A stretch of 55,128 bases of DNA from a virus. Its lineage: Duplodnaviria; Caudoviricetes. The number at the start of each line of letters is the position of its first letter. The first letter of the stretch is position 1. Positions 1-55,128 of this stretch are shown here, one piece after another. The DNA lies in the IMG/VR virus record IMGVR_UViG_3300034126_000032, positions 1 through 55,128 of that record; one strand, given 5' to 3'. The notes under the pieces are model-generated. The model searched no databases, had not been told where the DNA came from, and saw only the letters and a program-made list of their open reading frames with translations. The translations under genes were made by a program, and so were the position numbers.

Positions 1-85
1 GGACTCCACGCAGGCCACGGGGGTGAAGTGGGCGGCCGCCGGCGTATCCGCGTCCTTGGTTGATGCTAAGGGTGACCTCATTACT
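1..85. repeat. Terminal direct repeat (circular assembly overlap), copy 1
   Basis: 1-85 is identical to 55044-55128 (also to 148-232). Confidence 0.9.
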
Positions 86-332
86 GCTACCGCTGACAAC
101 GTGGTTGCCCGCTTGCCGGTTGGTGCGGACACGCAGGTGTTGACCGCGGACTCCACGCAGGCCACGGGGGTGAAGTGGGCGGCCGCCGGCGTATCCGCGT
201 CCTTGGTTGATGCTAAGGGTGACCTCATTACTGCTACCGCTGACAACGTGGTTGCCCGCTTGCCGGTTGGTGCGAACACTCAAGTGCTGACCGCGGACTC
301 CGCCCAGACCGCAGGGGTGAAGTGGGCGGCCG
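1..332 (+). repeat. 147-bp (49-aa) tandem repeat inside fibre gene
   Basis: GGACTCCACGCAGGCC... recurs at 1 and 148, degenerate at 295; encodes [31 protein letters not shown]...GVKW units. Confidence 0.9.
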
Positions 333-1012
333 CGTCTGACCCCCTGCGTGTCCTCAAAACGGGTGACACCATGACCGGCCTCCTCGCCCTCCCAGCCGGT
401 GCAGGAGGCGTTGGCGGTCTGACCATCGGCGCGGATGTCAACCTGTACCGCTTTGGTGCCGACTTTCTCAAGACTGATGACACCTTCATCGTCAACAATT
501 CAAACACAGGCGCGTCGTTACAGGTGGTGAGCAGTCACGTCACTGGCAACGGTATATATGTTTCACTTGAAACAGTAACTCAACCGGCGCTCCGTGTTAT
601 TCGCAGTAGTGTGGATTCCAATAACCGGTTCAGCCTTGACGGCAACGGTCTAATGACTTGGGGCTCCGGCACTCTAGCTGGCGACACCAACCTGTACCGT
701 AACGGAGTAGGTGTTCTCAGGACGGACTCCGATTTCTCCATCGGCGTAGCGGGCAAAGGGCTGAAGGTAAAAGAAGGCGCCAACGCCAAGATGGGCGTGG
801 CGACCCTAGTGCTGGGAACTGTAGTGGTCTCCAACACAAGTGTCACCGCGGTCAGCCGCATTCAGCTCACCGCCCAGTCCTTGGGAACGGTCACGGTCCC
901 GTCGGCGCTGGCAGTTTCAGCACGGACAGCAGGAACGTCGTTCACGATCCTTGCCTCACAACTCACGGACACGTCGGTCGTAGCATGGCAAATCATGGAA
1001 CCAGCGGCATAG
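23..1012 (+). CDS. Virion fibre/appendage protein, 3' part; true start 54916, spans circular junction
   Basis: DAKGDL repeats, KTGDTMTG fibre motif, two D-x-NLYR beta repeats, C-terminal beta domain; lies between capsid genes and tail tube. Confidence 0.7.
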
Positions 1013-1040
1013 GGACATACGGTGAAACTAGGGGATTCTG

Positions 1041-1733
1041 ATGGCTAATCTGCTTTGCGCCAAACCACTACAAGGCGACACCATGCGTGTTACCCGCCTT
1101 GATGAGTGCGGTAACCCGGAGTATGGGGACTGTGCGTTCGCCGTGTCCGACGGGTTCATCTCCATCACGTTGACCCCGAATGTGGAGGATGGTGAGCGGT
1201 TCCTGGCGCGGAATGCTGCCGGGCGGGCCATCATCAATCAGCGTGCCGCCCCAGCGTTGAACTGGTACGACGTGACCATGGTGTTCCAAGAAGTCGACTT
1301 CGAGCTGTTCACGATCATCACCGGGCTGCTCCCGTACATGGATGATGCGAACCATGTGATCGGTTTCCCCGTCACCGAAGAGCACTACGCCACCGCGAAC
1401 TTCGCCCTGGAAGCGTGGATGGGTAACGCGGAAGAGGAATGCCTTCCCGGTGACCCGTACCCGTTCTTCGGGTACAACCTGCTCCCATGGGTTGTCGAAG
1501 GCGCCCTGTCCGAAGACTTGGTGATCACGAATGATCTGATCACGTTCACCGTCGCCGGGCGCACCCGCAAGGGCACCCCGTGGGGTGTCGGCCCATACGA
1601 CGTGGTCCGCAACGCCACCAACCACCCGCATCACCTGTTCACGCCTATCCCGACGGATACGCATGATCTGCAGATCTGGACCCAGTTGGCACCACCGCTG
1701 CCGGAATGCGGCTGCACTTCGTTGTCGAGTTAG
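1041..1733 (+). CDS. Major tail (tube) protein, copy 1
   Basis: MRVTRLDECG motif typical of actinophage tail-tube proteins; size 230 aa; position; close paralogue at 43672. Confidence 0.75.
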   Translation: MANLLCAKPLQGDTMRVTRLDECGNPEYGDCAFAVSDGFISITLTPNVEDGERFLARNAAGRAIINQRAAPALNWYDVTMVFQEVDFELFTIITGLLPYMDDANHVIGFPVTEEHYATANFALEAWMGNAEEECLPGDPYPFFGYNLLPWVVEGALSEDLVITNDLITFTVAGRTRKGTPWGVGPYDVVRNATNHPHHLFTPIPTDTHDLQIWTQLAPPLPECGCTSLSS

Positions 1734-1773
1734 GTCCTGATGCGCCCGTTGCGGGGTTGGAGGTGCAACGCTG

Positions 1774-3861
1774 ATGGCACGATTGGTAGGACCTGATGAG
1801 GCTAGCCGGCTGGTATATCTAACCAGCGGCCCCAACAAGGGTAAAGCGTCCGCTCAGGGCATGTCCGTCGTCGTCTACGCCGATGCTGGTGCCTCAACCC
1901 TGGCGGACATCCAAACCGTCGGGGGCGCCGCGATCGCCGGTAGCACCCTGCTGGTCGACCCCTGGTCGAAGATTCCCCTGTTCTTGTTCCCCGATAACGT
2001 CGACACCGTGTACGCGGTGGTGTCCGGTGGGCCGGTGGTGCCGCTGTATGCCCGCACCGACGACCGTTTGGACACCCTGGAAACTACGGTGGCCGGCCTT
2101 GGCGGTGCCGCCGTCCTGTCCGTGGGAACAACCCCGGGGACTGTTGCGGCCGGGGATGATTCCCGGATTATCGGGGCGGCACAGAAAGCGTCGAACCTGT
2201 CCGACCTCGCCAGCGCGGGTGCGGCCCGCACAAACCTCGGTTTGGGTACGGCTGCCACAACGGCAGCCGGCGATTACGACCCGGCAGGGGCAGCCGCTTC
2301 CGCGCAGGCCACGGCAGTCCAGCGTGCGAATCACACCGGTACCCAGTCGGCTGACACTCTGACCGACGGGACCACGAACAAGGCGTTCCTGGCCACGGAG
2401 CGCACGAAACTGGCCGGGGTCGCCGCAGGCGCCACCGCCAACGCCACGGACGCGCAACTCCGAGACCGGGCCACGCACACCGGTACCCAGGCCACCAGCA
2501 CGGTCACCGGCCTGGACACGGCGCTGGCTGCGCTGGGTGCTTTCGGAGGAAACCTCGCCGCACTGTTCGGTGACTCGCTGGCGAACAACGGTGACGGCGT
2601 CGCGTACTGGATTGCGGCTCTGACCAACCAGAAGTTCTGCTTTACCTCTGTCGGGGGTTATATCAACTACCACCCCGGATACACGTCGTCGCAGATCGTA
2701 GCCTTGACTACGCAGATCACCGCGCTCAGCCCTCGCCCCCGATACTGCTTCATTTCCGCAGGCAGCAACGACGCAGCCACCGGCGTCACGTCCGCGACAT
2801 TCCTGGCCAACATCACATCGATTTGCGATGCGTTGCTCGCCGCGCGCATCCTGCCCGTCATCATGGGACCGCCCCCGCGCACGGGGGTATTCGGACTGGT
2901 CGCTGAATACAACCTGCGGCTTTACCGGTACGCCAGCTCCACCGGAATACCATTCCTGGACCAGTATTCGATCCTGGTGGACCCGGCCACCGGTGGCTAC
3001 CTGGCTGCCTACGACTCTGGCGACGGGACCCATCCGTCGCCAGCAGGGTGCAAGGCCATTGCCACCAAGGCTGCAACCGACCTGGCGCCCCTGGCCTCAC
3101 CGGCGTTGAACCTGGCAGGACTAGCGATGTCCGCGGGCAACGTCACACCGCAGGCTGCGAACCTTCTAGACACCGACAGCAACGGGGTCGGAGACGCCTA
3201 CGGGGTGACACCTTCCTCGGGATTCGCCTATTCCAGGATCGCAGACAGCCGGGGTTGGTACTGGCAGCGGATGACCCTATCCTCTGCTGCTGGTGCCAAA
3301 ACTGTCAACGGTAGCAATCTCGTACTCCCGCTGCTATCCACAACGCTAGCAGCAAGCGCGTCGATTGGGGCAGTTACGCTGTCTACCGTGGGGACTGCGA
3401 CAGTTGGCGGCGCCATGTACAAGCTGTCTGGTCCCAACGGTTCTTATGAAATCGTTCGGGCAAACTCCGTGTCCGGATCCGGGCCGTTCACTGTCACCTT
3501 GTCCGCGCTTACGCCGCTGAAGATGGCCCACTCTGCTGGAGACACACTCACCCCGTTTGCTGCTATTGGTGACACCCTAGCGTTCGCTGTTAGGGTCCGC
3601 TCCGGTCAAGATCAGGCCACTCTCGCTCCCCAGTTCACGATGTACACGGCTGCGCAGGCATCCGTCACCCGAAACGTGATCATGACGTCTCCGAACACCG
3701 TGTACGGATTCCGGAGACAACTGGAAGACGGACTGCTCTACGCCGAAGCGGTCATCCCAGCCAGCACGGTCAGTATCCAGTTTTCATTCACCGCAGGCCC
3801 CGAAAACGGAACCTACGATTTTGCTCTGCCATACATCGCTAACCTTTCGGCTATCGCTTAG
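1774..3861 (+). CDS. Virion-associated SGNH/GDSL esterase with fibre-like N-terminus
   Basis: FGDSL (block I), SAGSND (block III), DGTHPS (block V); N-terminal ARTNLGLG/RANHTGTQ fibre motifs. Confidence 0.8.
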   Translation: MARLVGPDEASRLVYLTSGPNKGKASAQGMSVVVYADAGASTLADIQTVGGAAIAGSTLLVDPWSKIPLFLFPDNVDTVYAVVSGGPVVPLYARTDDRLDTLETTVAGLGGAAVLSVGTTPGTVAAGDDSRIIGAAQKASNLSDLASAGAARTNLGLGTAATTAAGDYDPAGAAASAQATAVQRANHTGTQSADTLTDGTTNKAFLATERTKLAGVAAGATANATDAQLRDRATHTGTQATSTVTGLDTALAALGAFGGNLAALFGDSLANNGDGVAYWIAALTNQKFCFTSVGGYINYHPGYTSSQIVALTTQITALSPRPRYCFISAGSNDAATGVTSATFLANITSICDALLAARILPVIMGPPPRTGVFGLVAEYNLRLYRYASSTGIPFLDQYSILVDPATGGYLAAYDSGDGTHPSPAGCKAIATKAATDLAPLASPALNLAGLAMSAGNVTPQAANLLDTDSNGVGDAYGVTPSSGFAYSRIADSRGWYWQRMTLSSAAGAKTVNGSNLVLPLLSTTLAASASIGAVTLSTVGTATVGGAMYKLSGPNGSYEIVRANSVSGSGPFTVTLSALTPLKMAHSAGDTLTPFAAIGDTLAFAVRVRSGQDQATLAPQFTMYTAAQASVTRNVIMTSPNTVYGFRRQLEDGLLYAEAVIPASTVSIQFSFTAGPENGTYDFALPYIANLSAIA

Positions 3862-3991
3862 GAGGTGAGTGATGCCGGTACCTGCGGGTGGCGCAACGGA
3901 GCCCGATCGGCTCGCCGCGGTCGAAGACCTCGCCGCGAACTGCAGCCCCGTACGCTGGTAGTAATCAAGTCCTGCTGAAGGGGGTGGCATC

Positions 3992-4846
3992 ATGCCGGTA
4001 CCTGCGGGTGGTTGGCCGCTGTCAGGTCTGCTGACGGCGACCGCACCCTGCAACTGGGACCTGGTTGTCCCAGCCGACGTGTGCCCGGACTGGGCCGGCT
4101 ACCCCCAGACAACGAAGGACACCGCGCTGTGGTTGGCGTCCACGTACCTGTGGGCTGCCACTGGCCGCCGGTTCGGGCCGTGTCCGATCACTGTGCGCCC
4201 GAATCAGGGCGGGTCCGGTGAGGTCCTATACCAGGACTACCCCGTCACCCCCGGTGCTGACGGCGTGGGTGTGCCTGGTGGCCCATTCCTGTTCGCCGGG
4301 CGCTGGTTCAACGCCGGCTGCGCCACAGCCTGCTGCGGTGACCAAGGCTGCGCCATCGTGTTGCGCGGCCCGGTCGCCGGGATCGAGGAAGTCACCGTCG
4401 ACGACGAGGTGATCCCGGCGAGCGCGTACCGGGTCGACATCACCGCCGGCACCTGGCTACTCGTCCGCATCGACGGGCAGTGCTGGCCGGTATGTCAGGA
4501 CTTCACCGCCGACGAAGGCGAGCTCGGGGCGTTCACGGTCACCTACCTCCTCGGCGAACCAGTGCCCGAAGCACTTGCTATCGCGACGGCGATGCTCGCG
4601 TGCGAGTGGGCCAAGGGCCTGACCGGCGGGGTATGCGCGCTCCCGTCCCGGATGACCCAGCTCTCCCGGCAAGGTGTCACCGTCGAGCTGGATGCCCCGG
4701 ACGCCGGGGAGAAGACCGGCATCGCACATGTGGACATGGTCGTAGCGTTGCTGAACCCCAGCAAGCGGGTGAGTCCGCCGCTGCTTATGTCGCCGGATCT
4801 GCCGGAGCGGTGTGACCGGATGACCGTCATCGGCGCAGGCTCATGA
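3992..4846 (+). CDS. Head-to-tail adaptor (Cys-rich)
   Basis: LWAATGRRFGPC, CWPVCQ, CALPSR...SRQGVT, TGIxxVD motifs of actinophage adaptors. Confidence 0.7.
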   Translation: MPVPAGGWPLSGLLTATAPCNWDLVVPADVCPDWAGYPQTTKDTALWLASTYLWAATGRRFGPCPITVRPNQGGSGEVLYQDYPVTPGADGVGVPGGPFLFAGRWFNAGCATACCGDQGCAIVLRGPVAGIEEVTVDDEVIPASAYRVDITAGTWLLVRIDGQCWPVCQDFTADEGELGAFTVTYLLGEPVPEALAIATAMLACEWAKGLTGGVCALPSRMTQLSRQGVTVELDAPDAGEKTGIAHVDMVVALLNPSKRVSPPLLMSPDLPERCDRMTVIGAGS

Positions 4847-5034
4847 TGGATACCAAGGTGTGTCAGTTCTGCTGGGCGGTGGTAGCTACCCGGATGGCTG
4901 AAGCCCACGAGGAGTGGCACATGCGGATCTCCGAGGTGGCGATAGAAAACACCAAGCGGATCGATGCCGTGGTTCAATCGCTGACTTCCCTGCTTCAAGG
5001 GCTTGCGGAGGATGATGGCGATGGTCGTCGCTGA
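4843..5034 (+). CDS. Small hypothetical protein (CxxC/HxxWH)
   Basis: ATGA overlap with upstream gene. Confidence 0.5.
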   Translation: MMDTKVCQFCWAVVATRMAEAHEEWHMRISEVAIENTKRIDAVVQSLTSLLQGLAEDDGDGRR

Positions 5035-5569
5035 TCCGCTGGTCATGCCGTTGGCGCGGGAAATGCTGGCCTGCTTGGACCAGGAAATCCTGAAAGTCAC
5101 CAACCCGCCCACATACGTACAACTCCGCCCCGGCAGCATCACCGACCACCTGCTATCCACCCACCAGGACGAGTGCTGCGAAGGCCTGGCATGGGTGCGC
5201 CCGGACGCGTTCTACCCCGCCTCCGGGGCGTTCCCCGCCCAAGACTCGGCCCCACTACCCAAGGGCACCCTCGCTTGGGCGGTCACGCTCGAGCTCGGGG
5301 TGGTCCGGTGCGCGCCAACCCCCGACGAACACCGCATCCCCACCGCCGCGGAATGGGATGACACCACCCAAGCAGTCATGGACGATGCTGCGGCGATGAG
5401 GCGGGCGATCTGTTGTTTCATCGACGGCGCCCCGGGCCGGGCCCGGCTGGTGTTGCCGGGGTTGTGGCAACCGTTGTCGGTGCAGGGTGGGTGTGTGGGT
5501 GGGATCCTGCCCGTTACCGTCCGCGGTCAAGCCTGCGACTGCTCCGAAGCCGGATACAGTTCGTCATGA
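5021..5569 (+). CDS. Tail terminator / head-tail connector
   Basis: CCEGLAWVR, ELGVVRCAP, QGGCVGG motifs; position. Confidence 0.6.
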   Translation: MVVADPLVMPLAREMLACLDQEILKVTNPPTYVQLRPGSITDHLLSTHQDECCEGLAWVRPDAFYPASGAFPAQDSAPLPKGTLAWAVTLELGVVRCAPTPDEHRIPTAAEWDDTTQAVMDDAAAMRRAICCFIDGAPGRARLVLPGLWQPLSVQGGCVGGILPVTVRGQACDCSEAGYSSS

Positions 5570-5597
5570 GCAGTCGGGTAGGGCCGGGGTGTCAAGC

Positions 5598-5626
5598 TTG
5601 ATACATTGTATGGTTGCCTGTAACGT
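5598..5626 (+). promoter_or_regulatory. Sigma70/HrdB-type promoter
   Basis: TTGATA-17nt(ending GCCTG)-TAACGT. Confidence 0.65.
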
Positions 5627-5631
5627 TGGGA

Positions 5632-5890
5632 ATGAGCGGTCCGACGTTCGCCCACGACCGGTCTGAACAACTCAAGGCGGACGCCCCATGCGGACGGGGT
5701 AAAGAGGTCCGATGCACCAGGGCTCCGGTAGCGCAGGAGGACGGACGTCGCGCCAACAGAGCGGGCCGGAGCCCGCACCAAGGTCAGGGGCGCTGGAGGG
5801 CGCAGGCAGGCGATGCCGACCAGTCCCCCTGACCGCACCTAGACCGCAAATAGCCCCCGGGTGTGTCAAAACTCCGGGGGCCACCGCTCT
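5632..5890 (+). ncRNA. Candidate structured non-coding RNA
   Basis: Follows promoter; nested complementary stems; three hairpins each followed by GCACC; 5'/3' closing stem GAGCGGT/ACCGCTC. Confidence 0.55.
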
Positions 5891-5945
5891 ATCTACCCAC
5901 AACTTTACAGCCATCACGTCAGCGATTACAAGGGGTGCATGTCCG

Positions 5946-6359
5946 GTGGCGCACAGCCTGACCGTTGACCGGCTCAAACTCCAAGGCGTCGGCATGGACA
6001 CGGCACGGAAAGCCGTCAACCGGGTAGTCCGCCGCACCTTCAACCGCTCCCAAGTCCTGTGCCCCGTCGACACCGGCCTACTCCGCGCGTCCGGGCGCAT
6101 GGACTTGGGCAAAGACCGGGGGATGCTGGTCATCGGCGGGGTCACCTACACGGCGGAGTATGCGGCGGCGGTGCATGAGGGCCGCCGGGCTTTGACGATC
6201 AGGGCGAAACGGCCTGGTGGGAAACTCCGGTTCGTGGTGGACGGCAAGGTGGTGTACGCGAAGGCGGTGCATCAGCCGGCCCGGAAGGGCCGCCCGTACC
6301 TGTCCACCGCGTTACGTGAGGTAGCCGCCCAGGAAGGCTTCACGGTGACCATCCGCTGA
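5946..6359 (+). CDS. HK97 gp10-like tail completion protein
   Basis: CPVDTGLLRAS, YAAAVHEG, HQPARKGRPYL motifs; GTG start with upstream AGGGG. Confidence 0.75.
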   Translation: MAHSLTVDRLKLQGVGMDTARKAVNRVVRRTFNRSQVLCPVDTGLLRASGRMDLGKDRGMLVIGGVTYTAEYAAAVHEGRRALTIRAKRPGGKLRFVVDGKVVYAKAVHQPARKGRPYLSTALREVAAQEGFTVTIR

Positions 6360-6390
6360 GTGTCCTATCAGCCTGAGATAGGGTGGCAGG

Positions 6391-6792
6391 ATGACCGCCC
6401 CTGAGCTTCCCCCCGAGCTGGAGATCACCTTCCAGGGTCGGACACTGCGAGTCAGAATGCCCACCGCAGAACAGCTCCTCGTCTGGAAACGGACCCTGCG
6501 CAAGCTGCAAGACGCCGAGGTCAAGTCGTGGAACGCCGACCAAGCCCTAGCCGCACTGGAACGCACCCGCCGCATCATCGACTCAGTCCTGGTCAACCAC
6601 GACGACGCGGACTGGTTGGATGATGAAATGCTGGCCGGGAGCCTGACCCTGCTCGACACCGCGTCGATCATCAACCAGACGGTGGCTGTGTTTGCGGACG
6701 CCGCTGAAGCTGAAACCAACCGCGGGACCCGCCGCGCGGTCAAGAAGACAGCCCCGGTCAAGAAAGCAACCAGAAAGGTAACCCCCCGATGA
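6391..6792 (+). CDS. Putative tail assembly chaperone
   Basis: Size and position upstream of tape measure; basic C-terminal tail. Confidence 0.5.
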   Translation: MTAPELPPELEITFQGRTLRVRMPTAEQLLVWKRTLRKLQDAEVKSWNADQALAALERTRRIIDSVLVNHDDADWLDDEMLAGSLTLLDTASIINQTVAVFADAAEAETNRGTRRAVKKTAPVKKATRKVTPR

Positions 6793-7139
6793 CTAGCACT
6801 CCCAGCCCTGACCCAGTCTGGGTGTTCGGGACCCGTGAACACGCGGCCTTCATTACCGAGGGCCGCCACCCAGGCGTGCGTGACGCGCTCCAGTGGCTTA
6901 CCTTCTCGCACCTCCCCGAGCAACTCCAGCGGTACTCCCAGCCGTTCTACCAGACCGCTGCGGAGCTGATCGTCGAGATCGGCACGGATTCGCCGGAGCT
7001 GACCACCGCGCTGAACGGGCTGATTGCGGCTAAGGATTCGGCGGTCCGGGCGGGGATCAAGCACGACACCGGCCGTGCCGGGTCGGTGCCGCGGCCCCAG
7101 GCCGTGGTGGACCCGCCGCTGTTCGGCCAGGACGCATGA
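6789..7139 (+). CDS. Conserved phage hypothetical protein
   Basis: FSHLPEQLQxxSQPF...AKDSAVRA motif; ATGA overlap. Confidence 0.65.
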   Translation: MTSTPSPDPVWVFGTREHAAFITEGRHPGVRDALQWLTFSHLPEQLQRYSQPFYQTAAELIVEIGTDSPELTTALNGLIAAKDSAVRAGIKHDTGRAGSVPRPQAVVDPPLFGQDA

Positions 7140-7522
7140 GCAACCTGTATCGAGAAGGCGACCACTGGGTTCCGTCCGAAGACATCAACATCGGTGAGAT
7201 CAGCGACGGCCACCATACGTTCGGAGAGTTGTACGATCACCGGCGTGCGCTGACCGCTGCACTCGCAGCGCTCATGATCTGGTATGCCCCGTTCGGGTGG
7301 ACAGCATGGCGGAGTAAAGCCCACCACCCTGACGACACGCCCATGTTTGAAGGCGGGTATTTCATTGTAGGGATCGAAGTTCCTACTGGCACGATCACCT
7401 ATCACTACAGGCTTTCGCACTGGGACGACTTCGCGGTGGTACCCGAGTTGGATCATGCGCCTAAGTGGGACGGTGCCAGCCCGGACGCAACCGTGACCAG
7501 GCTCCTCGGCATGGCACACTGA
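7136..7522 (+). CDS. WDGH-domain-like protein
   Basis: SDGHHTFGELYDHR, HHPD, ITYHY, APKWDG motifs. Confidence 0.65.
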   Translation: MSNLYREGDHWVPSEDINIGEISDGHHTFGELYDHRRALTAALAALMIWYAPFGWTAWRSKAHHPDDTPMFEGGYFIVGIEVPTGTITYHYRLSHWDDFAVVPELDHAPKWDGASPDATVTRLLGMAH

Positions 7523-7532
7523 TGGCCTGACC

Positions 7533-8273
7533 GTGGATGTGGATCCGGTTGCGTCGATGCGCTGCTGGGCCATCGACCTCGAGCTGGCCGGTCACATGTT
7601 CGACATCCCGGCCATGCCAGCCGCAGACTGGTGGCCAGTCCTGACTACCGGGGATCTGGCCCTCATCCTCGACTTTATCGAGGACACAGGCGACCTGGAC
7701 GATCTGATCCTCGACGGCAGGCTGCCCCCCGGCGCACTCGCCGACGCACTCACCGACGCAATAGAAGTCACCGCCGGCCGCACCCTGCACGCAGCCATGG
7801 TCCTCGCCACCGTCGCCACCAGTCATTGGGCCAGCATCAACGGCACGATCACCGGCACAGGGTTCCGGTGGGACGGGCAACCACTCGGTGCCGCACTCGA
7901 CGCCATCCACGCCGAAATCACCAGCCGCCTGGAAAAAGCTGACCTGGCCAAGTTTATGACCCTGCTCGATAATGAGGCCCTGACCGGCAGGAAACGCGGC
8001 CGGGGTTCGTCCAAGGCTGCGGAGCAGTTCGAGATGGTGGCCGGACCCAAACCTACGTCTGGTGTGAAATCCACCGGCGGGCCGTCCGATAATGCACGCC
8101 CCAGAACTCGGACACAGCCCCGGCCGCCCCACCCGGCCGCCCAGTCGCCCGCGCCCACACCGCAACCCGGGCCACCCGCTGGAAATGCTCAGCAGGCCAC
8201 GACCGGCAGCCCAGGGGTCTCGGTGCCGCCAACCTCCGATACTGCGCCTCACCCTCACCCGCCAGGGCACTAG
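7533..8273 (+). CDS. Putative tail assembly chaperone (second part)
   Basis: Position before tape measure; IPAMPAADW motif; Pro-rich tail overlaps antisense gene. Confidence 0.5.
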   Translation: MDVDPVASMRCWAIDLELAGHMFDIPAMPAADWWPVLTTGDLALILDFIEDTGDLDDLILDGRLPPGALADALTDAIEVTAGRTLHAAMVLATVATSHWASINGTITGTGFRWDGQPLGAALDAIHAEITSRLEKADLAKFMTLLDNEALTGRKRGRGSSKAAEQFEMVAGPKPTSGVKSTGGPSDNARPRTRTQPRPPHPAAQSPAPTPQPGPPAGNAQQATTGSPGVSVPPTSDTAPHPHPPGH

Positions 8274-8484
8274 CCGCCACACCAGCCAACTGCCGCACCG
8301 GGATCTGCGCCAGGGCGGTAGAGGTGATCGGTGCCCCGTCCCTAGCGTTCACAGCCAGGGCGAGGACCGTGGGCCGGCCCGCGCCTGGTCCGGCCAGCCG
8401 CACCCGGACAGTCCACGGGAACCCAGGATCGACCAGTTCGATTTCGTCGCCGAGGTTTGATAGTTGAGCACGGGACACATCCAC
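8053..8484 (-). CDS. DUF6214-like HTH protein
   Basis: ITSTALAQIPV...RVARVA...GAVSEFWGVHYRTARRWI C-terminal HTH pattern. Confidence 0.55.
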   Translation of the reverse strand: MDVSRAQLSNLGDEIELVDPGFPWTVRVRLAGPGAGRPTVLALAVNARDGAPITSTALAQIPVRQLAGVAASALAGEGEAQYRRLAAPRPLGCRSWPAEHFQRVARVAVWARATGRPGGAAGAVSEFWGVHYRTARRWISHQT

Positions 8485-8556
8485 CAGGACAGTTTACGCC
8501 AGTTGTCCCCCAAGTCTGGGATGCCTGGACACTAGATCAGCCGTAGGCTGGCCCTT

Positions 8557-10791
8557 GTGACGGATGACGGATCAGCCAGGGTCAGCGTCGAAGGCGACGT
8601 CAGTGGCTTCGCCCGGCAAACTGAACGGGACCTTGACAAGGAACTAGCGAAGATCAACCTGGATCCGGTCAAAGTACAGACCGAGATCGACGACGCGAGC
8701 ATCGCCAAAACCGAGGCCAAAGCCAAAGTCGTCGGTGACACCATCGGCAAAACCGTAAACCAGTCGCTGAAAGACGTCGGTATCGACCCGATTGACATCA
8801 AGGCCAACCCGGCGGAAGCCCTCGCCGCGATCAAAGCGACTGAAGAGAAACTTAGGGCAATATCTGATGATGCTGCCACCGTCGAGATCAGGGTCAAGAC
8901 CGAGAAAGCCATCAGTGACCTGGCCAGTTTCAAAAAGTCGATAGGGGAATCCGGTAAACAATCCGGCCGTGACCTGGGCGACGGCATAGCTGACGGTGTG
9001 GACGAAAAGCATGGTGTGATATCCAACGCCCTGAAGAAAGCGTTCACCCCGAACGCCGGAGCATTCGACGCGCTGAAAGCCCCGTTCGTCGCCGCCCTGT
9101 CCACCCCCATCGGTGCCGCTGTCATCGCGGTCGCCGCCACCGTCGCCGTAGCGTTCGTGAGTGCGTTCGCGGCGGCTATCGCCACAGCCGGACTCGGCGC
9201 GGTGTTCCTCGGCGCTGGTGCGGCAGCCCTGTTCGGGGCCAAAGCGGAACGTGACAAGGCGGAAGCGGACCTCACCAAAGCGGAAGAGAAAGTCCGCAAG
9301 GCGGAGCTGGCCGCCCAGTCGGGGACGGCCGCGTCCAAGCGCAGTCTGGCCGACGCGATGGCCGAGTTGGCGAAAGCCCAGGAGGTGGTGGGTAAAAACG
9401 CGGCGTTCGTCAAACTGGACTCGTCGCTGAAAAACCTGGGCGACACGTTGAAACGTGTCGGGCAGACAGCCGCCCAACCGCTGATCGGCCCCTTCGCTAA
9501 CGCCCTGGACAAGCTGGCGAAGGGCGCCGAACGGGTCGAGCCGCTGCTGACGAAAATCTTCGATGGCTTGTCCCCGGCGATCGGGCCTCTCACCGACGGC
9601 ATTATCGGGTTTGTTGAGGAGTTCCTGAAAGTTCTCACCGCGGACCCTAAAACCCTTGAGGGAATGCGGGATGCACTGATCGCGTTGGGTGACAACCTAC
9701 CCAAGGTGGGGCAGGCCCTCGGGGAACTGTTCGCGTCGCTGGCATCCAACGAGAACAACGTACGGAACATTGGCATGTTGTTCGACATACTTGTGTTCTC
9801 AATTGATACGTTGGGAACTGCGTTGTCGTTCTTCTCCGGTGTATTGGATGTTCTTGTCGGTGCGTGGAACGCAGTAAAGAACGCTGGTTCTGCTGTCATC
9901 GGCTGGATCACCGAAACCGCTATTCCTGCTATTACCGGTGCCGCCTCAGCTGTGGTTGACTTTTTCGCTGGGCTGCCGGACAAAGTCATCGGGGCCATGT
10001 CCGGGTTCGCTGACATTCTCGGGACGTTCTTCACCAACGTGTGGGACACCACCAAAGCTGTTGTCTCATCCGGGGTAGACGCGGTGGTCGACTTCTTCAC
10101 GAAGCTACCCGAGCGTGTCCGTAACGCCATGTCATCGCTGGTATCAACTGTCTCGTCGGTGTTCTCCTCCGCCGCCACCTCGGCGCAGAACAAGGCGACT
10201 GACCTGGTCAACGGGGCCATCAACGTCATCCGGGGTTTGCCTGGGAGGATCCAGTCCGCATTGAACTCGGTGCGGACCACGGTCATCAACGCGTTCTCCG
10301 GTGCCGGATCCTGGTTGTATAACGCCGGACAGAACCTGATCTACGGTATCGGTAACGGCATCTGGTCTGCCCTGCAGTGGGCTGTGAACGCGGCGTGGAA
10401 CGCAGCCCAGCGGATCGTCCAGGGATTCCTCGACGCGCTACGGATCGGCTCACCGTCGAAAGTCATGGAAGACCAGGTCGGCAAGATGATCCCAGCTGGT
10501 ATCGCCGAAGGTATCGCCGCGAACACCGGCCTGGTTGATAAGCAAATCCAGGACATGATCGGATCATCGTTCAACATTGGCCTACCCACGTTCACCACAC
10601 CGGCCACCGCGGCTACCCGCGGCACTGACGGGGCAGCCCTCGGCCAAACCACCAGCACAAACCCCAACCTCAACGTGCAAGTGTTCGTGGGCGACAAGGA
10701 AATCAAAGACGTGGTCCGGGTGGCGATCAACGAACACGACCGGAGTTTGGGTGGTCAAGTGTCAAGCGGGACAGGAGGTTTCCGGGTATGA
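8557..10791 (+). CDS. Tape measure protein
   Basis: 744 aa, Ala-rich helical, W/F-periodic repeats, hydrophobic segments, LRIGSPSKVM motif. Confidence 0.9.
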   Translation: MTDDGSARVSVEGDVSGFARQTERDLDKELAKINLDPVKVQTEIDDASIAKTEAKAKVVGDTIGKTVNQSLKDVGIDPIDIKANPAEALAAIKATEEKLRAISDDAATVEIRVKTEKAISDLASFKKSIGESGKQSGRDLGDGIADGVDEKHGVISNALKKAFTPNAGAFDALKAPFVAALSTPIGAAVIAVAATVAVAFVSAFAAAIATAGLGAVFLGAGAAALFGAKAERDKAEADLTKAEEKVRKAELAAQSGTAASKRSLADAMAELAKAQEVVGKNAAFVKLDSSLKNLGDTLKRVGQTAAQPLIGPFANALDKLAKGAERVEPLLTKIFDGLSPAIGPLTDGIIGFVEEFLKVLTADPKTLEGMRDALIALGDNLPKVGQALGELFASLASNENNVRNIGMLFDILVFSIDTLGTALSFFSGVLDVLVGAWNAVKNAGSAVIGWITETAIPAITGAASAVVDFFAGLPDKVIGAMSGFADILGTFFTNVWDTTKAVVSSGVDAVVDFFTKLPERVRNAMSSLVSTVSSVFSSAATSAQNKATDLVNGAINVIRGLPGRIQSALNSVRTTVINAFSGAGSWLYNAGQNLIYGIGNGIWSALQWAVNAAWNAAQRIVQGFLDALRIGSPSKVMEDQVGKMIPAGIAEGIAANTGLVDKQIQDMIGSSFNIGLPTFTTPATAATRGTDGAALGQTTSTNPNLNVQVFVGDKEIKDVVRVAINEHDRSLGGQVSSGTGGFRV

Positions 10792-12173
10792 CCTTGGTGG
10801 TCACGTACGACGAACCTGACGCCCGGACAGTGCTGGTAACCACCGGCCTCGTCACCGCCGGCGCCGCCATTTTCAGCATCCAGCGTGGGCCCACATCGTC
10901 CGGGCCGTGGACCGGGGTCCGCGGTGCGGTGAACGTGAACGTCACCACCGACGCCGCGCAAACCTGGTATGACTACGAATACGATGCCGGGCCGAACGTC
11001 ATCAACTATTACCGAGTCCTAGGGCAGGAAGGCCCACGGTTCATCGGATACGGCACACCAGGCACAGACGCCACGGACCCCTATACCCTGACGATGGGCT
11101 GGCATGCATCCACCCTGCCAGGTGATGTGCTGGTCATGGCCCTAGCTGGCGCTACATCAGCTGACCCCCTTGGCTTCGTAATCCCCGGCGGCGGATGGTC
11201 CTACGCAGGCGGCAACTACTTCGCCAATGGGGCAGCAGTCGAAATATTCATTAAACAGGTAGTTGTCGGTGACGCCGGACCAACCGTGTTCACCCTGACT
11301 TGTGGCACACCTATCGAATTTATCGGGCAGATCGCCACGTTCCGGAATGTGCGCCCGGTTGTTCTAGGGACCGGGAACCGGCAAGGCCCTGCCGCTACGA
11401 ACCTCATCGGGTATGCGGCCCTACCCGCGCCGGCCGAAAACCATGCCATGGTCATCATCCTTGGCGGGGCCAGGGATACCAGCTGGTCATCCGCCGCCCC
11501 ACCCGCCGGGTTCATCATCATCGACGACCCCACCTTCTTCTCCGCCCTGGGGGCGAACCTGGTGTGGGCGTACCAGGTGCAAGGGTTGTCGGCTGCGCTG
11601 GTCTCAGGTAGCTTCACCGCGGCCAGCGGTTCCTACTCCACAACGGAGAAGACAGGGGCATCGATGATGCTCGCCTACGACGCTGTCACCGCGGCCAGCA
11701 CTGAGCTGTTCACTGGTAGTGTGGCCACCCCGCTGAGTGTGGTATGGCTGAAAGACCCTTTGGCCCCACCCCGCAACATGATTGTTCAGGTAGGTTCACC
11801 AACCCAAATCCGGGACGCGGCCAGGTCCGGGCTGTTCGACATCAAGGACAGGGCGGAACCAGTCGAAATCTCGGAGATCCGCCGGGCCAGGAACTGGACC
11901 CAACGGTGGATTTTCACCACGTTCCCCGAGCTTGATGCCCTGCTGACCTTGTTCGCACCCGGACGCACCCTACTACTCCATGTCCCCGCCCGCGGCACCG
12001 TGCCGGTGTGCGAACCGTGGCCCCGAAACCTGCCAGGCGGTTTCATCTACGTCGGTGACATTTCCGAAGAACCCGCCCCGGACGCCGCGATCCCCGGGGT
12101 GCTGGTCGCACCCGTCCAAGTCGTGGCAGCCCCAGTCCCCGAGCTGGACTACGTTGAGGTGCCCGTCCCGTGA
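10788..12173 (+). CDS. Minor tail protein (distal-tail-like with inserted beta domain)
   Basis: Follows TMP; VRGA...DYE and WLKDP motifs flank an insert. Confidence 0.7.
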   Translation: MTLVVTYDEPDARTVLVTTGLVTAGAAIFSIQRGPTSSGPWTGVRGAVNVNVTTDAAQTWYDYEYDAGPNVINYYRVLGQEGPRFIGYGTPGTDATDPYTLTMGWHASTLPGDVLVMALAGATSADPLGFVIPGGGWSYAGGNYFANGAAVEIFIKQVVVGDAGPTVFTLTCGTPIEFIGQIATFRNVRPVVLGTGNRQGPAATNLIGYAALPAPAENHAMVIILGGARDTSWSSAAPPAGFIIIDDPTFFSALGANLVWAYQVQGLSAALVSGSFTAASGSYSTTEKTGASMMLAYDAVTAASTELFTGSVATPLSVVWLKDPLAPPRNMIVQVGSPTQIRDAARSGLFDIKDRAEPVEISEIRRARNWTQRWIFTTFPELDALLTLFAPGRTLLLHVPARGTVPVCEPWPRNLPGGFIYVGDISEEPAPDAAIPGVLVAPVQVVAAPVPELDYVEVPVP

Positions 12174-13966
12174 GACCGGTGACAGGTGATTTCCTCGCAG
12201 CCCTACGCGGTTCACACACCGCCGTGTACCGGGCCCGGGTGGTGACTACCTTCCAAACCGGGGTGGATCCGGCCGGCGAGTTCCAGCAGATCATCTCCGG
12301 GTCGGTCAGGTTGGACGCCACCGCCGACGAACGCTCAGCCTTGGACCTTATCGTCATGGGGGACTGGCCGGTCAACAACCAGCTGAGCCTCCTCGCCCCG
12401 TTCGGCCAGGAGTTGTTCGTCGAACGCGGTATCGAAGGTGTCAGTATCACGGGCACCGAATACGTGCCGTTGGGCTATTTTCGGATCGAAACGGTGGAAC
12501 AGGACGATGCACCACGGTCTCCGATCCGGATCACCGGTAGGGATCGGATGGCGGCCCTGATCGAAGCCCGCATGTTGGAACCGCGAACGTTCGCGGTCGG
12601 CACCACCTTCCAGGCGATCTTCGAGAACCTGGTGTGGGAGGTGTACCCGGACGCTGTCCTGAACATTGACGCTACGGTGGCCACATCCACTTTGCGGGAG
12701 AAATCTACGGTCGAGGAGGACCGGTTCACGTTCCTCGCGGATATGGCCACCGCCCGCGGGTGTGTCATGTACTTCGACTACCAAGGTTTCCTGACGGTGA
12801 ACCCGCCACCGGACTCCACCACCCCGGTGTGGACGGTTGACGCCGGTCCGGCCGGGGTGCTGGTCTCCGCCCGACGCCAGTTGTCCCGCACCGGCGTATA
12901 CAACGCGGTCGTCGCAGCCGGCACAGAAGCGGTAGTAGCGACCGCCGTTCCACCGCCACGCGCTGTGGTTTTGGATGAGGACCCGGAATCGGCAACCTAC
13001 TGGTACGGGCCGTTCGGGAAAGTCCCCCGGTTCTACGCATCCCCTCTGCTGTTCACGGACGCGCAATGCACAACAGCGGCCGGGTCTATCCTGGCCCGGG
13101 TCACCGGTCTGCCCTACTCACTGGACCTCACAGCAATTCCGAATCCGGCGTTGGAACCGTTGGACCCTGTCGGGGTGGTCCTCGGTGGGGAAACCCCCGG
13201 CGGTGGGACACTCACCAGCGATGTTGCGTTGTTACTCCCTGGCACGGTGGGAAGCTACTTCGAAACACCGGACGCGGCTTCCCTGGACATCACGGGTGAC
13301 ATTGACATGCGGGCACTGATCTCGCCTGACGACTGGTCCCCACCAGTCCAGGGCACCATTGTTTCCAAGTCCACGGCGGCTGGGGAGTACTCGTACCGGA
13401 TGGCGTTGCTGACCAACGGCCGCCTTGAACTGGGGTGGAGCAGCACCGGTATCAACCTGTTCACCGCGTCGAGCAGTGTCGCAACAGGGTTCATCAACGG
13501 TTCCGCGCACTGGGTGAGAGTCACCCGGGTAGTCGGCGGTGTCATCTCGTTTTACACGTCGGAGGACGGGAACGTGTGGAACCCGCTGGGGACCACGTCG
13601 GCGGCGGGGGCCACCACCATGTTCTCCGGCACAGGCCTGCTCAGGGCCGGTGCGTCGCTCTACTATGGTGCGACGGAAATGTTCGACGGGTTCATCTGGC
13701 GTATCGAAATTCGTAACGGGGTGAACGGGCCGTTGGTGGCCGCCCCGTACTTCGATGATCAGGTTATCGGGACGATCGCTTTCACCGATTCCACGGGCAA
13801 GGTGTGGACGAAGGCGGGTTCGGCTGAGATCGCGTTGACTGGTACGCAAAGTTACCGGCCGCAACTCGGGGTTCATGTGATCGACGCGTTGACGATCCCG
13901 TTGTCCTCGGATGAGCCGATGACCGCGAACGTGCGTTCCACCGTTGAGTATTCGATCACCGGATAG
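12170..13966 (+). CDS. Minor tail/baseplate hub protein (DUF5047-like) with inserted LamG/concanavalin-like domain
   Basis: MRPVT..FLAALRGSH, GPFGKVPRFYASP, PNPALEP; insert LDITGDID...HWVRVT. Confidence 0.75.
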   Translation: MRPVTGDFLAALRGSHTAVYRARVVTTFQTGVDPAGEFQQIISGSVRLDATADERSALDLIVMGDWPVNNQLSLLAPFGQELFVERGIEGVSITGTEYVPLGYFRIETVEQDDAPRSPIRITGRDRMAALIEARMLEPRTFAVGTTFQAIFENLVWEVYPDAVLNIDATVATSTLREKSTVEEDRFTFLADMATARGCVMYFDYQGFLTVNPPPDSTTPVWTVDAGPAGVLVSARRQLSRTGVYNAVVAAGTEAVVATAVPPPRAVVLDEDPESATYWYGPFGKVPRFYASPLLFTDAQCTTAAGSILARVTGLPYSLDLTAIPNPALEPLDPVGVVLGGETPGGGTLTSDVALLLPGTVGSYFETPDAASLDITGDIDMRALISPDDWSPPVQGTIVSKSTAAGEYSYRMALLTNGRLELGWSSTGINLFTASSSVATGFINGSAHWVRVTRVVGGVISFYTSEDGNVWNPLGTTSAAGATTMFSGTGLLRAGASLYYGATEMFDGFIWRIEIRNGVNGPLVAAPYFDDQVIGTIAFTDSTGKVWTKAGSAEIALTGTQSYRPQLGVHVIDALTIPLSSDEPMTANVRSTVEYSITG

Positions 13967-13980
13967 GAGGTGACCCGCCC

Positions 13981-14931
13981 GTGAGCAATGATGTGAATAA
14001 GCGCCCTAAGAATCCTGGTGATCTTGCCGCCCTGCTAGCAGTCACCCCGGAGGACCTATACGACTTCCTGCAAGGTGTCCTGACAGCTATCAACGTGGCA
14101 GCATTCACTAACGAAGTGGAAGTTGCGGGAAGTCAACTCCTCACGGACCTCCCGATAATCGGCGACCCGGGGGAACTAACCGTCGGTGACACCATCATGG
14201 TGTTACGGCTACGTGCCCGGTATTTCATCCTTGGCCCGATCGGTGCTGCCGCGTACGTTCCGGTGCCTGCCGGTTTCACCCTGTTCGCCACCATCTACCA
14301 CAACAACAATGACCCGTTCGTGAAGGCTGACTACCCGGGGCTGCGGAAGGTGAAGGTTCGGGTGCAGGCCGGTGGTGGGGGCGGGGGCGGTGCCGGTGCC
14401 GCAGCATCCGGGCAACATGCTATGGGTGGTGGTGGCGGTGGTGGTGGTTACGCGGAGAAGTCTGTCCTGCTGGCTGCCCTCGCCGCGTCGGAGGCGATCA
14501 CCGTCGGTGCGGGTGGTGCAGGTGGTGTTGGTTTCAACCCCGGCGGCAATGGCGGCGGCTCGTCGTTCGGTACATGGGCGATAACCGGTGGAGGGCAGGG
14601 TGGCACTGCGCTGTCGTCGACTGCCACTGCGGCCGGTGTGACCGGCGGTTACGGTGGGACTGCCACCGCCGGTATCGTCCTGTCCTCCGGCGGCGGTGGA
14701 ACGTTCGGGTGGGGGGAAGCCGGCGTCGGCGCCGGAGGGACAGGCGGGTCAGCGATCCTGGGTAATGGTGGCCGCGGCCGGTCAGTTACAACGGTTGCCG
14801 CTTCTCACAACGGCGACCCTGGTGGCAACTATGGTGGTGGTGGTGGTGGTGCTCTTTCCAACAGCACCGGTGCGGCTGCCACCGGTGGTGACGGTGGCCC
14901 AGGCATCGTGATCATCGAGGTGTACTACTAG
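13981..14931 (+). CDS. Glycine-rich tail protein
   Basis: Poly-Gly tracts, C-terminal GGDGGPGIVIIEVY. Confidence 0.75.
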   Translation: MSNDVNKRPKNPGDLAALLAVTPEDLYDFLQGVLTAINVAAFTNEVEVAGSQLLTDLPIIGDPGELTVGDTIMVLRLRARYFILGPIGAAAYVPVPAGFTLFATIYHNNNDPFVKADYPGLRKVKVRVQAGGGGGGGAGAAASGQHAMGGGGGGGGYAEKSVLLAALAASEAITVGAGGAGGVGFNPGGNGGGSSFGTWAITGGGQGGTALSSTATAAGVTGGYGGTATAGIVLSSGGGGTFGWGEAGVGAGGTGGSAILGNGGRGRSVTTVAASHNGDPGGNYGGGGGGALSNSTGAAATGGDGGPGIVIIEVYY

Positions 14932-14940
14932 GGTGACCAC

Positions 14941-15594
14941 ATGACAGCCTTGCCTACGTGGTCGATTTTGGTGCCGACCTTGGGTGAGCGGCGTCCCCTG
15001 TTCGAGCGGCTCATGGCCGGGCTGCTACCCCAACTGGATCCGTACGAGGGCCGGGTGCGGGTTGTCGCCTGGCACAACAACGGGGCACCACCGTTGCCTC
15101 AGCTACGCCAGGCCATGATCGTTGCGGCTGTCACGGACTACGTGTCGTTCGTCGACGACGACGACCTGGTCGCCCCCGACTACGTGCCGGAAATCGTCCG
15201 GGCTATCGACCAGTGGCCGGACTACGTCGGGTTTCAGGTGCAGTGCTACTCCGATGATGCACCAACCGCAGTCTCATACCACTCGCTGGAGTTCGACCGG
15301 TGGCGGAACCTGACCGACCGGTACGAGCGGGACATTTCGCACTTGAATCCCATCCGGGCGAACCTTGCCCGGATGGCGAACTTCGCGAAAGCCGGGAATC
15401 GGGCGGAGGACCGGTCCTGGGCTGACCAGCTACGCCGCACCCGGGCGGTTAACACCCAGGTGGTCATCCCCCGGATCTTGTACCACTACCTGTACTCGAC
15501 CGGTGGGAGCCGGTGGCAGGTCCCGAAGACGATCCGCCCCGGTGAACGGTCTGCCATCGTCCACCCCTACTTCTCGTGGAGCCCGAATGCCTGA
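14941..15594 (+). CDS. Glycosyltransferase family 2 (GT-A)
   Basis: WSILVPT start, YVSFVDDDD, ED motif, LYHY. Confidence 0.85.
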   Translation: MTALPTWSILVPTLGERRPLFERLMAGLLPQLDPYEGRVRVVAWHNNGAPPLPQLRQAMIVAAVTDYVSFVDDDDLVAPDYVPEIVRAIDQWPDYVGFQVQCYSDDAPTAVSYHSLEFDRWRNLTDRYERDISHLNPIRANLARMANFAKAGNRAEDRSWADQLRRTRAVNTQVVIPRILYHYLYSTGGSRWQVPKTIRPGERSAIVHPYFSWSPNA

Positions 15595-16252
15595 CCTTGT
15601 GGGGCACCTGCCCAGCACCGACCTGGACATCAGTGCTTGCCAGGCCACATTCAACCAGCTTGACGGTTTCACCCAGGATCATGCCGGTCTCCGAATGTGG
15701 AAGACCGTAGATGATATGGAGCGCTACCGGCAGATCATCGAGGCTACGTCGCCGGAGATGATCGTGGAGACGGGCACCCTGTGGGGCGGATTCGCCGCGT
15801 GGTTGGCGGATACCTTCCACGTTGATGTGATCACGGTGGACGTGGAACATGCCGAGGGGCGACCTGAGACGTGGCCGGGTGTGACGTTCCTCGTCGAAGG
15901 CAGCTCGGTTGATCCTCAGGTGGTGTCCCATATCCGCCAGTTGACTGAGGGCCGTAGGACTATGGTCACCCTCGACTCCGACCACCACGCACCGCACGTC
16001 CGCTCGGAGATCCGGGCTTACGGGCCCATGGTCTCCCCCGGCTGTTACCTGGTGGTAGAGGACGGCATAGCCGACCTGGTGGACGCCGCCGAGTCCAGCC
16101 GGTGGGGGCCGGAAGTACCGGACCTTGGCGGGCCCCTGCGGGCAATCACCGAAATCCTGGCAGATAGCCCGGTGTGGGAGCGCGACCTTGAGGTGGAGAA
16201 CCTGACCACGGTTTCGCATAACCCGGCCGGCTGGTGGAGAAGGAAACTCTGA
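15587..16252 (+). CDS. CmcI / rhamnosyl O-methyltransferase family protein
   Basis: PEMIVETGTLWGG, GSSVDP, MVTLDSDH, YLVVEDG, NPAGW. Confidence 0.85.
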   Translation: MPDLVGHLPSTDLDISACQATFNQLDGFTQDHAGLRMWKTVDDMERYRQIIEATSPEMIVETGTLWGGFAAWLADTFHVDVITVDVEHAEGRPETWPGVTFLVEGSSVDPQVVSHIRQLTEGRRTMVTLDSDHHAPHVRSEIRAYGPMVSPGCYLVVEDGIADLVDAAESSRWGPEVPDLGGPLRAITEILADSPVWERDLEVENLTTVSHNPAGWWRRKL

Positions 16253-18144
16253 TGTCTGACCTGGCTGTTATCGTCCCGACCCGGGGCCGCCCCGACAACA
16301 TCCGGAAAGTCATCTCCGCGTGGGACTTCACCAACGCGTGGGACGTGGCTGATCTGATCCTCGTGGCGGATGCGGACGATCCGGAGATTCAGGGTTACCG
16401 CGAGGTCGTGGGCAAGGCAGGTGCCCTGACGGACGGGGACATGATCCAACTCGTCGAGGTTCCGGTGTGGCTACCGATGGTCCACAAATTGGACGCCGCC
16501 GCCCACGTCGCGGCAGGCCAGTACTGGGCTGTCGGGTTCGCCGGCGACGATCACCTACCCCAGACCATCGGCTGGGCCCGCCGGTATCTGACCGTCCTCC
16601 GGGAGATGGGCTGCGGGATGGTGTACTCCGACGACGGATACCAAGGCCGGAAACTGGCCACCGAATGGGCGGTCACCTCCGACACAGTCCGTGCTCTGGG
16701 CCGCATGGTGCCCGCCGACGTGGAACACATGTACTGCGACAACAGCATGATGGATTTGTTCGGTGGTGCCGCGGCGATGCGGTGGCTGCCCGAGGTTCGG
16801 ATCGAGCACATGCACCCGATCACCGGCAAAGCCGCGACGGATGCGCAGTATCAGCGGGTCAACGGGCGGGAGCAGTACGCCAGGGACCGGCGCGGGTACG
16901 AACGGTGGAAACGTGACCAGGCGGCCGATGATGTGGCCGTGCTGCGGTCATTGCGGGCCGGGTTACCTCAGTACGACCCGCCCAGGGCTACACCACAACC
17001 AGACACCACCCCGCCGCCGAGGACGCGGCAGGGCAGGATGCAACCGACCCGCCGCCCAGTCCGACACCAGCCCCGAGGAAGGACCCCTGCTGTGCAACCG
17101 CCTAGGCATTTCGATCAGGTACGTGCGGCTACACCCGAGGACATCATGCTCGCCCTGGCTGACTTCGCCGCGCAGGTCTCGTGGAATCACGAGATTGTGG
17201 AGTTGGGGGTGTTCTGCGGTAGGTCTGCGTTGATGCTGGCGTGGGGTGCCGGGCAGGGTAACCACGCTCATGTGACCGGGGTTGATGCGTGGGCGTTGGA
17301 AGGGAACACGTATGACGCGCCGTTCACCGATGATGAGTCCCGCCGGTGGGCTGATCACTGGGTACAGAGTTTCGGTTACACGGAGAACATCACCTTGGTC
17401 AATGATTTCAGCCGGAACGTGGCCGACCACTGGTCGGGTCCCCCGGTGGGTTTGTTGTTCGTCGACGCCGATCACAGTAAGGAAGGCACTAGGGGTGACA
17501 TTGTGGCCTGGGCGCCGCACCTGTACTTCTGCGCCCGGATCGCTGTGGACGATTATGGGCACCCGGACTGGCCGGGTGTGCGTGAAGCCGTCGACGAGCT
17601 GGTGGCGGAGGGTTTTCTGGAACCGATCCAGATCTTCCATGACCGGTTGGCGGTGACCACACTGACTGCCGCGGCTGTTGCCGGGTTGGCTGCCAACACT
17701 GAACTACTGCACCAGCCGGTGGCTGTCACCAACGAGGGTGTTCTATTCTCAGCAGGCCCTGGTGTCACCGGGCCCCCACCCGCCGCCGACGTACGTGTCC
17801 CGAGGACCCTCGTCGACGGCGAGGGCGGGCCCCCACCGGTGGAGGCTGCGGCGAAGCTGCTCACCGATCTGCGAGCAGAGTGGGAACAGGTAGACCCGGA
17901 GGGTGTGGCCGCACTCAAAGAATCGGCGGCCAACCTTGCCAGTGAAGTGCCAAGTGAAGTGCCAAGTGAGCCAGGTCGTGTGTTCGTGTCCGCCGGGGAA
18001 CTACCCGACGTGCCCGCAGGCACCATGATCGACACGTTGAGCATGGCCTACCTCAAAGAACTCGCCAAGGTCCGCGGGATCGTTCTCAGCACCCGCGTAC
18101 ACAAGAAATCCGAAACCATCCAGGCACTCACGGAAGGACACTGA
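16252..18144 (+). CDS. GT-A glycosyltransferase fused to class I SAM methyltransferase (Methyltransf_24-like), C-terminal Rho_N/HeH-like motif
   Basis: VIVPTRGRP, GFAGDDH, HMYCDN, IEHMHP; IVELGVFCGRS, LLFVDADH, IAVDDY, WPGV; LKELAKVRGI..KKSETIQAL. Confidence 0.85.
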   Translation: MSDLAVIVPTRGRPDNIRKVISAWDFTNAWDVADLILVADADDPEIQGYREVVGKAGALTDGDMIQLVEVPVWLPMVHKLDAAAHVAAGQYWAVGFAGDDHLPQTIGWARRYLTVLREMGCGMVYSDDGYQGRKLATEWAVTSDTVRALGRMVPADVEHMYCDNSMMDLFGGAAAMRWLPEVRIEHMHPITGKAATDAQYQRVNGREQYARDRRGYERWKRDQAADDVAVLRSLRAGLPQYDPPRATPQPDTTPPPRTRQGRMQPTRRPVRHQPRGRTPAVQPPRHFDQVRAATPEDIMLALADFAAQVSWNHEIVELGVFCGRSALMLAWGAGQGNHAHVTGVDAWALEGNTYDAPFTDDESRRWADHWVQSFGYTENITLVNDFSRNVADHWSGPPVGLLFVDADHSKEGTRGDIVAWAPHLYFCARIAVDDYGHPDWPGVREAVDELVAEGFLEPIQIFHDRLAVTTLTAAAVAGLAANTELLHQPVAVTNEGVLFSAGPGVTGPPPAADVRVPRTLVDGEGGPPPVEAAAKLLTDLRAEWEQVDPEGVAALKESAANLASEVPSEVPSEPGRVFVSAGELPDVPAGTMIDTLSMAYLKELAKVRGIVLSTRVHKKSETIQALTEGH

Positions 18145-18146
18145 AC

Positions 18147-18272
18147 ATGGCACGTCATCCAGGCGGACGGACATGCCAGCTGGTTGCCCCGCTGGTGCTG
18201 CTCCTCATGCCGTACGCCCTGGCCCGGTACGCGGTCGACCGGATCCGGGGCCGCAAGCGACAGACCCGGTGA
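18147..18272 (+). CDS. Small (41 aa) putative membrane protein
   Basis: ATG 2 nt after upstream stop, GTGA overlap with next gene, hydrophobic core. Confidence 0.45.
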   Translation: MARHPGGRTCQLVAPLVLLLMPYALARYAVDRIRGRKRQTR

Positions 18273-18964
18273 AGCTGAGCTGCTCAGTGATGGCCCATCC
18301 GGATCGTGAGGCTGAGGTGGACGAGCTGCTCGGCGCCCTGGACCGGCCGACACCGGTGTACTGGGATGATGAGGGCCCACCGTCGGGTAACGGGGACCGG
18401 GTGTGGCGTACCGCCCGCGGTGCCTGGTCCCTGGCCGACCCTGATGCGGACTGGCACGTCCTGATCCAAGACGACGCCCAACCCTGCGCTGACTTCCTCG
18501 CAGGCTTGGAGCGGGCGTTGGCGTTCGTGCCCCCCGGTGCGGTGGTGTCCCCGTACTTGGGTACCGGGCGGAATGTGCCGATCCGGTGGGAAGCCATGTG
18601 TCGGGCAGCGGACACCGCCAAGGCAACCTGGGTGCGTTCGAATAAACTGATGTGGGGGGTGTGCCTTGTCCTGCCTGTGCGAGACATCCCGGACATGATC
18701 GGTTACGCGGACACCCGGGCGGGGGTGCCGGATGATATGCGGGTAGCAGGATGGGTGGACAGGACCGGCCGGGAGGTTTGGTACACGTGGCCGTCGCTGG
18801 TGGATCACCGCGGGGTGGCGTCGTTGACGAAACATCAGGCGCGGGAGCGTTTCGCCCGGACCTGGTTGGACGGGTCCGCGTTGGATGTGGTGTGGTCGGA
18901 TCGTGCGGTTATGGACCCGATGTTGGCTCGCCGGTATCCGGCCAGGTCAGGACCACGACGGTAG
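18269..18964 (+). CDS. Glycosyltransferase (GT-A, GT25-like)
   Basis: SVMAHPDR, HVLIQDDA, PSLVDH motifs as in actinophage GTs. Confidence 0.75.
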   Translation: MKLSCSVMAHPDREAEVDELLGALDRPTPVYWDDEGPPSGNGDRVWRTARGAWSLADPDADWHVLIQDDAQPCADFLAGLERALAFVPPGAVVSPYLGTGRNVPIRWEAMCRAADTAKATWVRSNKLMWGVCLVLPVRDIPDMIGYADTRAGVPDDMRVAGWVDRTGREVWYTWPSLVDHRGVASLTKHQARERFARTWLDGSALDVVWSDRAVMDPMLARRYPARSGPRR

Positions 18965-18967
18965 GAG

Positions 18968-19237
18968 GTGGGGTTGGTGCCGGGTTCAGATTTGGCCGGG
19001 GTGATCACGGCTTCTGCTGCGGTGCTCACCGCCCTGGCGTTGGTGATCACCTCCGTGGCGACACTGGTCGCGACTCGGCGTGCCGGCCGGAAACTCGACG
19101 TCGTCCACACGCTGGTCAACTCGCAGCACACTGACCTGGTGAAGTATCAGGATGATCTGGTGAAGGCTCTACAGTCGGCGGATGTGAAGGTTCCGCAGGA
19201 CCAGTCGATCGTGGCGTCTGAACGGCCTGCCCCTTGA
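18968..19237 (+). CDS. Membrane protein, putative holin
   Basis: N-terminal TM, VHTLVNS motif, end of tail operon. Confidence 0.5.
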   Translation: MGLVPGSDLAGVITASAAVLTALALVITSVATLVATRRAGRKLDVVHTLVNSQHTDLVKYQDDLVKALQSADVKVPQDQSIVASERPAP

Positions 19238-19278
19238 ACACGGTCGGGCATCGACTGGATTACAGTGCAAACTCGGGC

Positions 19279-19307
19279 TTGCGTCTGAGAAGTCGCGCCT
19301 GTATGGT
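19279..19307 (+). promoter_or_regulatory. Sigma70-type promoter of secreted-protein moron
   Basis: TTGCGT-17nt(GCCTG)-TATGGT. Confidence 0.55.
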
Positions 19308-19349
19308 TCCGGGTGTTCGCGAACACACCACCAACTGAAAGGTTCGGAA

Positions 19350-19943
19350 ATGAAGCTTGGTTACAGAGTCGGAACTGTGGTTGCTGGGGCGGCTGCCGTA
19401 GCGGGTATGGCTGCGATGGCGTCGCCGGCGTCTGCTCAGGTCGCCCCGGCCCTGCCGGTGGCCCCTGTTCAGGCGGTTGCCCCGGTCCAGCCCGCGGTCC
19501 CCAACCCGGTGGTCCTGCCCGGACAGCCGCAGGTCCCCGGCCAGGTGGGTCTCCCCGGCCAGCCGGTCCGCCCGTGGCAGCCCAACCAGTGGCTGCAGGG
19601 CCCGCAGGTCAACCGTTGGCTCCCCCAGGTCGACGCCGGCCGCACCGAACGGGTCGCTGTCCGCCTGACCGGCGTGGACCGCCGGGTGTGCAACGTGAAG
19701 GTGTACGTCCGTGACACCAACCGGGTGGACGTGTCGTACCCGGGTTTCCGGAATTACGCGTCGCTGTCCAACGGATCCACCCTGGTCCGCGGTGAGCGTG
19801 ACAGTGCCACGGTCCTGGTCCGGGCGACGGCCCGCCGGGACTTCACCGAGCATCTCGACGCGACGGTGGCGTACGACGGTTGTGGTTGGAACGCGCGGAC
19901 CCAGTACGAGCGGGTCAGCCTGTTCCTGCCGGTCAACCGCTGA
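19350..19943 (+). CDS. Secreted protein (signal peptide, Pro/Gln-rich linker, Ig-like C-domain)
   Basis: Basic N-terminus, hydrophobic core, ASA cleavage site; GAAAGG RBS. Confidence 0.7.
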   Translation: MKLGYRVGTVVAGAAAVAGMAAMASPASAQVAPALPVAPVQAVAPVQPAVPNPVVLPGQPQVPGQVGLPGQPVRPWQPNQWLQGPQVNRWLPQVDAGRTERVAVRLTGVDRRVCNVKVYVRDTNRVDVSYPGFRNYASLSNGSTLVRGERDSATVLVRATARRDFTEHLDATVAYDGCGWNARTQYERVSLFLPVNR

Positions 19944-19982
19944 CCTGCCAGTAGGCGGGCAGGCAGTAGTAGGTAGGTGATG

Positions 19983-20025
19983 GGGACACGCGTGGCCGGT
20001 TGCCTCTACCGGCCACGCGTGTCCC
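19983..20025 (+). terminator. Long hairpin terminator
   Basis: Perfect 18-bp inverted repeat GGGACACGCGTGGCCGGT/ACCGGCCACGCGTGTCCC. Confidence 0.75.
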
Positions 20026-20072
20026 TGTTCTGAGGCTTGCCCGCCGGGAAGGCAAGCCTGTATAGTTGTGTC

Positions 20073-20342
20073 ATGGCGATGGAAGTGGGAACCGTGCTTG
20101 ACCAGGTGGTGGTGGAGGATGTCCCGGACCGATTCGTGGGTTACGGGCCGGCTGCCAAATACCTAGGGTTGAGACGGAACACCCTCTCGTCGTATGTGGC
20201 CCGGGGTATCGGTCCGAGGTGTGAACCTCTGCCGCAGGCAGCCGGCCAGTACAACCTTCCGGTGTTCACACGTGCCGAGTTGGATATGTGGCAGGAGGCC
20301 CGGCCGGGGCAGGGTGCGCGAACAGACCTGGCGTTAGCTTGA
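20073..20342 (+). CDS. AlpA/excisionase-like HTH DNA-binding protein (leaderless)
   Basis: AAKYLGLRRNTLSSYVARGIGP...WQEARPGQGARTDL; TATAGT -10 six nt upstream of ATG. Confidence 0.7.
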   Translation: MAMEVGTVLDQVVVEDVPDRFVGYGPAAKYLGLRRNTLSSYVARGIGPRCEPLPQAAGQYNLPVFTRAELDMWQEARPGQGARTDLALA

Positions 20343-20356
20343 GGGAGAGCCTAGTG

Positions 20357-20545
20357 ATGTCGGACCTGGCCGGATGGTGTAAGAGCAGCTTCTGCGGCAA
20401 CTCCGCGTGTGTTGAGGTGGCCAAGGTTGGTGACGAGTTCCTTGTGCGTGACTCTAAGTATCCTGATGGTCTTGTGTTGACGTTCACTCGGGATGAGTGG
20501 GCGGCGTTTGTTGCGGGTGTGAAGGCTGGCGAGTTTCCGGCCTGA
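20357..20545 (+). CDS. DUF397 domain protein
   Basis: WCKSSFC..ACVEVA...VRDSK.P...LTFTRDEWAAFVAGVKAGEF. Confidence 0.9.
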   Translation: MSDLAGWCKSSFCGNSACVEVAKVGDEFLVRDSKYPDGLVLTFTRDEWAAFVAGVKAGEFPA

Positions 20546-20586
20546 GTTGGTTGTGAGGGCGCTCTTTTTGGTGGGCGCGAAAGTGT

Positions 20587-20611
20587 GGGGCCCTTTCGGG
20601 GGCCCCGTTTC
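20587..20611 (+). terminator. Hairpin terminator
   Basis: GGGGCCC-TTTCGG-GGGCCCC followed by GTTTC. Confidence 0.6.
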
Positions 20612-20720
20612 TGTCAGAAGTTCTGTGGATCACATCACAGTTGCGGCTACGATGTTGCCGACCGGCCGGCAAACGTGTAGGCATGACTGTGAAGTAACCG
20701 ACCACCCAAGGAGACACCCC

Positions 20721-20825
20721 ATGAGAACCCGAAGCGACACGTTCTTCGCCCTCGTCGAACACGCCTGCGACGCCTACGTCATCATGCTCGCCCTGCTCGT
20801 GTTCGTCGTCCTCATCAACCGATAG
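20721..20825 (+). CDS. Small membrane peptide (34 aa)
   Basis: AAGGAG RBS; LVEHACDA + TM. Confidence 0.55.
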   Translation: MRTRSDTFFALVEHACDAYVIMLALLVFVVLINR

Positions 20826-20853
20826 CAACACCCACCACCAGGGGAGACCCAAC

Positions 20854-20943
20854 GTGAAAACCACATGCCTCACACTCGTCGAATACACGTGCGACGCCCT
20901 CCTCGCCCTATTCGTCCTCGTAGTCGTCGTGAGCTCGCTGTGA
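20854..20943 (+). CDS. Small membrane peptide (29 aa), paralogue of previous
   Basis: GGGGAG RBS; LVEYTCDA + TM; GTGA overlap with next gene. Confidence 0.55.
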   Translation: MKTTCLTLVEYTCDALLALFVLVVVVSSL

Positions 20944-21263
20944 ACGACGAAACCCGCAAGATCGCACTGGACCGGGAAGCCGTCATCGACCTCATGGACG
21001 GCAAACCCACCACCCTGCACGCCGGCATCGAGCGGTACCGGATCGAGGTGGCGGGTCGTGACGAGTTGCAGTCACGAGATCGGATCCTGGCCGAGCTGGG
21101 GATGCTGCTGGCGTACCCATGGCCCGGCGAACACCCAGACCTGCGCGCGAGCATTGAGGCGTATGAGGATGAGCTAGCCACCGCGGTGGCCCTGGCCCCC
21201 GGCGACTGTGAGGCCCGTGCCATGGCCGAGGTCGTGGACCGGCTCTTCACCCTGCTCCGCTGA
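20940..21263 (+). CDS. Hypothetical protein
   Basis: Coupled start/stop, high GC3. Confidence 0.6.
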   Translation: MNDETRKIALDREAVIDLMDGKPTTLHAGIERYRIEVAGRDELQSRDRILAELGMLLAYPWPGEHPDLRASIEAYEDELATAVALAPGDCEARAMAEVVDRLFTLLR

Positions 21264-21448
21264 TGAGCCAGGAACAGGCCACCAACCGGTGGCTCATGTG
21301 GATGCTGATCTCGGCGATGTTCCTACGTAACGGGTTCCGGGATGAGATCAGCGATGGGTGGATGACGGCCAGCTCCGTCGTGTTCCTGGTGGCTGTATGT
21401 GGCATCTTCGTCCATCAGGTTCTTGCGGATGGCAGGAATCGGGTCTGA
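21263..21448 (+). CDS. Small two-TM membrane protein
   Basis: TGATG overlaps, hydrophobic. Confidence 0.55.
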   Translation: MSQEQATNRWLMWMLISAMFLRNGFRDEISDGWMTASSVVFLVAVCGIFVHQVLADGRNRV

Positions 21449-21651
21449 TGGCCGGCGAGATCGTCCAGACCGCGTACGTCGGCCGCACGCACCGCCCGTG
21501 CGGGGCGTGCCGCGAGCTGGTGTGGATTCCTGAGGGGTGCCCGCATTTTCATGCTGGCCGGGTTTCTAAGACGAGGCAGCAGAGGAATGATGCTGCCCGG
21601 AAACAGTCGCGGCGGGATGTTGCCGCGTTCCAAGCAATGATCTACTTCTGA
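21448..21651 (+). CDS. Small Zn-finger-like hypothetical protein
   Basis: CGAC...CPH; TGATG overlap. Confidence 0.5.
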   Translation: MAGEIVQTAYVGRTHRPCGACRELVWIPEGCPHFHAGRVSKTRQQRNDAARKQSRRDVAAFQAMIYF

Positions 21652-21675
21652 CTATGTGGAAGGCGTACATCTCAA

Positions 21676-21921
21676 GTGAGTTGCGTCCATTTGACTCGTT
21701 GTTTCGATTGTGAAGAGCATGGTTCTGGTTTTAACGTGTCCGGCCCTGATGGGGTTCTGACGTATGACGGTGGTCATCTGCACGTGGCTGGTGATCTACC
21801 GGCGTGGTCGGTTGCGTCTGGGTTCACCTCGTCGGCGCAGGCTGCTTTGCAGCATGGTGGTGACACGGAGTTGTGGGCGTTCTTGGAGTTCCACTACCTG
21901 GACATGTTGGCTGACGCCTGA
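21676..21921 (+). CDS. Hypothetical protein
   Basis: ORF with GGAAGG upstream. Confidence 0.45.
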   Translation: MSCVHLTRCFDCEEHGSGFNVSGPDGVLTYDGGHLHVAGDLPAWSVASGFTSSAQAALQHGGDTELWAFLEFHYLDMLADA

Positions 21922-21944
21922 CCGGCAAGTTGAAAGGAGCTGCT

Positions 21945-22184
21945 GTGAAGTTTCGTGTTCTGCTGAAGTCGACTGTCACCACCTGGGTCGACGTGGAGGT
22001 AAACCCTGTTCCGGGTGCGAGTGAGGATGACCTACGGGAATGGGCTGCTAACGACGCGCTTGGCTTCGGGGCTGAAGATTTCGCTTGCCGGCTTGACGCT
22101 GCCGGGTTTGAGCATGACCCGGTCGAATTGGCCTATGAGGAACTCGATGAGAGCGTGCAGCGTTTCGTGCCGCTTGAGGATTGA
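21945..22184 (+). CDS. Acidic hypothetical protein
   Basis: GAAAGGAG RBS before GTG. Confidence 0.6.
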   Translation: MKFRVLLKSTVTTWVDVEVNPVPGASEDDLREWAANDALGFGAEDFACRLDAAGFEHDPVELAYEELDESVQRFVPLED

Positions 22185-22252
22185 CCGTTTCTTTGCAGGC
22201 GTCCCTGTCGTTGGACACACCAGACATACCAACAGACGACAGGAGCGGCCCG

Positions 22253-22570
22253 ATGCGAATCCAAACCACCATCACCGACATGAGCGGCGACCAATGGGTC
22301 GTAGCCCAGGGGATCCTAACCGCCGAGTACGACATCCCCGCAGATGCGACCCGGGTTTGTCTCACCCTGGACCATGAGGGGGAGGACCGGCATGTGGGGA
22401 TCCCGTTGGGTGCGTACATCGGTTTGCTCGGTGCCCTGGGTATGGACAGTCTGACCCGAGGGTTGTTGACTGCGATGGCTGTGTTGACCCCGGATGCGTT
22501 TCCTGGTGAGTTGAGCCCGGATGTGTTCTCGGAGGATGTTGCCGGGGCTTCCACCCTTGATGCCATGTGA
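22253..22570 (+). CDS. Hypothetical protein
   Basis: AGGAG RBS before ATG. Confidence 0.6.
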   Translation: MRIQTTITDMSGDQWVVAQGILTAEYDIPADATRVCLTLDHEGEDRHVGIPLGAYIGLLGALGMDSLTRGLLTAMAVLTPDAFPGELSPDVFSEDVAGASTLDAM

Positions 22571-22737
22571 GTCGTACTGATCCTGCTGCTGCGACCGGGG
22601 ACCGCCCGGTGGGATCGGTGCGTTGCCGGTGCGGGCATCTGAGCCCGTTGCACGTGCTAACCGCTGCCGGCCTGCGCGGGAAATGCAGTGCGTCCACGTG
22701 TGGTTGCAAACGCTTCGAACAGGAGGAGCCGTCGTGA
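22567..22737 (+). CDS. Small Cys/His Zn-binding protein (56 aa, not in ORF track)
   Basis: CRCGH..H...C....CGC pattern; GTGA overlaps at both ends. Confidence 0.6.
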   Translation: MSRTDPAAATGDRPVGSVRCRCGHLSPLHVLTAAGLRGKCSASTCGCKRFEQEEPS

Positions 22738-22982
22738 GTGGGGTGATCAACCCGCCGTATGTGCCGGGCCCGGATGGTGCCCGGAGGGATGTGAAGCCGG
22801 CTGTGTGTGCGGCGTGTGGTGCCCCGCCGAAGCTGGCTGGTGTGCGGGTGCCGTTGCGGGGTTTCCCTGGAGAGTGGTTGTGTGAGGACGCGTGCGCGTG
22901 TACGGCACGGTACCGGCAGGGGACGTCACCGGAGAGTTACGCGGCCGGGTTGCGTGGCGAAATCCTGGGTGTGACCCCGTAG
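22734..22982 (+). CDS. Zn-finger-like hypothetical protein
   Basis: AGGAGG RBS; CAACG...WLC...C. Confidence 0.55.
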   Translation: MSGVINPPYVPGPDGARRDVKPAVCAACGAPPKLAGVRVPLRGFPGEWLCEDACACTARYRQGTSPESYAAGLRGEILGVTP

Positions 22983-23046
22983 GGTTCAGGGGGCTTGGTC
23001 GGTCGGGTGGTCCACGGGAAGATGCCGGCCGGGTCTTGGTGGTGTT

Positions 23047-23092
23047 GGGGTCGGCGGATACCCGAGGTTCCGGGTCCGCCGATCCCTTTGTG
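23047..23092. terminator. Hairpin between convergent operons
   Basis: GGGGTCGGCGGA..CCCG / CGGG.TCCGCCGATCCC followed by TTTGTGTT. Confidence 0.6.
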
Positions 23093-23228
23093 TTATCCCA
23101 CGCCCGGCTGTGCCGTGTACGCCCTGCGCCTATAAGCCGTTTCCCGGGCTCACCCTTGGTTGCCCTGCCACCGGGCGGTGTTCGTTCGCCCACAGCCCGC
23201 ACAGCGGGCGCACGGGGCATCCCAGCAA

Positions 23229-23549
23229 TCACCGAGACCCCCGCCCGTACCGTGGGGGGCGGGGCCTCGCCCCCGACCGAACCCACCCGCGCTCCTCCTC
23301 CGTCAACCCACCCCACACCCCGGTCCGCTGATCCGTCCTAAGCGCAAAATCCAGGCACTCATCGACGAAATCACAAACCTGGCAGTACGCTTTCGCGTCC
23401 TCCACCCGGCCATCGGCCGTGCCCTGCCTGGGGAAGAACAACTCCGGGTCAGCGTCAGCGCATGCCACTTGCCCGTCGTCGGCGAATACTGGCCGGGCGT
23501 ACGCGGATGGCGGGTCGAGGCCACACCAGTTCACCCGCTCCCTGCTCAC
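23229..23549 (-). CDS. whiB: WhiB family transcriptional regulator
   Basis: Four Cys (AC..DPELFFP, AKAYCQVC..VDEC) and GVWGGLTEEER. Confidence 0.95.
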   Translation of the reverse strand: MSRERVNWCGLDPPSAYARPVFADDGQVACADADPELFFPRQGTADGRVEDAKAYCQVCDFVDECLDFALRTDQRTGVWGGLTEEERGWVRSGARPRPPRYGRGSR

Positions 23550-23869
23550 CGGGTGCCCTTTGGGATCAGGGCCAGGTCGAAACCCAGGGCGCCGGCAACC
23601 TGGAGCAGGGTTAATACGTCCATGCGGTGCCGACTGCGCAGGTTCTCGGACAGCGTGGTCGGGGCGCAGTCGGTGTGCTCAGCGAGTCGGCTCAGGGAGA
23701 TTCCTTGGCATTCGCGGGATGCGGCGAGAGTGGCGATGGTGTGGTCGTAGTCGCGCAGCCGGTACCCGCTGAACCGCTTACGACCGGGGCTGGCCCACAC
23801 TTCGTGGTCGCACGTTTCGCAAACCGCGATCAGGTTCCGGCTACCGCATAACGGGCAACATTCAATCAT
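23546..23869 (-). CDS. XRE-type HTH protein with N-terminal Zn ribbon
   Basis: CPLCG...CETC; GISLSRLAEHTDCAPTTLSE. Confidence 0.7.
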   Translation of the reverse strand: MIECCPLCGSRNLIAVCETCDHEVWASPGRKRFSGYRLRDYDHTIATLAASRECQGISLSRLAEHTDCAPTTLSENLRSRHRMDVLTLLQVAGALGFDLALIPKGTR

Positions 23870-24168
23870 CGGGGTTCCCTCGGGATGAGTGCCAGGTTGA
23901 AACCCAGGGCCCGGACTTCGGCGCGGACTTCGGCAACTACGTATTCAGCCAAGGCGACTCGGTCACCGAACAGCACCCCGACGCTGACACCCAAAACCTC
24001 GGCGAAAGCGGCCAGCCTCGCCACCGACGGCGTGACCTGGCCGAGCTCGGCCTGACTGACCGCAGCGGTTGAACACCCCAGCCTCCCGGCGAGCTGTTCC
24101 TGGTTGAGGCCGGCGTCCTTGCGGACTTGGCGCAGGGTTCGGCCGAACTGGGCCTGATCGAAACTCAC
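23866..24168 (-). CDS. XRE-family HTH regulator (repressor/Cro-like)
   Basis: FGRTLRQVRKDAGLNQEQLAGRLGCSTAAVSQAELG; GGAGG RBS before GTG 24168. Confidence 0.85.
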   Translation of the reverse strand: MSFDQAQFGRTLRQVRKDAGLNQEQLAGRLGCSTAAVSQAELGQVTPSVARLAAFAEVLGVSVGVLFGDRVALAEYVVAEVRAEVRALGFNLALIPREPR

Positions 24169-24533
24169 GGGGTCCTCCGGTCTGGGGTCAGGGCGCCGGC
24201 ACGGACGGCCCGCCGGTATGCCGCCGTAACCGCATCCCTGGACATGTGCAACCGTTCGCCGATCTGCCGGCGGGTGTACCCCTCCGAACGCAACAGCTCG
24301 TAGTCGGCGACGAAATCCTCCCGGGACCGGCTGACCCGTTCGAGGGGGTGTTCGTTGTGGCGGCCGGCGTTGTACGCGGTTGCGTAGCAGGCCCGGCAGA
24401 GGCCGCGGGCGTCTAATGGCCGGTCGGGGTGGCATCGGGCGGGTCTGGCCCGGACCACCACCAGGCGGGGGACGGCTAACAGCCGGCGGGCTGCAGCCTC
24501 AAACTCGGTGACCCTGTCACGCAAGTCGATCAT
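24165..24533 (-). CDS. Zn-finger + HTH DNA-binding protein
   Basis: CHPDR...RGLCRACY; GYTRRQIGERLHMS. Confidence 0.65.
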   Translation of the reverse strand: MIDLRDRVTEFEAAARRLLAVPRLVVVRARPARCHPDRPLDARGLCRACYATAYNAGRHNEHPLERVSRSREDFVADYELLRSEGYTRRQIGERLHMSRDAVTAAYRRAVRAGALTPDRRTP

Positions 24534-25402
24534 GGTTGATCCTGTTCGTCGGTGCGGGTTTCGGGTCCGGCACTTTGCGCGCCGGACTTTTGGTGGCGGT
24601 CGAGGATCCCAGCGGCCCGGGCGTTGAGCTTTTCTGCGGCGTTACGCCGGTCAAGGTCGCCTCGGATTCGGTCGCGGCGGGCCCGGTCGGCTGTCTGATC
24701 CGCGCGGGCGTGCGGGAGTGGGTCAAGGTTCGGGCTAGGGCGTGCGGTGAGCGCCTCGGAGAGTGAGTTTCGCTCGCCGGTCCCAGAACCCGACGCAGTC
24801 GGGGGCTGGGGTCGTAGGGGGTCTGGGGGCGGCGCGCCCCCAGTGGGTGGTTCCTCTGGTGGTTCCTCTGGTGGTTCATGGGTGGTTTGGGGGGCGTCAG
24901 GGGCGTTACGTGTGCCGTTGAAAGGCGTTACGTAACGCCCTTCAACGGCGTTACTAACGCCTTTCAACGGCGTTACGTCGATCTTGGTCGGAACATCAAC
25001 TTCGATGGGACGGGCACCCTTGACACGATCCCTGAACCGCTGCTGCCGATCCGCGTTGGCCTTACGCTTACGCTCCGCCCGATCATCAGTAGGCGAACTG
25101 TCGGTATCAGACTGCTTCCGTGTCATGTCCAGGTGCCACAACACCGTCCCTAGGCGTGAGACACCACCCCGGACGAGCAACCCGGCCTCCTCCAACCGTT
25201 GATCAGCGTGCCGAACAGTCCGCTCGGCGTAGCCCGTCGACCGGGCTACATCGTTACGCCCAGCGAAGGTGTTACGGCCATCCTTGTCGGCGCGTTCGGC
25301 CCGAGCGACCAGCACGAAACGTGCGGCGACGTCAGGCTCACCAGAAGGAGTCCGGAGCATCGGGGCTTCATGGAGCGCCCACTGCACGGCCTCGTAGCTC
25401 AT
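24530..25402 (-). CDS. Replication initiator / replisome organizer (N-terminal wHTH, lambda O-like layout)
   Basis: MSYEAVQWAL, ADKDG, ARSTGYAERTVR..LEEAGLL, ADRQQRFR; internal iterons. Confidence 0.75.
   Translation of the reverse strand: MSYEAVQWALHEAPMLRTPSGEPDVAARFVLVARAERADKDGRNTFAGRNDVARSTGYAERTVRHADQRLEEAGLLVRGGVSRLGTVLWHLDMTRKQSDTDSSPTDDRAERKRKANADRQQRFRDRVKGARPIEVDVPTKIDVTPLKGVSNAVEGRYVTPFNGTRNAPDAPQTTHEPPEEPPEEPPTGGAPPPDPLRPQPPTASGSGTGERNSLSEALTARPSPNLDPLPHARADQTADRARRDRIRGDLDRRNAAEKLNARAAGILDRHQKSGAQSAGPETRTDEQDQP
24902..24977. repeat. Iteron-like repeats / putative replication origin in Rep gene
   Basis: 36-bp near-perfect palindrome 24914-24949; 22-bp tandem TAACGCCYTTCAACGGCGTTAC at 24933 and 24955. 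Confidence 0.7.
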
Positions 25403-25498
25403 CTAGGCGTTACCGGCTGGGCGTGTAACGCAGTCTGAGTGCGTTACGCAGAACACGGCGTGCCATGCGCGTAGGGCGGGATATGGGTGTGGGACCAT
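25403..25498 (-). CDS. Leader peptide (31 aa) abutting Rep start
   Basis: GGAAGGAG RBS, ATGGTCCCA start, TAG immediately followed by Rep ATG. Confidence 0.5.
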   Translation of the reverse strand: MVPHPYPALRAWHAVFCVTHSDCVTRPAGNA

Positions 25499-25633
25499 GG
25501 GAGCTAGGGCTCCTTCCGAGGGATAGTCGGATGGTGACGGGCCGGGTAGGGCGCCTCAGTTCCCCTCCCGGCCCTCCCACTCTTCCACCCCACACCGGTC
25601 ATGATCTAGTGCCGCGCCGAACCCCGACTCCGG

Positions 25634-26590
25634 TCAAAACAAGACCGGTGTTTGCGCCGCAACCTCCGCCTCACCAAGGTTCCGCACAGCAGCCTGCCAG
25701 TACGACGGCTTCAGCTCACACCCAACAAACCGGCGCCCCAACTTCACCGCCACATACCCCTCAGACCCGATCCCAGCGAACGGGGACACCACCAAATCCC
25801 CCGGATTCGACCACAACCTGACACACCGCTCGATCAGGTCCAGCTGCAGCGGGCAGATGTGCCGCTCGTCGGGTTCCTCGCGGGCCATCGCCACGTTCAG
25901 GGTGTTCGACTCGCGGATGTCGTACCAGCACCCGGCAGGCACCACCAGACCCTCTGACAGCATCACCTCGACCTCGGTCGCGTCGTCATGCCCGCGCCAG
26001 ATCGGACGCGCCCACGAGATCCACTCGTCGTTGGTGACGTCCGTTTTGACCTGCTCTGCGATGTCACCAGGAGCCCGGAACAGCAGCATGTAATCAGCCA
26101 ACGCCGGGCGGCTCTTGGCGCTGTCCTTGTTCTTCTGCACGAACATCAACGCCTGCGCCTTCGTGCGGATGGCCTGCGCCTGCGGATCCTTATCAATCGT
26201 CACCTCACCATGGAAGATCCACCCAACGTCCTGGTAAGCGCGGATCACCTGACCCCGGAAATCGGTCAACCCGACGATCCCATGGACGCTTTTGGTGGTG
26301 GTCAACTGCTGCACATGCACAGCGTTCAGCCGGCCCGGGGCGGTGACCCGCAACATCTCCTCGATCACAAACCGGTAATGCTCGAAGAACTCGCCACGGT
26401 CACGGGAATTCCCCAGATCACGCACCGACGGCGAATACGTGTATAAGGAGGCGAAAGGTGGACTGTAAATCGCCAGGCCGGCACTGTCTGACTCTAGTTC
26501 CGCCAGCCGTTCGCAACTGTCGCCGAGCATCAACCGCCAGTTCTCGCCAGCTGCGTCGTCGGTGATGTAGTCACTCACGATGTTCTCCAC
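25634..26590 (-). CDS. DNA N6-adenine/N4-cytosine methyltransferase (beta class)
   Basis: GDSCE, SPPF, HICPLQLD, SPFAGIGSEG, GCELKPSY. Confidence 0.9.
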   Translation of the reverse strand: MENIVSDYITDDAAGENWRLMLGDSCERLAELESDSAGLAIYSPPFASLYTYSPSVRDLGNSRDRGEFFEHYRFVIEEMLRVTAPGRLNAVHVQQLTTTKSVHGIVGLTDFRGQVIRAYQDVGWIFHGEVTIDKDPQAQAIRTKAQALMFVQKNKDSAKSRPALADYMLLFRAPGDIAEQVKTDVTNDEWISWARPIWRGHDDATEVEVMLSEGLVVPAGCWYDIRESNTLNVAMAREEPDERHICPLQLDLIERCVRLWSNPGDLVVSPFAGIGSEGYVAVKLGRRFVGCELKPSYWQAAVRNLGEAEVAAQTPVLF

Positions 26591-27864
26591 TTCTTCTGCA
26601 TGGCGGCCACCAGGCCGTCGACCATGCGTGACGTTTGCTGCTCCTTGCGGCGAATGTTCGCGACGATCTGCGTTTCCAGCTGGGAGACGACGACGTGCGC
26701 GTCGACGGGCCGGGGCTGGCCGTACCGCCAGCAGCGGCGGATGGCCTGGTAGTAGGACTCCCAGCTGTCGCCGAGGCCGACGAACACCATCCGGGCGCAG
26801 TGCTGGAAGTTCATGCCCTGCGATGCGATCGAGGGTTTAGTAACCAGGTACGGGATCTGGCCGTCGGCGAACGCGAGCAGCGCGTCCGCTTTTGCTTCCG
26901 GCTGCCACGACCCGGATACGTTCACCGCCCCCGGCAACGCCCGGGCGAGCTCGTCCGCCTCGTCGTTGAGCCCAGCCCAGATCAGCCACGGCTCGTCCGG
27001 TTCGGTTTTGACAAGGTCCACGGCCTGATCCACACGGGCAGCCAGGGTTTGCCGGCGCACTTGCGCCCGGCCGCCGATGCCGCCGATGTCCGCCCGGAAC
27101 AGCTGCCCGTCGGGTGCTTCGATGTGTGAGTGGACGACGTGCTGGTGGATCGTCAGTGGCGGCAGGGCGTATCCGCCGTCCGGTCGACCGACGTCCGACG
27201 GTCGTCGGAGCGCGACCGCCCATGACGTCATCCATTCGTACATCGGCCCTGCGGCGTGGCCCTTCAACCGCCATCCCTGGTCGTCGTGGATGAAGTAGGC
27301 GGCGAGCATCTCCGCCCGGGGCATCACTCCGAGGAATTCGGCCTGGCTGGTCAACTCTTCCGGGTCGTTCGGTGCCGGTGTGGCCGTGCATGTGAGGCGG
27401 GCGCGTACCCCGGCGAAGTGCTTGATCAGCGCGGTGCGGGTTTTACCGTCGGACTGTTTCAGGATGGATGCTTCGTCGAGGACTACCGCGTCGACGTCGG
27501 CTGGGTCGAAGTGGCTGATCATCTCGTAGTTGGTGACGGTGATCCCGTGCCGCATGTCTGTGCCGGTGCGCGCGTACCTGGCTTCGATGCCGAGTTTCGC
27601 TGCCTCTCTGACGGTTTGCCGGCACACGGCGAGTGGGGCCACGATCAGGGATCGGATACCGGATAGGCGTGCCCATTCGAGTTGCATCCAGGTTTTGCCG
27701 AGGCCGGTGTCTGCCCAGATCGCTGCCCGTCCTGTGCGGACAGCCCATTCGACGATGCGGGTTTGCCAGTCGTGCAGCATCGGGTTGACTGCGCCGGGGT
27801 AGAGGTCGAATCCGGAGATGTCGGAGTGTCTCCGTTTGTGTGCGATGAACTGCGCGTAGTTCAT
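26575..27864 (-). CDS. SNF2-like/DExD helicase
   Basis: DTGLGKT Walker A, LDEASILK, TATPAPND, GMNFQ, QAIRRCWRYGQ. Confidence 0.9.
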   Translation of the reverse strand: MNYAQFIAHKRRHSDISGFDLYPGAVNPMLHDWQTRIVEWAVRTGRAAIWADTGLGKTWMQLEWARLSGIRSLIVAPLAVCRQTVREAAKLGIEARYARTGTDMRHGITVTNYEMISHFDPADVDAVVLDEASILKQSDGKTRTALIKHFAGVRARLTCTATPAPNDPEELTSQAEFLGVMPRAEMLAAYFIHDDQGWRLKGHAAGPMYEWMTSWAVALRRPSDVGRPDGGYALPPLTIHQHVVHSHIEAPDGQLFRADIGGIGGRAQVRRQTLAARVDQAVDLVKTEPDEPWLIWAGLNDEADELARALPGAVNVSGSWQPEAKADALLAFADGQIPYLVTKPSIASQGMNFQHCARMVFVGLGDSWESYYQAIRRCWRYGQPRPVDAHVVVSQLETQIVANIRRKEQQTSRMVDGLVAAMQKKWRTS

Positions 27865-28049
27865 CGGGTGGTGGTGGTGGTGCCGTTGTGGAAGGGATGC
27901 CGCTGCTGATCGCGGATCTCCTGCTCACGGATGGTGCGGAGGGCGTCGACAACGACACGGGACAGCGAGTCACGGTCACGCCAAGCGCAACTTTTGGCCC
28001 ATTCCCATATGTCGGTGTCGACGTCCCGTACGTACAACGTGATCTTCAT
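27861..28049 (-). CDS. Ribbon-helix-helix DNA-binding protein (leaderless)
   Basis: MKITLYVRD..W..AK....SLSRVVVDAL; TATACT -10 six nt upstream of ATG. Confidence 0.6.
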   Translation of the reverse strand: MKITLYVRDVDTDIWEWAKSCAWRDRDSLSRVVVDALRTIREQEIRDQQRHPFHNGTTTTTR

Positions 28050-28078
28050 ACGTACAGTATACCACCACAGTACGTAGG

Positions 28079-28294
28079 TTAGCCCTCCCCTGCCGCCATC
28101 TTCCGCACATCCGGCTGATCAGCCACCGGCAGGGTGTGCCGGGCATCCCCCACCAACCCCAGCAACCCGCACCGGGCACACACCCGCCACCCCCGATGAT
28201 CCGCGTGCGGGTAATCCGGGTCCACCACGAACAGGTGCGCCGGCACCTTCGACCTGCCAGGTCCTGGCGGCATCAGATCGACCCCGTCCCACAC
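28079..28294 (-). CDS. Small hypothetical Zn-binding protein
   Basis: H...CARCG...H; start probably 28273. Confidence 0.5.
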   Translation of the reverse strand: MWDGVDLMPPGPGRSKVPAHLFVVDPDYPHADHRGWRVCARCGLLGLVGDARHTLPVADQPDVRKMAAGEG

Positions 28295-28636
28295 GTGAAA
28301 TCCGGTAGCACCGGACTACCATCCAACCGCCCGAACAAGTGCAGCACATGCTCGTGAATATTCACATGCTTGACGGGTGGGGCGAACACCTGATAAGCCC
28401 ACCCATCCGCGAACACCGCCGTGTGCAACAACTTCAAATCGGCGTAATCCGGCACCCGGCCCCGCCTAGCCATCGACGCATGAACCCACTCAGCATCGTC
28501 GAAGTCTGCGCAGGTCAGGATGATGTGCCCGTCGCCTCTCAGGTCGGAGAACCGCCACCCGTTCGGGCCGAACGGGTGGCGCGGACCATACGGTGCGGCC
28601 TAACCGTCGCCGGATACCAAGCGCGTCGAGGTTCAC
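28273..28636 (-). pseudogene. Conserved phage protein split by an apparent frameshift near 28580
   Basis: GTG 28636 frame gives VNLDALGIRRRLGRTVWSA; +1 frame continues HPFGPNGW...WVHASMA...PDYADL...HVNIHEHVLHL with no own start. Confidence 0.5.
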
Positions 28637-28881
28637 CGCCGGCCTTCCAACACGTCCAGGCCGCGTTGGGTTAACCGCCACAACCGGTGACCCGGCTCCT
28701 GATACACCCACCCGGCCCGGGCCATCTGCCGTACCGCATCGGCCACCCGTACCGGTTTCCCGTCGCCGTAGTCCAGCGTCGGAACACCCAGCCAATCGTC
28801 GGTGACCAACAGCCCGCGCACGTCGCCGAGCAACGCCAGCCGGGTTGGTGTCGGATACAAGGGAACCGGCCCGCCCATCAC
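28633..28881 (-). CDS. Hypothetical (wHTH-like) protein
   Basis: AGWV...WRLTQRGLDVL; coupled overlaps. Confidence 0.6.
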   Translation of the reverse strand: MMGGPVPLYPTPTRLALLGDVRGLLVTDDWLGVPTLDYGDGKPVRVADAVRQMARAGWVYQEPGHRLWRLTQRGLDVLEGRR

Positions 28882-29375
28882 CGGTTTCCTCCGAACCTGA
28901 GTAGGTCGGTGCGGCCACGCTTGATCAGGTACTCAACGCCTGCACGAACCGCCTCATCGGTCGCGTGGACACCGTTGAACAGAGGCCGCTCTGCCTTGAT
29001 GGCGTCCCTTTCAGCAGCGGACGCAGTATCCCGGTCAGGCAGCCACTCAACCTCCTCACGTGCAACGAAGTCGGTCCACGCCGAGTGGCGGTGATGACTC
29101 TGGCTACGAGTGCTCGGGTTGTTAGAGATACCGACGTACAGCAGGACCCCATCGGTATCGAAGTGCCGATACAAGGCCACCCTCTCGACTACCTTCTTGA
29201 CGATGACCGGTCGTGTTCCGTAGGCGATGGGTCCGCAGTTCGGCTGGACCTTGCCAGTTCCGAGTAGGCCTCTTAGTTGCGCCTGTGCCGCGTCGCTGAG
29301 CGGCGGCCATCCACCGACGATCTTTTTGGCGTACTCCCTGTATGCGGGTGACACCCGGACATCCTCGCCCATCAC
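28878..29375 (-). CDS. GIY-YIG nuclease family protein
   Basis: ALYRHFDTDGVLLYVGIS..P..R..H, AERDAIKAERPLFN. Confidence 0.85.
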   Translation of the reverse strand: MMGEDVRVSPAYREYAKKIVGGWPPLSDAAQAQLRGLLGTGKVQPNCGPIAYGTRPVIVKKVVERVALYRHFDTDGVLLYVGISNNPSTRSQSHHRHSAWTDFVAREEVEWLPDRDTASAAERDAIKAERPLFNGVHATDEAVRAGVEYLIKRGRTDLLRFGGNR

Positions 29376-29632
29376 CGGTCGACCTCGGCGGCAACAGGGA
29401 TTACCTCATAGGATGCGGGCACAGGCGGGACAAACCGGACCTCAGCCGTGATAGACCCGTCGACCCTGAACGCGTGGCGGCTCTTCGGGTCGTCACCGAC
29501 CCAGTCCGCCGCCTGGTCTGGGTGGGCGAACGCCCGGATCGGCCATTCGCTGTCGTGGATACCGATCCAGATTTCCGGCGGCCAGTTCAGCTTCCGGCCG
29601 TGAGAACATGCCCCGACGTGATCGGCCATCAC
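29372..29632 (-). CDS. Hypothetical protein
   Basis: GTGA overlaps in operon. Confidence 0.55.
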   Translation of the reverse strand: MMADHVGACSHGRKLNWPPEIWIGIHDSEWPIRAFAHPDQAADWVGDDPKSRHAFRVDGSITAEVRFVPPVPASYEVIPVAAEVDR

Positions 29633-30135
29633 CGGTGGTCCTCGGCGTAGTCGGAGTTCGGGGCCAGCAACTCGTCAAGGGTCCGCTCACCAATCGCCTC
29701 GAACACAATCTGGGCCTCATGGGTCGGCCGGATGCTCAACGACCCGGCCACACCACCAGCACGCACAGCAACCCCCCGGATGATCTCACCAGTCGTCTTA
29801 TCAACCGCGTTGTTACCGTTGATGATCGCTTCGTCCAGGAGCCGGTTCCGGAACACCAGGCGAACCTGTTCCACCGTTACCACCTGATCCGGATACCGGT
29901 CCGTCACCCACTCCAACAACGCAACCTCGTTGGAGACGTACACGGCCTCCTTCGACACACCGAGGCTGATGGTGGCCATGTCCGGGATCCGCCACGTCGG
30001 CGCCGACCCTTCCCGCTCAAGCTCGGCACGGGCCTCTGTCGTCAACTCATTCCGGTACACCAGGGCCCGTGCGGTAGCCGCCGCGGCCACACCCTCCAGG
30101 CGCAACACTTCGGTCAAACGGTCAGTACGATTCAT
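29629..30135 (-). CDS. Hypothetical protein, Gam/Gp157-like neighbour of recombinase
   Basis: ALLEWV..YPD, VDKTTGEIIRGV motifs; ATGA overlap. Confidence 0.6.
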   Translation of the reverse strand: MNRTDRLTEVLRLEGVAAAATARALVYRNELTTEARAELEREGSAPTWRIPDMATISLGVSKEAVYVSNEVALLEWVTDRYPDQVVTVEQVRLVFRNRLLDEAIINGNNAVDKTTGEIIRGVAVRAGGVAGSLSIRPTHEAQIVFEAIGERTLDELLAPNSDYAEDHR

Positions 30136-31028
30136 GCGCTTTCCTCTGCTGGTTGTTCGGGGGCGATTTCCGTGACGCGTTCCCGCCATGTCACCCCGAT
30201 GGCCGCCCACTGAATCTCGGTCAGCCGCCCCGCCTTACCCGCCGCCGCGGCCGCCGCCCACACCGCGGTCAACGCCGGCTTGTCAGCGGCGTCCAAAATC
30301 TGGTTGATCAACACGTCGTAGGTGGACAGGTCAGGTTTCTCCCCATCGTCCAACCACGCCTTGAACACCTCCGCGAACGCTGCGCCCGGCTTCAGCACAA
30401 TCTCACCGGACAACGCCGGACAGCGGGATTTGACTACGGTCAGCTCATTCGCCAGGTCCATCGACGCGACCACGTCGAACTCGTACTCCAAGCCTTCCCG
30501 CTGCTCCGCCTTCGTCCCGACCTTCAACATCTGCCGCTTCCCCCGGCTGTTCTCCCCTTCCACCCAGTCCGTCTTGACTCGCAGGGTGCAGACCACATGC
30601 CCCGGGTAGGCGAGCAAAGCTTCCACCATCTGCCGTTCGACCGGGCGCATCTCCTTCCACCCGGACATGCCATGCCCGCCGGCCCGTTTCGCAGCCTTGT
30701 CAACCTGTTCGAGCATGCCGTCGGTGCCCATCCAGAAGTGGGAGAGGGAGTCGACGACGATCACGTCGTACCCTTCCTGGCCGGCGGCGGTGAGGGCGTC
30801 GATGAGGATTTGCGGGGAGTACCGGTGCAACCCGAGAGTGTCGAAGGCGAACAGGTCAGCGTACTTAGATGCGGATCCGTGTTCGGTGTCGATCACGGCG
30901 ATCCGCTCACCGAGCGTGGTGGCAATGGTCAGGGCTGTGAACGTTTTCCCGGCCCCGCTCGGCCCGTCGATGGCGATGCGACCCTTGGCTGCCTTTTTCG
31001 TGGCTTTGGTGAAGGTGAGCGCGCTCAT
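30132..31028 (-). CDS. Sak4-like AAA ATPase (AAA_24) recombination protein
   Basis: GPSGAGKT, IDTEHGS, VVDSLSHFW, YEFD. Confidence 0.85.
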   Translation of the reverse strand: MSALTFTKATKKAAKGRIAIDGPSGAGKTFTALTIATTLGERIAVIDTEHGSASKYADLFAFDTLGLHRYSPQILIDALTAAGQEGYDVIVVDSLSHFWMGTDGMLEQVDKAAKRAGGHGMSGWKEMRPVERQMVEALLAYPGHVVCTLRVKTDWVEGENSRGKRQMLKVGTKAEQREGLEYEFDVVASMDLANELTVVKSRCPALSGEIVLKPGAAFAEVFKAWLDDGEKPDLSTYDVLINQILDAADKPALTAVWAAAAAAGKAGRLTEIQWAAIGVTWRERVTEIAPEQPAEESA

Positions 31029-31297
31029 CGACCGGCCTCCGGTGCTTGCAGTGGTGATGGTTCGGCGACCTCGAACTGTTCCGCCCAGGCGAGATCTTGC
31101 TGCTCACCACGCACGATCGACGTTGCGGCGAGGGCGTGTCGGATGCACTGCACCGCGGTGGTGTCGTCGGCGGAGAACTGGGCGGCGCCTTCGACAGCGC
31201 CGATCAGGGCGTTGTTGAGCTGTGCCGGTGTGTGCTGGTTGCGGAATCGTTCGACGAAGAACGCGACGGTTCCGTATGGGTGGGTGCTGCTGGTCAC
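31025..31297 (-). CDS. Hypothetical protein, first gene of early operon
   Basis: AGGAGG RBS. Confidence 0.6.
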   Translation of the reverse strand: MTSSTHPYGTVAFFVERFRNQHTPAQLNNALIGAVEGAAQFSADDTTAVQCIRHALAATSIVRGEQQDLAWAEQFEVAEPSPLQAPEAGR

Positions 31298-31330
31298 GGT
31301 GTCTGCCTCCTGTGGTGGTTGCCAGGTACT

Positions 31331-31359
31331 ACGTTACCGCCATGACTGCGAGGTGTCAA
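31331..31359 (-). promoter_or_regulatory. Early leftward sigma70 promoter
   Basis: TTGACA-17nt-TAACGT on minus strand. Confidence 0.75.
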
Positions 31360-31461
31360 GGGTGAGACGGGTAGAGGATGATCGTTACGGGACTAGGCAC
31401 CTTACCGTCAGGACTGTAAGGTACGTTCCCAGGACACCCAGAACACCCAGCAGAGGACACC

Positions 31462-32160
31462 GTGAGCCACTACTACCACCACCCAGACCCACCAGACCCC
31501 GACCCCCTATGGACCCACCCCGACAGCCCACACTGGGAAACCCCCCAAGAACCCACCCCGAAACCCTACGACAACCGCATCTGGTGGTTCATCATCGCGT
31601 TGGGCGCACCCATGCTCCTCTGCTCAGGCCTACTCCTGACGGTGTTCGCCTCCGACGACAAACCCCAACCAGCCGCCACAGCACCAGCCGCACCGGCAGC
31701 AACCGCACCGGCAGCTTCCACCCCAGCCACAGACCCATCCCCCACCACCTACAAGATCGGCAAACCCTTCCGATCCGGCGACATCCAATACACCATCCAC
31801 GGCGCTAAAACCAGCGCCACCAAGACTGACGGGCTGACCGCAGGGGAACCCCAAGGCCAATACACCCGGATAGACATCACCATCAAAAACATGAGCACCC
31901 GGCCCATATCCTTCGACACGAACAACTTGATTCGTGTAGAGGACAAGGACGGCCGCCAGTTCAACTCCGATGCTGCCGCCAACCTCGCCGGCAACCAAGG
32001 AGGGACCGGTTGGCCTGCGGGGATCAACCCCGGCAACCAGGCTAGGGTCACCGTTTACTTCGACATGCCTACGGACGTCAAGGCCATACGTATGGTGGTC
32101 AGCGCCGGGACGACCGCGTTTAAAACCGACGCGATCGTCCCCCTCGAGGCTGACCGGTGA
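31462..32160 (+). CDS. DUF4352 (Mpr-like) membrane-anchored protein
   Basis: Pro-rich N-terminus, single TM, DGRQF, INPGN....VYFDMP. Confidence 0.8.
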   Translation: MSHYYHHPDPPDPDPLWTHPDSPHWETPQEPTPKPYDNRIWWFIIALGAPMLLCSGLLLTVFASDDKPQPAATAPAAPAATAPAASTPATDPSPTTYKIGKPFRSGDIQYTIHGAKTSATKTDGLTAGEPQGQYTRIDITIKNMSTRPISFDTNNLIRVEDKDGRQFNSDAAANLAGNQGGTGWPAGINPGNQARVTVYFDMPTDVKAIRMVVSAGTTAFKTDAIVPLEADR

Positions 32161-32528
32161 CCCAACTGCTGCTATACCACTACACCTGCGACTACGGGCG
32201 CAAGGGCATCACCGAAGACCAGGCTTTGCGCGGCAACCCGCACCCGTTCCTTCCCGACGCAGGGCCGATAATCTGGCTCACCGACCTGGACGCCCCCGAC
32301 GTCGCTGCGCTCGGCCTGACCGGGCAGACGATCAGCTGTGACCGGACAAGATACCGGTTCGTGGTGGAAACCGATCGTGCGTTGCACTGGCCGAGGGCCG
32401 CTCGTGTGCTTTGCACCCCGGCGGTACGGCGCGCATTCGACTGGGCGCCCGGTGCGATGCCGATGCACTGGTGGGTTGTTATCGGCCCGGAACTGCTCCC
32501 TCTGGCTACTTCCCCGCCAGTGCTGTAA
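32157..32528 (+). CDS. Hypothetical protein, possible ADP-ribosyltransferase-like fold
   Basis: LLYHYT....GI...L...WLT pattern. Confidence 0.5.
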   Translation: MTQLLLYHYTCDYGRKGITEDQALRGNPHPFLPDAGPIIWLTDLDAPDVAALGLTGQTISCDRTRYRFVVETDRALHWPRAARVLCTPAVRRAFDWAPGAMPMHWWVVIGPELLPLATSPPVL

Positions 32529-32572
32529 GGTCCGGTAGGATGTTGACCCGAGCAGGAAGAGAGAAAAAACCC

Positions 32573-33214
32573 GTGAGCAGGACTTTCCACACGATGGTCA
32601 CCGCCCTGGCAGGTGTGGCCGGGGCTGTGGCACTGGCAGCCCCAGCCGCGGCCACCGGCGGTGGGGCACCAGTCCCGCCCCCACCGCCCCCACCACCGGC
32701 AGTCGCCCCGGCCGCCCCGGCCCCTGGTGCCGGTCCGCACCTGACGATCCCCGGCGCAGGGCAGGTCAACAAACCAGGTGCTGGTAACGACAGCCCGGAC
32801 TGCGACCTGGGCCACGACCCGGCTTGCAGGCCCGGCAGTCACAAGCCGGGCGGTAACACCCCCGGTGGTCACAAGCCGGGCGGTAACCGGCCTGGTGGTA
32901 ACCCTGGTGGTAACCAGCCGGGAGACGACAACCCCGGTGACGACACCGCACCGAGCACCGCACCCAGCACCGAACCAGCCGACACCAGCCCCGCCGACAA
33001 CACCACCCCGAGCAGCAGCCCCGCCGACAACACCACCCCGACAGACACCAACCCTGTCGGGAACACCGACAACCAAACCCCGGTCACCGGCGCCCTGCCG
33101 AAAACCGGCCCCGGAGAAATCTTCACCATGATCGGTCTGGGACTGCTCATGGCCATGGCCGGTGCGGCAGCCCTCATCACGGTCCGCCGCCGCAAGACCA
33201 CCTTCATCGCATAA
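32573..33214 (+). CDS. LPXTG cell-wall-anchored surface protein
   Basis: Signal peptide, PGG/PADNTT repeats, LPKTG + TM + RRRK. Confidence 0.8.
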   Translation: MSRTFHTMVTALAGVAGAVALAAPAAATGGGAPVPPPPPPPPAVAPAAPAPGAGPHLTIPGAGQVNKPGAGNDSPDCDLGHDPACRPGSHKPGGNTPGGHKPGGNRPGGNPGGNQPGDDNPGDDTAPSTAPSTEPADTSPADNTTPSSSPADNTTPTDTNPVGNTDNQTPVTGALPKTGPGEIFTMIGLGLLMAMAGAAALITVRRRKTTFIA

Positions 33215-33404
33215 CCTGAAACCAGCGGCCCCTGCCACCGGATCTCCGCCGGCAGGGGCGGTCCCGCCGGGCCCGCCTAGCCACCCTCGGACGCCTCCCC
33301 GTCCCCCCTGGGTGCCATGGGCGGGCCTGGTGCACTCCCAGGCCTCCCCGGATGGAATGTCCTCCTGGTTTCTAGTCGGGGGGCACTGAAGCTACGATGG
33401 CATC

Positions 33405-34130
33405 ATGTCAACCGGCCACGGCACCCGGGTTCTGCTGGGCAAGGACTACAACCCCGGCCAAGCCCGGTGGTGCGAGCAGCATGAACGCCTCGAATGCACC
33501 AAAAGCCGGAGAAACATCCCAGGACCATGCCACCAGATCGCCATCAAAGGAACCAACGCGTGCAGAACCCACGTCGGATACAGCCTCGACGTAGCCACAG
33601 CAAAAGGTGAATCCGTGGTCACCGCCTGGTGTGCACTAGGCAAACCAGCCACCGGCGAAACCATCGACTCAGGCATGGCCGTCCTCGGCATGCTCCACAT
33701 GACCTGGCTCCGGGCCGCCGCATACGGTGAACTCCTCCGCCAACAAGTAGCCAAAGAAACCCCACTAGAACCAGACCGTGAAGGACTCGGCCCCGGCACC
33801 GCGGTAACCCCATCCGGGCTCATCGGCTACCAGTACAGTGCCGCCGGCGCTGAGGGCACCATCTTCGCCACCTCAGAGAACATCCGCGCCCTGGTCATCC
33901 TCGAAGCAGCAGAGAGGGACCGGGTAGTCCGGTTCGCGAAAGTCGCCCACGATATGGGTATCAGTGAGCGGCTGACCAACTTGGCTGAGCGGTGGGGGGA
34001 TGTGGTCGTCACCCACCTGATGACCATGCTCGACTCGCTAGAGCTCACCCCGGAGCAACAGGCCCAGGTACCCGCGCTGATCCAAGTCCACTTCTCCCAA
34101 ATCGACATAGGCGCAACTGGAGTTAAATAG
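33405..34130 (+). CDS. Putative terminase small subunit
   Basis: N-terminal C/H cluster (C..C...CRTH), AHDMGISER; directly upstream of TerL. Confidence 0.6.
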   Translation: MSTGHGTRVLLGKDYNPGQARWCEQHERLECTKSRRNIPGPCHQIAIKGTNACRTHVGYSLDVATAKGESVVTAWCALGKPATGETIDSGMAVLGMLHMTWLRAAAYGELLRQQVAKETPLEPDREGLGPGTAVTPSGLIGYQYSAAGAEGTIFATSENIRALVILEAAERDRVVRFAKVAHDMGISERLTNLAERWGDVVVTHLMTMLDSLELTPEQQAQVPALIQVHFSQIDIGATGVK

Positions 34131-36622
34131 TGGACTTGGCAGCCAAGTATCTGAAACGTACCCGGATCAGACGCTGGTACGACTCACCCACATGCTGGGC
34201 CCAAGACTGCCTCCCGAACGTGAACCTGGCCGGGTATCAAGGGGAAGTGCTGGACGCTCTCCCCCAACGGAAGAGAGTGGCCCTACGCGGGCCGCATGGC
34301 CTGGGAAAAGCGAGTACACTTTCTACCGTGCTTACCACTCCCGTGGGATGGACCACGATAGAAGACGTCCAGATCGGTGACCAGGTCCTAGACGAGAACG
34401 GCAAGCCCTGCCGCGTAACCAGAAAGTCACCGATCTGGATTGGGCCGACGTATGAACTGGAGTTCGCCAACGGTGCGGTAGAGACGGTGCATGGCGAGCA
34501 TGAGTGGAACGTGATCGACGTCTACGACCGGCCAAGAGGAATCATCGATTGGCGCGACCACTGGGCCGCCACCCGTACCCGGACCACCGCGCACCTAGCC
34601 GAGACGCTGCGGACTAAGGGTGGTCAGCTCAGATGGCGGGTACCGACCGCCCAGCCGTTGGAACTACCAACCCAACTCGGATTAACGGTGGACCCGTACA
34701 CGCTCGGGATTTGGCTGGGCGATGGATCAACCGACAACGGTTCCATCTGCATCAACAGGGAAGACTCCGGGCTCATCTCGTCGCGCCTTATGAAGGGCCA
34801 CTTCGTACCGTCCGGGGAACGTCGCGAGGGCTCTCGGATCTACCGAATCCCCGGCCTGATGGCCCAACTCAGAACCCTCGGCGTGCTAGGCAACAAGCAC
34901 ATCCCGATGGCCTACCTCCGGGCGTCTATCGAACAGCGTCAGGAGCTAGTGCGTGGACTCTGGGACTCAGACGGTTACCGGCAGGCAAGCGGCTCCGACG
35001 AGATCACCCTGACCAACAAGCGGTTAGCCGATGACGTCGCCGAGCTGCTGCGCACGCTCGGCCTAGTAGTCCGGATGAATGTAGGTCGGGCCAGAATCGG
35101 GGACGTCGACTACGGCCCGAAGTATCGGATTGGTGTTCGGTTCGATTTCAACCCGTACCACCTCCTCCGCTACGACTGGGTGCCACGCGGAGCCCAGGCG
35201 TCCCGGCATACCCAGCACACGATCGTTGACATTCGGCGCGTAGCCGACCAGCCGACACAGTGCATAGAGGTGGACTCACCGAGCCACCTTTACCTGACCG
35301 GGGAGGCGATGATCCCCACGCACAACAGCTTCTTAGGCGCGGTCCTGGTGAACTGGTTCGCGACGACGAGGAATATGGCCGGCCGCGACTGGAAAATCAT
35401 CACCACCGCGTCAGCCTGGCGCCACCTCGAGGTGTACCTGTGGCCGGAAATCCACAAATGGGCCGGGTGCATCGACTTCGGCATCCTCGGTATGGCCCCG
35501 TACAACCCGCGCACCGAGCTGTTGGACCTGCGGCTGAAACTGTCCTGCGGGGCGGCCACCGCCGTGGCCTCCAACCAGCCGGAGAGGATCGAGGGTGCTC
35601 ACGCGGGGGAGCTGCTGTACCTGCTCGATGAGGCGAAGATTGTGCCGCCGGCCACCTGGGACTCGATCGAGGGCGCGTTTTCGAACGCGGGCCCGGAAAC
35701 CGCGGACAACGCGTACGCGTTCGCCATGAGCACACCGGGCCCGCCGTCCGGCAGGTTTTATGAAATTCACCGGCGGGCGCCCGGGTATGAGGACTGGTGG
35801 ACCCGCCACGTCACCATCGACGAGGCCGTCGAGGCTGGGCGGATCTCCCGAACCTGGGTGGACCAGCGGCGCCTACAGTGGGGTGCCGACTCCGCCGTCT
35901 ACCACAACCGGGTCCTCGGCGAGTTCCACGCCAGTGATGAGGACTCCGTCATCCCCCTCGCCTGGTTGGAAGCGGCCATCGAACGGTGGCACGACTGGGA
36001 CCGCGCCGGCCGCCCCTCACCCGGCGGCCCGCTCTGGACCGGTGTTGACGTCGGCCGCGGTGGCGACGAATCCGTTCTCGCCCATAGGGACGGTTGGGCA
36101 ATCACCCTCGAAGGCAACCGGCGTAGGGACACCATGTCCCAAGTCGCCGCCCTGCAAGGATTGGACGGCAGGGCAATCATCGACGTGATCGGTGTCGGTG
36201 CGGGGGTGTATGACCGGTTGCGTGAAACCGGGGCCCGGCCGCTCGCCTATACGGGGTCAAGTAGGGCAAATGTGAGAGATCGGTCAAATCGCTACGGTTT
36301 TGCGAACTGCCGGAGCGCAGCCTATTGGAATTTGCGCGAGCTGTTGGATCCGGCGTATGAGCCGATGCTGGCGTTACCCCCGGACGATTTGATGATCTCT
36401 GATCTGACTACCCCGACGTGGAGTGTGGTTACGGGGACTCCGCCGAAGTACCAGGTGGAGACGAAGGACAAGGTGGTCGAGCGGCTGGGCCGGAGTCCTG
36501 ACCGCGGTGACGCCATAGCCATGAGCCTGTGGGCTGATCGGCATCAGGGTGCCGGATCGTTCGCCGAACCGGTCGGGTCGATGCCGGTGACCAGCCTGAG
36601 TCCGGCCCGGCTGACCGGTTGA
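34130..36622 (+). CDS. terL: Terminase large subunit containing an intein
   Basis: GPHGLGK|S Walker A, LLDEA Walker B, STP, GVDVGRGGD, SPDRGDA nuclease motifs. Confidence 0.95.
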   Translation: MDLAAKYLKRTRIRRWYDSPTCWAQDCLPNVNLAGYQGEVLDALPQRKRVALRGPHGLGKASTLSTVLTTPVGWTTIEDVQIGDQVLDENGKPCRVTRKSPIWIGPTYELEFANGAVETVHGEHEWNVIDVYDRPRGIIDWRDHWAATRTRTTAHLAETLRTKGGQLRWRVPTAQPLELPTQLGLTVDPYTLGIWLGDGSTDNGSICINREDSGLISSRLMKGHFVPSGERREGSRIYRIPGLMAQLRTLGVLGNKHIPMAYLRASIEQRQELVRGLWDSDGYRQASGSDEITLTNKRLADDVAELLRTLGLVVRMNVGRARIGDVDYGPKYRIGVRFDFNPYHLLRYDWVPRGAQASRHTQHTIVDIRRVADQPTQCIEVDSPSHLYLTGEAMIPTHNSFLGAVLVNWFATTRNMAGRDWKIITTASAWRHLEVYLWPEIHKWAGCIDFGILGMAPYNPRTELLDLRLKLSCGAATAVASNQPERIEGAHAGELLYLLDEAKIVPPATWDSIEGAFSNAGPETADNAYAFAMSTPGPPSGRFYEIHRRAPGYEDWWTRHVTIDEAVEAGRISRTWVDQRRLQWGADSAVYHNRVLGEFHASDEDSVIPLAWLEAAIERWHDWDRAGRPSPGGPLWTGVDVGRGGDESVLAHRDGWAITLEGNRRRDTMSQVAALQGLDGRAIIDVIGVGAGVYDRLRETGARPLAYTGSSRANVRDRSNRYGFANCRSAAYWNLRELLDPAYEPMLALPPDDLMISDLTTPTWSVVTGTPPKYQVETKDKVVERLGRSPDRGDAIAMSLWADRHQGAGSFAEPVGSMPVTSLSPARLTG
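34310..35326 (+). mobile_element. Intein (339 aa, Ala1, class-3-type) with LAGLIDADG homing endonuclease
   Basis: Starts ASTLST after GLGK; HEW block B; LGIWLGDG and LVRGLWDSDG; QCIEVD block F; ends PTHN|S. Confidence 0.9.
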
Positions 36623-36647
36623 CACTTGCCCGTCACGCCTGTAAGGT
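36619..36647 (+). promoter_or_regulatory. Consensus sigma70 promoter for leaderless gene
   Basis: TTGACA-17nt-TAAGGT, ATG 7 nt downstream. Confidence 0.8.
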
Positions 36648-36654
36648 TGTGGGC

Positions 36655-37053
36655 ATGACAAACACCAGATGGTCCATCGTCCTCGACACCCTTGACCAAG
36701 CTGTGTACCTCATCGACACGATCGGCATGGACGGCGCCCGTCACCACACCGAGATCGCCGAAGACACCCACGCCACCGTGATCATGAGCGGCGACGACCT
36801 GGACATCCTTGCCGGCTTGACCGATGAGGACGACGGGTACTTCGACGGGACGCACGTATGGATCGGTGGCCGCGACTATCCGGTCGTGCGGGCCGACGTG
36901 GCGGCCGAGGAAGCATTCCACCAGACCGGGCAGCGCAACGCCATCGGCGGGTACATCGGCTGCGACGGCCCCCAGTGCTGGGGCCTCATCCAGCAGATTT
37001 CCGCCGACAACCTCGGACACAAAATCCAAGAGGCCGGCAGGCGACCGGCGTAG
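36655..37053 (+). CDS. Hypothetical protein (moron-like)
   Basis: Leaderless ATG after promoter; high GC3. Confidence 0.65.
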   Translation: MTNTRWSIVLDTLDQAVYLIDTIGMDGARHHTEIAEDTHATVIMSGDDLDILAGLTDEDDGYFDGTHVWIGGRDYPVVRADVAAEEAFHQTGQRNAIGGYIGCDGPQCWGLIQQISADNLGHKIQEAGRRPA

Positions 37054-37093
37054 CGCTACCGAGGTGCACACTGGGTGGTGGAGGTGGTGCCCG

Positions 37094-37285
37094 ATGGTCA
37101 GCTCGGCCGGCGGTCGAAAAGGGTACGTCGCGAAAAGCAGGCACCGGGCCTACAAGGCACTACGCCGTAAGGGCGCGTCGAAGAGCAAAGCCGCCCGCAT
37201 CGCGAACGCCGGTGTCACTCGGGCACAACGCAGCATCATGGCGAGGAAAGCAGCGAGGACCAGGCGCTCCAAGAGCGGGAACTGA
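37094..37285 (+). CDS. Small basic protein
   Basis: YKALRRKGASKSKAARIAN; GGAGG RBS. Confidence 0.7.
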   Translation: MVSSAGGRKGYVAKSRHRAYKALRRKGASKSKAARIANAGVTRAQRSIMARKAARTRRSKSGN

Positions 37286-37941
37286 TGTCCGCCTGGCGCT
37301 TGAACGCGTTCCTGACCTCATGGAGAGCAGCTATTGACTGGGAGTTCCCACACCGGACAAGACTGTCCGACGGCACGCTTGGCGATCTAGCCCACTCCAA
37401 GACGGTGAGCGAGCACAACCCGGATTCAGACGGAAGCGTTGACGCGTACGATTGCGACCTGAACCTGTTCGGGTCCAGCAACCCGCTCGGTTCGGTCGCC
37501 GAGGTCAAGGCGATGCACGAGCTGATCGCCGAGTTTCAGCATCAGACCCAGGCCCAGCTGTGGATTTTCCAGCGGAATATCGCGAACCGGGACATCGGCA
37601 ACTGGAAGGTCCGGGCCTATGCCGGGTCCTCCCCGCACGATCACCATGCGCATTTTCAGTCGGTGCAGACCCGGGAACGTCAGCCGTATACCGGTGACCT
37701 GGACCGGGTGTTCACGGCGATCAACGCTAAACCGGCCGCGGCCAAGCTTGGCAGCCGCACCTTGGAACGTGGCATGACCGGGCCTGACGTGGCGTACGTC
37801 CAACGCTGGTTGGGCATCGATGATGACGGTATCTTCGGTCCGGACACTCAGGCGGCGGTGCTGGCGTACCAGCGGATGCGCGGAATCCCGGCGAATGGGC
37901 AGGTCGACGCAACCACCTGGGTGCAGCTCGGCATCCGCTAA
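37285..37941 (+). CDS. Endolysin (Zn-peptidase-like domain + PG_binding_1)
   Basis: GDLAH..SEHNPD...AYD, HDHHAH; LERGMTGPDVAYVQRWL..DGIFGPDT..AV..YQ. Confidence 0.85.
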   Translation: MSAWRLNAFLTSWRAAIDWEFPHRTRLSDGTLGDLAHSKTVSEHNPDSDGSVDAYDCDLNLFGSSNPLGSVAEVKAMHELIAEFQHQTQAQLWIFQRNIANRDIGNWKVRAYAGSSPHDHHAHFQSVQTRERQPYTGDLDRVFTAINAKPAAAKLGSRTLERGMTGPDVAYVQRWLGIDDDGIFGPDTQAAVLAYQRMRGIPANGQVDATTWVQLGIR

Positions 37942-38179
37942 CGCCGGCGGCCCGCAGGCGGGCACTTTGAACAGGTGATATTCGACGGGTGTGGTTGCCA
38001 CGGGGGCCCGTGACGTATCGCGTCGTTTTGGCAGCCGATCCCGGGTGGGCAGCGGAAGATCCGTGTGCCTGGCATACCGAACGGGCGGAGCCTGTGCTCG
38101 GTCAGGTCGTTGCCAGCTCGCTGGCAGAACCAGCAGCGGGGGACAGGCGGGGGTGGCCAGCTGTCCGGTGTTGGTGGCA

Positions 38180-38374
38180 TCAGAATCCGCCGGCGTACCG
38201 GTTGAGTTCGGCTTTCAGCTGTTCGCATACGCCGATCAGGTCGGCGAGTTGGTCACCGATGTGGGCTGCCCATGTGGTTGAGTTTCGTGCTGATTCGACG
38301 ATTGGGCTGGCACCTACCGCTGTGATGATCATGTTCAGGGTGGTCTGTTGCTGTTCCCTCGCCGCCATGATCAT
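38180..38374 (-). CDS. Hypothetical protein
   Basis: Short helical ORF. Confidence 0.4.
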   Translation of the reverse strand: MIMAAREQQQTTLNMIITAVGASPIVESARNSTTWAAHIGDQLADLIGVCEQLKAELNRYAGGF

Positions 38375-38626
38375 CGCTTATAGTTCGTCGACAGCGGTGC
38401 CAGCGAACCCGACACCCTCAAAATGCGAATCCCGACTCTGCATCTCACTCCCTATCTGGATTACGGGACCGGTGGGAACCCCGCCCAAGGCCCTGGCCTT
38501 GGGACCGGAGCACAGCCTTCGGGTCAGGCCGGTCGTCAGCCTCAACCCGGGGGCCGACCACCTGAACGTCAGCCGGCAGCATGCCGCTGCGGATCTTGTC
38601 GGAGATTTTCCCGCTAAGGAACCGCA

Positions 38627-38845
38627 TCAGAGTAGGACCTGTGTTCGTAGGCAGCCCCGGCATGTCACCGACCGGGTGGTGAGTACTGCCCCACCAGCAA
38701 CGGACAGGGTCCGCCCGCAGTCGGTGACATAACTGTTGCCGTCGACCGATGAGGTGAATGTGCTGTTCACGGCGTGGACAGGTCCACGGCCTAAGCATCT
38801 GACCTGCCGGGCCATCCGGTTGATCTGATCCTCAGGCATCGGCAC
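38627..38845 (-). CDS. Small Zn-finger-like protein
   Basis: AGGAGG RBS; VH...CG...VTCRGC. Confidence 0.55.
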   Translation of the reverse strand: MPMPEDQINRMARQVRCLGRGPVHAVNSTFTSSVDGNSYVTDCGRTLSVAGGAVLTTRSVTCRGCLRTQVLL

Positions 38846-38851
38846 CTCCTG

Positions 38852-38881
38852 TTGACAACATACCAGCCATGCCGGTAACGT
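38852..38881 (+). promoter_or_regulatory. Sigma70 promoter for leaderless gene
   Basis: TTGACA-18nt-TAACGT, GTG 7 nt downstream. Confidence 0.7.
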
Positions 38882-38888
38882 TCAACCT

Positions 38889-39080
38889 GTGAAGCTAGTC
38901 GTATTCGCCGATTCCGACCCAGACGTGGCCATCACCTTCGCCTACACCACCGAAACACCCGGCCATACCAGAGGCTGGCACGGCACCTGCACCAACTGCG
39001 GCCAGACCGTGCATTCTTTCACCGAGGGCGCCGCGTTCACCACCGGCCAAACCCACGCCAACACCTGCGCCCAGCTCTAA
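38889..39080 (+). CDS. Small Zn-binding hypothetical protein
   Basis: CTNCG...H...C. Confidence 0.55.
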   Translation: MKLVVFADSDPDVAITFAYTTETPGHTRGWHGTCTNCGQTVHSFTEGAAFTTGQTHANTCAQL

Positions 39081-39100
39081 CCGAAACCACGAGGGACATA

Positions 39101-39730
39101 GTGAGTAACCACCGGCCCCGCACCGACCCCGGACCACCCATCCCCACCATCGTCTCCAGCGCCCTACTCACCCTTACCATCGCCGTCACCAGCGCATGGA
39201 TCATCCTCGGTGACGGCCCCACCGACGCCCGCCACATCGTCGGATTCCTCCTCGGAAACTGCCTGGCCGTCGTCACGTTCGCCCAGACCGTCATATGGGC
39301 GTCTGAACGTGCAACAGCCCAAGCCCGGATCCGCAGGTTCAAAGACCTCGAAGAATGCCAGGACCAGCAGCGCAAACTTCAAAGCTCGTGGGTGCGGTCG
39401 GAGAAATCCTTCGTGGGCCCCCACGCGACTGGTGTCGCACGGCCCGCAGCTAACCCCTGGGCCCGGCCAGTCACCGGGTACACCGGTGGTGACCGGACGG
39501 AACCGTGGGTGACAGCCCAGACTGAAGTGCTGCGCACCGACGGCAGGGCAGCCGAAACCCAGGTCCTGATCACCGGCGACGCTGTGCTGGTCACGGGCGA
39601 CGCCGCGACCGGGACCGAAACGCAGGTCCTGGCGACGGGCGGAGCGGCCGAAACGCAGGTGATGGTCACCGGTGAGGCAGCCGAAACGCAGGTGCTGGCC
39701 ACCCTGATGCCCACAGTCGATGAACACTGA
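39101..39730 (+). CDS. Membrane protein with C-terminal ETQV repeats
   Basis: Two TM segments; AAETQVL-type repeats. Confidence 0.6.
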   Translation: MSNHRPRTDPGPPIPTIVSSALLTLTIAVTSAWIILGDGPTDARHIVGFLLGNCLAVVTFAQTVIWASERATAQARIRRFKDLEECQDQQRKLQSSWVRSEKSFVGPHATGVARPAANPWARPVTGYTGGDRTEPWVTAQTEVLRTDGRAAETQVLITGDAVLVTGDAATGTETQVLATGGAAETQVMVTGEAAETQVLATLMPTVDEH

Positions 39731-40001
39731 CTGCGCTGTTCACAGCAAAACCATCGAAACCTTGCAAACCCAGATCGCAGCGTTGGAGACCAGTCTGGCC
39801 CGTACAGAGAACGCCCGGCTGGTCCTCTTTTACTTCCTCCTCGCCGTTGACGAGGCCATCCGGAACCAGCGCTCGGACACCACTACCCGGATGTTGTTCA
39901 CGTGGCTTACCCGGGCTAGCCGGAAAGTCCACGCAGCCCACACCCTGGCGTGGGCACCGGTCTGCAAACCCTCGGAAGGAGAAACATGTCCGCGTCCATA
40001 G
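39720..40001 (+). CDS. Hypothetical protein
   Basis: Overlapping operon ORF. Confidence 0.5.
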   Translation: MNTDCAVHSKTIETLQTQIAALETSLARTENARLVLFYFLLAVDEAIRNQRSDTTTRMLFTWLTRASRKVHAAHTLAWAPVCKPSEGETCPRP

Positions 40002-40165
40002 CCGCACGGCAAGCGGAAACCGCCCGGATCATCGCCGCGACCCGACCCTTCCGCACCCCCCAATGCCGGCGCTGCCTACGTTCTCTTGCCCTCGCCAACG
40101 GCCAACCACGGTGGGAAATCCTCCACCCATGGGGACTCGTCTGCCTCGAAAGGTGCCTGCCTTGA
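39986..40165 (+). CDS. Small Zn-finger-like protein
   Basis: GGAAGGAG RBS; CRRC...CLERC. Confidence 0.5.
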   Translation: MSASIAARQAETARIIAATRPFRTPQCRRCLRSLALANGQPRWEILHPWGLVCLERCLP

Positions 40166-40494
40166 CCACCGACACAGCCCCCACCCGCCCTCGACCACCC
40201 CGCCCTCGACCACCCCGCCCCGACCACCCCGCCCTAGGACAGCCGGCAGTGACTGATGACCTGGCGGAGCTAGCCCGGCTCATCACCGAATTGAACCGGG
40301 TCGCCGCACGCCTCTACACCACCCACCTCGCACCGCGGCACTGCGACGACTGCGGACGCCCCGAACAGTCCTGGCAACCTGTCCATGACCCGGCCGGGCG
40401 CATCACCGGGTGGCGTGGCCCTACCTGCGCCCGACGACGCGGCACCGGCGACCAGTTGCCTCTCGACTCTGAAGATACGGAGGTGACGTCATGA
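40162..40494 (+). CDS. Hypothetical Zn-finger-like protein with 15-bp repeat at 5' end
   Basis: CDDCGR...GPTCARR; CCGCCCTCGACCACC repeats. Confidence 0.45.
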   Translation: MTTDTAPTRPRPPRPRPPRPDHPALGQPAVTDDLAELARLITELNRVAARLYTTHLAPRHCDDCGRPEQSWQPVHDPAGRITGWRGPTCARRRGTGDQLPLDSEDTEVTS

Positions 40495-40563
40495 GCCTTG
40501 ACGGCTGCGGTGCGGCGGCCTCAGCACCTGAGATGCCCCCTCGATAACCGTAGACTGGCCAGC

Positions 40564-40875
40564 ATGGTGACCCCGGTGTGGCTACAACTCATCATCTACA
40601 CGCTGGCCGTCATGCGCATAACCGGCCTCACCGTCACCGACACGATCACCGAACCAGTCCGAGACGCACTCCTAGTCTGGTTAGACGACCGCCCGAAAAC
40701 CCTCGGTGCGTTCATCGCAGGCTTGATCAAATGCCCGTGGTGTGTGTCAATCTGGGTAGGCGGCATCACCGCACCCCTAGTCTGGGTTGCCGGCAACAAC
40801 CCGATCATGCTGATCCCAGCGCTTATGCTGGCTTTCAGCCAGGTCACTGGCATGACTCACACCCTGGGTAGGTAA
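40564..40875 (+). CDS. DUF1360 membrane protein
   Basis: RIT.L...DTITEPVR, LIKCPWCVSIW. Confidence 0.8.
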   Translation: MVTPVWLQLIIYTLAVMRITGLTVTDTITEPVRDALLVWLDDRPKTLGAFIAGLIKCPWCVSIWVGGITAPLVWVAGNNPIMLIPALMLAFSQVTGMTHTLGR

Positions 40876-40878
40876 ATC

Positions 40879-42852
40879 GTGGCGCTGAAACGACCCAAAC
40901 AAGTCGAGCCTGCCACCACCACACCCAAACCGTACGACCCGTTCGCAGCCGAGCACGTCCAACACCGCACCGCCCTCGCCGGTGCCACCGCTGTTGTCGA
41001 CCTCGGCGACAACTCCTCCTGGCGGACGTGGAAATTCGGCAACCGTGACTGGCAAGCCGAAGCGTGGCGCCTCTACGACATCATCGGTGAGCTGCACAAA
41101 CTGTCCGGCCGGGTCGGTGACTCCGTCGCCCAAGCCCGCCTGTACGTCACCGAAGTCGATCAGACCGGGGAAGAACAAGGCGAAGTCGAAGACGAAAACA
41201 TTCGCCGCCTCGCCGCGGTCCCCCTCGGCACCGGTAGCCAACGCGACGACAACCTCCGCCTAGCCGGGGTGGATTTGGCCGTCGGCGGGGAATGCTGGAT
41301 CGTCGGCGAGAACGCCGCCACCAACCCCGAGCAGGCCGAAGGTTCCTGGTTCGTAGTCACCGGTGCCGCCCTCACCCGCGAAGGCGCCCAGGTCAAAGTG
41401 CGTCGCCCGCAGCAACGCGGCGGGGCCAAACTCACCCTCACCGACGGTAAGGACATCCTCATCCGGTGCTGGCGTCCACACCCCAACGACACCGACCAAG
41501 CCGACAGCTTCACCCGCTCCGCCATCGTCCCCCTCCGCGAAATCGAGCTGCTCACCAAACGGGAGTTCGCCGAGCTCGACTCCCGGCTCACCGGTGCCGG
41601 AGTCTGGTTCCTGCCAGAGGGCATCGACTTCCCCCGCGCCGACAGTGACCCGGCCGGGATCGCCGGGTTCATGTCCTACATGCAACGTGCTGCCGCTGCT
41701 TCCATGGCAGACCAGGGTGTGGCATCCGCCATGGTCCCCATCATGGCGACCCTGCCCGACCAGATGATCGAACAACTCGACAAGATCAAACCGGTGAACT
41801 TCTGGTCCGAACTGTCCGCCGAAATCGGGCCGATGAAAGACAAAGCCATCGGCCGGGTCGCATCCATGGCGGAAATCCCCGCCGAAGTCCTCACCGGCAT
41901 CGGATCAACCAACCACTGGTCAGGATGGTTGATCTCCGAAGAGGGAATCCGCTGGATCCGCTCCTACCTCGGCCTCATCGCTGACGCCCTCACCCGCGGT
42001 TTCCTCCACCTCGCCCTAACATCCATGGGCGTCCCCAACCCCGAACGGTACGCGTTCACGTTCGACACATCTTCCCTGGCCGCTAAACCGAACCGGCTCG
42101 AAGATGCCCTACAGCTCCACGACCGGTTCTTACTCTCCGATGTTGAGACGGTCAAAGCCGGTGCGTTCGACATCGACGTCATGCCAACCATCCCAGACCG
42201 GGCCGCGCAAATTTTGCTGAAACTGGTCACCACCCAACCTGACCTCATCCTCGACCCAGCCGTCCAGCAACTCCTCGGGCTGCCGGCTGTGAAGAGTGTC
42301 GGTGTGCCTGCCACCGCCGGGCAGAACACGGATGGTATGGACCCGGCTGCTGACAGTCCGGCCGTGGACGGCCCACCCAACAACGGCACCATGCCTGATC
42401 AACCAGCCGACACAGGCTCAGCGCGGGCTATCACCGCCGCACTAGACCACCGGATCCGCGCGTTGACCGCCACCCGGGTGACTACCCCACCATCCCCACA
42501 GATGGTATTCAACGCCAGCGCGAAACTTATGGTGATGCGAGCACTCGAACTAGCCGGCGGACGCCTGACCACACCGCAGGAGCGACGCGGCCGGTGGGCT
42601 GACGTCCCACGCCACGAACTGCACCATCATGTCGGACCGATCACACCGGCGAAAGCCACCCAGGTAACCGCGGGTGCGTGGACCCACGTCGCCCTAGTGG
42701 CCTCAGACCTAGACGTCGACCCAGACGACCTCGGTGCGCTGCTATCCGGGTACGTACACGAGTTGTTAACCCGCGGTGTCCGCCACCACGATGATCTTTT
42801 GTACGCTGCATTGGCGGTCGCCAACCGGGGAAACGGGCTGGTGACAGCATGA
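40879..42852 (+). CDS. Portal protein
   Basis: WQAEAWRLYDIIGEL, RCWRPHP...ADS, GAGVWFLP, PAEVLTG..STNHWSGW. Confidence 0.85.
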   Translation: MALKRPKQVEPATTTPKPYDPFAAEHVQHRTALAGATAVVDLGDNSSWRTWKFGNRDWQAEAWRLYDIIGELHKLSGRVGDSVAQARLYVTEVDQTGEEQGEVEDENIRRLAAVPLGTGSQRDDNLRLAGVDLAVGGECWIVGENAATNPEQAEGSWFVVTGAALTREGAQVKVRRPQQRGGAKLTLTDGKDILIRCWRPHPNDTDQADSFTRSAIVPLREIELLTKREFAELDSRLTGAGVWFLPEGIDFPRADSDPAGIAGFMSYMQRAAAASMADQGVASAMVPIMATLPDQMIEQLDKIKPVNFWSELSAEIGPMKDKAIGRVASMAEIPAEVLTGIGSTNHWSGWLISEEGIRWIRSYLGLIADALTRGFLHLALTSMGVPNPERYAFTFDTSSLAAKPNRLEDALQLHDRFLLSDVETVKAGAFDIDVMPTIPDRAAQILLKLVTTQPDLILDPAVQQLLGLPAVKSVGVPATAGQNTDGMDPAADSPAVDGPPNNGTMPDQPADTGSARAITAALDHRIRALTATRVTTPPSPQMVFNASAKLMVMRALELAGGRLTTPQERRGRWADVPRHELHHHVGPITPAKATQVTAGAWTHVALVASDLDVDPDDLGALLSGYVHELLTRGVRHHDDLLYAALAVANRGNGLVTA

Positions 42853-43664
42853 CCGGTGAAATCTGGGACGGCGTCGGTGACGATCCGTGGTTGCCGCAGC
42901 GGTTGGAAGCCCGAGCTGAAACCGCCGCCGTGGAACGCAGCATCCGCGAAGCCGTATGGTCCGCACTGTCCGCATGGCTGGTAAAACTATCCCGCCGGGT
43001 GATCCGCGGAGACGCACCACCTAACCTGAGCGCCGTCTGGGCCTTGGCCCCACTCTGGCACGACGCCGTCGACATGATCATCCATGGTGAAATCCTCAAA
43101 GCCATCGGAGTCGCGTTCACCCGGGTCCTCGGCCCCGACTACCCGTTCGCCGCCAGGCCCGCCGTCGTCGCCCACTTGGCCGAAACCCGCAACCAGCTCG
43201 TACGCGTCCCCGACGAGGTATACGACCTCGTCGCCGGCGAAATCGCCCAAGGTGTGAACGTGGGCGAATCCATCCCGAAACTATCCGCCCGCATCGACGA
43301 AGTCCTGGCGACAGCAGGATCGGAACGCTGGTCGAACAGGGCCACCACCATCGCCAGATCCGAAACAATCTCAGCATTGAATGTGGGCCGCACCGACGCA
43401 TTCCAAGTCGTAGCAGACGACTCCGATGTACCAATGGAGATGCTTTGGATCGCCACCGACGACTCACGCACACGCCCAACCCACCGCATAGCCGAAGGCC
43501 AACGCGTCCCCGTAGGCCAACCCTTCATCGTCGGCGGCTACCCCCTCATGTTCCCCGGAGACCCACTCGGACCACCACAAGAGCGGATAAATTGCCGATG
43601 TGTCCCACTTTTGGTCGAAAAGGGCGAAACGGTGGACATGACCAACCGGCAGATGAGGAGATAG
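42849..43664 (+). CDS. MuF-like phage minor head protein
   Basis: RATTIARSE, WIATDDSRTRPTH, PGDP.GP..ERINCRC. Confidence 0.9.
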   Translation: MTGEIWDGVGDDPWLPQRLEARAETAAVERSIREAVWSALSAWLVKLSRRVIRGDAPPNLSAVWALAPLWHDAVDMIIHGEILKAIGVAFTRVLGPDYPFAARPAVVAHLAETRNQLVRVPDEVYDLVAGEIAQGVNVGESIPKLSARIDEVLATAGSERWSNRATTIARSETISALNVGRTDAFQVVADDSDVPMEMLWIATDDSRTRPTHRIAEGQRVPVGQPFIVGGYPLMFPGDPLGPPQERINCRCVPLLVEKGETVDMTNRQMRR

Positions 43665-43671
43665 CCCCAAC

Positions 43672-44430
43672 ATGGCCAATCTGCTCTGCGCCAAGCCCCT
43701 CCAGGGAAGTACCGTGCGCGTCACCATGCTCGACGCATGCGGTAACCCGCTACTCACCGAATGCGCTTACGCTGTCAGCGACGGTTTCGTATCCGTCACG
43801 CTCACCCCGAACGTAGACGAAGGCGAACGACTCTACGTTCGCAACTCCGACGGAGAACCGGTAATCAACCAGCGGGCCAAACCAAACCTCAACTGGTACG
43901 ACATTAGCCTGATATTTCAGGAGGTGGACTTTGAACTGTTCACCACCCTGACCGGGCTACTACCCAACGAGGACGACCTAGGACGCACCACCGGTTTCCT
44001 GGTCACTGAATCACGTTACGGAACCGGTAGCTTCGCCCTCGAAGTATGGATGGGCAACGCAGAAGAAGAATGCGCCCCCGGTGATGTTCTCCCATTCCAC
44101 GGCTACAACCTCCTCCCCTGGGTGGTAGAAGGTTCACTATCCGGAGACATCACCATCACGAATGATCTGATCACGTTCACTGTCACCGGCCGAACACGCA
44201 ACGGCACCTCCTGGGGGGTTGGCCCATACGATGTGGTACTCGACACCCTCGGCACCCCATCCCCCCTGTTCACCGCCATCCCGATAGACACGCATCACCT
44301 ACCGATTTGGACCCAACTAGCCCCACCAGCACCGGCGTCTTGCGGATGCCCTGCAGCGCTACCCGCCGGACTGCTCTACCCCGCACTAGACCTCTACCCC
44401 GCACTCAACCTCTACCCGATCGGAGCCTAA
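43672..44430 (+). CDS. Major tail protein paralogue with C-terminal LYP repeats
   Basis: Colinear and highly similar to 1041-1733; extra LYPALDLYPALNLYP. Confidence 0.8.
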   Translation: MANLLCAKPLQGSTVRVTMLDACGNPLLTECAYAVSDGFVSVTLTPNVDEGERLYVRNSDGEPVINQRAKPNLNWYDISLIFQEVDFELFTTLTGLLPNEDDLGRTTGFLVTESRYGTGSFALEVWMGNAEEECAPGDVLPFHGYNLLPWVVEGSLSGDITITNDLITFTVTGRTRNGTSWGVGPYDVVLDTLGTPSPLFTAIPIDTHHLPIWTQLAPPAPASCGCPAALPAGLLYPALDLYPALNLYPIGA

Positions 44431-44434
44431 CCCC

Positions 44435-46039
44435 ATGGCCTACACAAAACAGACATGGGCAAATGACATCGTCGGTGGGACACCCATATCCGCAGCCAGG
44501 CTCAACCACATCGAAAACGGCATCGAAAACGTCGACGTGGAAGCAGCCGTCAACGTCAAAAGCCCCCGATTCGCCGGCGGGGCAAAAGGCGACGACGCGA
44601 CAGACGACTCAGCGGCGATCCAAGCAGCCATCACCTACGCCGCAACTCTAGGCGACCCCGACACCCCAGGCGCAACCGTGTTCTTCCCCCCAGGAACCTA
44701 CCGGATAGGAACCACCTGCAACGTGCCCTCATCCGTGCGGTTACTCGGCGCCGGACGCGAAGCGACTACAATCCGGCGTACCGCCAACGTGTCCGTATTC
44801 ACCTTCCACGGCACCGACACACCAACCCGAAACTGGTACTGCGCACTAGAACACATGACCTTCGCCGGCGGCGACTTCAGCGCATCATGCCTCGACTTCG
44901 TATACGTGTCACAGTTCCAAATGGACCACGTGTCAGCCTACGCATGTACCGGCTCATTCCTAGACCTGACCGAAGTATGGGACTCATCATTCTCGAACGT
45001 CTTCACCGACTGGGTAGGATCTGGCACCCACCCGGCAATATGGATCCGCAACAGTCGGGCAACATCAGGATTCGGCTACTCATCAGACAACTCGAACCAA
45101 CTGAAATTCCTCAACCTACACTGCGAAACATTCCCCGGCACCGCAATCCGGATCGAATCAGGAACAAACAACACCGCCCCACCAAACGGTATCTACTTCA
45201 ACGTAGTCAAATGCGAATCATCACAAGTAACAACCCCATACCCATTCATTTACATTTCAGCGGAATGTCGAGGAGTGTACTTCGACAAAGTTTACTGCTC
45301 CGTCAACGCATTCGCAGCCGGATCATCAACCGGAATCAACGTAATCGAAAACAACTCCAACGGGCAAGTATCTCTCACCAACATCATGATCGCGTCAGCA
45401 AACGTCACACCCACGCTCGTCGACGCAGGAATCCAAATCAACACAACCGGGGTAGCATCACTCACCACCGTCAACAACGTCATCGGCGACTTCGGCCAAC
45501 CACCCATCTCCGGCCTAATCCGTGTACCCGGGGCAGGCGGACTCCACCTCGATCACCTCAACTGCGACAACGGCACGTTAATATCAGGCTTCGAAATGGA
45601 AGTCCAACAACGGATGCTGACCCTCCCCGCCGACATCACCACCACATCCACAACAATCGTCGACATGGCCGGACTGAAATTCTGGGACGCGCAAGAAGGC
45701 ACCTACACCCTAACATTCGAAGGCATATACCAATCCAGTGTCAACACTGCCTACCCGCGCATAGGATTCGGCGGAACAGCCACCACCACCACCCCAATCA
45801 TCGGCCGGGTCACAAACCACACCTCTACAACCGCAAGCACAACAGGCGTCATCACAGCAGCCAACACCGGGCACACCGGCGCCAACGCATCCGCCGCCAC
45901 AACCAACTACCAGATCTCCGGATGGTTCACATTCACCGTGACCGCCCCAGGCGCCATCGTCCTACGCTGGTACGCGTCAACCGCATCTACCCAGACGATG
46001 CTCGGCGGATCATGGGCACTCCTAGCCCGCAGCAAATAG
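44435..46039 (+). CDS. Beta-helix (pectate lyase 3-like) tailspike/depolymerase
   Basis: MAYTKQTW...PISAARLNHIENGI anchor; GAKGDDATDDSAAIQAAI, VFFPPGTY. Confidence 0.85.
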   Translation: MAYTKQTWANDIVGGTPISAARLNHIENGIENVDVEAAVNVKSPRFAGGAKGDDATDDSAAIQAAITYAATLGDPDTPGATVFFPPGTYRIGTTCNVPSSVRLLGAGREATTIRRTANVSVFTFHGTDTPTRNWYCALEHMTFAGGDFSASCLDFVYVSQFQMDHVSAYACTGSFLDLTEVWDSSFSNVFTDWVGSGTHPAIWIRNSRATSGFGYSSDNSNQLKFLNLHCETFPGTAIRIESGTNNTAPPNGIYFNVVKCESSQVTTPYPFIYISAECRGVYFDKVYCSVNAFAAGSSTGINVIENNSNGQVSLTNIMIASANVTPTLVDAGIQINTTGVASLTTVNNVIGDFGQPPISGLIRVPGAGGLHLDHLNCDNGTLISGFEMEVQQRMLTLPADITTTSTTIVDMAGLKFWDAQEGTYTLTFEGIYQSSVNTAYPRIGFGGTATTTTPIIGRVTNHTSTTASTTGVITAANTGHTGANASAATTNYQISGWFTFTVTAPGAIVLRWYASTASTQTMLGGSWALLARSK

Positions 46040-46094
46040 CCCATCAACCGGCAGATGCGCAAACCCCGGTAACCTAGGCAGAAGGAGGAACACC

Positions 46095-47522
46095 ATGGGC
46101 ACACAATTCCGGACAATGCTCGCACCCATCGGCCCATCCACCGGGGACGGCCGCCGATTCGCCGAAGGCGGCATCCACCTCGCCGACGTCCCATTCCCCC
46201 TCGAATGGGCACGATCCCGCGAAGGCGGCCACGACGGAGCCGTACCCGTAGGAGCAGTCCAACAAGCCGCCATCCTCACCGTCGACGAAGCCCTCACCCA
46301 AGGATACGTATCAGCCGACGCCGCCAAATACCTTGACCCCACCACGACCGCCGTATGGGCAAAAGGCGAAATGTTCGACGACGCTAACCGCGAAGAAATG
46401 CCCCGGATGGCGGAGGATGTTGCGGAGGCAATGCACCTTATGGGTGCCGGAACCCTCGGTCCTTCCGTCGATTTGGACTCGTTTGAGGGTTCTCCGGTAA
46501 TGGCTGGTACCGATGTGCCGGTCACGTGGGAAATGGTTGAGGAATATCAGGTTGAGCATGGTGAGGAACCGAAGCTGGAATTGTTGATCACTGAGGGTCG
46601 GGTTCGTGCGGCGACCCTTGTGTCAATTCCGGCGTTCGCGGAAACGTCCCGTCCGTTGGAGTTGATTGTCCCCGAGCAGGAGCCGATCCCGGCGGATGGT
46701 GGGCAAGGTGGCAGCGTGGCGGCCCTGATCGCCAGCACAGCAACCGCGGCCCGCCCGGATGTGGACGCGTTCACCCTGCCCGCCCTGGACCGGCCGACCC
46801 CGATCACCTGGGACTGGGACACCGGACGGGTGTACGGGCACATCGCGACGTGGCAAACCTGCCACGTCGGCTACGCGGATGTGTGCGTCACCGCACCCCG
46901 CGACGCATCCGGCGGGTATGCGGCGTTCAACCGGTTCCCGGTCGACACCGCTGACGGTGGCACTGTGTGGGCCGGCAGGATCACCGTCGGCGGCCGGCAC
47001 GCCGGACTGGACCTCACCGCATCCTCCGCCATGGCCACCTATGACACGAAAACGGTGGCCGCGCACGTCCGCGCGTACGAGGACGAGTTCGGGATTGTGG
47101 TGGCCGGGGTCATCGAGCTCGCCGAGGATGCCCCGGAGCGGGCTGTGCTGGAGCGGCGGAAGGTGTCGGGTGATTGGCGGGAAACCCCGGACGGGCTCAG
47201 CCTGCTCGAGGTGTTGGCGTTGTCTCCTGGGCCGCGTGCGCACGCGGAGCCGGGGTTCCCGGTCACGTTCAGCCGCCAGGGTCGCCAGGTTGCTTTGACC
47301 GCGGCGTTCGGCCCCGACCCGAACCCGGATGCCGGTGTCACGGTCCGGGCTGCTGTTGACGTGGACGCCCTCGCCGCCGCACTCGAACAGCGGCAAGCTG
47401 AGCGTGCCAAGGCCGCCCAGGCACGCGCCGGCCTCGCCGCCGCCATCAGGGTCACAGCAGACCTGGAACGGGCATCCCTCGCCACCATGGTGGGACGATG
47501 GACTTTGATCTGGGCGACATGA
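46095..47522 (+). CDS. Capsid maturation protease / scaffold-associated protein
   Basis: TGDGRRF, GPSVDLD, ATLVSIPAF, GRVYGHIA..TCH, SGDWR; GAAGGAGG RBS. Confidence 0.75.
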   Translation: MGTQFRTMLAPIGPSTGDGRRFAEGGIHLADVPFPLEWARSREGGHDGAVPVGAVQQAAILTVDEALTQGYVSADAAKYLDPTTTAVWAKGEMFDDANREEMPRMAEDVAEAMHLMGAGTLGPSVDLDSFEGSPVMAGTDVPVTWEMVEEYQVEHGEEPKLELLITEGRVRAATLVSIPAFAETSRPLELIVPEQEPIPADGGQGGSVAALIASTATAARPDVDAFTLPALDRPTPITWDWDTGRVYGHIATWQTCHVGYADVCVTAPRDASGGYAAFNRFPVDTADGGTVWAGRITVGGRHAGLDLTASSAMATYDTKTVAAHVRAYEDEFGIVVAGVIELAEDAPERAVLERRKVSGDWRETPDGLSLLEVLALSPGPRAHAEPGFPVTFSRQGRQVALTAAFGPDPNPDAGVTVRAAVDVDALAAALEQRQAERAKAAQARAGLAAAIRVTADLERASLATMVGRWTLIWAT

Positions 47523-47665
47523 TCGCCTCGTTCAACATTCGGATCAAACAGCACCACCGGCACCAGGCGATCTGGCATGTTGGTGTGGCTGTCGAACACG
47601 GCCTGACCGGCCGGGCCACCAACCCGTCACCGGTCACATTTCACACAGGGAAAGCGAGCATCATC

Positions 47666-47992
47666 GTGGATCTTCAGGCTGACAAGCAGGTACCCCTCAG
47701 TGTCACGTTCACCGATGAGATGGGTAACCCGGTCACAGCGCCGGAGAAGCCCCTCACCGTGTTCACCGTCGACGACCCGGCGATTATCGCTTTGACGGAC
47801 AACCTTGACGGCACTGCTGTCGCTGCGGCGGTTGGTCCGCTCGGCACCGCCAACGTGCATGTCTCTTCCCTGGTCGGCGGCAACGAACTGACCGGTGACC
47901 TTGCCATCGTCGTTGTCGAAGGCCTCGCGGAGCGGATCACCGTGACCGCCGGCGAACCAGTCGAGGTCACCCCCGACACTGTTCCCCTCTGA
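47666..47992 (+). CDS. Small Ig-like (beta-rich) putative virion protein
   Basis: FTDEMGNP, VGPLGTANV; GTG start after GGAAAG. Confidence 0.5.
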   Translation: MDLQADKQVPLSVTFTDEMGNPVTAPEKPLTVFTVDDPAIIALTDNLDGTAVAAAVGPLGTANVHVSSLVGGNELTGDLAIVVVEGLAERITVTAGEPVEVTPDTVPL

Positions 47993-48000
47993 GATCCGCG

Positions 48001-48633
48001 GTGGCTTTCCGTTTCGTGGTCACCGGTGCCGGCCGGTGTGAGACCGCCTGGATGGCTCAGGCGTTTTCCCACGCCGGTGTGCCGTGCGGCACTGGGCAGG
48101 TGTTCAACAGTGAACCTGATCCGGTTTGGCCGGAGGGTTTGCGGGCGGACTCGTCATGGTTGGCCGCCACCCGCACGGACAAGATCGATGTGCCGGTGGT
48201 GTTGTTGGTGCGTCACCCGATGGTCGCGGTCCGGGACCTGTCCGAGTCCGGGTTTTTCGCCGAGCACGGACGCACCAACAACCCCGGTCACACTCGGCTG
48301 GCCGCCGCGTTCCCCGCCGTGTACGAGCATGTGACTGTGCGGGACCAGGCGTTGCAGATGTGGGTGTCCCTGACCAGGGCTGCCCTGGGCCGGGCGGAGC
48401 TGGTCGTGCGGGTGGAACAACTCGACGCCGGCCTGTTCGGTCGTATCCTCGGTTGGGCTGGTGCCGACCCTGGTATGGCGTCACAGGTTTTGGCCAGCAA
48501 CTGGGTGTGTGATCAGCATGAGGCTGTGTTCGAGCCGGACTGGGATTTGCATAGTCTGATTTTGCGGCGTCAGGCTAGGGAGTTGGCTGCCACACTCGGG
48601 TACCCTGAACTGGGAGGGCTGACCTATTTGTAA
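48001..48633 (+). CDS. Sulfotransferase-like protein
   Basis: FVVTGAGRCET (5'-PSB-like), DSSWLA, LLVRHP (3'-PB-like), RVEQL. Confidence 0.6.
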   Translation: MAFRFVVTGAGRCETAWMAQAFSHAGVPCGTGQVFNSEPDPVWPEGLRADSSWLAATRTDKIDVPVVLLVRHPMVAVRDLSESGFFAEHGRTNNPGHTRLAAAFPAVYEHVTVRDQALQMWVSLTRAALGRAELVVRVEQLDAGLFGRILGWAGADPGMASQVLASNWVCDQHEAVFEPDWDLHSLILRRQARELAATLGYPELGGLTYL

Positions 48634-48772
48634 CTGCGGGAAGAATAAGACGCGGGGCGCGTATGTGGTGAAACTGCCCGGCGGCCTGACTGTGCCGAAG
48701 TCCAGCGAGCAAGCTGCTGTGGCGTTCGCGGCGAAGCATCCCGGTGCGACAGTGATCAAACCGGGCACCTGA
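48626..48772 (+). CDS. Small CNCG-motif protein (48 aa) with apparent ATT start
   Basis: GGAGG RBS, ATT TGT AAC TGC GGG...; in-frame TGA two codons upstream. Confidence 0.5.
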   Translation: MCNCGKNKTRGAYVVKLPGGLTVPKSSEQAAVAFAAKHPGATVIKPGT

Positions 48773-48810
48773 TGGTGGTGGTCCCGGGACGGGTGACCCG
48801 GGACGTGATG

Positions 48811-48840
48811 GGGGCCCCGAGCTGTGTGCTCGGGGCCTCC
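48811..48840. terminator. Hairpin GGCCCCGAGC/GCTCGGGGCC, copy 1
   Basis: Perfect 10-bp stem between convergent genes. Confidence 0.7.
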
Positions 48841-48883
48841 TGGTTGCTCTCATGCTGGTAGTCGCGCAGGATATCCATCGGGT

Positions 48884-49570
48884 TCATGACGCTGCCCCAC
48901 TGAGGAATGCTCGTCCGATGTACTCGGCGTACGCCGGCGGGATGGCCTCGGTCAACTCTTCACGCTCCGACGTCCAATCTATCCCCAACGCGTGCTGCAT
49001 CTCCGCAACCGTGGCTTTACCGCCACCAGAACCGTACGCAGCCACGTACGGCCCCTCTCGCAGCACGCCGTGCCGCATCCCACGGACGTAACCACGGTGC
49101 TTGATATGGATGGGCTGTGGCACGGTGAAGCCGTTGATCTCGAAGTCCCTGTGCCGCTGCACCCATGGCGGATCTCCGACCGGGAACATATCCATGCAGA
49201 GCCGCAGATCGGTCCGGATCAGACCGCCGTGACCGCTCGGTTGTTCAATAACGTACGGCCGACCGGTCACGGCGAGCAACTTACGCACGACGGGAACCAA
49301 CTGCTCGTGCTCTCGGCCCCACCCGTTCGCCTGATTCGTGCCGTTGGTCAGAGTGCAACCCGCCTGACACGGCGGGGACGCGTGCGCCACGGCGAACCGC
49401 GACAGGTCTGCGTTGGACAGGAAGCCGATTGCGTCTGCCTGAATGAACTCGTCTCCGCAGTAGTCGGGACGTGGCACGATGTCGACTCCGGTGACGTGGA
49501 AACCTGCCTTTTGGTAGCCGCGCGTGGCACCACCCGAACAGCAGAACAGATCGAGCAGTCGGGGATTCAT
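48884..49570 (-). CDS. DNA cytosine-C5 methyltransferase (short phage type)
   Basis: LLDLFCCSGG, GVDI, HASPPCQ, YVIEQP, RHRDFE, EAIPPAY. Confidence 0.85.
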   Translation of the reverse strand: MNPRLLDLFCCSGGATRGYQKAGFHVTGVDIVPRPDYCGDEFIQADAIGFLSNADLSRFAVAHASPPCQAGCTLTNGTNQANGWGREHEQLVPVVRKLLAVTGRPYVIEQPSGHGGLIRTDLRLCMDMFPVGDPPWVQRHRDFEINGFTVPQPIHIKHRGYVRGMRHGVLREGPYVAAYGSGGGKATVAEMQHALGIDWTSEREELTEAIPPAYAEYIGRAFLSGAAS

Positions 49571-49629
49571 ATCCGAACCTCTCCGGCGGAAACCGCTGGC
49601 CCGCCTGTGAAGTGTCAAGGGTGGGGTAC

Positions 49630-49806
49630 ACGAAAGAGGCCCGAATCCTGGCGGGGATCCGGGCCTCAGTCCCCACCAGGCCTCAACGGATGCGCAGGGC
49701 ACGGCCTGGTCGGGACTTGCTTGCTATACCCGCGGCGCGAGTTATTCGCCGTCTCCGCGGGGAGTCAGGCAAACCCTTCGGATTATTTCTACCTATCTCG
49801 CCTGAC
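49630..49806 (-). ncRNA. Candidate four-hairpin small RNA
   Basis: Consensus promoter upstream, three contiguous stems, then terminator hairpin + UUUC. Confidence 0.6.
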
Positions 49807-49813
49807 AGGACAA

Positions 49814-49842
49814 ACACTACAGGCGTGGCGGGGAAGTGTCAA
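49814..49842 (-). promoter_or_regulatory. Sigma70 promoter of the sRNA candidate
   Basis: TTGACA-CTTCCCCGCCACGCCTG-TAGTGT, near-identical to promoter at 36619. Confidence 0.75.
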
Positions 49843-49864
49843 CGGGAGGTGTCCGTGGGCACGG

Positions 49865-49902
49865 AGAAGGGCCCCGAGCGGGCGTGCTCGGGGCCCTTTT
49901 CT
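49865..49902. terminator. Hairpin GGCCCCGAGC/GCTCGGGGCC, copy 2
   Basis: Same stem as 48813-48837, followed by TTTT. Confidence 0.7.
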
Positions 49903-50059
49903 GCTGCCGCGCTAAATCCCGGTAGCGCGGCGCGCCGGTAGATCAAACCCGGGCCGGGGGTGGCAGGGTGATCGGTTAGAAACTGAGCGGCCGTACGGGT
50001 GCGTCAACACCCTGTCCGGCCTAGCTCCAGTCCGCGACGACGGAAGGAGCCTTACCCCC

Positions 50060-50116
50060 ATGGTCCCAGAAGCAGCCTGCACCGTCACGGCCGACACCCC
50101 GACGGCCAGTGCCTGA
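50060..50116 (+). CDS. Leader peptide (18 aa) coupled to second Rep-like gene
   Basis: GGAAGGAG RBS, ATGGTCCCA start, TGATG overlap. Confidence 0.5.
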   Translation: MVPEAACTVTADTPTASA

Positions 50117-50550
50117 TGACCGGCGAAGAGCCGCGCACCGAAAGCGCCGCCACCCACGGCAACAAAATGCTCAGCCGTTGGAACGGACTCATCCGGCGCG
50201 CCCGCATCGGCCACCAGATCAAAGGGACCGCACTCACCGTCAGCTCGTACGCCGACAACGACGGCACGAGCATCCGGTGCGGGGTCACCCGCCTCGCCGT
50301 CGACTGCGAGATCGGCTACAGCACCGCCCGCCGGCACCTCGCCTGGCTACGCGACGCCGGCCTCCTGGAGCTGGTACGCGCGGGCAACCACAAAGCGGGA
50401 CGCGCCGACGAGTACCGGCTCATCATCGCCCCCGCCGTCTATGAACGTCTCAACATTCCGGACGACGAAACGTACCGAAAGTTGATCGAGGACATGAACC
50501 AGGTGAACCGGTCCGGTCAGAAGATCCGCCGGCTATCAGCGCTCACCTGA
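50116..50550 (+). CDS. Second Rep-like wHTH protein (short)
   Basis: YADNDG, RLAVDCEIGYSTARRHLAWLRDAGLL, ADEYRL. Confidence 0.7.
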   Translation: MTGEEPRTESAATHGNKMLSRWNGLIRRARIGHQIKGTALTVSSYADNDGTSIRCGVTRLAVDCEIGYSTARRHLAWLRDAGLLELVRAGNHKAGRADEYRLIIAPAVYERLNIPDDETYRKLIEDMNQVNRSGQKIRRLSALT

Positions 50551-50640
50551 GCGAGCGCTGATACTACGGATCCAACGAGGGCTATTAGCGCTCACCTGGG
50601 TGAGCGCTAATAGGGGCTATCAGCGCTCACCCAGGTGAGC
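50531..50640. repeat. Three palindromic iteron/operator-like repeats
   Basis: GGCTATYAGCGCTCACC at 50531, 50580, 50615, each followed by an inverted arm. Confidence 0.8.
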
Positions 50641-50943
50641 CCCCACCTCTCAGTAAGAACTACCTCCCACTGGGGGCACGCTGCCCCCAGACCCCCTGCG
50701 ACCCCGACCCCCTCCTACGTCGGGGGTCGGGACCTGCGAGCGAAACTCACCCTCCGAGGCCGCCCACTCAACGCCCTGGGCTTTCAGCGCAACCCACTCC
50801 CGCGCGAGAAGCCGCGCACCGAACAGCCGATGACATTCGACCTGAACAGACCGCACCCGGTGTACGATCATGGCGAAACCCCGGCGTCAGGTCTCGGTCC
50901 GGCTGGAGTCAACCAAAAACAGACTCACAAAAGGACGGACCCC

Positions 50944-52653
50944 ATGTTCCCGTTCGACATCCCCGAAGACCTGACCACGCTCGCCGCGGCCGACTTCGCG
51001 GCGTTCACCGCGCAGGTTCGGGCGTTCGCCCAGACCACCCTCGACACTGACGACGCGACCGCGGAACTGTTGGTCGCGACCCGTGAGCTGTTCGCCACCG
51101 TCGCCACCGAGGAAACCCGGCGTACCGACCTGGCCGCCGCGGGCACGACTGCGCGTACCGAGCTGGCCGCCGGGCTGGCGCCCGCCCTTGAGCCGGAGCC
51201 GGTCGCGGTTGCCCAGCCTGCCCCCGCCGCCGCCCCCGCCGCCCCCGCCCCGGCCGCCGCCCCCGCCCCCGCCCCGGTCACAGCGCTCAGCACCATCGAC
51301 CCCACCCCTGAGGTACCCGCCGAGACGTACGCCGTCATGGTCGCCAGTGCGGATGCACCCGGCGCCGGTGGGGAACTCGCCAGCTTCTCCGACGTCGGTG
51401 CCCTCCTCGAGCGGCGCATGTCCGGATACTCGACCAGCACCCGCCGCAACGGCACCAAAACTGATCTCGGTCGCGGCCGGTTCAAGATCGGCGGGCAGTC
51501 CCTCACCCGCCACGGCGGCGCGCAGATCATCCGCCAGTTCCCCGAAAACCTGCGCATCACCGACGGCAAAGACCCCGGCACGGTCCTCGACTACGCCACG
51601 TCCGAGAAGCGTCTGCCCGGCGGATCGTTGATCAACGCAATGACAGCGTCAGTCACCGCCGGCCGGTCCCTGACCGCCGCCGTCGGCTGGTGCGCCCCGA
51701 GCGAAACCATCTACGACCTGTGCGCCCTGGAAACCATGGATGGCCTCTTGGACATCGCCGAGGTCCAAGCGACCCGCGGCGGGTTCTTCGTCCCCGCGAA
51801 CGGCGGCCCCAACTTCAGTACCATCTACGATTCCATCGGTGATGACGGTGATGTGATCCTCACCGAGTACGCGGTGGAGAACGGCACCGAGAAAGTCTGT
51901 GTGGAGATCCCGTGCCCGGACTTCGAAGAGGTCCGCCTGGATGTGGCGTACGTATGTATCACCGGGTCGCTGTTGCAGCGCCGGGGTTACCCGGAGGCGG
52001 TCACCCGGTTCACGCAGGGTGCCATGGTCGCCCTCGCCCATAAGGTCAACGAATCGGTGATCGCGAGGATTGTTGCCGGGTCTGGTGCCCCGGTCGTGAT
52101 TACCGCGGACCCGTCCGGTGACGACGCCGCCAGCGCCCTCCTCTCCGCTGTCGAGCTCGGGATTGAGGACATGCGGTATCGCAACCGCATGGGCCGCACC
52201 ACCACCGTCGAGGTTGTCCTTCCCGCGTGGGTTGTTGCACCGATCCGCGCCGCCCTCGCCCGCCGTACCGGTGTCGCCGCGATCAACGTGACCAACGCTG
52301 ACATCCTCGCCGCGTTCACCACCCGCGGCGCGGTCCCTCGCTTCGTCTATGACTGGCAAGACGCGTACTCCGGTCTCGCCGGCGGCCCGGGCGCGCAGGC
52401 GGCGATCACCCGTTGGCCGCTCACCGTGAAGTTCCTGGTGTACCCGGCGGGCACCTGGGTCAAGCCGGTCCGCGACGTCGTCAACCTCGACACCGTGTAC
52501 GACAACGCCCTGCTGACCACGAACCAGTACACGGCCCTGTTCTTGGAGGACGGGTTCAACGTGCTGAAGATGTGCGCCGACAGTCGCCTGTACACGGTGC
52601 CGATCGACGTCTCTGGCGTCGTGGCTTGCTGCCCGAGCCAGTACACATCCTGA
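50944..52653 (+). CDS. Major capsid protein with N-terminal scaffold-like region
   Basis: SLTAAVGWCAPSETIYD, KVCVEIPCPDF, LQRRGYPE, YDWQD, YPAGTWV, NQYTALF. Confidence 0.9.
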   Translation: MFPFDIPEDLTTLAAADFAAFTAQVRAFAQTTLDTDDATAELLVATRELFATVATEETRRTDLAAAGTTARTELAAGLAPALEPEPVAVAQPAPAAAPAAPAPAAAPAPAPVTALSTIDPTPEVPAETYAVMVASADAPGAGGELASFSDVGALLERRMSGYSTSTRRNGTKTDLGRGRFKIGGQSLTRHGGAQIIRQFPENLRITDGKDPGTVLDYATSEKRLPGGSLINAMTASVTAGRSLTAAVGWCAPSETIYDLCALETMDGLLDIAEVQATRGGFFVPANGGPNFSTIYDSIGDDGDVILTEYAVENGTEKVCVEIPCPDFEEVRLDVAYVCITGSLLQRRGYPEAVTRFTQGAMVALAHKVNESVIARIVAGSGAPVVITADPSGDDAASALLSAVELGIEDMRYRNRMGRTTTVEVVLPAWVVAPIRAALARRTGVAAINVTNADILAAFTTRGAVPRFVYDWQDAYSGLAGGPGAQAAITRWPLTVKFLVYPAGTWVKPVRDVVNLDTVYDNALLTTNQYTALFLEDGFNVLKMCADSRLYTVPIDVSGVVACCPSQYTS

Positions 52654-52718
52654 TCATCACGGGTGGCCCGGTCACACGGTCCGGGCCACCTGACCTCACC
52701 TGAGGAGGTGGTCAAGAC

Positions 52719-53810
52719 GTGGCCCTAACACCAGGAACGGTTGTCCCCGCCCCGGTGCAAATCCGGCAACGGTACGGCCTGTTCACCGCCGCCCGCCCCC
52801 TGGATTTGCCTGTACGCGGCCAAGGCGGCGGCATCCGGTTTGTTCCCGTGTGCGGTGAGTCGTACGCGTACGGGGTGATGTGCTACGAACCAGGGGAACA
52901 CCCGATCAAACCCCTCGACTCCGATGCCGCTGAGGTTCAGTCCGGGGTGTTCGCCGTATTCGCCACCCTCAACTGCGGGGCCGTCGGCTACACCGCCACC
53001 GAATACCGGGCCAAGGTCCGCAACATCCTCGAAGGATCGGAGCAGGCCGCAGTTGAGGCAGCCCTGTTCTCCGGCCTCGACTTCCAAGGCACCACCCTCA
53101 ACACCCTGTCACTCAACACCGAGGCTGTTGACATCCCCACCGACTACGACCCCGGATCCATTGCCGACGTCATCGGCGCCCTGGAACGGTACGCATACGG
53201 CACCCACCAGTACACAGGTGTCGCATACATTCACGCACCCGTAGAAGTGGCCGCTGCCGCCGCAGCCCAAGCCGGGCTGATCATCCAGGACGGCCCCCGC
53301 AAAACCACACCCCTCGGGTCGGTGTGGGTGTTCGGTAACTACCCGGCAGGCCAAATCGTCATCACCGGCCAAACCACCGTGTGGCGGGCCCCGGACATCC
53401 AAATCTACGACTCGTTCGACACGGTCACCAACGAAATGACCCTGGTAGCTGAAAGACCATACGCGGCCGCGTTCGAATGTTTCGCCGGCCGGGCGGACTT
53501 CGCCCTCCCCGACATCCCAGGCCCGACCGTGCCAGTCGAACTGACCGTGCTAACCGGGGCAGACCAGGTGGTCTCCGCCTACCCAGTCTTCTACCAAGGT
53601 TTCACCCTGGTAGAAACGTCCGGCACCGCCGGCGCCCTAGTCCGCATTTATGACAACGCATCAGCCCCATCGGGCACCATCTTGGGCCTGGTTTCTCTTT
53701 CCCCGTTCGGGTCGGACCGGGAGTACTACTACCCAGGCCTCATGGCCCAGCACGGCATCTACGTTGACGTGGTGTCCGGTGCCATTTCCGGAAGCGTGAG
53801 GACGGGCTGA
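52719..53810 (+). CDS. Capsid-associated (minor capsid/decoration) protein, copy 1
   Basis: RYGLF, EQAAVE, LVAER motifs; directly after MCP; GAGGAGG RBS. Confidence 0.65.
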   Translation: MALTPGTVVPAPVQIRQRYGLFTAARPLDLPVRGQGGGIRFVPVCGESYAYGVMCYEPGEHPIKPLDSDAAEVQSGVFAVFATLNCGAVGYTATEYRAKVRNILEGSEQAAVEAALFSGLDFQGTTLNTLSLNTEAVDIPTDYDPGSIADVIGALERYAYGTHQYTGVAYIHAPVEVAAAAAAQAGLIIQDGPRKTTPLGSVWVFGNYPAGQIVITGQTTVWRAPDIQIYDSFDTVTNEMTLVAERPYAAAFECFAGRADFALPDIPGPTVPVELTVLTGADQVVSAYPVFYQGFTLVETSGTAGALVRIYDNASAPSGTILGLVSLSPFGSDREYYYPGLMAQHGIYVDVVSGAISGSVRTG

Positions 53811-54916
53811 TGACAATCGTTCCCGGAACAATCGTCCCCGCCCCGGCGCAGATCCGCCACCGGTACGGGCTACTCGACGCAGCATCCGGACCACTAGACC
53901 TGCCCGCGCATGGTGAAGGCGGAGGTGTCCGGTTCGTCCCACAAACGTGCGGTGAGTCGTACGCGTACGGTGTTGCCTGCTACGGGCCTGGTGAAGCCCC
54001 GATCAAACCCCTCGACGGTGATGCCGCTGAGGTTCATACCGGTGTGTTCGCTGTCATCTCCACCCTGAACTGCGGGGCGCCTGGTTACACCGTGGGTGAG
54101 TACCGGGCCAAAGTCCGTAACATCCTCGAAGGTACCGAGCAGGCATCCGTTGAGCATGCGCTGTGGTCGGGCCTGGACTCCAGTAGCACCGCACTGGACA
54201 TCCTCAACCTGAACACCGAGGCCGTGGCGGTCCCGGCCGGCTACGACCCGGGATCCATCGCCGACGTTGTGGGAACCCTGGAACGGTATGCGTACGCCAC
54301 CCACCAATACGGGGGTGTGGCATACATTCACGCACCGGTTGAGGTGGCGGCGCTCGCCGCGGAGGAAGGCCTCGTCCACCAGGACGGCCCCCGCAAAGTC
54401 ACCCCACTCGGCAGCGTGTGGGTATTCGGTGACTACCCTGCGGGCGAGATCATCATCACCGGTCAGGTCACCATCTGGCGGGCCCCAGACATTTCGGTAT
54501 ACGACTCGTTCGACACGACCACTAACGAACGCCTACTCGTAGCAGAGCGGGCGTATGCGGTCGCGTTTGAATGTTTCGCAGGCCGGGCTAGTTACAGTCC
54601 GCCTGATATTCCACCAGCGGGAAGTGTCCCTGGTGAGACGGTTCCGGTCGCTATGACCGGATCAGACCAGGTGATCACTGCTACCGCCGGAGTTTTCTAC
54701 CAGGGATTCACCTTGGCTGAAACGTCCGGTACAGCCGGAGCGTTGGTGCGGATTTACGACAACGCGGCAGCCCCAGCCGGCACCCTGCTCGACATTGTGT
54801 CCCTGTGCATCTCCGAGTCAGCCCGCGAGTACTACTACCCGGGCATCCCAGTCCAGCACGGCATCTACCTAGACGTCGTATCCGGTGCTGTTAGTGGAAG
54901 TGTGAGGACAGCCTGA
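53810..54916 (+). CDS. Capsid-associated protein, tandem paralogue copy 2
   Basis: Full-length similarity to 52719-53810; TGATG coupling. Confidence 0.65.
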
Positions 54917-55128
54917 TGGGCAGCTCAGGATCCTGCGGTATCCCCGCCAGCATTGTCGACGCCAAAGGCGATCTGATTGCGGCTACCGGAGCTGACACCG
55001 TGGCCCGCCGATCCGTCGGTGCGGACACGCAGGTGTTGACCGCGGACTCCACGCAGGCCACGGGGGTGAAGTGGGCGGCCGCCGGCGTATCCGCGTCCTT
55101 GGTTGATGCTAAGGGTGACCTCATTACT
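54916..55128 (+). CDS. 5' part of fibre gene continuing at window start
   Basis: TGATG overlap; [20 protein letters not shown]... open to the window end. Confidence 0.8.
55044..55128. repeat. Terminal direct repeat, copy 2
   Basis: Identical to 1-85. Confidence 0.9.

What the first reader, a model, noticed from the sequence alone, without database searches (positions are those of the whole stretch)
5598..5890. Promoter-driven multi-branch RNA with three hairpin+GCACC units hidden in the tail operon
Seen: TTGATA-17-TAACGT promoter, then about 255 nt with 5'/3' closing stem GAGCGGT(5634-40)/ACCGCTC(5883-89) and inner stem CGGTCTG(5659-65)/TAGACCG(5840-46). The inner stem encloses three hairpins: CGGAC/GTCCG (5678-5711), GGGCTCCGG/CCGGAGCCC (5720-5774) and GGTCAGGGG/CCCCTGACC (5782-5834). 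They are followed by GCACCA, GCACCA and GCACCT. A fourth hairpin lies at 5853-5881. Each hairpin interior contains GGA. The overlapping ORFs look non-protein-like. Inference: an undescribed phage ncRNA with repeated single-stranded motifs, e.g. a protein sponge (CsrA-type GGA), an RNase decoy or antitoxin mimic processed at GCACC, or tRNA-3'-end (ACCA) mimics. The function is speculative.
Basis: partly seen in the sequence, partly recalled or inferred. Interest (0 to 1): 0.8.

Follow-up and report, generated by a model that had tools for sequence, protein, structure and literature searches.

The report
Modular pseudoknot RNA cassette in actinophage
A soil phage carries, between two virion genes, a small inserted cassette with its own promoter that makes a folded non-coding RNA; its first part is a double knot also found in relatives of Actinoplanes phage phiAsp2, in no RNA catalogue searched, and its job is unknown.

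Summary

- **Cassette.** An empty-site contig from another soil shows that 5573-5845 is a 273-nt insertion into a conserved slot between a phrog_810 gene and the Neck1 gene.
- **Promoter.** The cassette brings a promoter of this phage group's CTGTAANGT class.
- **Unit 1 (5634-5711).** It folds as two consecutive H-type pseudoknots. Across 12 distinct copies, 98.4% of cells pair and 8 of 21 pairs show compensatory changes.
- **Units 2 and 3.** These hairpins follow, joined by GCACCA linkers.
- **Origin.** Units 1 and 2 are copies of modules from a promoter-driven RNA array, rich in tRNA-like elements, downstream of the exonuclease gene of phiAsp2-like phages. There unit 1 always starts 3-4 nt after a tRNA-like 3' end.
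- **Variants.** Other soils hold U1+U3 and U2+U3 forms in the same slot, with the joints in or beside the GCACC(A) linkers.
- **What fails.** Hairpin 1 is mispaired, and the one perfect closing stem is at chance level; both long-range stems overlap helix Pa. Hairpin 4 is ancestral slot sequence.
- **Catalogues.** Rfam and ARAGORN find nothing.

Function is inferred only: a processed, end-protected small RNA. The scan had already flagged a phiAsp2-type array on other DNA (e1-6261244).

The parts
5573..5845 (+). Inserted RNA cassette (273 nt) in the slot between the phrog_810 gene (5003-5569) and the Neck1/tail-completion gene (5946-6359)
   Evidence: A contig of run X2 joins 5572 to 5846 (skips 273, side 90), which is the empty site. 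The 13 relatives L010-L022 share the slot but have no blastn match to 5570-5946.
5598..5626 (+). Promoter TTGATA-N17-TAACGT with the CTGTAANGT -10 word and a GTGTCA half-site upstream; predicted start about 5632-5634
   Evidence: CTGTAANGT occurs 5 times in the window against 0.61 expected. The same word with a TTG..A -35 at 17 nt follows the exonuclease gene in 34 of 46 phiAsp2-like loci. The tool's TATAAT-based scan did not flag it. The start site is inferred.
5634..5711 (+). Unit 1: two consecutive H-type pseudoknots. Pa 5637-5641/5656-5660; Pb 5646-5652/5676-5682; Pc 5684-5687/5696-5699; Pd 5691-5695/5707-5711
   Evidence: In 12 distinct sequences 98.4% of cells pair, 8 of 21 pairs have changes on both sides, and 0 of 500 shuffles reach the covariation score; slid controls pair at 49.8% or less. 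The covariance model scores the window at 109 bits. G-U pairs mark the + strand.
5712..5719 (+). Linker AUGCACCA (first GCACCA at 5714-5719)
   Evidence: GAUGCAC follows Pd in 5 of 10 homologues. The X2 deletion joint falls at 5716/5779, and an X4 contig joins GAUGCACC directly to 5781.
5720..5774 (+). Unit 2: conserved hairpin with a 9-bp outer stem (5720-5728/5766-5774)
   Evidence: Homologues occur in L078/L080, L067, L093 and phiAsp2. The outer stem is 100% paired in 5 of 5, with two G-U transitions in L067 and no compensatory change; 50 columns are invariant. MFE z is -3.23.
5775..5780 (+). Linker GCACCA after unit 2
   Evidence: GCACCA or GTACCG follows unit 2 in 5 of 5 copies. G[CT]ACC[AG]A follows the last hairpin of the array in 23 of 41 phiAsp2-like loci.
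5782..5834 (+). Unit 3: hairpin GGTCAGGGG...CCCCTGACC, followed by GCACCT (5835-5840)
   Evidence: MFE -35.6 kcal/mol, z -3.82. No homologue was found in any fetched locus. Contigs of X2, X3 and X4 cover it at 80% likeness or more.
5853..5881 (.). Ancestral slot hairpin (5853-5861/5873-5881). It is not part of the insertion and is the likely stop for transcription from both sides
   Evidence: Among the window and 5 minimal-gap relatives 94.4% of cells pair, 6 of 9 pairs are compensatory, and 0 of 500 shuffles do as well. There is no U-tract, and the terminator scan did not flag it.
5902..5931 (-). Conserved minus-strand slot promoter TTGTAA-N18-TAAAGT, facing the cassette
   Evidence: It is the only match to TTG-N18-CTGTAANGT in the window. 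The same type lies on the minus strand in 11 of 13 relatives. In L010, L012 and L019 a leaderless 52-54-aa ORF starts 6 nt after it.

Best explanation
**What it is (shown).** The stretch holds a 273-nt mobile RNA cassette (5573-5845) inserted in a hot-spot slot of a phiAsp2-like actinophage.
- It has its own promoter and is read on the + strand.
- It encodes no protein.
- It consists of interchangeable folded modules: unit 1, a stacked double pseudoknot; unit 2; and unit 3. GCACC(A) linkers join them.
- It runs into the old slot hairpin at 5853-5881.
- Units 1 and 2 and the promoter are copies of parts of a long RNA array, rich in tRNA-like elements, that phiAsp2-like phages transcribe ahead of gene pas50.

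**How it works (inferred).** The array and the cassette are RNA operons cut into small stable RNAs by the host's tRNA-processing enzymes.
- In the array, a tRNA-like cloverleaf ends 3-4 nt before unit 1, so cutting at the tRNA 3' end, as RNase Z does, would leave unit 1 at a new 5' end.
- In the cassette, the promoter places the transcription start at the same point.
- The double pseudoknot would then act as a 5'-terminal cap that keeps 5'-end-dependent RNases (RNase J, RNase E) off the RNA.
- The helix+GCACCA junctions would serve as tRNA-3'-end-like boundaries for cutting or trimming.

What the released RNAs do afterwards is not known.
For: Shown:
- **Homology.** Window 5639-5780 is 84.6% identical to an unannotated gap of phiAsp2 and 91.8% identical over 146 nt to L078/L080.
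- **Copies of unit 1.** The covariance model finds it in the window and in 13 of the 46 exonuclease loci L056-L101, and in none of the 14 slot loci L010-L023 searched.
- **Covariation.** All four helices show compensatory changes.
- **Extra hairpins.** L074 and L064 carry an additional hairpin exactly in loop L3.
- **Strand.** G-U pairs mark the + strand.
- **Fixed spacing.** A T-loop word ends 14-15 nt before Pa in 13 of 13 non-window copies. tRNA calls end 3-4 nt before Pa in L057, L081 and L087 by ARAGORN, and Rfam tRNA hits abut unit 1 in L081, L078 and L057.
- **Promoter.** It belongs to the group's conserved class.
- **Empty site and variants.** One search shows the empty site and module variants from three other studies:
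  - U1+U3 in X2, with a joint at 5716/5779.
  - In X4, a loose end reading the end of unit 1 runs straight into 5781.
  - U2+U3 in X3, with a joint at 5625/5713 that rebuilds TAACGT right before unit 2.
- **Unpaired changes.** The 3 changes listed inside unit 1 for X2 (5645, 5655, 5665) all lie in unpaired positions.
- **Independence from pas50.** The window phage lacks homologues of pas46-pas54 yet keeps these modules. In L058/L059 unit 1 is followed directly by the unstructured leader and ribosome-binding site of pas50.
Against: - There are no RNA data. No RNA run was listed, so the start, the ends and any cutting are all inferred.
- The X3 variant lacks unit 1, so the cap cannot be essential to every form. 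That variant rests on one 151-nt contig with a 31-nt side.
- GCACCA is not a canonical minihelix tail: two unpaired letters (G, C) stand between the helix and ACCA, and the 5' flank cannot pair with them.
- In X2 the third GCACC is changed at 5837 and 5838.
- Unit 2 and unit 3 have no compensatory support (no homologue of unit 3 in hand).
- A primary transcript carries a triphosphate end and needs less protection.
- Hairpin 4 has no U-tract on the + strand, so read-through into the Neck1 gene is possible.
Confidence: 0.55

Rival explanations
1. Trans-acting decoy or sponge. The released modules bind and titrate a host factor. For example, they could mimic tRNA acceptor ends (helix + ACCA) to distract enzymes or defence toxins that act on tRNA 3' ends. 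Alternatively, they could present the invariant GGAGGACGGA loop of unit 2 to a protein or to the ribosome.
For: - The cassette works away from pas50 and has its own promoter.
- Loop sequences are invariant (CAACUCA, GUUAAG, GGAGGACGGA), which fits a binding surface.
- Helix+GCACCA recurs in 23 of 41 arrays.
- The arrays are full of tRNA-like modules.
Against: - No partner is known.
- The tail has two extra letters before ACCA.
- From my own knowledge, not tested here, CsrA is not known in actinomycetes.
- Nothing here shows that the modules accumulate.
Confidence: 0.2
2. Cis-acting leader. Unit 1 is a ligand- or protein-sensing aptamer, or an antitermination RNA like put of HK022, that controls expression of the genes behind it: pas50 in the arrays and Neck1 with the tail genes in the window.
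For: - In the arrays the modules lie in the 5' leader of pas50.
- Compact pseudoknots with invariant A-rich loops are typical of small riboswitches. This is my recalled knowledge of SAM-II, preQ1-II and similar classes.
- The hairpins that follow unit 1 vary between phages, as expression platforms do.
Against: - The 3' strand of Pd covaries only with the loop of Pc, not with any following hairpin.
- L058/L059 have no hairpin between unit 1 and a ribosome-binding site about 60 nt away.
- The cassette is followed by a covarying hairpin and a convergent promoter.
- The X3 form lacks unit 1.
- No Rfam riboswitch matches.
Confidence: 0.12
3. Unit 1 is a self-cleaving ribozyme that cuts at its own 5' edge, as HDV-like ribozymes do, to make the 3' end of the tRNA-like RNA in front of it.
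For: - The spacing to the tRNA-like 3' end is fixed in 13 of 13 copies.
- Pa and Pb have the P1/P2 pseudoknot topology.
- The optional hairpin in L074 and L064 sits where P4 would be.
Against: - Only 3 nt (CAC or CAA) lie between Pb 5' and Pa 3', so there is no room for P3, L3 or P1.1.
- No ribozyme family matches, even at E up to 10.
- In the window and in X2 there is nothing upstream to cut off.
Confidence: 0.05
4. In this window the cassette is only a passenger: a scrap of the early array pasted in by illegitimate recombination, with no function of its own at the new site.
For: - None of the 13 IMG/VR slot relatives carries it.
- The insertion is flanked by a 3-nt GCA microhomology.
Against: - Related forms sit in the same slot in contigs of three other studies from 2022-2025.
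- All 21 pairs of unit 1 are intact, and the window scores within 0.1 bit of the best copy in the family (109.1 against 109.2 bits).
- Two different deletions each keep a promoter directly in front of a module.
Confidence: 0.08

Closest known systems
5' leader pseudoknot of phage T4 gene 32 mRNA (recalled knowledge)
   Same: It is a phage RNA with an H-type pseudoknot at the 5' end of a processed, long-lived RNA, followed by an unstructured leader and the ribosome-binding site. This matches unit 1 + CA-rich leader + pas50 in L058/L059.
   Different: T4 has one pseudoknot, not two, and it nucleates binding of gp32. Pas50 matches no SSB family. There is no sequence likeness, and the window copy is not in front of such a gene.
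Pseudoknot arrays next to tRNA-like domains: tmRNA PK2-PK4 and the TMV upstream pseudoknot domain + TLS (recalled knowledge)
   Same: Consecutive H-type pseudoknots that can stack into a rod lie directly beside a tRNA-shaped domain.
   Different: Here the knots lie 3' of a complete cloverleaf. There is no tag reading frame, ARAGORN finds no tmRNA, and the window copy has no tRNA-like part at all.
Non-tRNA substrates of RNase P: helix or pseudoknot followed by 3' RCCA (PMC12710915, abstract seen in a search listing; phage P1/P7 C4 RNA and pre-4.5S RNA, recalled)
   Same: A stable helix is followed by single-stranded ...ACCA. The motif repeats between modules and at the end of the arrays.
   Different: Two unpaired letters (GC) precede ACCA, the word lies inside the RNA and not at its end, and cleavage was not tested.
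Exoribonuclease-resistant RNAs of flaviviruses and plant viruses (search listing only) and 5'-terminal stabiliser hairpins such as ompA (recalled)
   Same: A compact pseudoknotted fold sits a few letters from the 5' end and could stop a 5'-3' nuclease.
   Different: No ring-like fold has been shown, there is no homology, and resistance was not tested. My one search listed only papers on viruses of eukaryotes.
Polycistrons of irregular tRNAs in soil metatranscriptomes (Mukai et al. 2016, PMC5389517, passages read) and this scan's note e1-6261244
   Same: Promoter-driven runs of irregular tRNA-like RNAs occur in soil and peat data. Note e1-6261244 describes a phiAsp2-type gap between the exonuclease gene and the next gene.
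   Different: The published polycistrons are assigned to Acidobacteria, and the paper never uses the word pseudoknot. The module studied here is not tRNA-shaped.

Membership tests
Any Rfam 15 family | Covariance-model match at the gathering score, or any match with E up to 10 | tested here: not met
   The whole window gave 0 matches at gathering score. Positions 5500-6000 gave 0 matches at E up to 10.
tRNA / tmRNA | Cloverleaf with anticodon, or a tRNA-like domain plus a tag frame | tested here: not met
   ARAGORN found 0 genes in the window. tRNA-like parts occur only in the relatives' arrays.
H-type pseudoknot (structural class) | Order S1-S2-S1'-S2', with both stems supported | tested here: met
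   Pa/Pb and Pc/Pd pair in 94.7-100% of cells, and every helix has compensatory changes.
HDV-like self-cleaving ribozyme | Nested double pseudoknot with P3/L3 and P1.1 between the P2 5' strand and the P1 3' strand | tested here: not met
   Only 3 nt lie between Pb 5' and Pa 3' in 12 of 12 sequences. There is no Rfam hit.
Sigma-70-type promoter | -35 and -10 hexamers 16-18 nt apart | tested here: inconclusive
   TTGATA-17-TAACGT is present and belongs to a word class that is enriched and conserved. The consensus scan did not list it, and no start site has been mapped.
Intrinsic terminator | G+C-rich hairpin followed by a U run | tested here: not met
   No terminator-like site is listed at 5853-5881 on the + strand. 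The hairpin itself covaries.
Riboswitch | Aptamer whose 3' part pairs alternatively with an expression platform | tested here: inconclusive
   The 3' strand of Pd covaries with the Pc loop only. L058/L059 have no platform hairpin. Ligand binding cannot be tested here.
RNase P minihelix substrate | Helix immediately followed by single-stranded RCCA | tested here: inconclusive
   ACCA is present after the helices, but two unpaired letters (GC) precede it. Cleavage cannot be tested here.
   GGA words are present, and GGAGGACGGA is invariant in 5 of 5 copies of unit 2. The host is unknown and no host genome is held.

The most novel reading that the evidence does not exclude
Unit 1 is the first phage or bacterial counterpart of the exoribonuclease-resistant RNAs of eukaryotic viruses. 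It would be a stacked double pseudoknot, 3-5 nt from a 5' end made either by a promoter or by tRNA-type cutting, that physically stops RNase J or RNase E and so creates stable RNAs. The whole phiAsp2-type array would then be an operon of such protected mini-RNAs with tRNA-like ACCA tails.
Probability: 0.2. Interest if true: 0.85.

Novelty: new variant of a known kind. Interest (0 to 1): 0.62.

Why it matters
- **A new RNA fold.** It adds a well-supported fold, two stacked pseudoknots in 14 copies (12 distinct), that Rfam does not hold.
- **A shared toolbox.** A group of soil actinophages, one of them cultured (phiAsp2), carries a set of exchangeable RNA modules. These move between an early leader array and a slot in the virion genes.
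- **Position.** The module always sits at a 5' end, made in two different ways. That is an unusual and testable clue to a role in RNA stability or processing in actinomycetes, where RNase J and RNase E act together.

Tried and rejected
- **Host-derived fragment or attachment site.** One scan of genome contigs with a unit 1 word gave 6 loci, all chance matches in unrelated phyla. One scan of metagenome contigs gave 1 locus, a chance match inside a coding region. Both patterns fit only some variants of unit 1, so absence from hosts is not shown.
- **First three IMG/VR word scans.** They found only phiAsp2.
- **Pas50 as a query.** It found only phiAsp2.
- **Degenerate unit 1 pattern.** It found 9 contigs, all already in hand.
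- **Unit 3 stem pattern.** It gave 27 loci, none with any likeness to the cassette.
- **Minus-strand RNA.** Rejected because of the G-U pairs and the orientation in phiAsp2.
- **Protein-coding reading (72-aa + frame; 103- and 157-aa - frames).** Rejected because of indels of 1, 2 and 4 nt and compensatory changes.
- **tmRNA or a tag frame.** Considered by eye and dropped; ARAGORN is negative.
- **My first idea of a target duplication flanking the insert.** Replaced by the empty-site joint.
- **Sequencing runs.** No RNA holder was listed. The runs laid are DNA contigs, and X1 may be the source of the window.
- **GC3-based gene map.** It was too crude to use.
- **Literature.** The listings held no paper that describes this RNA. 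The six papers naming phiAsp2 were seen as a listing only. The phiAsp2 genome paper was not among the papers found. Supplements were not opened.
- **CM hits set aside.** Three weak hits (E 0.22-0.85) were treated as chance.
- **Loci left out of the CM search.** L102-L134 (24-32% exonuclease identity) were covered by blastn and nhmmer but not by the CM search.
Full report
**Setting.** The window is a complete virus record of 55,128 bp with direct terminal repeats.
- The finding lies in a 377-nt gap between a phrog_810 gene (5003-5569) and a Neck1/tail-completion gene. That gene starts with GTG at 5946.
- Rfam finds nothing in the window at gathering scores, and nothing in 5500-6000 at E up to 10.
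- ARAGORN finds no tRNA or tmRNA.

**The observation.**
- The 266-nt stretch folds better than shuffles: z -3.33 on the + strand and -2.63 on the - strand.
- Taken alone, unit 2, unit 3 and hairpin 4 each give z between -3.2 and -3.8.
- Unit 1 alone gives z +0.94, because a nested fold cannot see what is there.
- One perfect 7-nt long-range complement is what shuffles give: mean 0.74, and 42.5% of shuffles have at least one.
- Three GCACC within 125 nt occurs 8 times in the window and in 190 of 200 shuffled genomes.

**Relatives.** Window 5639-5780 is 84.6% identical to an unannotated gap of Actinoplanes phage phiAsp2, between the RecE-like exonuclease gene pas49 and pas50.
- The exonuclease has 255 homologues at E of 1e-20 or better.
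- An alignment of 20 of them fetched 79 IMG/VR loci.
- blastn and nhmmer then found unit 1 (5634-5718) in L078=L080, L081, L066, L072, L056 (phiAsp2), L082, L058=L059, L074, L087, L057 and L064.
- They found unit 2 in L078/L080, L067, L093 and phiAsp2, and found unit 3 nowhere.
- A covariance model built from 10 sequences was run over 61 sources. It gave 14 strong hits (73-109 bits): the window and 13 of the 46 exonuclease loci. It gave none in the 14 slot loci searched.
- A degenerate IMG/VR word scan returned only contigs already known.

**Structure of unit 1.** The homologues show two consecutive H-type pseudoknots:

| Helix | 5' strand | 3' strand |
|---|---|---|
| Pa | 5637-5641 | 5656-5660 |
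| Pb | 5646-5652 | 5676-5682 |
| Pc | 5684-5687 | 5696-5699 |
| Pd (5' strand in the loop of Pc) | 5691-5695 | 5707-5711 |

- On 12 distinct sequences 98.4% of 249 cells pair. Eight of 21 pairs change on both sides (20 cells), and 0 of 500 shuffles reach the covariation score. Sliding the partners drops pairing to 28-50% (the same result on 10 sequences).
- Every helix has at least one compensatory pair.
- L074 and L064 each carry an unrelated extra hairpin exactly in loop L3.
- G-U pairs (8 of 12 at one Pb pair, 5 of 12 at one Pc pair) would be A-C mismatches on the other strand, so the RNA is read on the + strand.
- Both proposed long-range stems overlap Pa.

**Units 2 and 3.**
- Unit 2 is strongly conserved, with 50 invariant columns in 5 sequences. 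Its 9-bp stem always pairs, but only two G-U transitions vary it, so covariation says nothing.
- Unit 3 rests on energy alone and on its presence in other soils.

**The array in relatives.** In phiAsp2-like phages the gap after the exonuclease gene is 20-928 nt in the 41 loci where both genes were found, and about 320-930 nt in 37 of them. It starts with a promoter of one class.
- The promoter has a palindrome TGACAC..GTGTCA, a TTGCNA -35, 17 nt, then CTGTAANGT. The CTGTAANGT word is present in 34 of 46 loci.
- Then come hairpins, one or more tRNA-like elements, various folded modules and a last long hairpin.
- A G[CT]ACC[AG]A word follows in 23 of 41 loci. In 21 of those it lies 34-81 nt before the pas50 start.
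- A CA-rich leader runs on to the ribosome-binding site.
- Rfam calls a tRNA in 4 of 20 loci searched.
- ARAGORN calls + strand tRNAs in the gap in 11 of the 35 loci I gave it (of 46), many with displaced anticodons.
- In 13 of 13 non-window copies a T-loop word ends 14-15 nt before Pa. tRNA calls end 3-4 nt before Pa (L057, L081, L087; L078, L081, L057).

**The slot in the window's closest kin.** Thirteen IMG/VR relatives (65-82% identity in Neck1) keep both flanking genes with gaps of about 110-920 nt. None matches the cassette.
- The minimal gap is a covarying hairpin, 94.4% paired with 6 of 9 pairs compensatory. It is followed by a promoter of the same CTGTAANGT class on the minus strand, matched in 11 of 13.
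- That promoter drives different cargo in different relatives:
  - a leaderless 52-54-aa Cys-rich ORF in L010, L012 and L019;
  - tRNA-like genes in L015 (ARAGORN) and L021 (Rfam);
  - a 169-aa signal-peptide ORF in L020.
- The window keeps both the hairpin (5853-5881) and the minus-strand promoter (5902-5931).

**Other soils.** Laying the contigs of four runs from four studies on 5400-6100 gave the following. X1 may be the window's own source. All of these are DNA contigs of related phages at 80% likeness or more, each resting on a single contig.

| Run | What the contig shows |
|---|---|
| X1 | The whole stretch, identical |
| X2 | A contig joining 5572 to 5846, the empty site, which sets the insertion at 5573-5845 |
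| X2 | A 296-nt contig with the upstream gene end, promoter and unit 1, then a joint 5716/5779, unit 3 and hairpin 4 (no unit 2) |
| X4 | A contig whose loose end reads the end of unit 1 plus GCACC, running straight into 5781 |
| X3 | A 151-nt contig joining 5625 to 5713, which rebuilds TAACGT directly before unit 2 (31-nt side), and a second contig covering 5750-5896 |

- So U1+U2+U3, U1+U3 and U2+U3 forms exist in the same slot, and the joints fall in or beside the GCACC(A) linkers.
- The three changes listed within unit 1 for X2 (5645, 5655, 5665) are all unpaired positions.

**Origin.** The window's promoter aligns with the array promoters, including the GTGTCA half-site.
- CTGTAANGT occurs 5 times in the window against 0.61 expected.
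- The window phage has homologues of pas44 and pas45 but none of pas46-pas54. It has therefore lost the array's home and keeps modules of it elsewhere.
- This argues that the RNA acts on its own, not only as the leader of pas50.

**Mechanism (inference).** Unit 1 stands 3-5 nt from a 5' end in both settings. In the arrays that end follows the tRNA-like 3' end; in the window and in X2 it follows the predicted start. The X3 deletion likewise puts the promoter right before a module.
- I read the array and the cassette as RNA operons that the tRNA-processing machinery cuts up. The double pseudoknot would protect the 5' end, and helix+GCACCA would mark tRNA-end-like boundaries.
- Against this: there are no RNA data, the X3 form lacks unit 1, two extra letters stand before ACCA, and there is no U-tract after hairpin 4.
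- The rivals are a decoy or sponge, a cis-acting leader or riboswitch, a 5'-cutting ribozyme, and a passenger. They are weighed in their own sections.
- Pas50 matches no family, so a T4 gene-32-like autoregulation stays an analogy only.

**Literature.**
- Mukai et al. 2016 (PMC5389517, passages read) describe polycistrons of irregular tRNAs in forest and peat metatranscriptomes. They assign them to Acidobacteria, and the paper never uses the word pseudoknot.
- PMC12710915 (abstract in the listing) reports that RNase P cuts a pseudoknot substrate if it ends in RCCA.
- The listings held no paper on this RNA.
- This scan's note e1-6261244 had flagged a promoter-driven RNA with a tRNA-like domain between the exonuclease gene and the next gene on other DNA. 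That DNA shares 5 of 141 words with this stretch.

**Verdict.** This is a real, new, covariation-supported phage RNA module inside a modular, mobile cassette.

Noticed in passing
L056-L101, about 0-900 nt after the exonuclease gene (e.g. L056 2617-2960): phiAsp2-like phages carry a promoter-driven array of folded RNA modules ahead of pas50. It holds tRNA-like cloverleaves, often called tRNA-Cys(GCA) with a displaced anticodon. One recurrent hairpin has a CCAGAAUC loop and may be a further pseudoknot. A CA-rich leader follows. Module content differs from phage to phage.
   Followed up: partly
window 5902-5931 (-) and L010-L022 just upstream of the Neck1 gene: A conserved minus-strand promoter (TTGACA or TTGTGA, 17-18 nt, TAAGGT or TAAAGT) faces a covarying hairpin inside the virion-gene operon. 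It drives different cargo in different relatives.
   Followed up: partly
L010 about 2280-2445 (-), L012 and L019 likewise: A leaderless 52-54-aa Cys-rich, Arg/Trp-tailed ORF starts 6 nt after the -10 word of the slot promoter. L017 looks the same by eye.
   Followed up: partly
L020 about 1600-2200 (-): A 169-aa ORF with a signal peptide (MFRRVGVMLAAVLLGAGLSAAPAQA...) sits in the same slot. By eye, T-loop-like words lie on the minus strand, though neither ARAGORN nor Rfam calls them.
   Followed up: no
L015 2263-2335 (-); L021 2103-2240 (-): Irregular tRNA genes sit in the slot: tRNA-Cys with anticodon ACA (ARAGORN) and a 138-nt tRNA hit (Rfam, 36.5 bits).
   Followed up: no
L014 about 2230-2470: A different insert of about 250 nt lies between two copies of the minus-strand slot promoter, with its own G+C-rich hairpin. 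It has no likeness to the window cassette.
   Followed up: no
L057-L097, about 25-45 nt upstream of CTGTAANGT: The palindrome TGACAC-N4-GTGTCA abuts the -35 of the array promoter in most loci and looks like an operator. The window cassette keeps only the right half (5589-5594).
   Followed up: no
window 31414, 32523, 36639 (+): Three further CTGTAAGGT promoters. The one at 36620-36647 is TTGACA-17-TAAGGT, with an ATG 8 nt later (36656), which suggests a leaderless gene.
   Followed up: no
window, whole: The phage shares pas44 and pas45 homologues (20958-22516) with phiAsp2 but has no match to pas46-pas54 (RuvC-like, exonuclease, pas50, helicase). Its replication module has therefore been swapped.
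   Followed up: partly

Follow-up and report, generated by a model that had tools for sequence, protein, structure and literature searches.

A compact unit of about 280 bp, consisting of a promoter, a defined start, four hairpins and a terminator, precedes a DNA methyltransferase (MTase) gene on the minus strand of the phiAsp2-like soil actinophage genome analysed here (called the window: 55,128 bp with about 64% G+C, which form a complete IMG/VR virus record and carry direct terminal repeats). Our leading reading, which we hold tentatively and consider quite possibly correct, is that this is a genuine non-coding unit which arose by promoter recombination and came to serve an acquired MTase gene as constitutive leader and partial terminator, yielding a stable RNA of about 175 nt. 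On this reading, the host RNA polymerase with its principal sigma factor would initiate at the G at 49806 from a conserved phage promoter, and the nascent RNA would fold hairpin by hairpin into four independent stem-loops (H1 to H4). H1 would sequester the 5' end and might in this way protect the RNA against 5'-end-dependent decay. H4 would end some of the transcripts, giving a stable RNA of about 170-180 nt, and the transcripts reading through it would be the sole mRNA of the MTase. Acting in cis, the element would be a leader that throttles the MTase constitutively, with no ligand- or protein-controlled switch. We infer this cis role and the partial termination; the anatomy of the locus, on the other hand, can be read directly.

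Layout, promoter and fold of the locus

The major head protein of the window is 76.5% identical to its counterpart in the Actinoplanes phage phiAsp2, and the closest cellular relatives of the MTase, with 64-74% identity, are found in four Actinoplanes/Paractinoplanes genomes. For these two reasons the host of the phage is probably a member of the Actinoplanes group. The region around the RNA is a variable leftward island within the head-gene region; in phiAsp2, six leftward genes separate the protease-like gene from the head gene. The features of the window used below are as follows.

36619-36647, plus strand: second full promoter copy in the genome, 25/29 identical, with a leaderless ATG at 36655
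46095-47522, plus strand: portal / head-maturation-protease protein (PHROG family match)
After the portal/protease gene, plus strand: Ig-like protein, then a 210-aa protein
48884-49570, minus strand: DNA methyltransferase, 228 aa (phrog_363, E 3e-34; DLFCCSGG and PPCQ motifs)
49571-50115: non-coding gap of 545 nt between the MTase and Rep-like genes
49578-49584, minus strand: Shine-Dalgarno sequence GGAGAGG of the MTase, 7 nt before its ATG at 49570
49605-49618, minus strand: truncated family promoter, 5' half, TTGACACTTCACAG (20/29 matches, all in the first half)
49636-49667, minus strand: hairpin 4 (13 bp, loop CCGCCA, -25.4 kcal/mol), continuing with UUUCGUGU to 49628
49668-49717, minus strand: hairpin 3 (15-bp interrupted stem, 20-nt loop, -31.1 kcal/mol), inverted repeat I2
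49761-49729, minus strand: hairpin 2 (-16.7 kcal/mol); the module with its 3' flank ending AAGUCCC spans 49712-49763
49764-49806, minus strand: hairpin 1 (10-bp stem closing the 5' end, 23-nt A/U-rich loop, -14.1 kcal/mol)
49806, minus strand: transcription start G, the 8th nt after the -10, predicted from the ATG spacing of the family
49814-49842, minus strand: promoter P1 (-35 TTGACA at 49842-49837, 17-nt spacer, -10 TAGTGT at 49819-49814)
49863-49907, plus strand: hairpin with a good U-tract adjoining P1 upstream, inverted repeat I1 with 16-nt arms
From ATG 50116, plus strand: Rep-like winged-helix protein of 144 aa (phrog_270, E 1.1e-5; weak similarity to replication initiators)
50531-50647: three copies of a 33-nt palindromic repeat, after the Rep-like gene
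50635-52653, plus strand: major head protein

We take the MTase to be of the C5-cytosine type. The RNA, which runs from 49806 to 49630, would be transcribed away from the Rep-like gene, which starts at 50116 on the other strand, and here we agree with an earlier account of this DNA (the sequence-only reading). The plus-strand hairpin just upstream of P1 suggests a stop for plus-strand transcripts that would otherwise run antisense through the RNA and the MTase gene. This arrangement resembles that in the relatives described below, where the hairpin-2 module likewise opposes the late operon.

The promoter proposed in the sequence-only reading, TTGACA-17-TAGTGT with 7 nt to hairpin 1 on the minus strand, was confirmed by reading the sequence. 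The spacing had been likened to that at the leaderless ATG at 36655, and indeed the near-copy at 36619-36647 on the plus strand has this ATG exactly 7 nt on. The name of consensus promoter stands in part: P1 is credible and is a member of a family, but its -10 is of the actinobacterial TANNNT type and not TATAAT. An E. coli-style scan called no promoter in 48500-50700; a scan of this type misses P1 because TAGTGT agrees with TATAAT at just three positions.

The family was collected by scanning the window and the related loci L019-L099 with the 29-nt P1 query, accepting at least 20/29 matches. It has 96 distinct sites in the window and the related loci, or 107 when duplicates and further loci are counted, and is defined by TTGACA, 17 nt with a conserved spacer, and TAnnGT, with the start 7-8 nt downstream. 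TTGACA is present at 85/96 sites, and the -10 is TAATGT, TAAGGT, TAAAGT or TAACGT at 86/96; the TAGTGT of P1 is found at a single one of the 96. At 13 sites an ATG follows the -10 at a distance of 7 nt, and at another 5 the distance is 6 nt. As these leaderless ATGs fix the start point of the family, we place the start of the RNA at G 49806, and a purine occupies the predicted start position in 88 of the 96 sites. When the region was compared by blastn with the loci around the head gene of relatives, the matches fell precisely on the promoter, at several places per locus. The relatives share a syntenic copy that stands immediately before the capsid gene on the other strand and drives their leftward island; about 30-37 nt of leader, which includes a Shine-Dalgarno sequence, separate this copy from the first island gene (L022, 4942; L040, 4697; L057, 4879). 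By comparison with this family, P1 is to be regarded as a genuine promoter. One related contig, L029, has a promoter truncation comparable to that of the window. The 29-bp promoter family, with its fixed start and 96 sites, may be more useful than the RNA itself, as it can guide the annotation of leaderless genes and non-coding units in phiAsp2-like phages.

RNAfold of 49806-49630 reproduced exactly the four hairpins that had been described, and folding at 11 transcript lengths gave four independent hairpins throughout. The minimum free energy is -91.8 kcal/mol, compared with -68.0 +/- 4.2 for shuffled sequences (z -5.71), and none of the 200 shuffles was as good. Among 4398 windows of 177 nt from the same genome (mean -67.1, sd 12.0), the RNA ranks 73rd, in the top 1.7%; the fold is less exceptional against its own background because the genome is G+C-rich. 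The plus strand folds at -83.2 kcal/mol (z -3.78), which is 8.6 kcal/mol worse, because three G-U pairs are present on the minus strand only.

This difference between the strands favours a minus-strand RNA over a palindrome acting at the DNA level. We considered the latter as an origin, operator array or cruciform for the Rep-like winged-helix protein, in view of the position of the hairpins in the 545-nt gap beside the Rep-like gene, a phrog_270 member at E 1.1e-5, and of the fact that the palindromes exist in DNA too. The gap holds no iterons, however: its direct repeats are promoter halves only, and the repeat D1 consists of two such halves bracketing the RNA. The four stems are also mutually unrelated, and the 33-nt palindromic repeat in three copies at 50531-50647 provides much better candidate sites. 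A DNA-level element is in our view very improbable.

The absence of a credible open reading frame, as stated in the sequence-only reading, was borne out by GC content by codon position, which gives no coding frame from 49571 to about 50100-50115. The only local open reading frames (44, 35 and 109 aa) had no match in a PHROG search, and the 44-aa frame begins within the -10 of P1. The loop of H1 contains a Shine-Dalgarno-like GAAGGG that is unused, with no usable start codon behind it. In its first bases and the CGAAGGG, H1 resembles the short leaders that follow the syntenic promoter copy of the relatives. Judged by its sequence, the RNA locus forms a self-contained non-coding transcription unit, running from a credible promoter and a defined start to a terminator; we infer the transcription itself, together with the 3' end, abundance and stability of the RNA. 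The public sequencing runs that contain the stretch are of DNA (X1, probably the source run, and X2), and X2 covers only parts of the MTase and Rep-like genes, not the RNA.

Terminator hairpin and methyltransferase gene

The call of a terminator at H4 was also upheld, as H4 plus TTTCGTGT was scored as terminator-like with 13 pairs, 9 of them G-C, and a loop of 6, and it is the strongest terminator-like site in 36000-55128. The U-tract after H4 has 5 T in the next 8 nt, with three contiguous U followed by CGUGU. Because this tract is short, termination at H4 is probably partial. From the behaviour of mycobacterial RNA polymerase, partial termination is expected at a short U-tract like UUUCGUGU.

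Hairpins like H4 were looked for by DNA search in 301 genomes of the family of Actinoplanes couchii (G062), and five matches were inspected. The same GGATCC-CCGCCA-GGATCC core stands directly after stop codons at two loci (L240 and L243), and a third (L241) has, behind the 3' end of a tRNA, a related hairpin that differs in its loop; these three are 81 to 91% identical to the window over 33 to 47 nt. Matches of 20-47 nt to the H3/H4 part were found in 17 of the 301 genomes, and no full-length relative of the RNA in any of them; four Actinoplanes-group genomes likewise gave short H3/H4 matches only. By these matches, H4 is to be seen as an intrinsic terminator that resembles those of the likely host family.

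The MTase gene starts at the ATG at 49570, 7 nt behind its Shine-Dalgarno sequence. A start at the in-frame GTG at 49702, inside H3, was rejected, since alignments with the relatives start within residues 1-5 and the coding signal sets in at 49570. Between H4 (49640) and 49571, the 70 nt before the MTase ATG, there is no TANNNT -10. The truncated promoter in this interval is made up of the first 14 bases of the family promoter, and the similarity ends there. As the MTase has no -10 of its own, its mRNA would have to be read through H4 from P1, unless a promoter of an unrecognised type serves it. If termination at H4 were efficient, the MTase would be nearly silent, which fits poorly with its intact frame. 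Read-through of a terminator is a plausible route by which the phage may set the dose of its acquired MTase.

Attenuation of the MTase, which the sequence-only reading had listed among the possible roles, survives in one respect only, namely that the MTase must be read through H4. A regulated attenuator or riboswitch, in which SAM, SAH or a protein decides between termination at H4 and read-through, is suggested by the position of the RNA between promoter and MTase gene with the terminator directly before the gene. Its mechanism would involve a competing antiterminator, but the 5' arm of H4 has no alternative pairing at any of the 11 transcript lengths, and it stays largely unpaired when the 3' arm is blocked in a constrained fold. 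No riboswitch family was matched in 49400-50100 even at E up to 10. The RNA is also absent at all 22 loci of MTase relatives (0/17 viral and 0/5 genomic loci have it upstream of the gene), the best blastn match of the RNA to the 17 viral loci having E 0.81, and the relatives of H2 have no MTase as neighbour. Regulated attenuation is accordingly rated as highly unlikely. The lack of a competing antiterminator and the absence of the RNA upstream of the MTase relatives are our reasons for describing the RNA, on its sequence, as a constitutive throttle of the MTase, not a switch.

Small RNAs derived from 5' leaders by premature intrinsic termination are known, and most of those described contain a ligand or protein sensor or else a competing antiterminator. 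The unit in the window is like them in its promoter, structured leader, terminator and read-through-dependent gene, and unlike them in that no sensor or antiterminator is predicted.

Known RNA classes and proposed replication-control targets

As the sequence-only reading requires, no Rfam 15 family reached its gathering score across the whole window. With the threshold relaxed to E up to 10, 49400-50100 gave 13 sub-threshold matches, the best of which within the RNA was Pxr, at 18.2 bits against 80. ctRNA_p42d was matched outside the RNA, at 49865-49907, by the plus-strand terminator (27.5 bits; gathering score 50). ARAGORN found no tRNA or tmRNA gene in the whole window.

A trans-acting immunity RNA of the P1 C4 and P4 CI kind had been suggested by analogy. 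There is no Rfam match for it, and the phage has no repeated complementary sites, so the suggestion is not supported. Like C4 and CI, the RNA is a small, structured, phage-encoded non-coding RNA. Those two RNAs are processed from longer immunity-operon transcripts, whereas the RNA of the window has its own start.

Replication control of the plasmid ctRNA or RNAI type had been another suggestion. The RNA resembles this type in that it adjoins a Rep-like gene and has the ctRNA_p42d look-alike near it. It does not overlap the leader of the Rep-like gene, however, and its duplex energies are ordinary. The proposed pairing with both Rep leaders (25403-25560 and 49960-50116) is not distinctive, since 21 to 63% of genome windows are at least as good; for 49960-50116, the energy was equalled or beaten by 50% of windows on the plus strand and 21% on the minus strand, by a crude measure that uses 157-nt windows and ignores intramolecular structure. 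Relatives of the Rep-like protein gave a single locus, L108, in which no similar RNA was seen upstream by eye.

Relatives of hairpin 2 and the origin of the unit

Only H2 with its 3' flank (49763-49712) has relatives. They are found in two IMG/VR phage contigs, L029 (= L112/L255) and L042 (= L110/L252), and in one metagenome contig, L182, almost the same in sequence as L029. A covariance model named R1, built from these same sequences that it scores, gives 53.6 bits for the window, 76.1 for L255 and L182, and 61.8 for L252. The model has 29 invariant columns among its 47 positions, and the flanks are unalignable. Covariation is not significant: one of 11 pairs is doubly changed (C-G to U-A) in the three lineages, and this was equalled by 106 and 133 of 500 shuffles in the two registers. 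The two outer pairs of the stem differ in register between lineages. We rejected three further ideas on H2: a tiny open reading frame within it, which is missing from the window and amounts to 6 codons in L042; a kink-turn or loop-E motif, for which reading gave no match; and GGGUAAGU as a decayed -10, which was unconvincing by reading.

In the relatives, the H2 unit is a non-coding stretch of the minus strand immediately downstream of a family promoter; it lies where two structural genes of the plus strand leave a gap, and these genes are homologues of 5003-5569 and 5946-6353 of the window. No MTase adjoins it and no gene follows it on its strand; in L042, a second promoter comes after it. 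The 5' end is closed by a stem of 8-10 bp in all three lineages, but with a different pairing partner: the stem encloses H2 in the relatives, while it lies before H2 in the window. The length of the cassette-bearing gap ranges from -12 to 1247 nt across 23 loci, 13 of which have a minus-strand family promoter at the edge. The equivalent gap of the window itself (5570-5945) has retained the second promoter and its hairpin alone.

The H2 module appears to be rare. A blastn search with 49560-49960 gave no match in 50,697 phage records, and against 99 related loci it matched the promoter only, apart from one 36-nt match to H2 in L029. A DNA search of 33 related whole virus records returned matches of 14-22 nt at most, and the H1 loop, H3 and H4 have no relatives in these 33 records or the 99 loci. 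The H2 pattern was present in three stretches of IMG/VR, namely the contigs of L029 and L042 and a chance match in a coding repeat; in metagenome contigs it was present in 103 stretches, with the promoter upstream in L182 alone. R1 found the two known matches in 49 related virus records, followed by nine at 18.3 bits or less. It found none in phiAsp2 (record G010) and no new member in 26 further gap loci. The best of the low matches, L218, is a plain terminator hairpin, and a 19-mer of the H1 loop had a single match in IMG/VR, to an A/T-rich phage, which we ascribe to chance.

These relatives bear on a different reading, in which the RNA of about 175 nt is a stand-alone small RNA that acts in trans by binding a host or phage RNA or protein and the read-through into the MTase is incidental. 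The single-stranded parts proposed for such binding are the H1 loop, an 11-nt linker and the H3 loop. The unit is complete from promoter to terminator, and H2 with a closed 5' end recurs in three other contigs, between structural genes of the opposite strand and with no downstream gene. In L042, where the next feature is another promoter, the order is the same as that of promoter, RNA and promoter fragment in the window.

To our knowledge, the non-coding RNAs of actinobacteriophages are barely charted, the best known being the Pleft RNAs of cluster A mycobacteriophages. Our literature search, which covered papers without their supplements, returned no paper on this RNA or on phiAsp2 promoters or RNAs. 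According to PMC5712189, Pleft of L5, D29 and StarStuff produces highly expressed, stable non-coding transcripts that are toxic to the host, and the cluster A Pleft RNAs have no conserved open reading frame and an unsettled function. These transcripts are a precedent for action in trans, in their suspected mode of action, and as described in the same paper they are the closest analogue of the RNA, both being non-coding and filling the space from a strong leftward promoter of host type to the first gene downstream. The Pleft region is described there as about 500 bp at the genome end, compared with about 175 nt inside the head-gene region here, and the abundance and stability of its RNAs were measured, while ours are predicted. 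In the search of 50,697 phage records with 49560-49960, no sequence similarity to the Pleft RNAs was seen.

Against action in trans, no target emerged: the longest perfect complementarity to the RNA elsewhere in the phage, by blastn-short, is 13 nt (E 0.11), and the pairing with the Rep-like leaders is ordinary, as given above. The H1 loop, linker and H3 loop, where a seed would be expected, show no conservation in the three relatives, and the covariation is not significant. Action in trans seems somewhat unlikely to us.

The same comparisons allow a reading as a recombination scar, in which promoter cassettes were shuffled and the hairpins are transcribed and inherited without a selected role. 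Several features would be accounted for in this way. The RNA starts like the syntenic island leader of the relatives, with a Shine-Dalgarno-like GAAGGG lacking a usable start codon; its H2 comes from a cassette which is at another locus in the relatives, and it has half a promoter at its 3' end. The comparable promoter truncation in L029 and the variable cassette gap in the 23 loci would fit as well, and the H1 loop, H3 and H4 are without relatives. A 10-bp partner for the extreme 5' end is improbable by chance, however, and this end is closed by different partners in the three lineages. Moreover, H2 holds its 29 invariant columns of 47 amid unalignable flanks, and the fold lies far below the shuffles. 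We consider it unlikely that the unit is such a scar.

Under our leading reading, as the constitutive leader of the MTase, the element would be a mosaic of the shared H2, two orphan hairpins, a promoter fragment, and the promoter and initial leader bases that belong to the leftward island. A mosaic of this kind suggests that recombination between promoter copies put the element together, and such copies may serve as joints for module exchange in these phages.

Finally, the H2 module may stand for a new family of actinophage non-coding RNAs that times the early-to-late switch, in trans on targets of host or phage or in a put-like manner on the polymerase that transcribes it, which we consider quite unlikely. 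The put RNAs of phage HK022 are promoter-proximal hairpins that make RNA polymerase terminator-resistant. By description they are like the present element, with stem-loops behind an early promoter and before a terminator and gene; they differ in that no gene follows the element on its strand in the H2 relatives. Read as such a family, the module would be transcribed from a conserved promoter of host type and would in every case oppose the late structural operon, and its link to the MTase would be a secondary capture. Its position would then be inside the late operon in the relatives and before the plus-strand terminator in the window.

Promoter family and a second candidate minus-strand unit

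The promoter family, built as TTGACA-17-TAnnGT, has spacers of two types in the window (49814-49842, 36619-36647 and 31331-31359) and in the loci L019-L099 of related phages. In the first type, the -35 and -10 elements are separated by a 14-bp palindrome (ACAGTCA/TGACTGT) which looks like an operator. The second type (CCCCGYCAYGCCTGT) is non-palindromic and is present in the two best promoter copies of the window, and the two types may represent two promoter classes under different regulation. Many of the transcripts from these promoters carry a short G+C hairpin at +1 (L020, L026, L033, L039, L044, L052, L053, L057 and others), and next in the same loci comes a leader of conserved sequence (GTTGAAAACTCCAGAGG, with variants) bearing a Shine-Dalgarno sequence (SD). 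Together, hairpin and leader may form a translational or stability element of the phiAsp2-like phage group.

The promoter copies also seem to be recombination joints. In L029, a related phage locus with the hairpin 2 module, the minus strand at 9918-9640 holds a second promoter without its -35 half, the place of which is taken by a second copy of the hairpin 2 motif GGCGGAGAAGGC. Compared with the window this is a mirror image: the -35 half is lost in L029, whereas the -10 half is lost in the window. A weaker copy of the promoter faces the late operon.

About 5931-5903, minus strand: weaker promoter-family copy, within the gap 5570-5945, with two plus-strand structural genes on either side

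After this copy comes a conserved hairpin (GGCCCCCGG...CCGGGGGC), which was also found in three related phage loci (L029, L034 and L042). The minus strand of the gap is a candidate for a second antisense or non-coding unit opposing the late operon.

Start and surroundings of the Rep-like gene

Two features were located next to the gene for the Rep-like winged-helix protein.

50060-50118: upstream ORF of 18 codons, ATG at 50060, with a strong SD (GGAAGGAG) in front
50531-50647: a 33-nt repeat present three times (GGCTATCAGCGCTCACCTGAGCGAGCGCTGATA, with variants), every copy palindromic in itself

The TGA stop of the short ORF overlaps the ATG of the Rep-like gene at 50116 (TGATG). Because the coding signal begins only at about 50100, the probable start of the gene is 50116 rather than GTG 49999, with coupling to the leader peptide. 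The repeat array lies between the end of this gene and the head gene, and it gives the strongest folding in the whole genome (-116 kcal/mol per 177 nt, minus strand). The repeats are candidate binding sites of the neighbouring Rep-like protein, as an origin or operator, or alternatively a terminator array.

Methyltransferase and hairpin 4-type 3' ends

With a threshold of E 0.01, Pfam gave no hit for the methyltransferase (48884-49570); it matched phrog_363 and contains the motifs DLFCCSGG and PPCQ, which we take to indicate the C5-cytosine type. At 228 aa it is short among such enzymes.

Hairpins with a GGATCC...GGATCC core, as matched by hairpin 4, occur repeatedly, with no U-tract behind them, at the 3' ends of genes in bacterial loci from the family of Actinoplanes couchii (L240, L241 and L243), and may be a common type of terminator or 3'-end stabiliser there. 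The loop CCGCCA is common to L240, L243 and the phage hairpin 4.

Follow-up and report, generated by a model that had tools for sequence, protein, structure and literature searches.

The viral genome analysed here (the window, 55,128 nt of Caudoviricetes DNA) carries a long replication initiator gene with its control region (module 1) and a second, shorter module directly in front of the capsid gene (module 2). The question is whether module 2 is a working origin, a regulator or a remnant. An earlier note, made from the sequence alone, had recognised a second Rep-like module at this place and proposed either two initiator/origin pairs, one lytic and one for a plasmid replicon, or a truncated Rep controlling the adjacent capsid gene. 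All elements described in that note were present and are not attributable to chance.

There is good support for regarding module 2 (about 49.9-50.85 kb) as an incomplete second version of a replication cassette, built from three parts, that occurs in actinomycete phages and prophages (Table 1). With the same support, the complete cassette consists of a control part, a specificity part and an origin core. The control part has a -10-like box and a 5' hairpin, together with a strong Shine-Dalgarno sequence (SD) and a short leader ORF with its stop codon overlapping the initiator start or directly next to it. The specificity part is a winged-helix initiator domain with its own palindromic repeat array. 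In the origin core a 21-nt GC palindrome is accompanied by other conserved blocks, and the initiator ORF normally reads through them into a C-terminal effector segment. Equally well supported are the mosaic composition of module 2, with a control part like that of module 1, a specificity part near metagenome locus L028 and an origin core nearest to module 1, and its position in a variable slot directly upstream of the capsid gene's own conserved upstream region.

Table 1. Positions in the window of the features of modules 1 and 2 and of the adjoining capsid region
Feature	Position	Strand	Remark
Module 1 initiator, 290 aa, long form	24530-25402	-	phrog_1032 at 1.2e-8
Module 1 control region	25403-25586	-	-10-like box 25586-25577, hairpin 25574-25539, SD 25517-25508, leader 25498-25403
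Module 1 leader, 31 codons, MVPHPYPALRAW...AGNA then TAG	25498-25403	-	initiator ATG directly after, at 25402
GC-rich hairpin, then TTTTCT	49869-49902	+	left edge of cassette; read from sequence
Upstream box GCGCGGCGCGCC and -10-like box GGCAGGGTGA (49962-49971)	49925-49971	+	aligns with module 1 and six relatives
Imperfect 5' UTR hairpin (GGCCGTACGGGTG...CACCCTGTCCGGCC)	49989-50021	+	predicted fold
CCTAGCTCC, candidate anti-SD	50020-50028	+	upstream of SD in module 2
SD GGAAGGAGCC	50042-50051	+	begins 18 nt before leader ATG
Leader ORF, 18 codons, MVPEAACTVTADTPTASA	50060-50116	+	TGA (50114-50116) overlaps initiator ATG (50116-50118), TGATG
Initiator N-domain ORF, 144 aa, winged helix-turn-helix	50116-50550	+	no SD of its own
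Repeat 1, palindrome (TATCAGCGCTC...GAGCGCTGATA)	50531-50563	.	contains stop TGA 50548-50550
Repeat 2, perfect 15+15 palindrome (CTATTAGCGCTCACC / GGTGAGCGCTAATAG) (50582-50613)	50580-50613	.	brings TAA TAG into initiator frame
Repeat 3, left arm intact, right arm degenerate	50615-50647	.	runs into GAGCCCCCACC
G-poor spacer, repeats to palindrome	50648-50669	+	shorter than in L028
21-nt GC palindrome CTGGGGGCACGCTGCCCCCAG	50670-50690	.	double, pair-preserving variant of CTGGGGGCGCGCCGCCCCCAG
GCGAGCGAAACTCAC (AACTCAC box)	50736-50750	+	ERNS in long-form proteins; untranslated in module 2
CCCACTCCCGC	50793-50803	+	last block common to module 2, module 1 and relatives; module 1 homology fades at about 50833
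Capsid upstream region (TACGATC ... GTCAGGTCTCGGyCCGGCTGGAGTCA)	50860-50911	+	also conserved in phiAsp2, an Actinoplanes phage
Major capsid protein gene, 569 aa	50944-52653	+	neighbour, outside module 2

Composition, relatives and position of module 2

Searches with the module 2 protein returned 780 relatives, matched at their N-termini, the best with an E value of 4e-50 and 67% identity. Among the best-ranked relatives, 137 of 149 were 196-451 aa long and matched at their N-terminus, and only the N-terminal third of the profiles was matched in PHROG 26991 (1.7e-7) and PHROG 270 (1.1e-5). In agreement with the view that both genes are winged-helix initiator-like, phrog_270 matched exactly two places in the genome, modules 1 and 2. 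PHROG 391 ('replication initiation O-like') gave a weak match to both (E 0.0022 for module 2 and 4.9e-5 for module 1). The ADxDG motif said to be shared by the two proteins was found, with ADNDG of module 2 aligned to ADKDG of module 1, in a weak protein match (17/50 identities, E 0.035). Pfam gave no hit with the module 2 protein, neither Phage_rep_O at E <= 1 nor a Rep_3/RepA type, and a sequence search of solved structures gave nothing better than E 0.27. The AlphaFold2 model (pLDDT 74.8) showed one winged-helix domain. MarR-type regulators were among its best fold matches, and the structural matches to staphylococcal RepA_N were generic only (TM 0.38-0.43).

The module 2 protein kept 33 of the 37 columns invariant in 12 relatives, and two of the four losses were due to the truncation itself. 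The open frame 49999-50550, which contains the initiator ORF, had a GC3 of 0.82. Against the nearest relative, L028 (about 291 aa; 111/140 amino acids identical), the N-domain gave a dN/dS of 0.22, a value that sums all change since the split from L028 and so does not tell whether it arose before or after the truncation; 43 of the 80 differences were at third codon positions. At 90% identity the protein was a singleton. A 175-nt relative in another sample showed two synonymous changes and one V>I exchange, as worked out by hand.

The homology to the module 1 leader reported earlier was real but wider, extending over about 170 nt upstream and about 150-170 nt downstream of the repeats. Downstream, 50660-50833 corresponded to 24850-24690, with 84 of 104 nt identical in the core, and module 1 was the best match of the module 2 origin core (81% identity). 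In the phage collection, module 2 had no match by blastn or tblastn, and module 1 had two distant N-domain matches only, in TurkishDelight and DatBoi. In a search of a limited body of literature, neither the cassette family nor a leader coupled to an actinophage initiator was found described.

Long ORFs of at least 215 aa made up 18 of the 24 related cassettes; five were short, all from Nocardia, and one was unclear. All 22 tabulated related loci had, like module 2, their own repeated 9-mer at the end of the winged-helix domain. The five Nocardia prophage cassettes (L006, L007, L008, L010, L012) also stop in the first repeat, which is followed by a non-coding repeat array, and they adjoin RecE/RecT genes, where a phage origin is expected. 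They showed 56-67% amino acid identity, and the DNA after the repeats was 72% conserved. Perfect DnaA boxes were present in these cassettes but not in module 2; a search for TT[AG]TCCACA found none in module 1 either. In three of the five, a small downstream ORF weakly resembled the long-form tails (E 0.002-0.6), and module 2 had no such ORF. Another partial cassette, L037, lacked the N-domain.

On the right, the capsid upstream region belongs to the phage backbone and therefore marks the limit of the module 2 cassette. The capsid protein matched phrog_777 at 3.9e-146 over profile positions 2-573 of 580 and, along 77% of its length as query, shared 76.5% identity with the major head protein of phiAsp2. 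At the same slot phiAsp2 has six unrelated leftward genes, pas8 to pas13. The left insertion point is not definable because the methylase gene at 48884-49702 and pas13 are not alike.

Control region and leader

A role as terminator, shielding module 2 from what lies upstream, is possible for the hairpin at the left edge, which the terminator scan did not call. Its Rfam match to ctRNA_p42d was below threshold (27.5 bits versus a gathering score of 50) and lay on the sense strand upstream of the putative promoter. Nothing reached an Rfam gathering score, including antisense RNAs or a pseudoknot of the R1/ColIb-P9 type. The upstream box and the -10-like box form a putative promoter, as suggested by their alignment; the -10-like box read GGnAGnnT in all eight aligned cassettes, with the variants TAGGAT, TAGAAT, GAGAAT, CAGGGT and AAGAGT. 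A 5' hairpin was predicted at the equivalent place in each of the eight cassettes when they were folded singly (-21 to -44 kcal/mol; z -1.8 to -2.5 against mononucleotide shuffles). RNAalifold on MAFFT alignments of the 5' region gave no convincing consensus helix, with either six pairs and few double changes or four pairs and none.

The SD GGAAGGAGCC occurred twice in the genome, once per leader (expected 0.12; two copies in none of 100 shuffles), and its distance to the ATG was 18-21 nt in 8/8 cassettes. CCTAGCTCC also had two copies in the 55-kb genome, both at leaders (expected 0.25; two copies in 2 of 100 shuffles), and its GCTCC had been thought to pair with the GGAGC of the SD. Although this pairing appeared in the minimum-energy folds of both leaders, their stability was that of shuffles (z -0.18 and -1.18). 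Moreover, the pairing would come from upstream of the SD in module 2, where CCTAGCTCC precedes it, and from downstream in module 1, where CCTAGCTCC lies between SD and ATG (25508-25500); in relatives the pairing was absent. The proposal was not upheld.

The leader segments CGGAAGGAGCCTTACCCCCATGGTCCCA of module 2 (50041-50068, plus strand) and CGGAAGGAGCCCTAGCTCCCATGGTCCCA of module 1 (starting at 25518, minus strand) are 28/29-mers that stand one indel and two substitutions apart, so that an ungapped search with three mismatches found the module 2 copy only. As read before, both leaders begin with MVP and end with GCC and a stop at the initiator ATG. The module 2 leader is a chimera: its 5' end resembles the module 1 control region, and about 14 nt at its other end show homology to the terminal part of the methylase gene that lies upstream in L028. 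The module 1 leader contains three copies of the GTAACGC core of that module's own repeat. In both modules the short ORF ends at or over the start of an initiator without its own SD (TAG-ATG in module 1, TGATG in module 2). The leader motif recurred in relatives: an SD and a short ORF ending on the initiator start were found in six of 22 loci (L014-L018, L021) and in L036, with overlaps of ATGA, GTGA or TGATG. The shared leader design therefore withstood the refutation foreseen in the earlier note, a lack of leader similarity in relatives. The same control part thus precedes both module-1-type (L036) and module-2-type (L014-L018) initiators.

Repeats, stop codon and origin core

Module 2 contains three direct copies of the repeat, starting at 50531, 50580 and 50615, whose left arms were 16-17/17 identical to one another. 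They had been described as three GGCTATYAGCGCTCACC palindromes, which is correct for the first two but not for the degenerate right arm of the third. AGCGCTCACC had four exact matches in the genome, all at module 2 repeat sites. The core CAGCGCTCA was common to module 2, L003, L005, L014 and L019, and the three repeats of module 2 compare with 4-9 core occurrences in relatives. The repeats of module 1 (CGTAACGCC; four copies at 24902-24977 and one at 24638) lie inside its initiator ORF.

The stop codon was confirmed inside the first repeat, and the term truncated Rep was apt: the ORF stops there and the C-terminal segment is missing. A 7152-nt contig from a separate assembly of the probable source run covered 49600-51186 with no differences, the TGA included; it derives from the same data and so gives no independent biological support, and contigs hide rare variants. 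To the extent that contigs can reveal it, a misassembly or sequencing error at the TGA was rejected. So was a rescue of the ORF through readthrough or frameshifting: the initiator frame contains TGA, TAA and TAG, both remaining frames also meet stops ahead of the origin core, so that none of the three stays open from 50548 to 50660, and the remnant frame has no start codon after the stop that could reopen it.

In the comparison with L028 there was no indel over 140 N-domain codons, while the repeat region had the TGA, at least three frame-breaking indels and one repeat fewer; as repeats are prone to indels, this contrast is weaker than it appears. The suspicion of a decayed remnant held for the 3' part, which is broken in all frames, but not for the N-domain, which is not decayed. 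As the homology to module 1 ends at about 50833 and the phiAsp2-type capsid upstream DNA begins at about 50860, module 2 has no tail. C-terminal motifs recur among the tails of long forms (DFFTREAM, Cys-rich and AEEAIA-type helices). Codon-position counts on these tails, made to tell constraint on the protein from constraint on the DNA, gave differences nearly even over the three positions, in N-domain and tail alike, the sequences being too diverged for the purpose.

Behind the repeats, module 2 keeps the conserved origin-core DNA: GAGCCCCCACC, the GC palindrome, the AACTCAC box and CACTCCCGC. The junction GAGCCCCCACC was common to module 2, L001, L006, L008, L010 and L012. In 14 of the 18 cassettes bearing it, the palindrome was identical at every base, third codon positions included; this common form, CTGGGGGCGCGCCGCCCCCAG, occurred in module 1 and in L003, L014-L017, L028, L029, L030, L033, L036, L037, L040 and L042. 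The other four (module 2, L035, L038, L039) had one pair-preserving double change. The apparent protein motif xGGAPPPDP is therefore likely constrained as DNA or RNA, and the palindrome was conserved even where untranslated. The AACTCAC box was also conserved in non-coding DNA of five Nocardia loci. The module 1 initiator ORF reads through the palindrome (24843-24823), the AACTCAC box (24777-24763) and CCCACTCCCGC (24722-24712).

Function of module 2

Judged by its sequence, module 2 probably binds origin-type repeats without starting replication. We favour, at a probability of about 0.5, a product that acts as a repeat-binding origin competitor or regulator of the incompatibility or exclusion type, and not an autonomous second replicon. 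The leader would be translated from its strong SD, and the initiator ATG, lacking an SD, would be reached by termination and reinitiation at TGATG. The product would be a 144-aa repeat-binding domain ending in the first repeat, with no C-terminal effector segment in it and none encoded downstream. It would occupy its own three palindromes and like repeats with the CAGCGCTCA core on other elements. Since the effector segment is missing, this occupancy would recruit no replication machinery, and for that reason the role would be that of a competitor or regulator instead of a second replicon.

Some observations speak against a competitor. The whole origin core (palindrome, AACTCAC box and CCCACTCCCGC) is kept, which would be needless for a mere binding module, and the Nocardia cassettes stop in the first repeat where a phage origin is expected. 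As all five share such a stop at the expected origin, early termination of this kind does not necessarily inactivate a cassette. In a rival reading, module 2 would be functional as a second initiator/origin pair whose short form is natural, its 144-aa protein opening or marking the origin at its three repeats and the shared core recruiting the host or phage factors of module 1, e.g. the helicase encoded at 26575-27864 or the small Cys-motif protein after module 1. The intact control part, SD, leader and N-domain, the retention of every origin-core block with a double, pair-preserving palindrome change, a core 81% identical to that of module 1 and the like layout in Nocardia, where post-repeat DNA is conserved although the protein has diverged, all argue for such a pair. 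Nevertheless we consider it unlikely. The variant palindrome may be merely inherited, as it is also found in the long forms L035, L038 and L039; all closer relatives are long forms; the repeats are fewer than in relatives; and the Nocardia cassettes have DnaA boxes and, in 3/5, the weakly tail-like ORF, neither of which module 2 has. Two full pairs as proposed in the earlier note are not supported, since module 2 lacks the C-terminal half found in 18/24 relatives. Nor was a lytic and plasmid division of labour borne out: six-frame searches of the genome, rated 100% complete, gave no match to integrase PF00589, resolvase PF00239, ParA-type PF13614 or ParB_N PF02195, so that no gene for partition or integration came to light that could make a second replicon useful.

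It is rather unlikely that module 2 is a functionless recombination remnant in a variable slot, with an N-domain ORF that is intact only through recency. The missing C-terminal segment, the several stops and frameshifts after codon 144, the variable slot (pas8 to pas13 in phiAsp2), the partial cassette L037, the singleton protein and the lack, in the module 2 leader, of operator-like copies of the repeat such as module 1 and relatives have in their leaders or 5' ends would fit a remnant. However, at least four frame-breaking differences fell within about 130-300 nt after the stop and none in the 432-nt N-domain; if they were evenly distributed, the chance of all four in 300 of 732 nt would be about 0.03 by hand arithmetic. 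The dN/dS of 0.22 against L028, the near-identical left arms of the repeats (16-17/17) and the intact SD, leader start and coupling also argue against decay. That the truncated protein is a transcription factor of the late (capsid) operon, with the palindromes as operator or roadblock, appears very unlikely. In its favour, 15+15 palindromes are fitting sites for a winged-helix regulator that acts as a dimer, and MarR-type regulators are among the best fold matches. Between the ORF and the capsid gene no site resembling a terminator turned up, so that transcripts from the putative module 2 promoter could reach the latter. But the capsid gene keeps its own upstream region, which begins about 220 nt after the last repeat and is shared with phiAsp2, a phage without module 2. 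Repeats, spacer and origin core also occur in relatives far from any capsid gene, and a homologous capsid gene was strongly matched in none of the five relatives checked. The earlier suggestion of capsid gene control is therefore not supported.

A more speculative extension of the competitor reading, which we regard as doubtful, is that the linker motifs (EPPPS, xGGAPPPDP, ERNS and LPHARA) are read-through origin DNA, that control part, specificity part and origin core are freely exchangeable, and that module 2 is a retained 'headless' origin-jamming device. The effector-less domain and the decoy repeats would then block or titrate the initiators and origins of rival phages or prophages with CAGCGCTCACC-type repeats in the same hosts.

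Among known systems, lambda O has an N-terminal DNA-binding domain that binds repeats inside its own gene and a C-terminal half that recruits the helicase loader; its specificity part varies among related phages and the rest is conserved. The modules resemble lambda O and ori-lambda in the N-terminal DNA-binding domain, the repeats within the initiator gene and the variable specificity part. They differ in that the repeats are palindromes at the 3' end of the domain and the spacer is G-poor and not AT-rich. The protein of module 2 stops once its DNA-binding domain is complete and has neither a half that would recruit a helicase loader nor a Phage_rep_O match. Rep_3/RepA-type iteron plasmid Reps have two winged-helix domains, in contrast to the one in the module 2 model, and P1-type phage-plasmids, with separate replicons for lytic and plasmid replication and partition or other maintenance genes next to the second, differ from this genome, which had no PF13614 or PF02195 match. 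R1 and ColIb-P9 are governed by antisense RNAs (CopA, Inc RNA), some with a pseudoknot. In tap-repA of R1 and repY-repZ of ColIb-P9, as here, a short ORF ends at or over the start of a rep gene without an SD, which makes translation leader-dependent; antisense RNAs or a pseudoknot of their kind had no above-threshold Rfam match here. In the linear plasmids pSLA2 and pSCL repeats lie inside rep1, and the second replication protein of pSLA2 is a helicase.

According to the description of the Pseudomonas plasmid pPsv48C, which also mentions the leader-peptide coupling of R1 tap-repA and ColIb-P9 repY-repZ, two working replicons share an exchangeable control module, REx-C/REx-R, with a proposed antisense RNA (PMC5304414). 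As in the two modules, barely or non-homologous replication genes each stand behind a homologous control region with stem-loops, SD and leader-peptide gene, and the control module recurs before different initiator families in other elements (PMC5304414). Unlike in pPsv48C, the carrier here is a phage whose second initiator is truncated, and the sequences of the two systems are unrelated. The Streptomyces theta plasmids pFP1, pFP11, pWTY27 and SCP2 are iteron replicons that by layout also combine a DNA-binding Rep with adjacent or internal direct and inverted repeats; unlike the modules, they serve plasmid maintenance and have a further replication protein, which in pWTY27 is a primase/polymerase (PMC3583192). 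Extrachromosomal mycobacteriophage prophages have parABS and a RepA of 320-350 aa needed for prophage maintenance, and the authors suggest that the origin may be within or next to the gene, as in lambda (PMC7157519). This RepA is likewise a phage-borne HTH initiator (PMC7157519), but the module 2 protein has 144 aa and the ParA/ParB search found no par genes in the genome.

Origins of actinomycete phages are poorly mapped, and this locus with its relatives gives a concrete, testable anatomy. The same control leader before barely related initiators parallels the exchangeable control modules of Pseudomonas, but in phages. Should module 2 fire after all, there would be two origins in one phage, unlike in specificity but with a common origin core. 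As one phage carries a complete and an effector-less cassette of different repeat specificity, trans-dominant origin interference becomes directly testable.

Two related cassettes in one phage genome

The record, from a peat metagenome, comprises 55,128 bp at 63.7% G+C, has direct terminal repeats and is rated 100% complete. The nearest capsid protein was that of Actinoplanes phage phiAsp2 (76.5% identity across 77% of the query). A six-frame search of the window matched phrog_270 ('replication initiation protein') at exactly two places, modules 1 and 2. On sequence comparison, module 2 is a mosaic of a module-1-like control part, a specificity part like that of the related locus L028, and an origin core closest to module 1 (81% to module 1, 73% to L028).

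Positions of the two leaders and of the genes mapped by PHROG and Pfam scans of the window
Feature	Position	Strand	Remarks
Sugar-modifying genes	14941-18964		glycosyltransferase (phrog_14775); rhamnosyl O-methyltransferase/CmcI-like protein (PF04989, 3.3e-34); 636-aa protein (phrog_2675 and a glycosyltransferase family); glucosyltransferase (phrog_854)
Early region	~23-31 kb	leftward	Sak4-like protein, helicase, methylase, module 1, small HNH-like gene
Small HNH-like gene	24533-24165	-	early region; HNH-endonuclease PHROG, 3.2e-11
Module 1 leader	25498-25403	-	MVPHPYPALRAWHAVFCVTHSDCVTRPAGNA; TAG, then directly ATG at 25402
Methylase	25634-26590	leftward	early region
Helicase	26575-27864	leftward	early region
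Large terminase	34130-36622		PHROG/Pfam scans
Portal	40879-42852		PHROG/Pfam scans
Head-morphogenesis genes	42849-43664 and 46095-47522		PHROG/Pfam scans
DNA methylase	48884-49702	leftward	PHROG/Pfam scans
Module 2	between DNA methylase and major capsid protein genes	+	
Module 2 leader	50060-50116	+	MVPEAACTVTADTPTASA; TGA overlaps initiator ATG at 50116
Major capsid protein	50944-52653		PHROG/Pfam scans
Tail genes	spanning record ends		PHROG/Pfam scans

The large terminase (830 aa) gave separate terminase-profile matches for its N-terminal (46-289) and C-terminal (398-806) parts, and residues 402-608 also matched a family of unknown function; the gene may contain an insertion such as an intein. 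A major-tail-protein-like gene is present twice (phrog_792; 1.1e-69 at 43672-44430 and 1.2e-76 at 1041-1733), each time followed by a fibre- or spike-like gene (pairs in 43672-46039 and 1041-3861), and the first pair lies inside the head-gene block, flanked by two head-morphogenesis genes. The sugar-modifying genes form a cluster. The small HNH-like gene is coupled via ATGA to the end of the module 1 initiator and has a CxHP...GLCRAC motif, like the Cys-rich tails of some long-form initiators.

Initiators, repeats and origin core

A full HMMER scan with the 144-aa initiator of module 2 gave 780 relatives at E <= 0.001. Among the best 149, 137 were 196-451 aa long and 12 were shorter than 180 aa, and the match always lay near the N-terminus of the relative. 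Scans of genomes, viral contigs and metagenomes yielded 24 distinct related cassettes after duplicates had been merged (L018 = L001; L024 and L027 repeat L008 and L012). The open frame was long (at least 215 aa) in 18 and short in five, all Nocardia prophages; L013 fitted neither class clearly. Five viral relatives that were checked were different phages with one such cassette each, and none of the five had a strong match to the window's capsid protein. The proteins of modules 1 and 2 are faintly alike (17/50 identities, E 0.035), and the ADxDG motif noticed earlier in both was recovered in this weak match, ADNDG being aligned with ADKDG. An AlphaFold2 model of the 144-aa protein was a generic winged helix (pLDDT 74.8) with MarR-type regulators, TFE-alpha, staphylococcal RepA_N domains and DnaD-N as best structural matches (TM 0.34-0.44).

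In every cassette, a repeated 9-mer of its own comes immediately behind the winged-helix domain, so initiator and repeats vary together. Long-form ORFs run through the repeats, giving peptide repeats such as RSP, SALT and SAE, and then through a conserved stretch; their C-terminal segments are of a few recurring kinds (..DFFTREAM, Cys-rich motifs, or AEEAIA..ARREAAR helices). The recurrence of these segments shows that the far end of the long forms is a real protein part. Directly after the cassette of the provirus contig L001 lies an IS605-type TnpB-like ORF (4145-5308, 387 aa, judged by sequence features).

Module 1, L003, L014-L017, L028 and seven further viral contigs share the 21-nt origin-core palindrome CTGGGGGCGCGCCGCCCCCAG without a single base difference. 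The variant CTGGGGGCACGCTGCCCCCAG, both changes of which fall on paired positions, is present in module 2, L035, L038 and L039. In all other cassettes open to judgement, translation of the palindrome uses one frame and gives xGGAPPPDP or xGGTLPPDP. The identical third codon positions, the pair-preserving variant and the persistence of the AACTCAC box in untranslated Nocardia DNA point to a constraint on the origin core that acts on nucleic acid. Partial cassettes occur, since the cassette of L037 lacks the N-domain; positions 1-940 of this contig comprise an origin core and an initiator gene present only as its 3' half, without a winged-helix domain, next to an ORF for a YoeB-like toxin at the start of the contig.

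Control part and leaders

The proposal of two homologous leaders, one per initiator, held: the only two genomic copies of the SD motif GGAAGGAGCC precede one leader each (expected 0.12; 0/100 shuffles reached two), and CCTAGCTCC also has only two copies (expected 0.25; 2/100 shuffles reached two). The extent of the homology had been drawn too narrowly. The modules are alignable over ~170 nt upstream too, and after the repeats ~150-170 nt of module 2 match the gene of module 1 in its 3' half (84/104 nt identical from the palindrome onward).

The control parts of eight cassettes (modules 1 and 2, L014-L018 and L021) share the order GC box, -10-like box (GGnAGnnT), hairpin, SD and leader. The hairpin has -21 to -44 kcal/mol (z -1.8 to -2.5 against mononucleotide shuffles), the SD CGGAAGGA stands 18-21 nt upstream of the leader start, and the leaders comprise 18-31 codons, the stop overlapping or abutting the initiator start. 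The compared leader and start sequences contain no SD at any initiator start. Alignment-based folding of the control regions did not establish a shared helix, and the pairing of GCTCC with GGAGC of the SD envisaged in the earlier note was no more stable than in shuffles.

In L036 the same control part precedes a module-1-type initiator. The suggested search of other loci detected the leader in 6 of 22 related loci; the remaining initiators directly follow upstream genes. At L028 the stop codon of a 302-aa methylase gene overlaps the initiator ATG. Homology between L028 and module 2 begins only ~14 nt upstream of the initiator ATG, which makes the leader of module 2 a junction product. Copies of the cassette's own repeat in the leader or gene 5' end of module 1 and several relatives suggest autoregulation; the module 2 leader and gene 5' end contain no copies of its repeat. 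The leader peptides of module 1, L014, L016, L017 and L036 share M-[VL]-P-x-P ... [HN]-A/T-V-[QRF]; their DNA is conserved to the same degree, and peptide or nucleic acid could be kept. Module 2 is separated from the start of the leftward methylase by 200 nt (49703-49902), which end in a strong hairpin and TTTTCT on the + strand; no gene on that strand lies upstream for it to terminate. In Rfam this hairpin region matched an antisense ctRNA family below threshold (27.5 of 50 bits), and it may be either a small RNA gene or a terminator brought in with the cassette.

In lambda the ori lies inside the initiator gene O, and the rep genes of R1 and ColIb-P9 are leader-coupled. PMC5304414 mentions the latter and describes pPsv48C, whose pair of unrelated replicons has in common an exchangeable control module that includes a leader peptide; of these parallels it is the closest in logic to modules 1 and 2. 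Streptomyces iteron plasmids (PMC3583192) and mycobacteriophage RepA (PMC7157519) provide the actinomycete background. In the literature collection searched, no description of the cassette family was found.

Truncation and role of module 2

The three palindromic repeats with a stop codon in the first were found as described: GGCTATYAGCGCTCACC occurs at 50531, 50580 and 50615, two copies being full palindromes, and the TGA (50548-50550) lies within the first. A separate assembly of the probable source run spans 49600-51186 with no difference and contains the TGA. The nearest relative, L028, is a long form of ~291 aa (111/140 residues identical, DNA 81%). Alignment with L028 shows no indel in the N-domain; the differences of module 2 that start with the first repeat are the TGA, three or more frame-breaking indels, a repeat number lower by one and a shorter spacer. 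No reading frame stays open from 50548 to ~50660. The ancestral frame is recognisable piecewise, with GEPPPLSKNYLP in one frame and LPPTGGTLPPDPLRPRPPPTSGVGTCERNSPSEA in another, resembling P0004 and module 1, and no start codon opens any ORF in this remnant. The long-form C-terminal segment is absent, because homology to module 1 fades at ~50833 and the capsid gene's own upstream region begins at ~50860.

A stop in the first repeat is not unique to module 2. In five Nocardia cassettes (L006, L007, L008, L010 and L012) a ~115-aa winged-helix ORF ends at a TGA in the first palindromic repeat, the palindromes holding GTGA or ATGA within the right arm. Next comes a non-coding array (5-6 repeats) holding a perfect E. 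coli-type DnaA box TTATCCACA (~4320-4640 in each), and past it GA(T/C)CCCCCACC, a G-poor stretch and ACGCAACTCAC. Identity among the short-form proteins is 56-67%, and column identity in the non-coding DNA behind the repeats is 72%; the cassettes lie after RecE/RecT-type genes, the expected place of a phage origin. In three of the five a small ORF past the origin has a Cys motif and RAQQAIAAA; it is faintly similar to long-form tails (E 0.002-0.6 against a tiny database), so in these cassettes the origin may separate two parts of a split gene. In three of the Nocardia prophage origins the AACTCAC block is closely followed by a second DnaA-like box (TGTGGAYAA).

By analogy with these short forms module 2 could be a working second origin, which is unlikely; it has no DnaA box and no tail-like small ORF. 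The idea of a plasmid replicon gained no support, as six-frame searches of the window found no integrase, resolvase, ParA-type or ParB_N genes. That the product regulates the adjacent capsid gene is very unlikely; the upstream region of that gene is common to phiAsp2 (TACGATC ... GTCAGGTCTCGGyCCGGCTGGAGTCA), which has six unrelated leftward genes at the same slot. The closed frames beyond the stop would suit a neutral remnant, a reading that is rather doubtful. The N-domain is not decayed: of 37 columns that do not vary among 12 relatives it keeps 33, two of the four lost columns lying beyond the stop, and dN/dS against L028 is 0.22 with third-position differences of 43/80. A 175-nt relative in a third sample shows two synonymous changes and one V>I (worked out by hand). 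For evenly spread frame-breaking events, the chance that at least four fall in the ~300 nt behind the stop while the 432-nt ORF stays free of them would be ~0.03; repeats are indel-prone, and this contrast is only suggestive.

An origin-binding competitor or regulator is the most likely of the readings, and the whole account, a firm cassette anatomy with this inferred role, is given a probability of about 0.5. Module 2 would make, or could make, the repeat-binding domain without the effector part.
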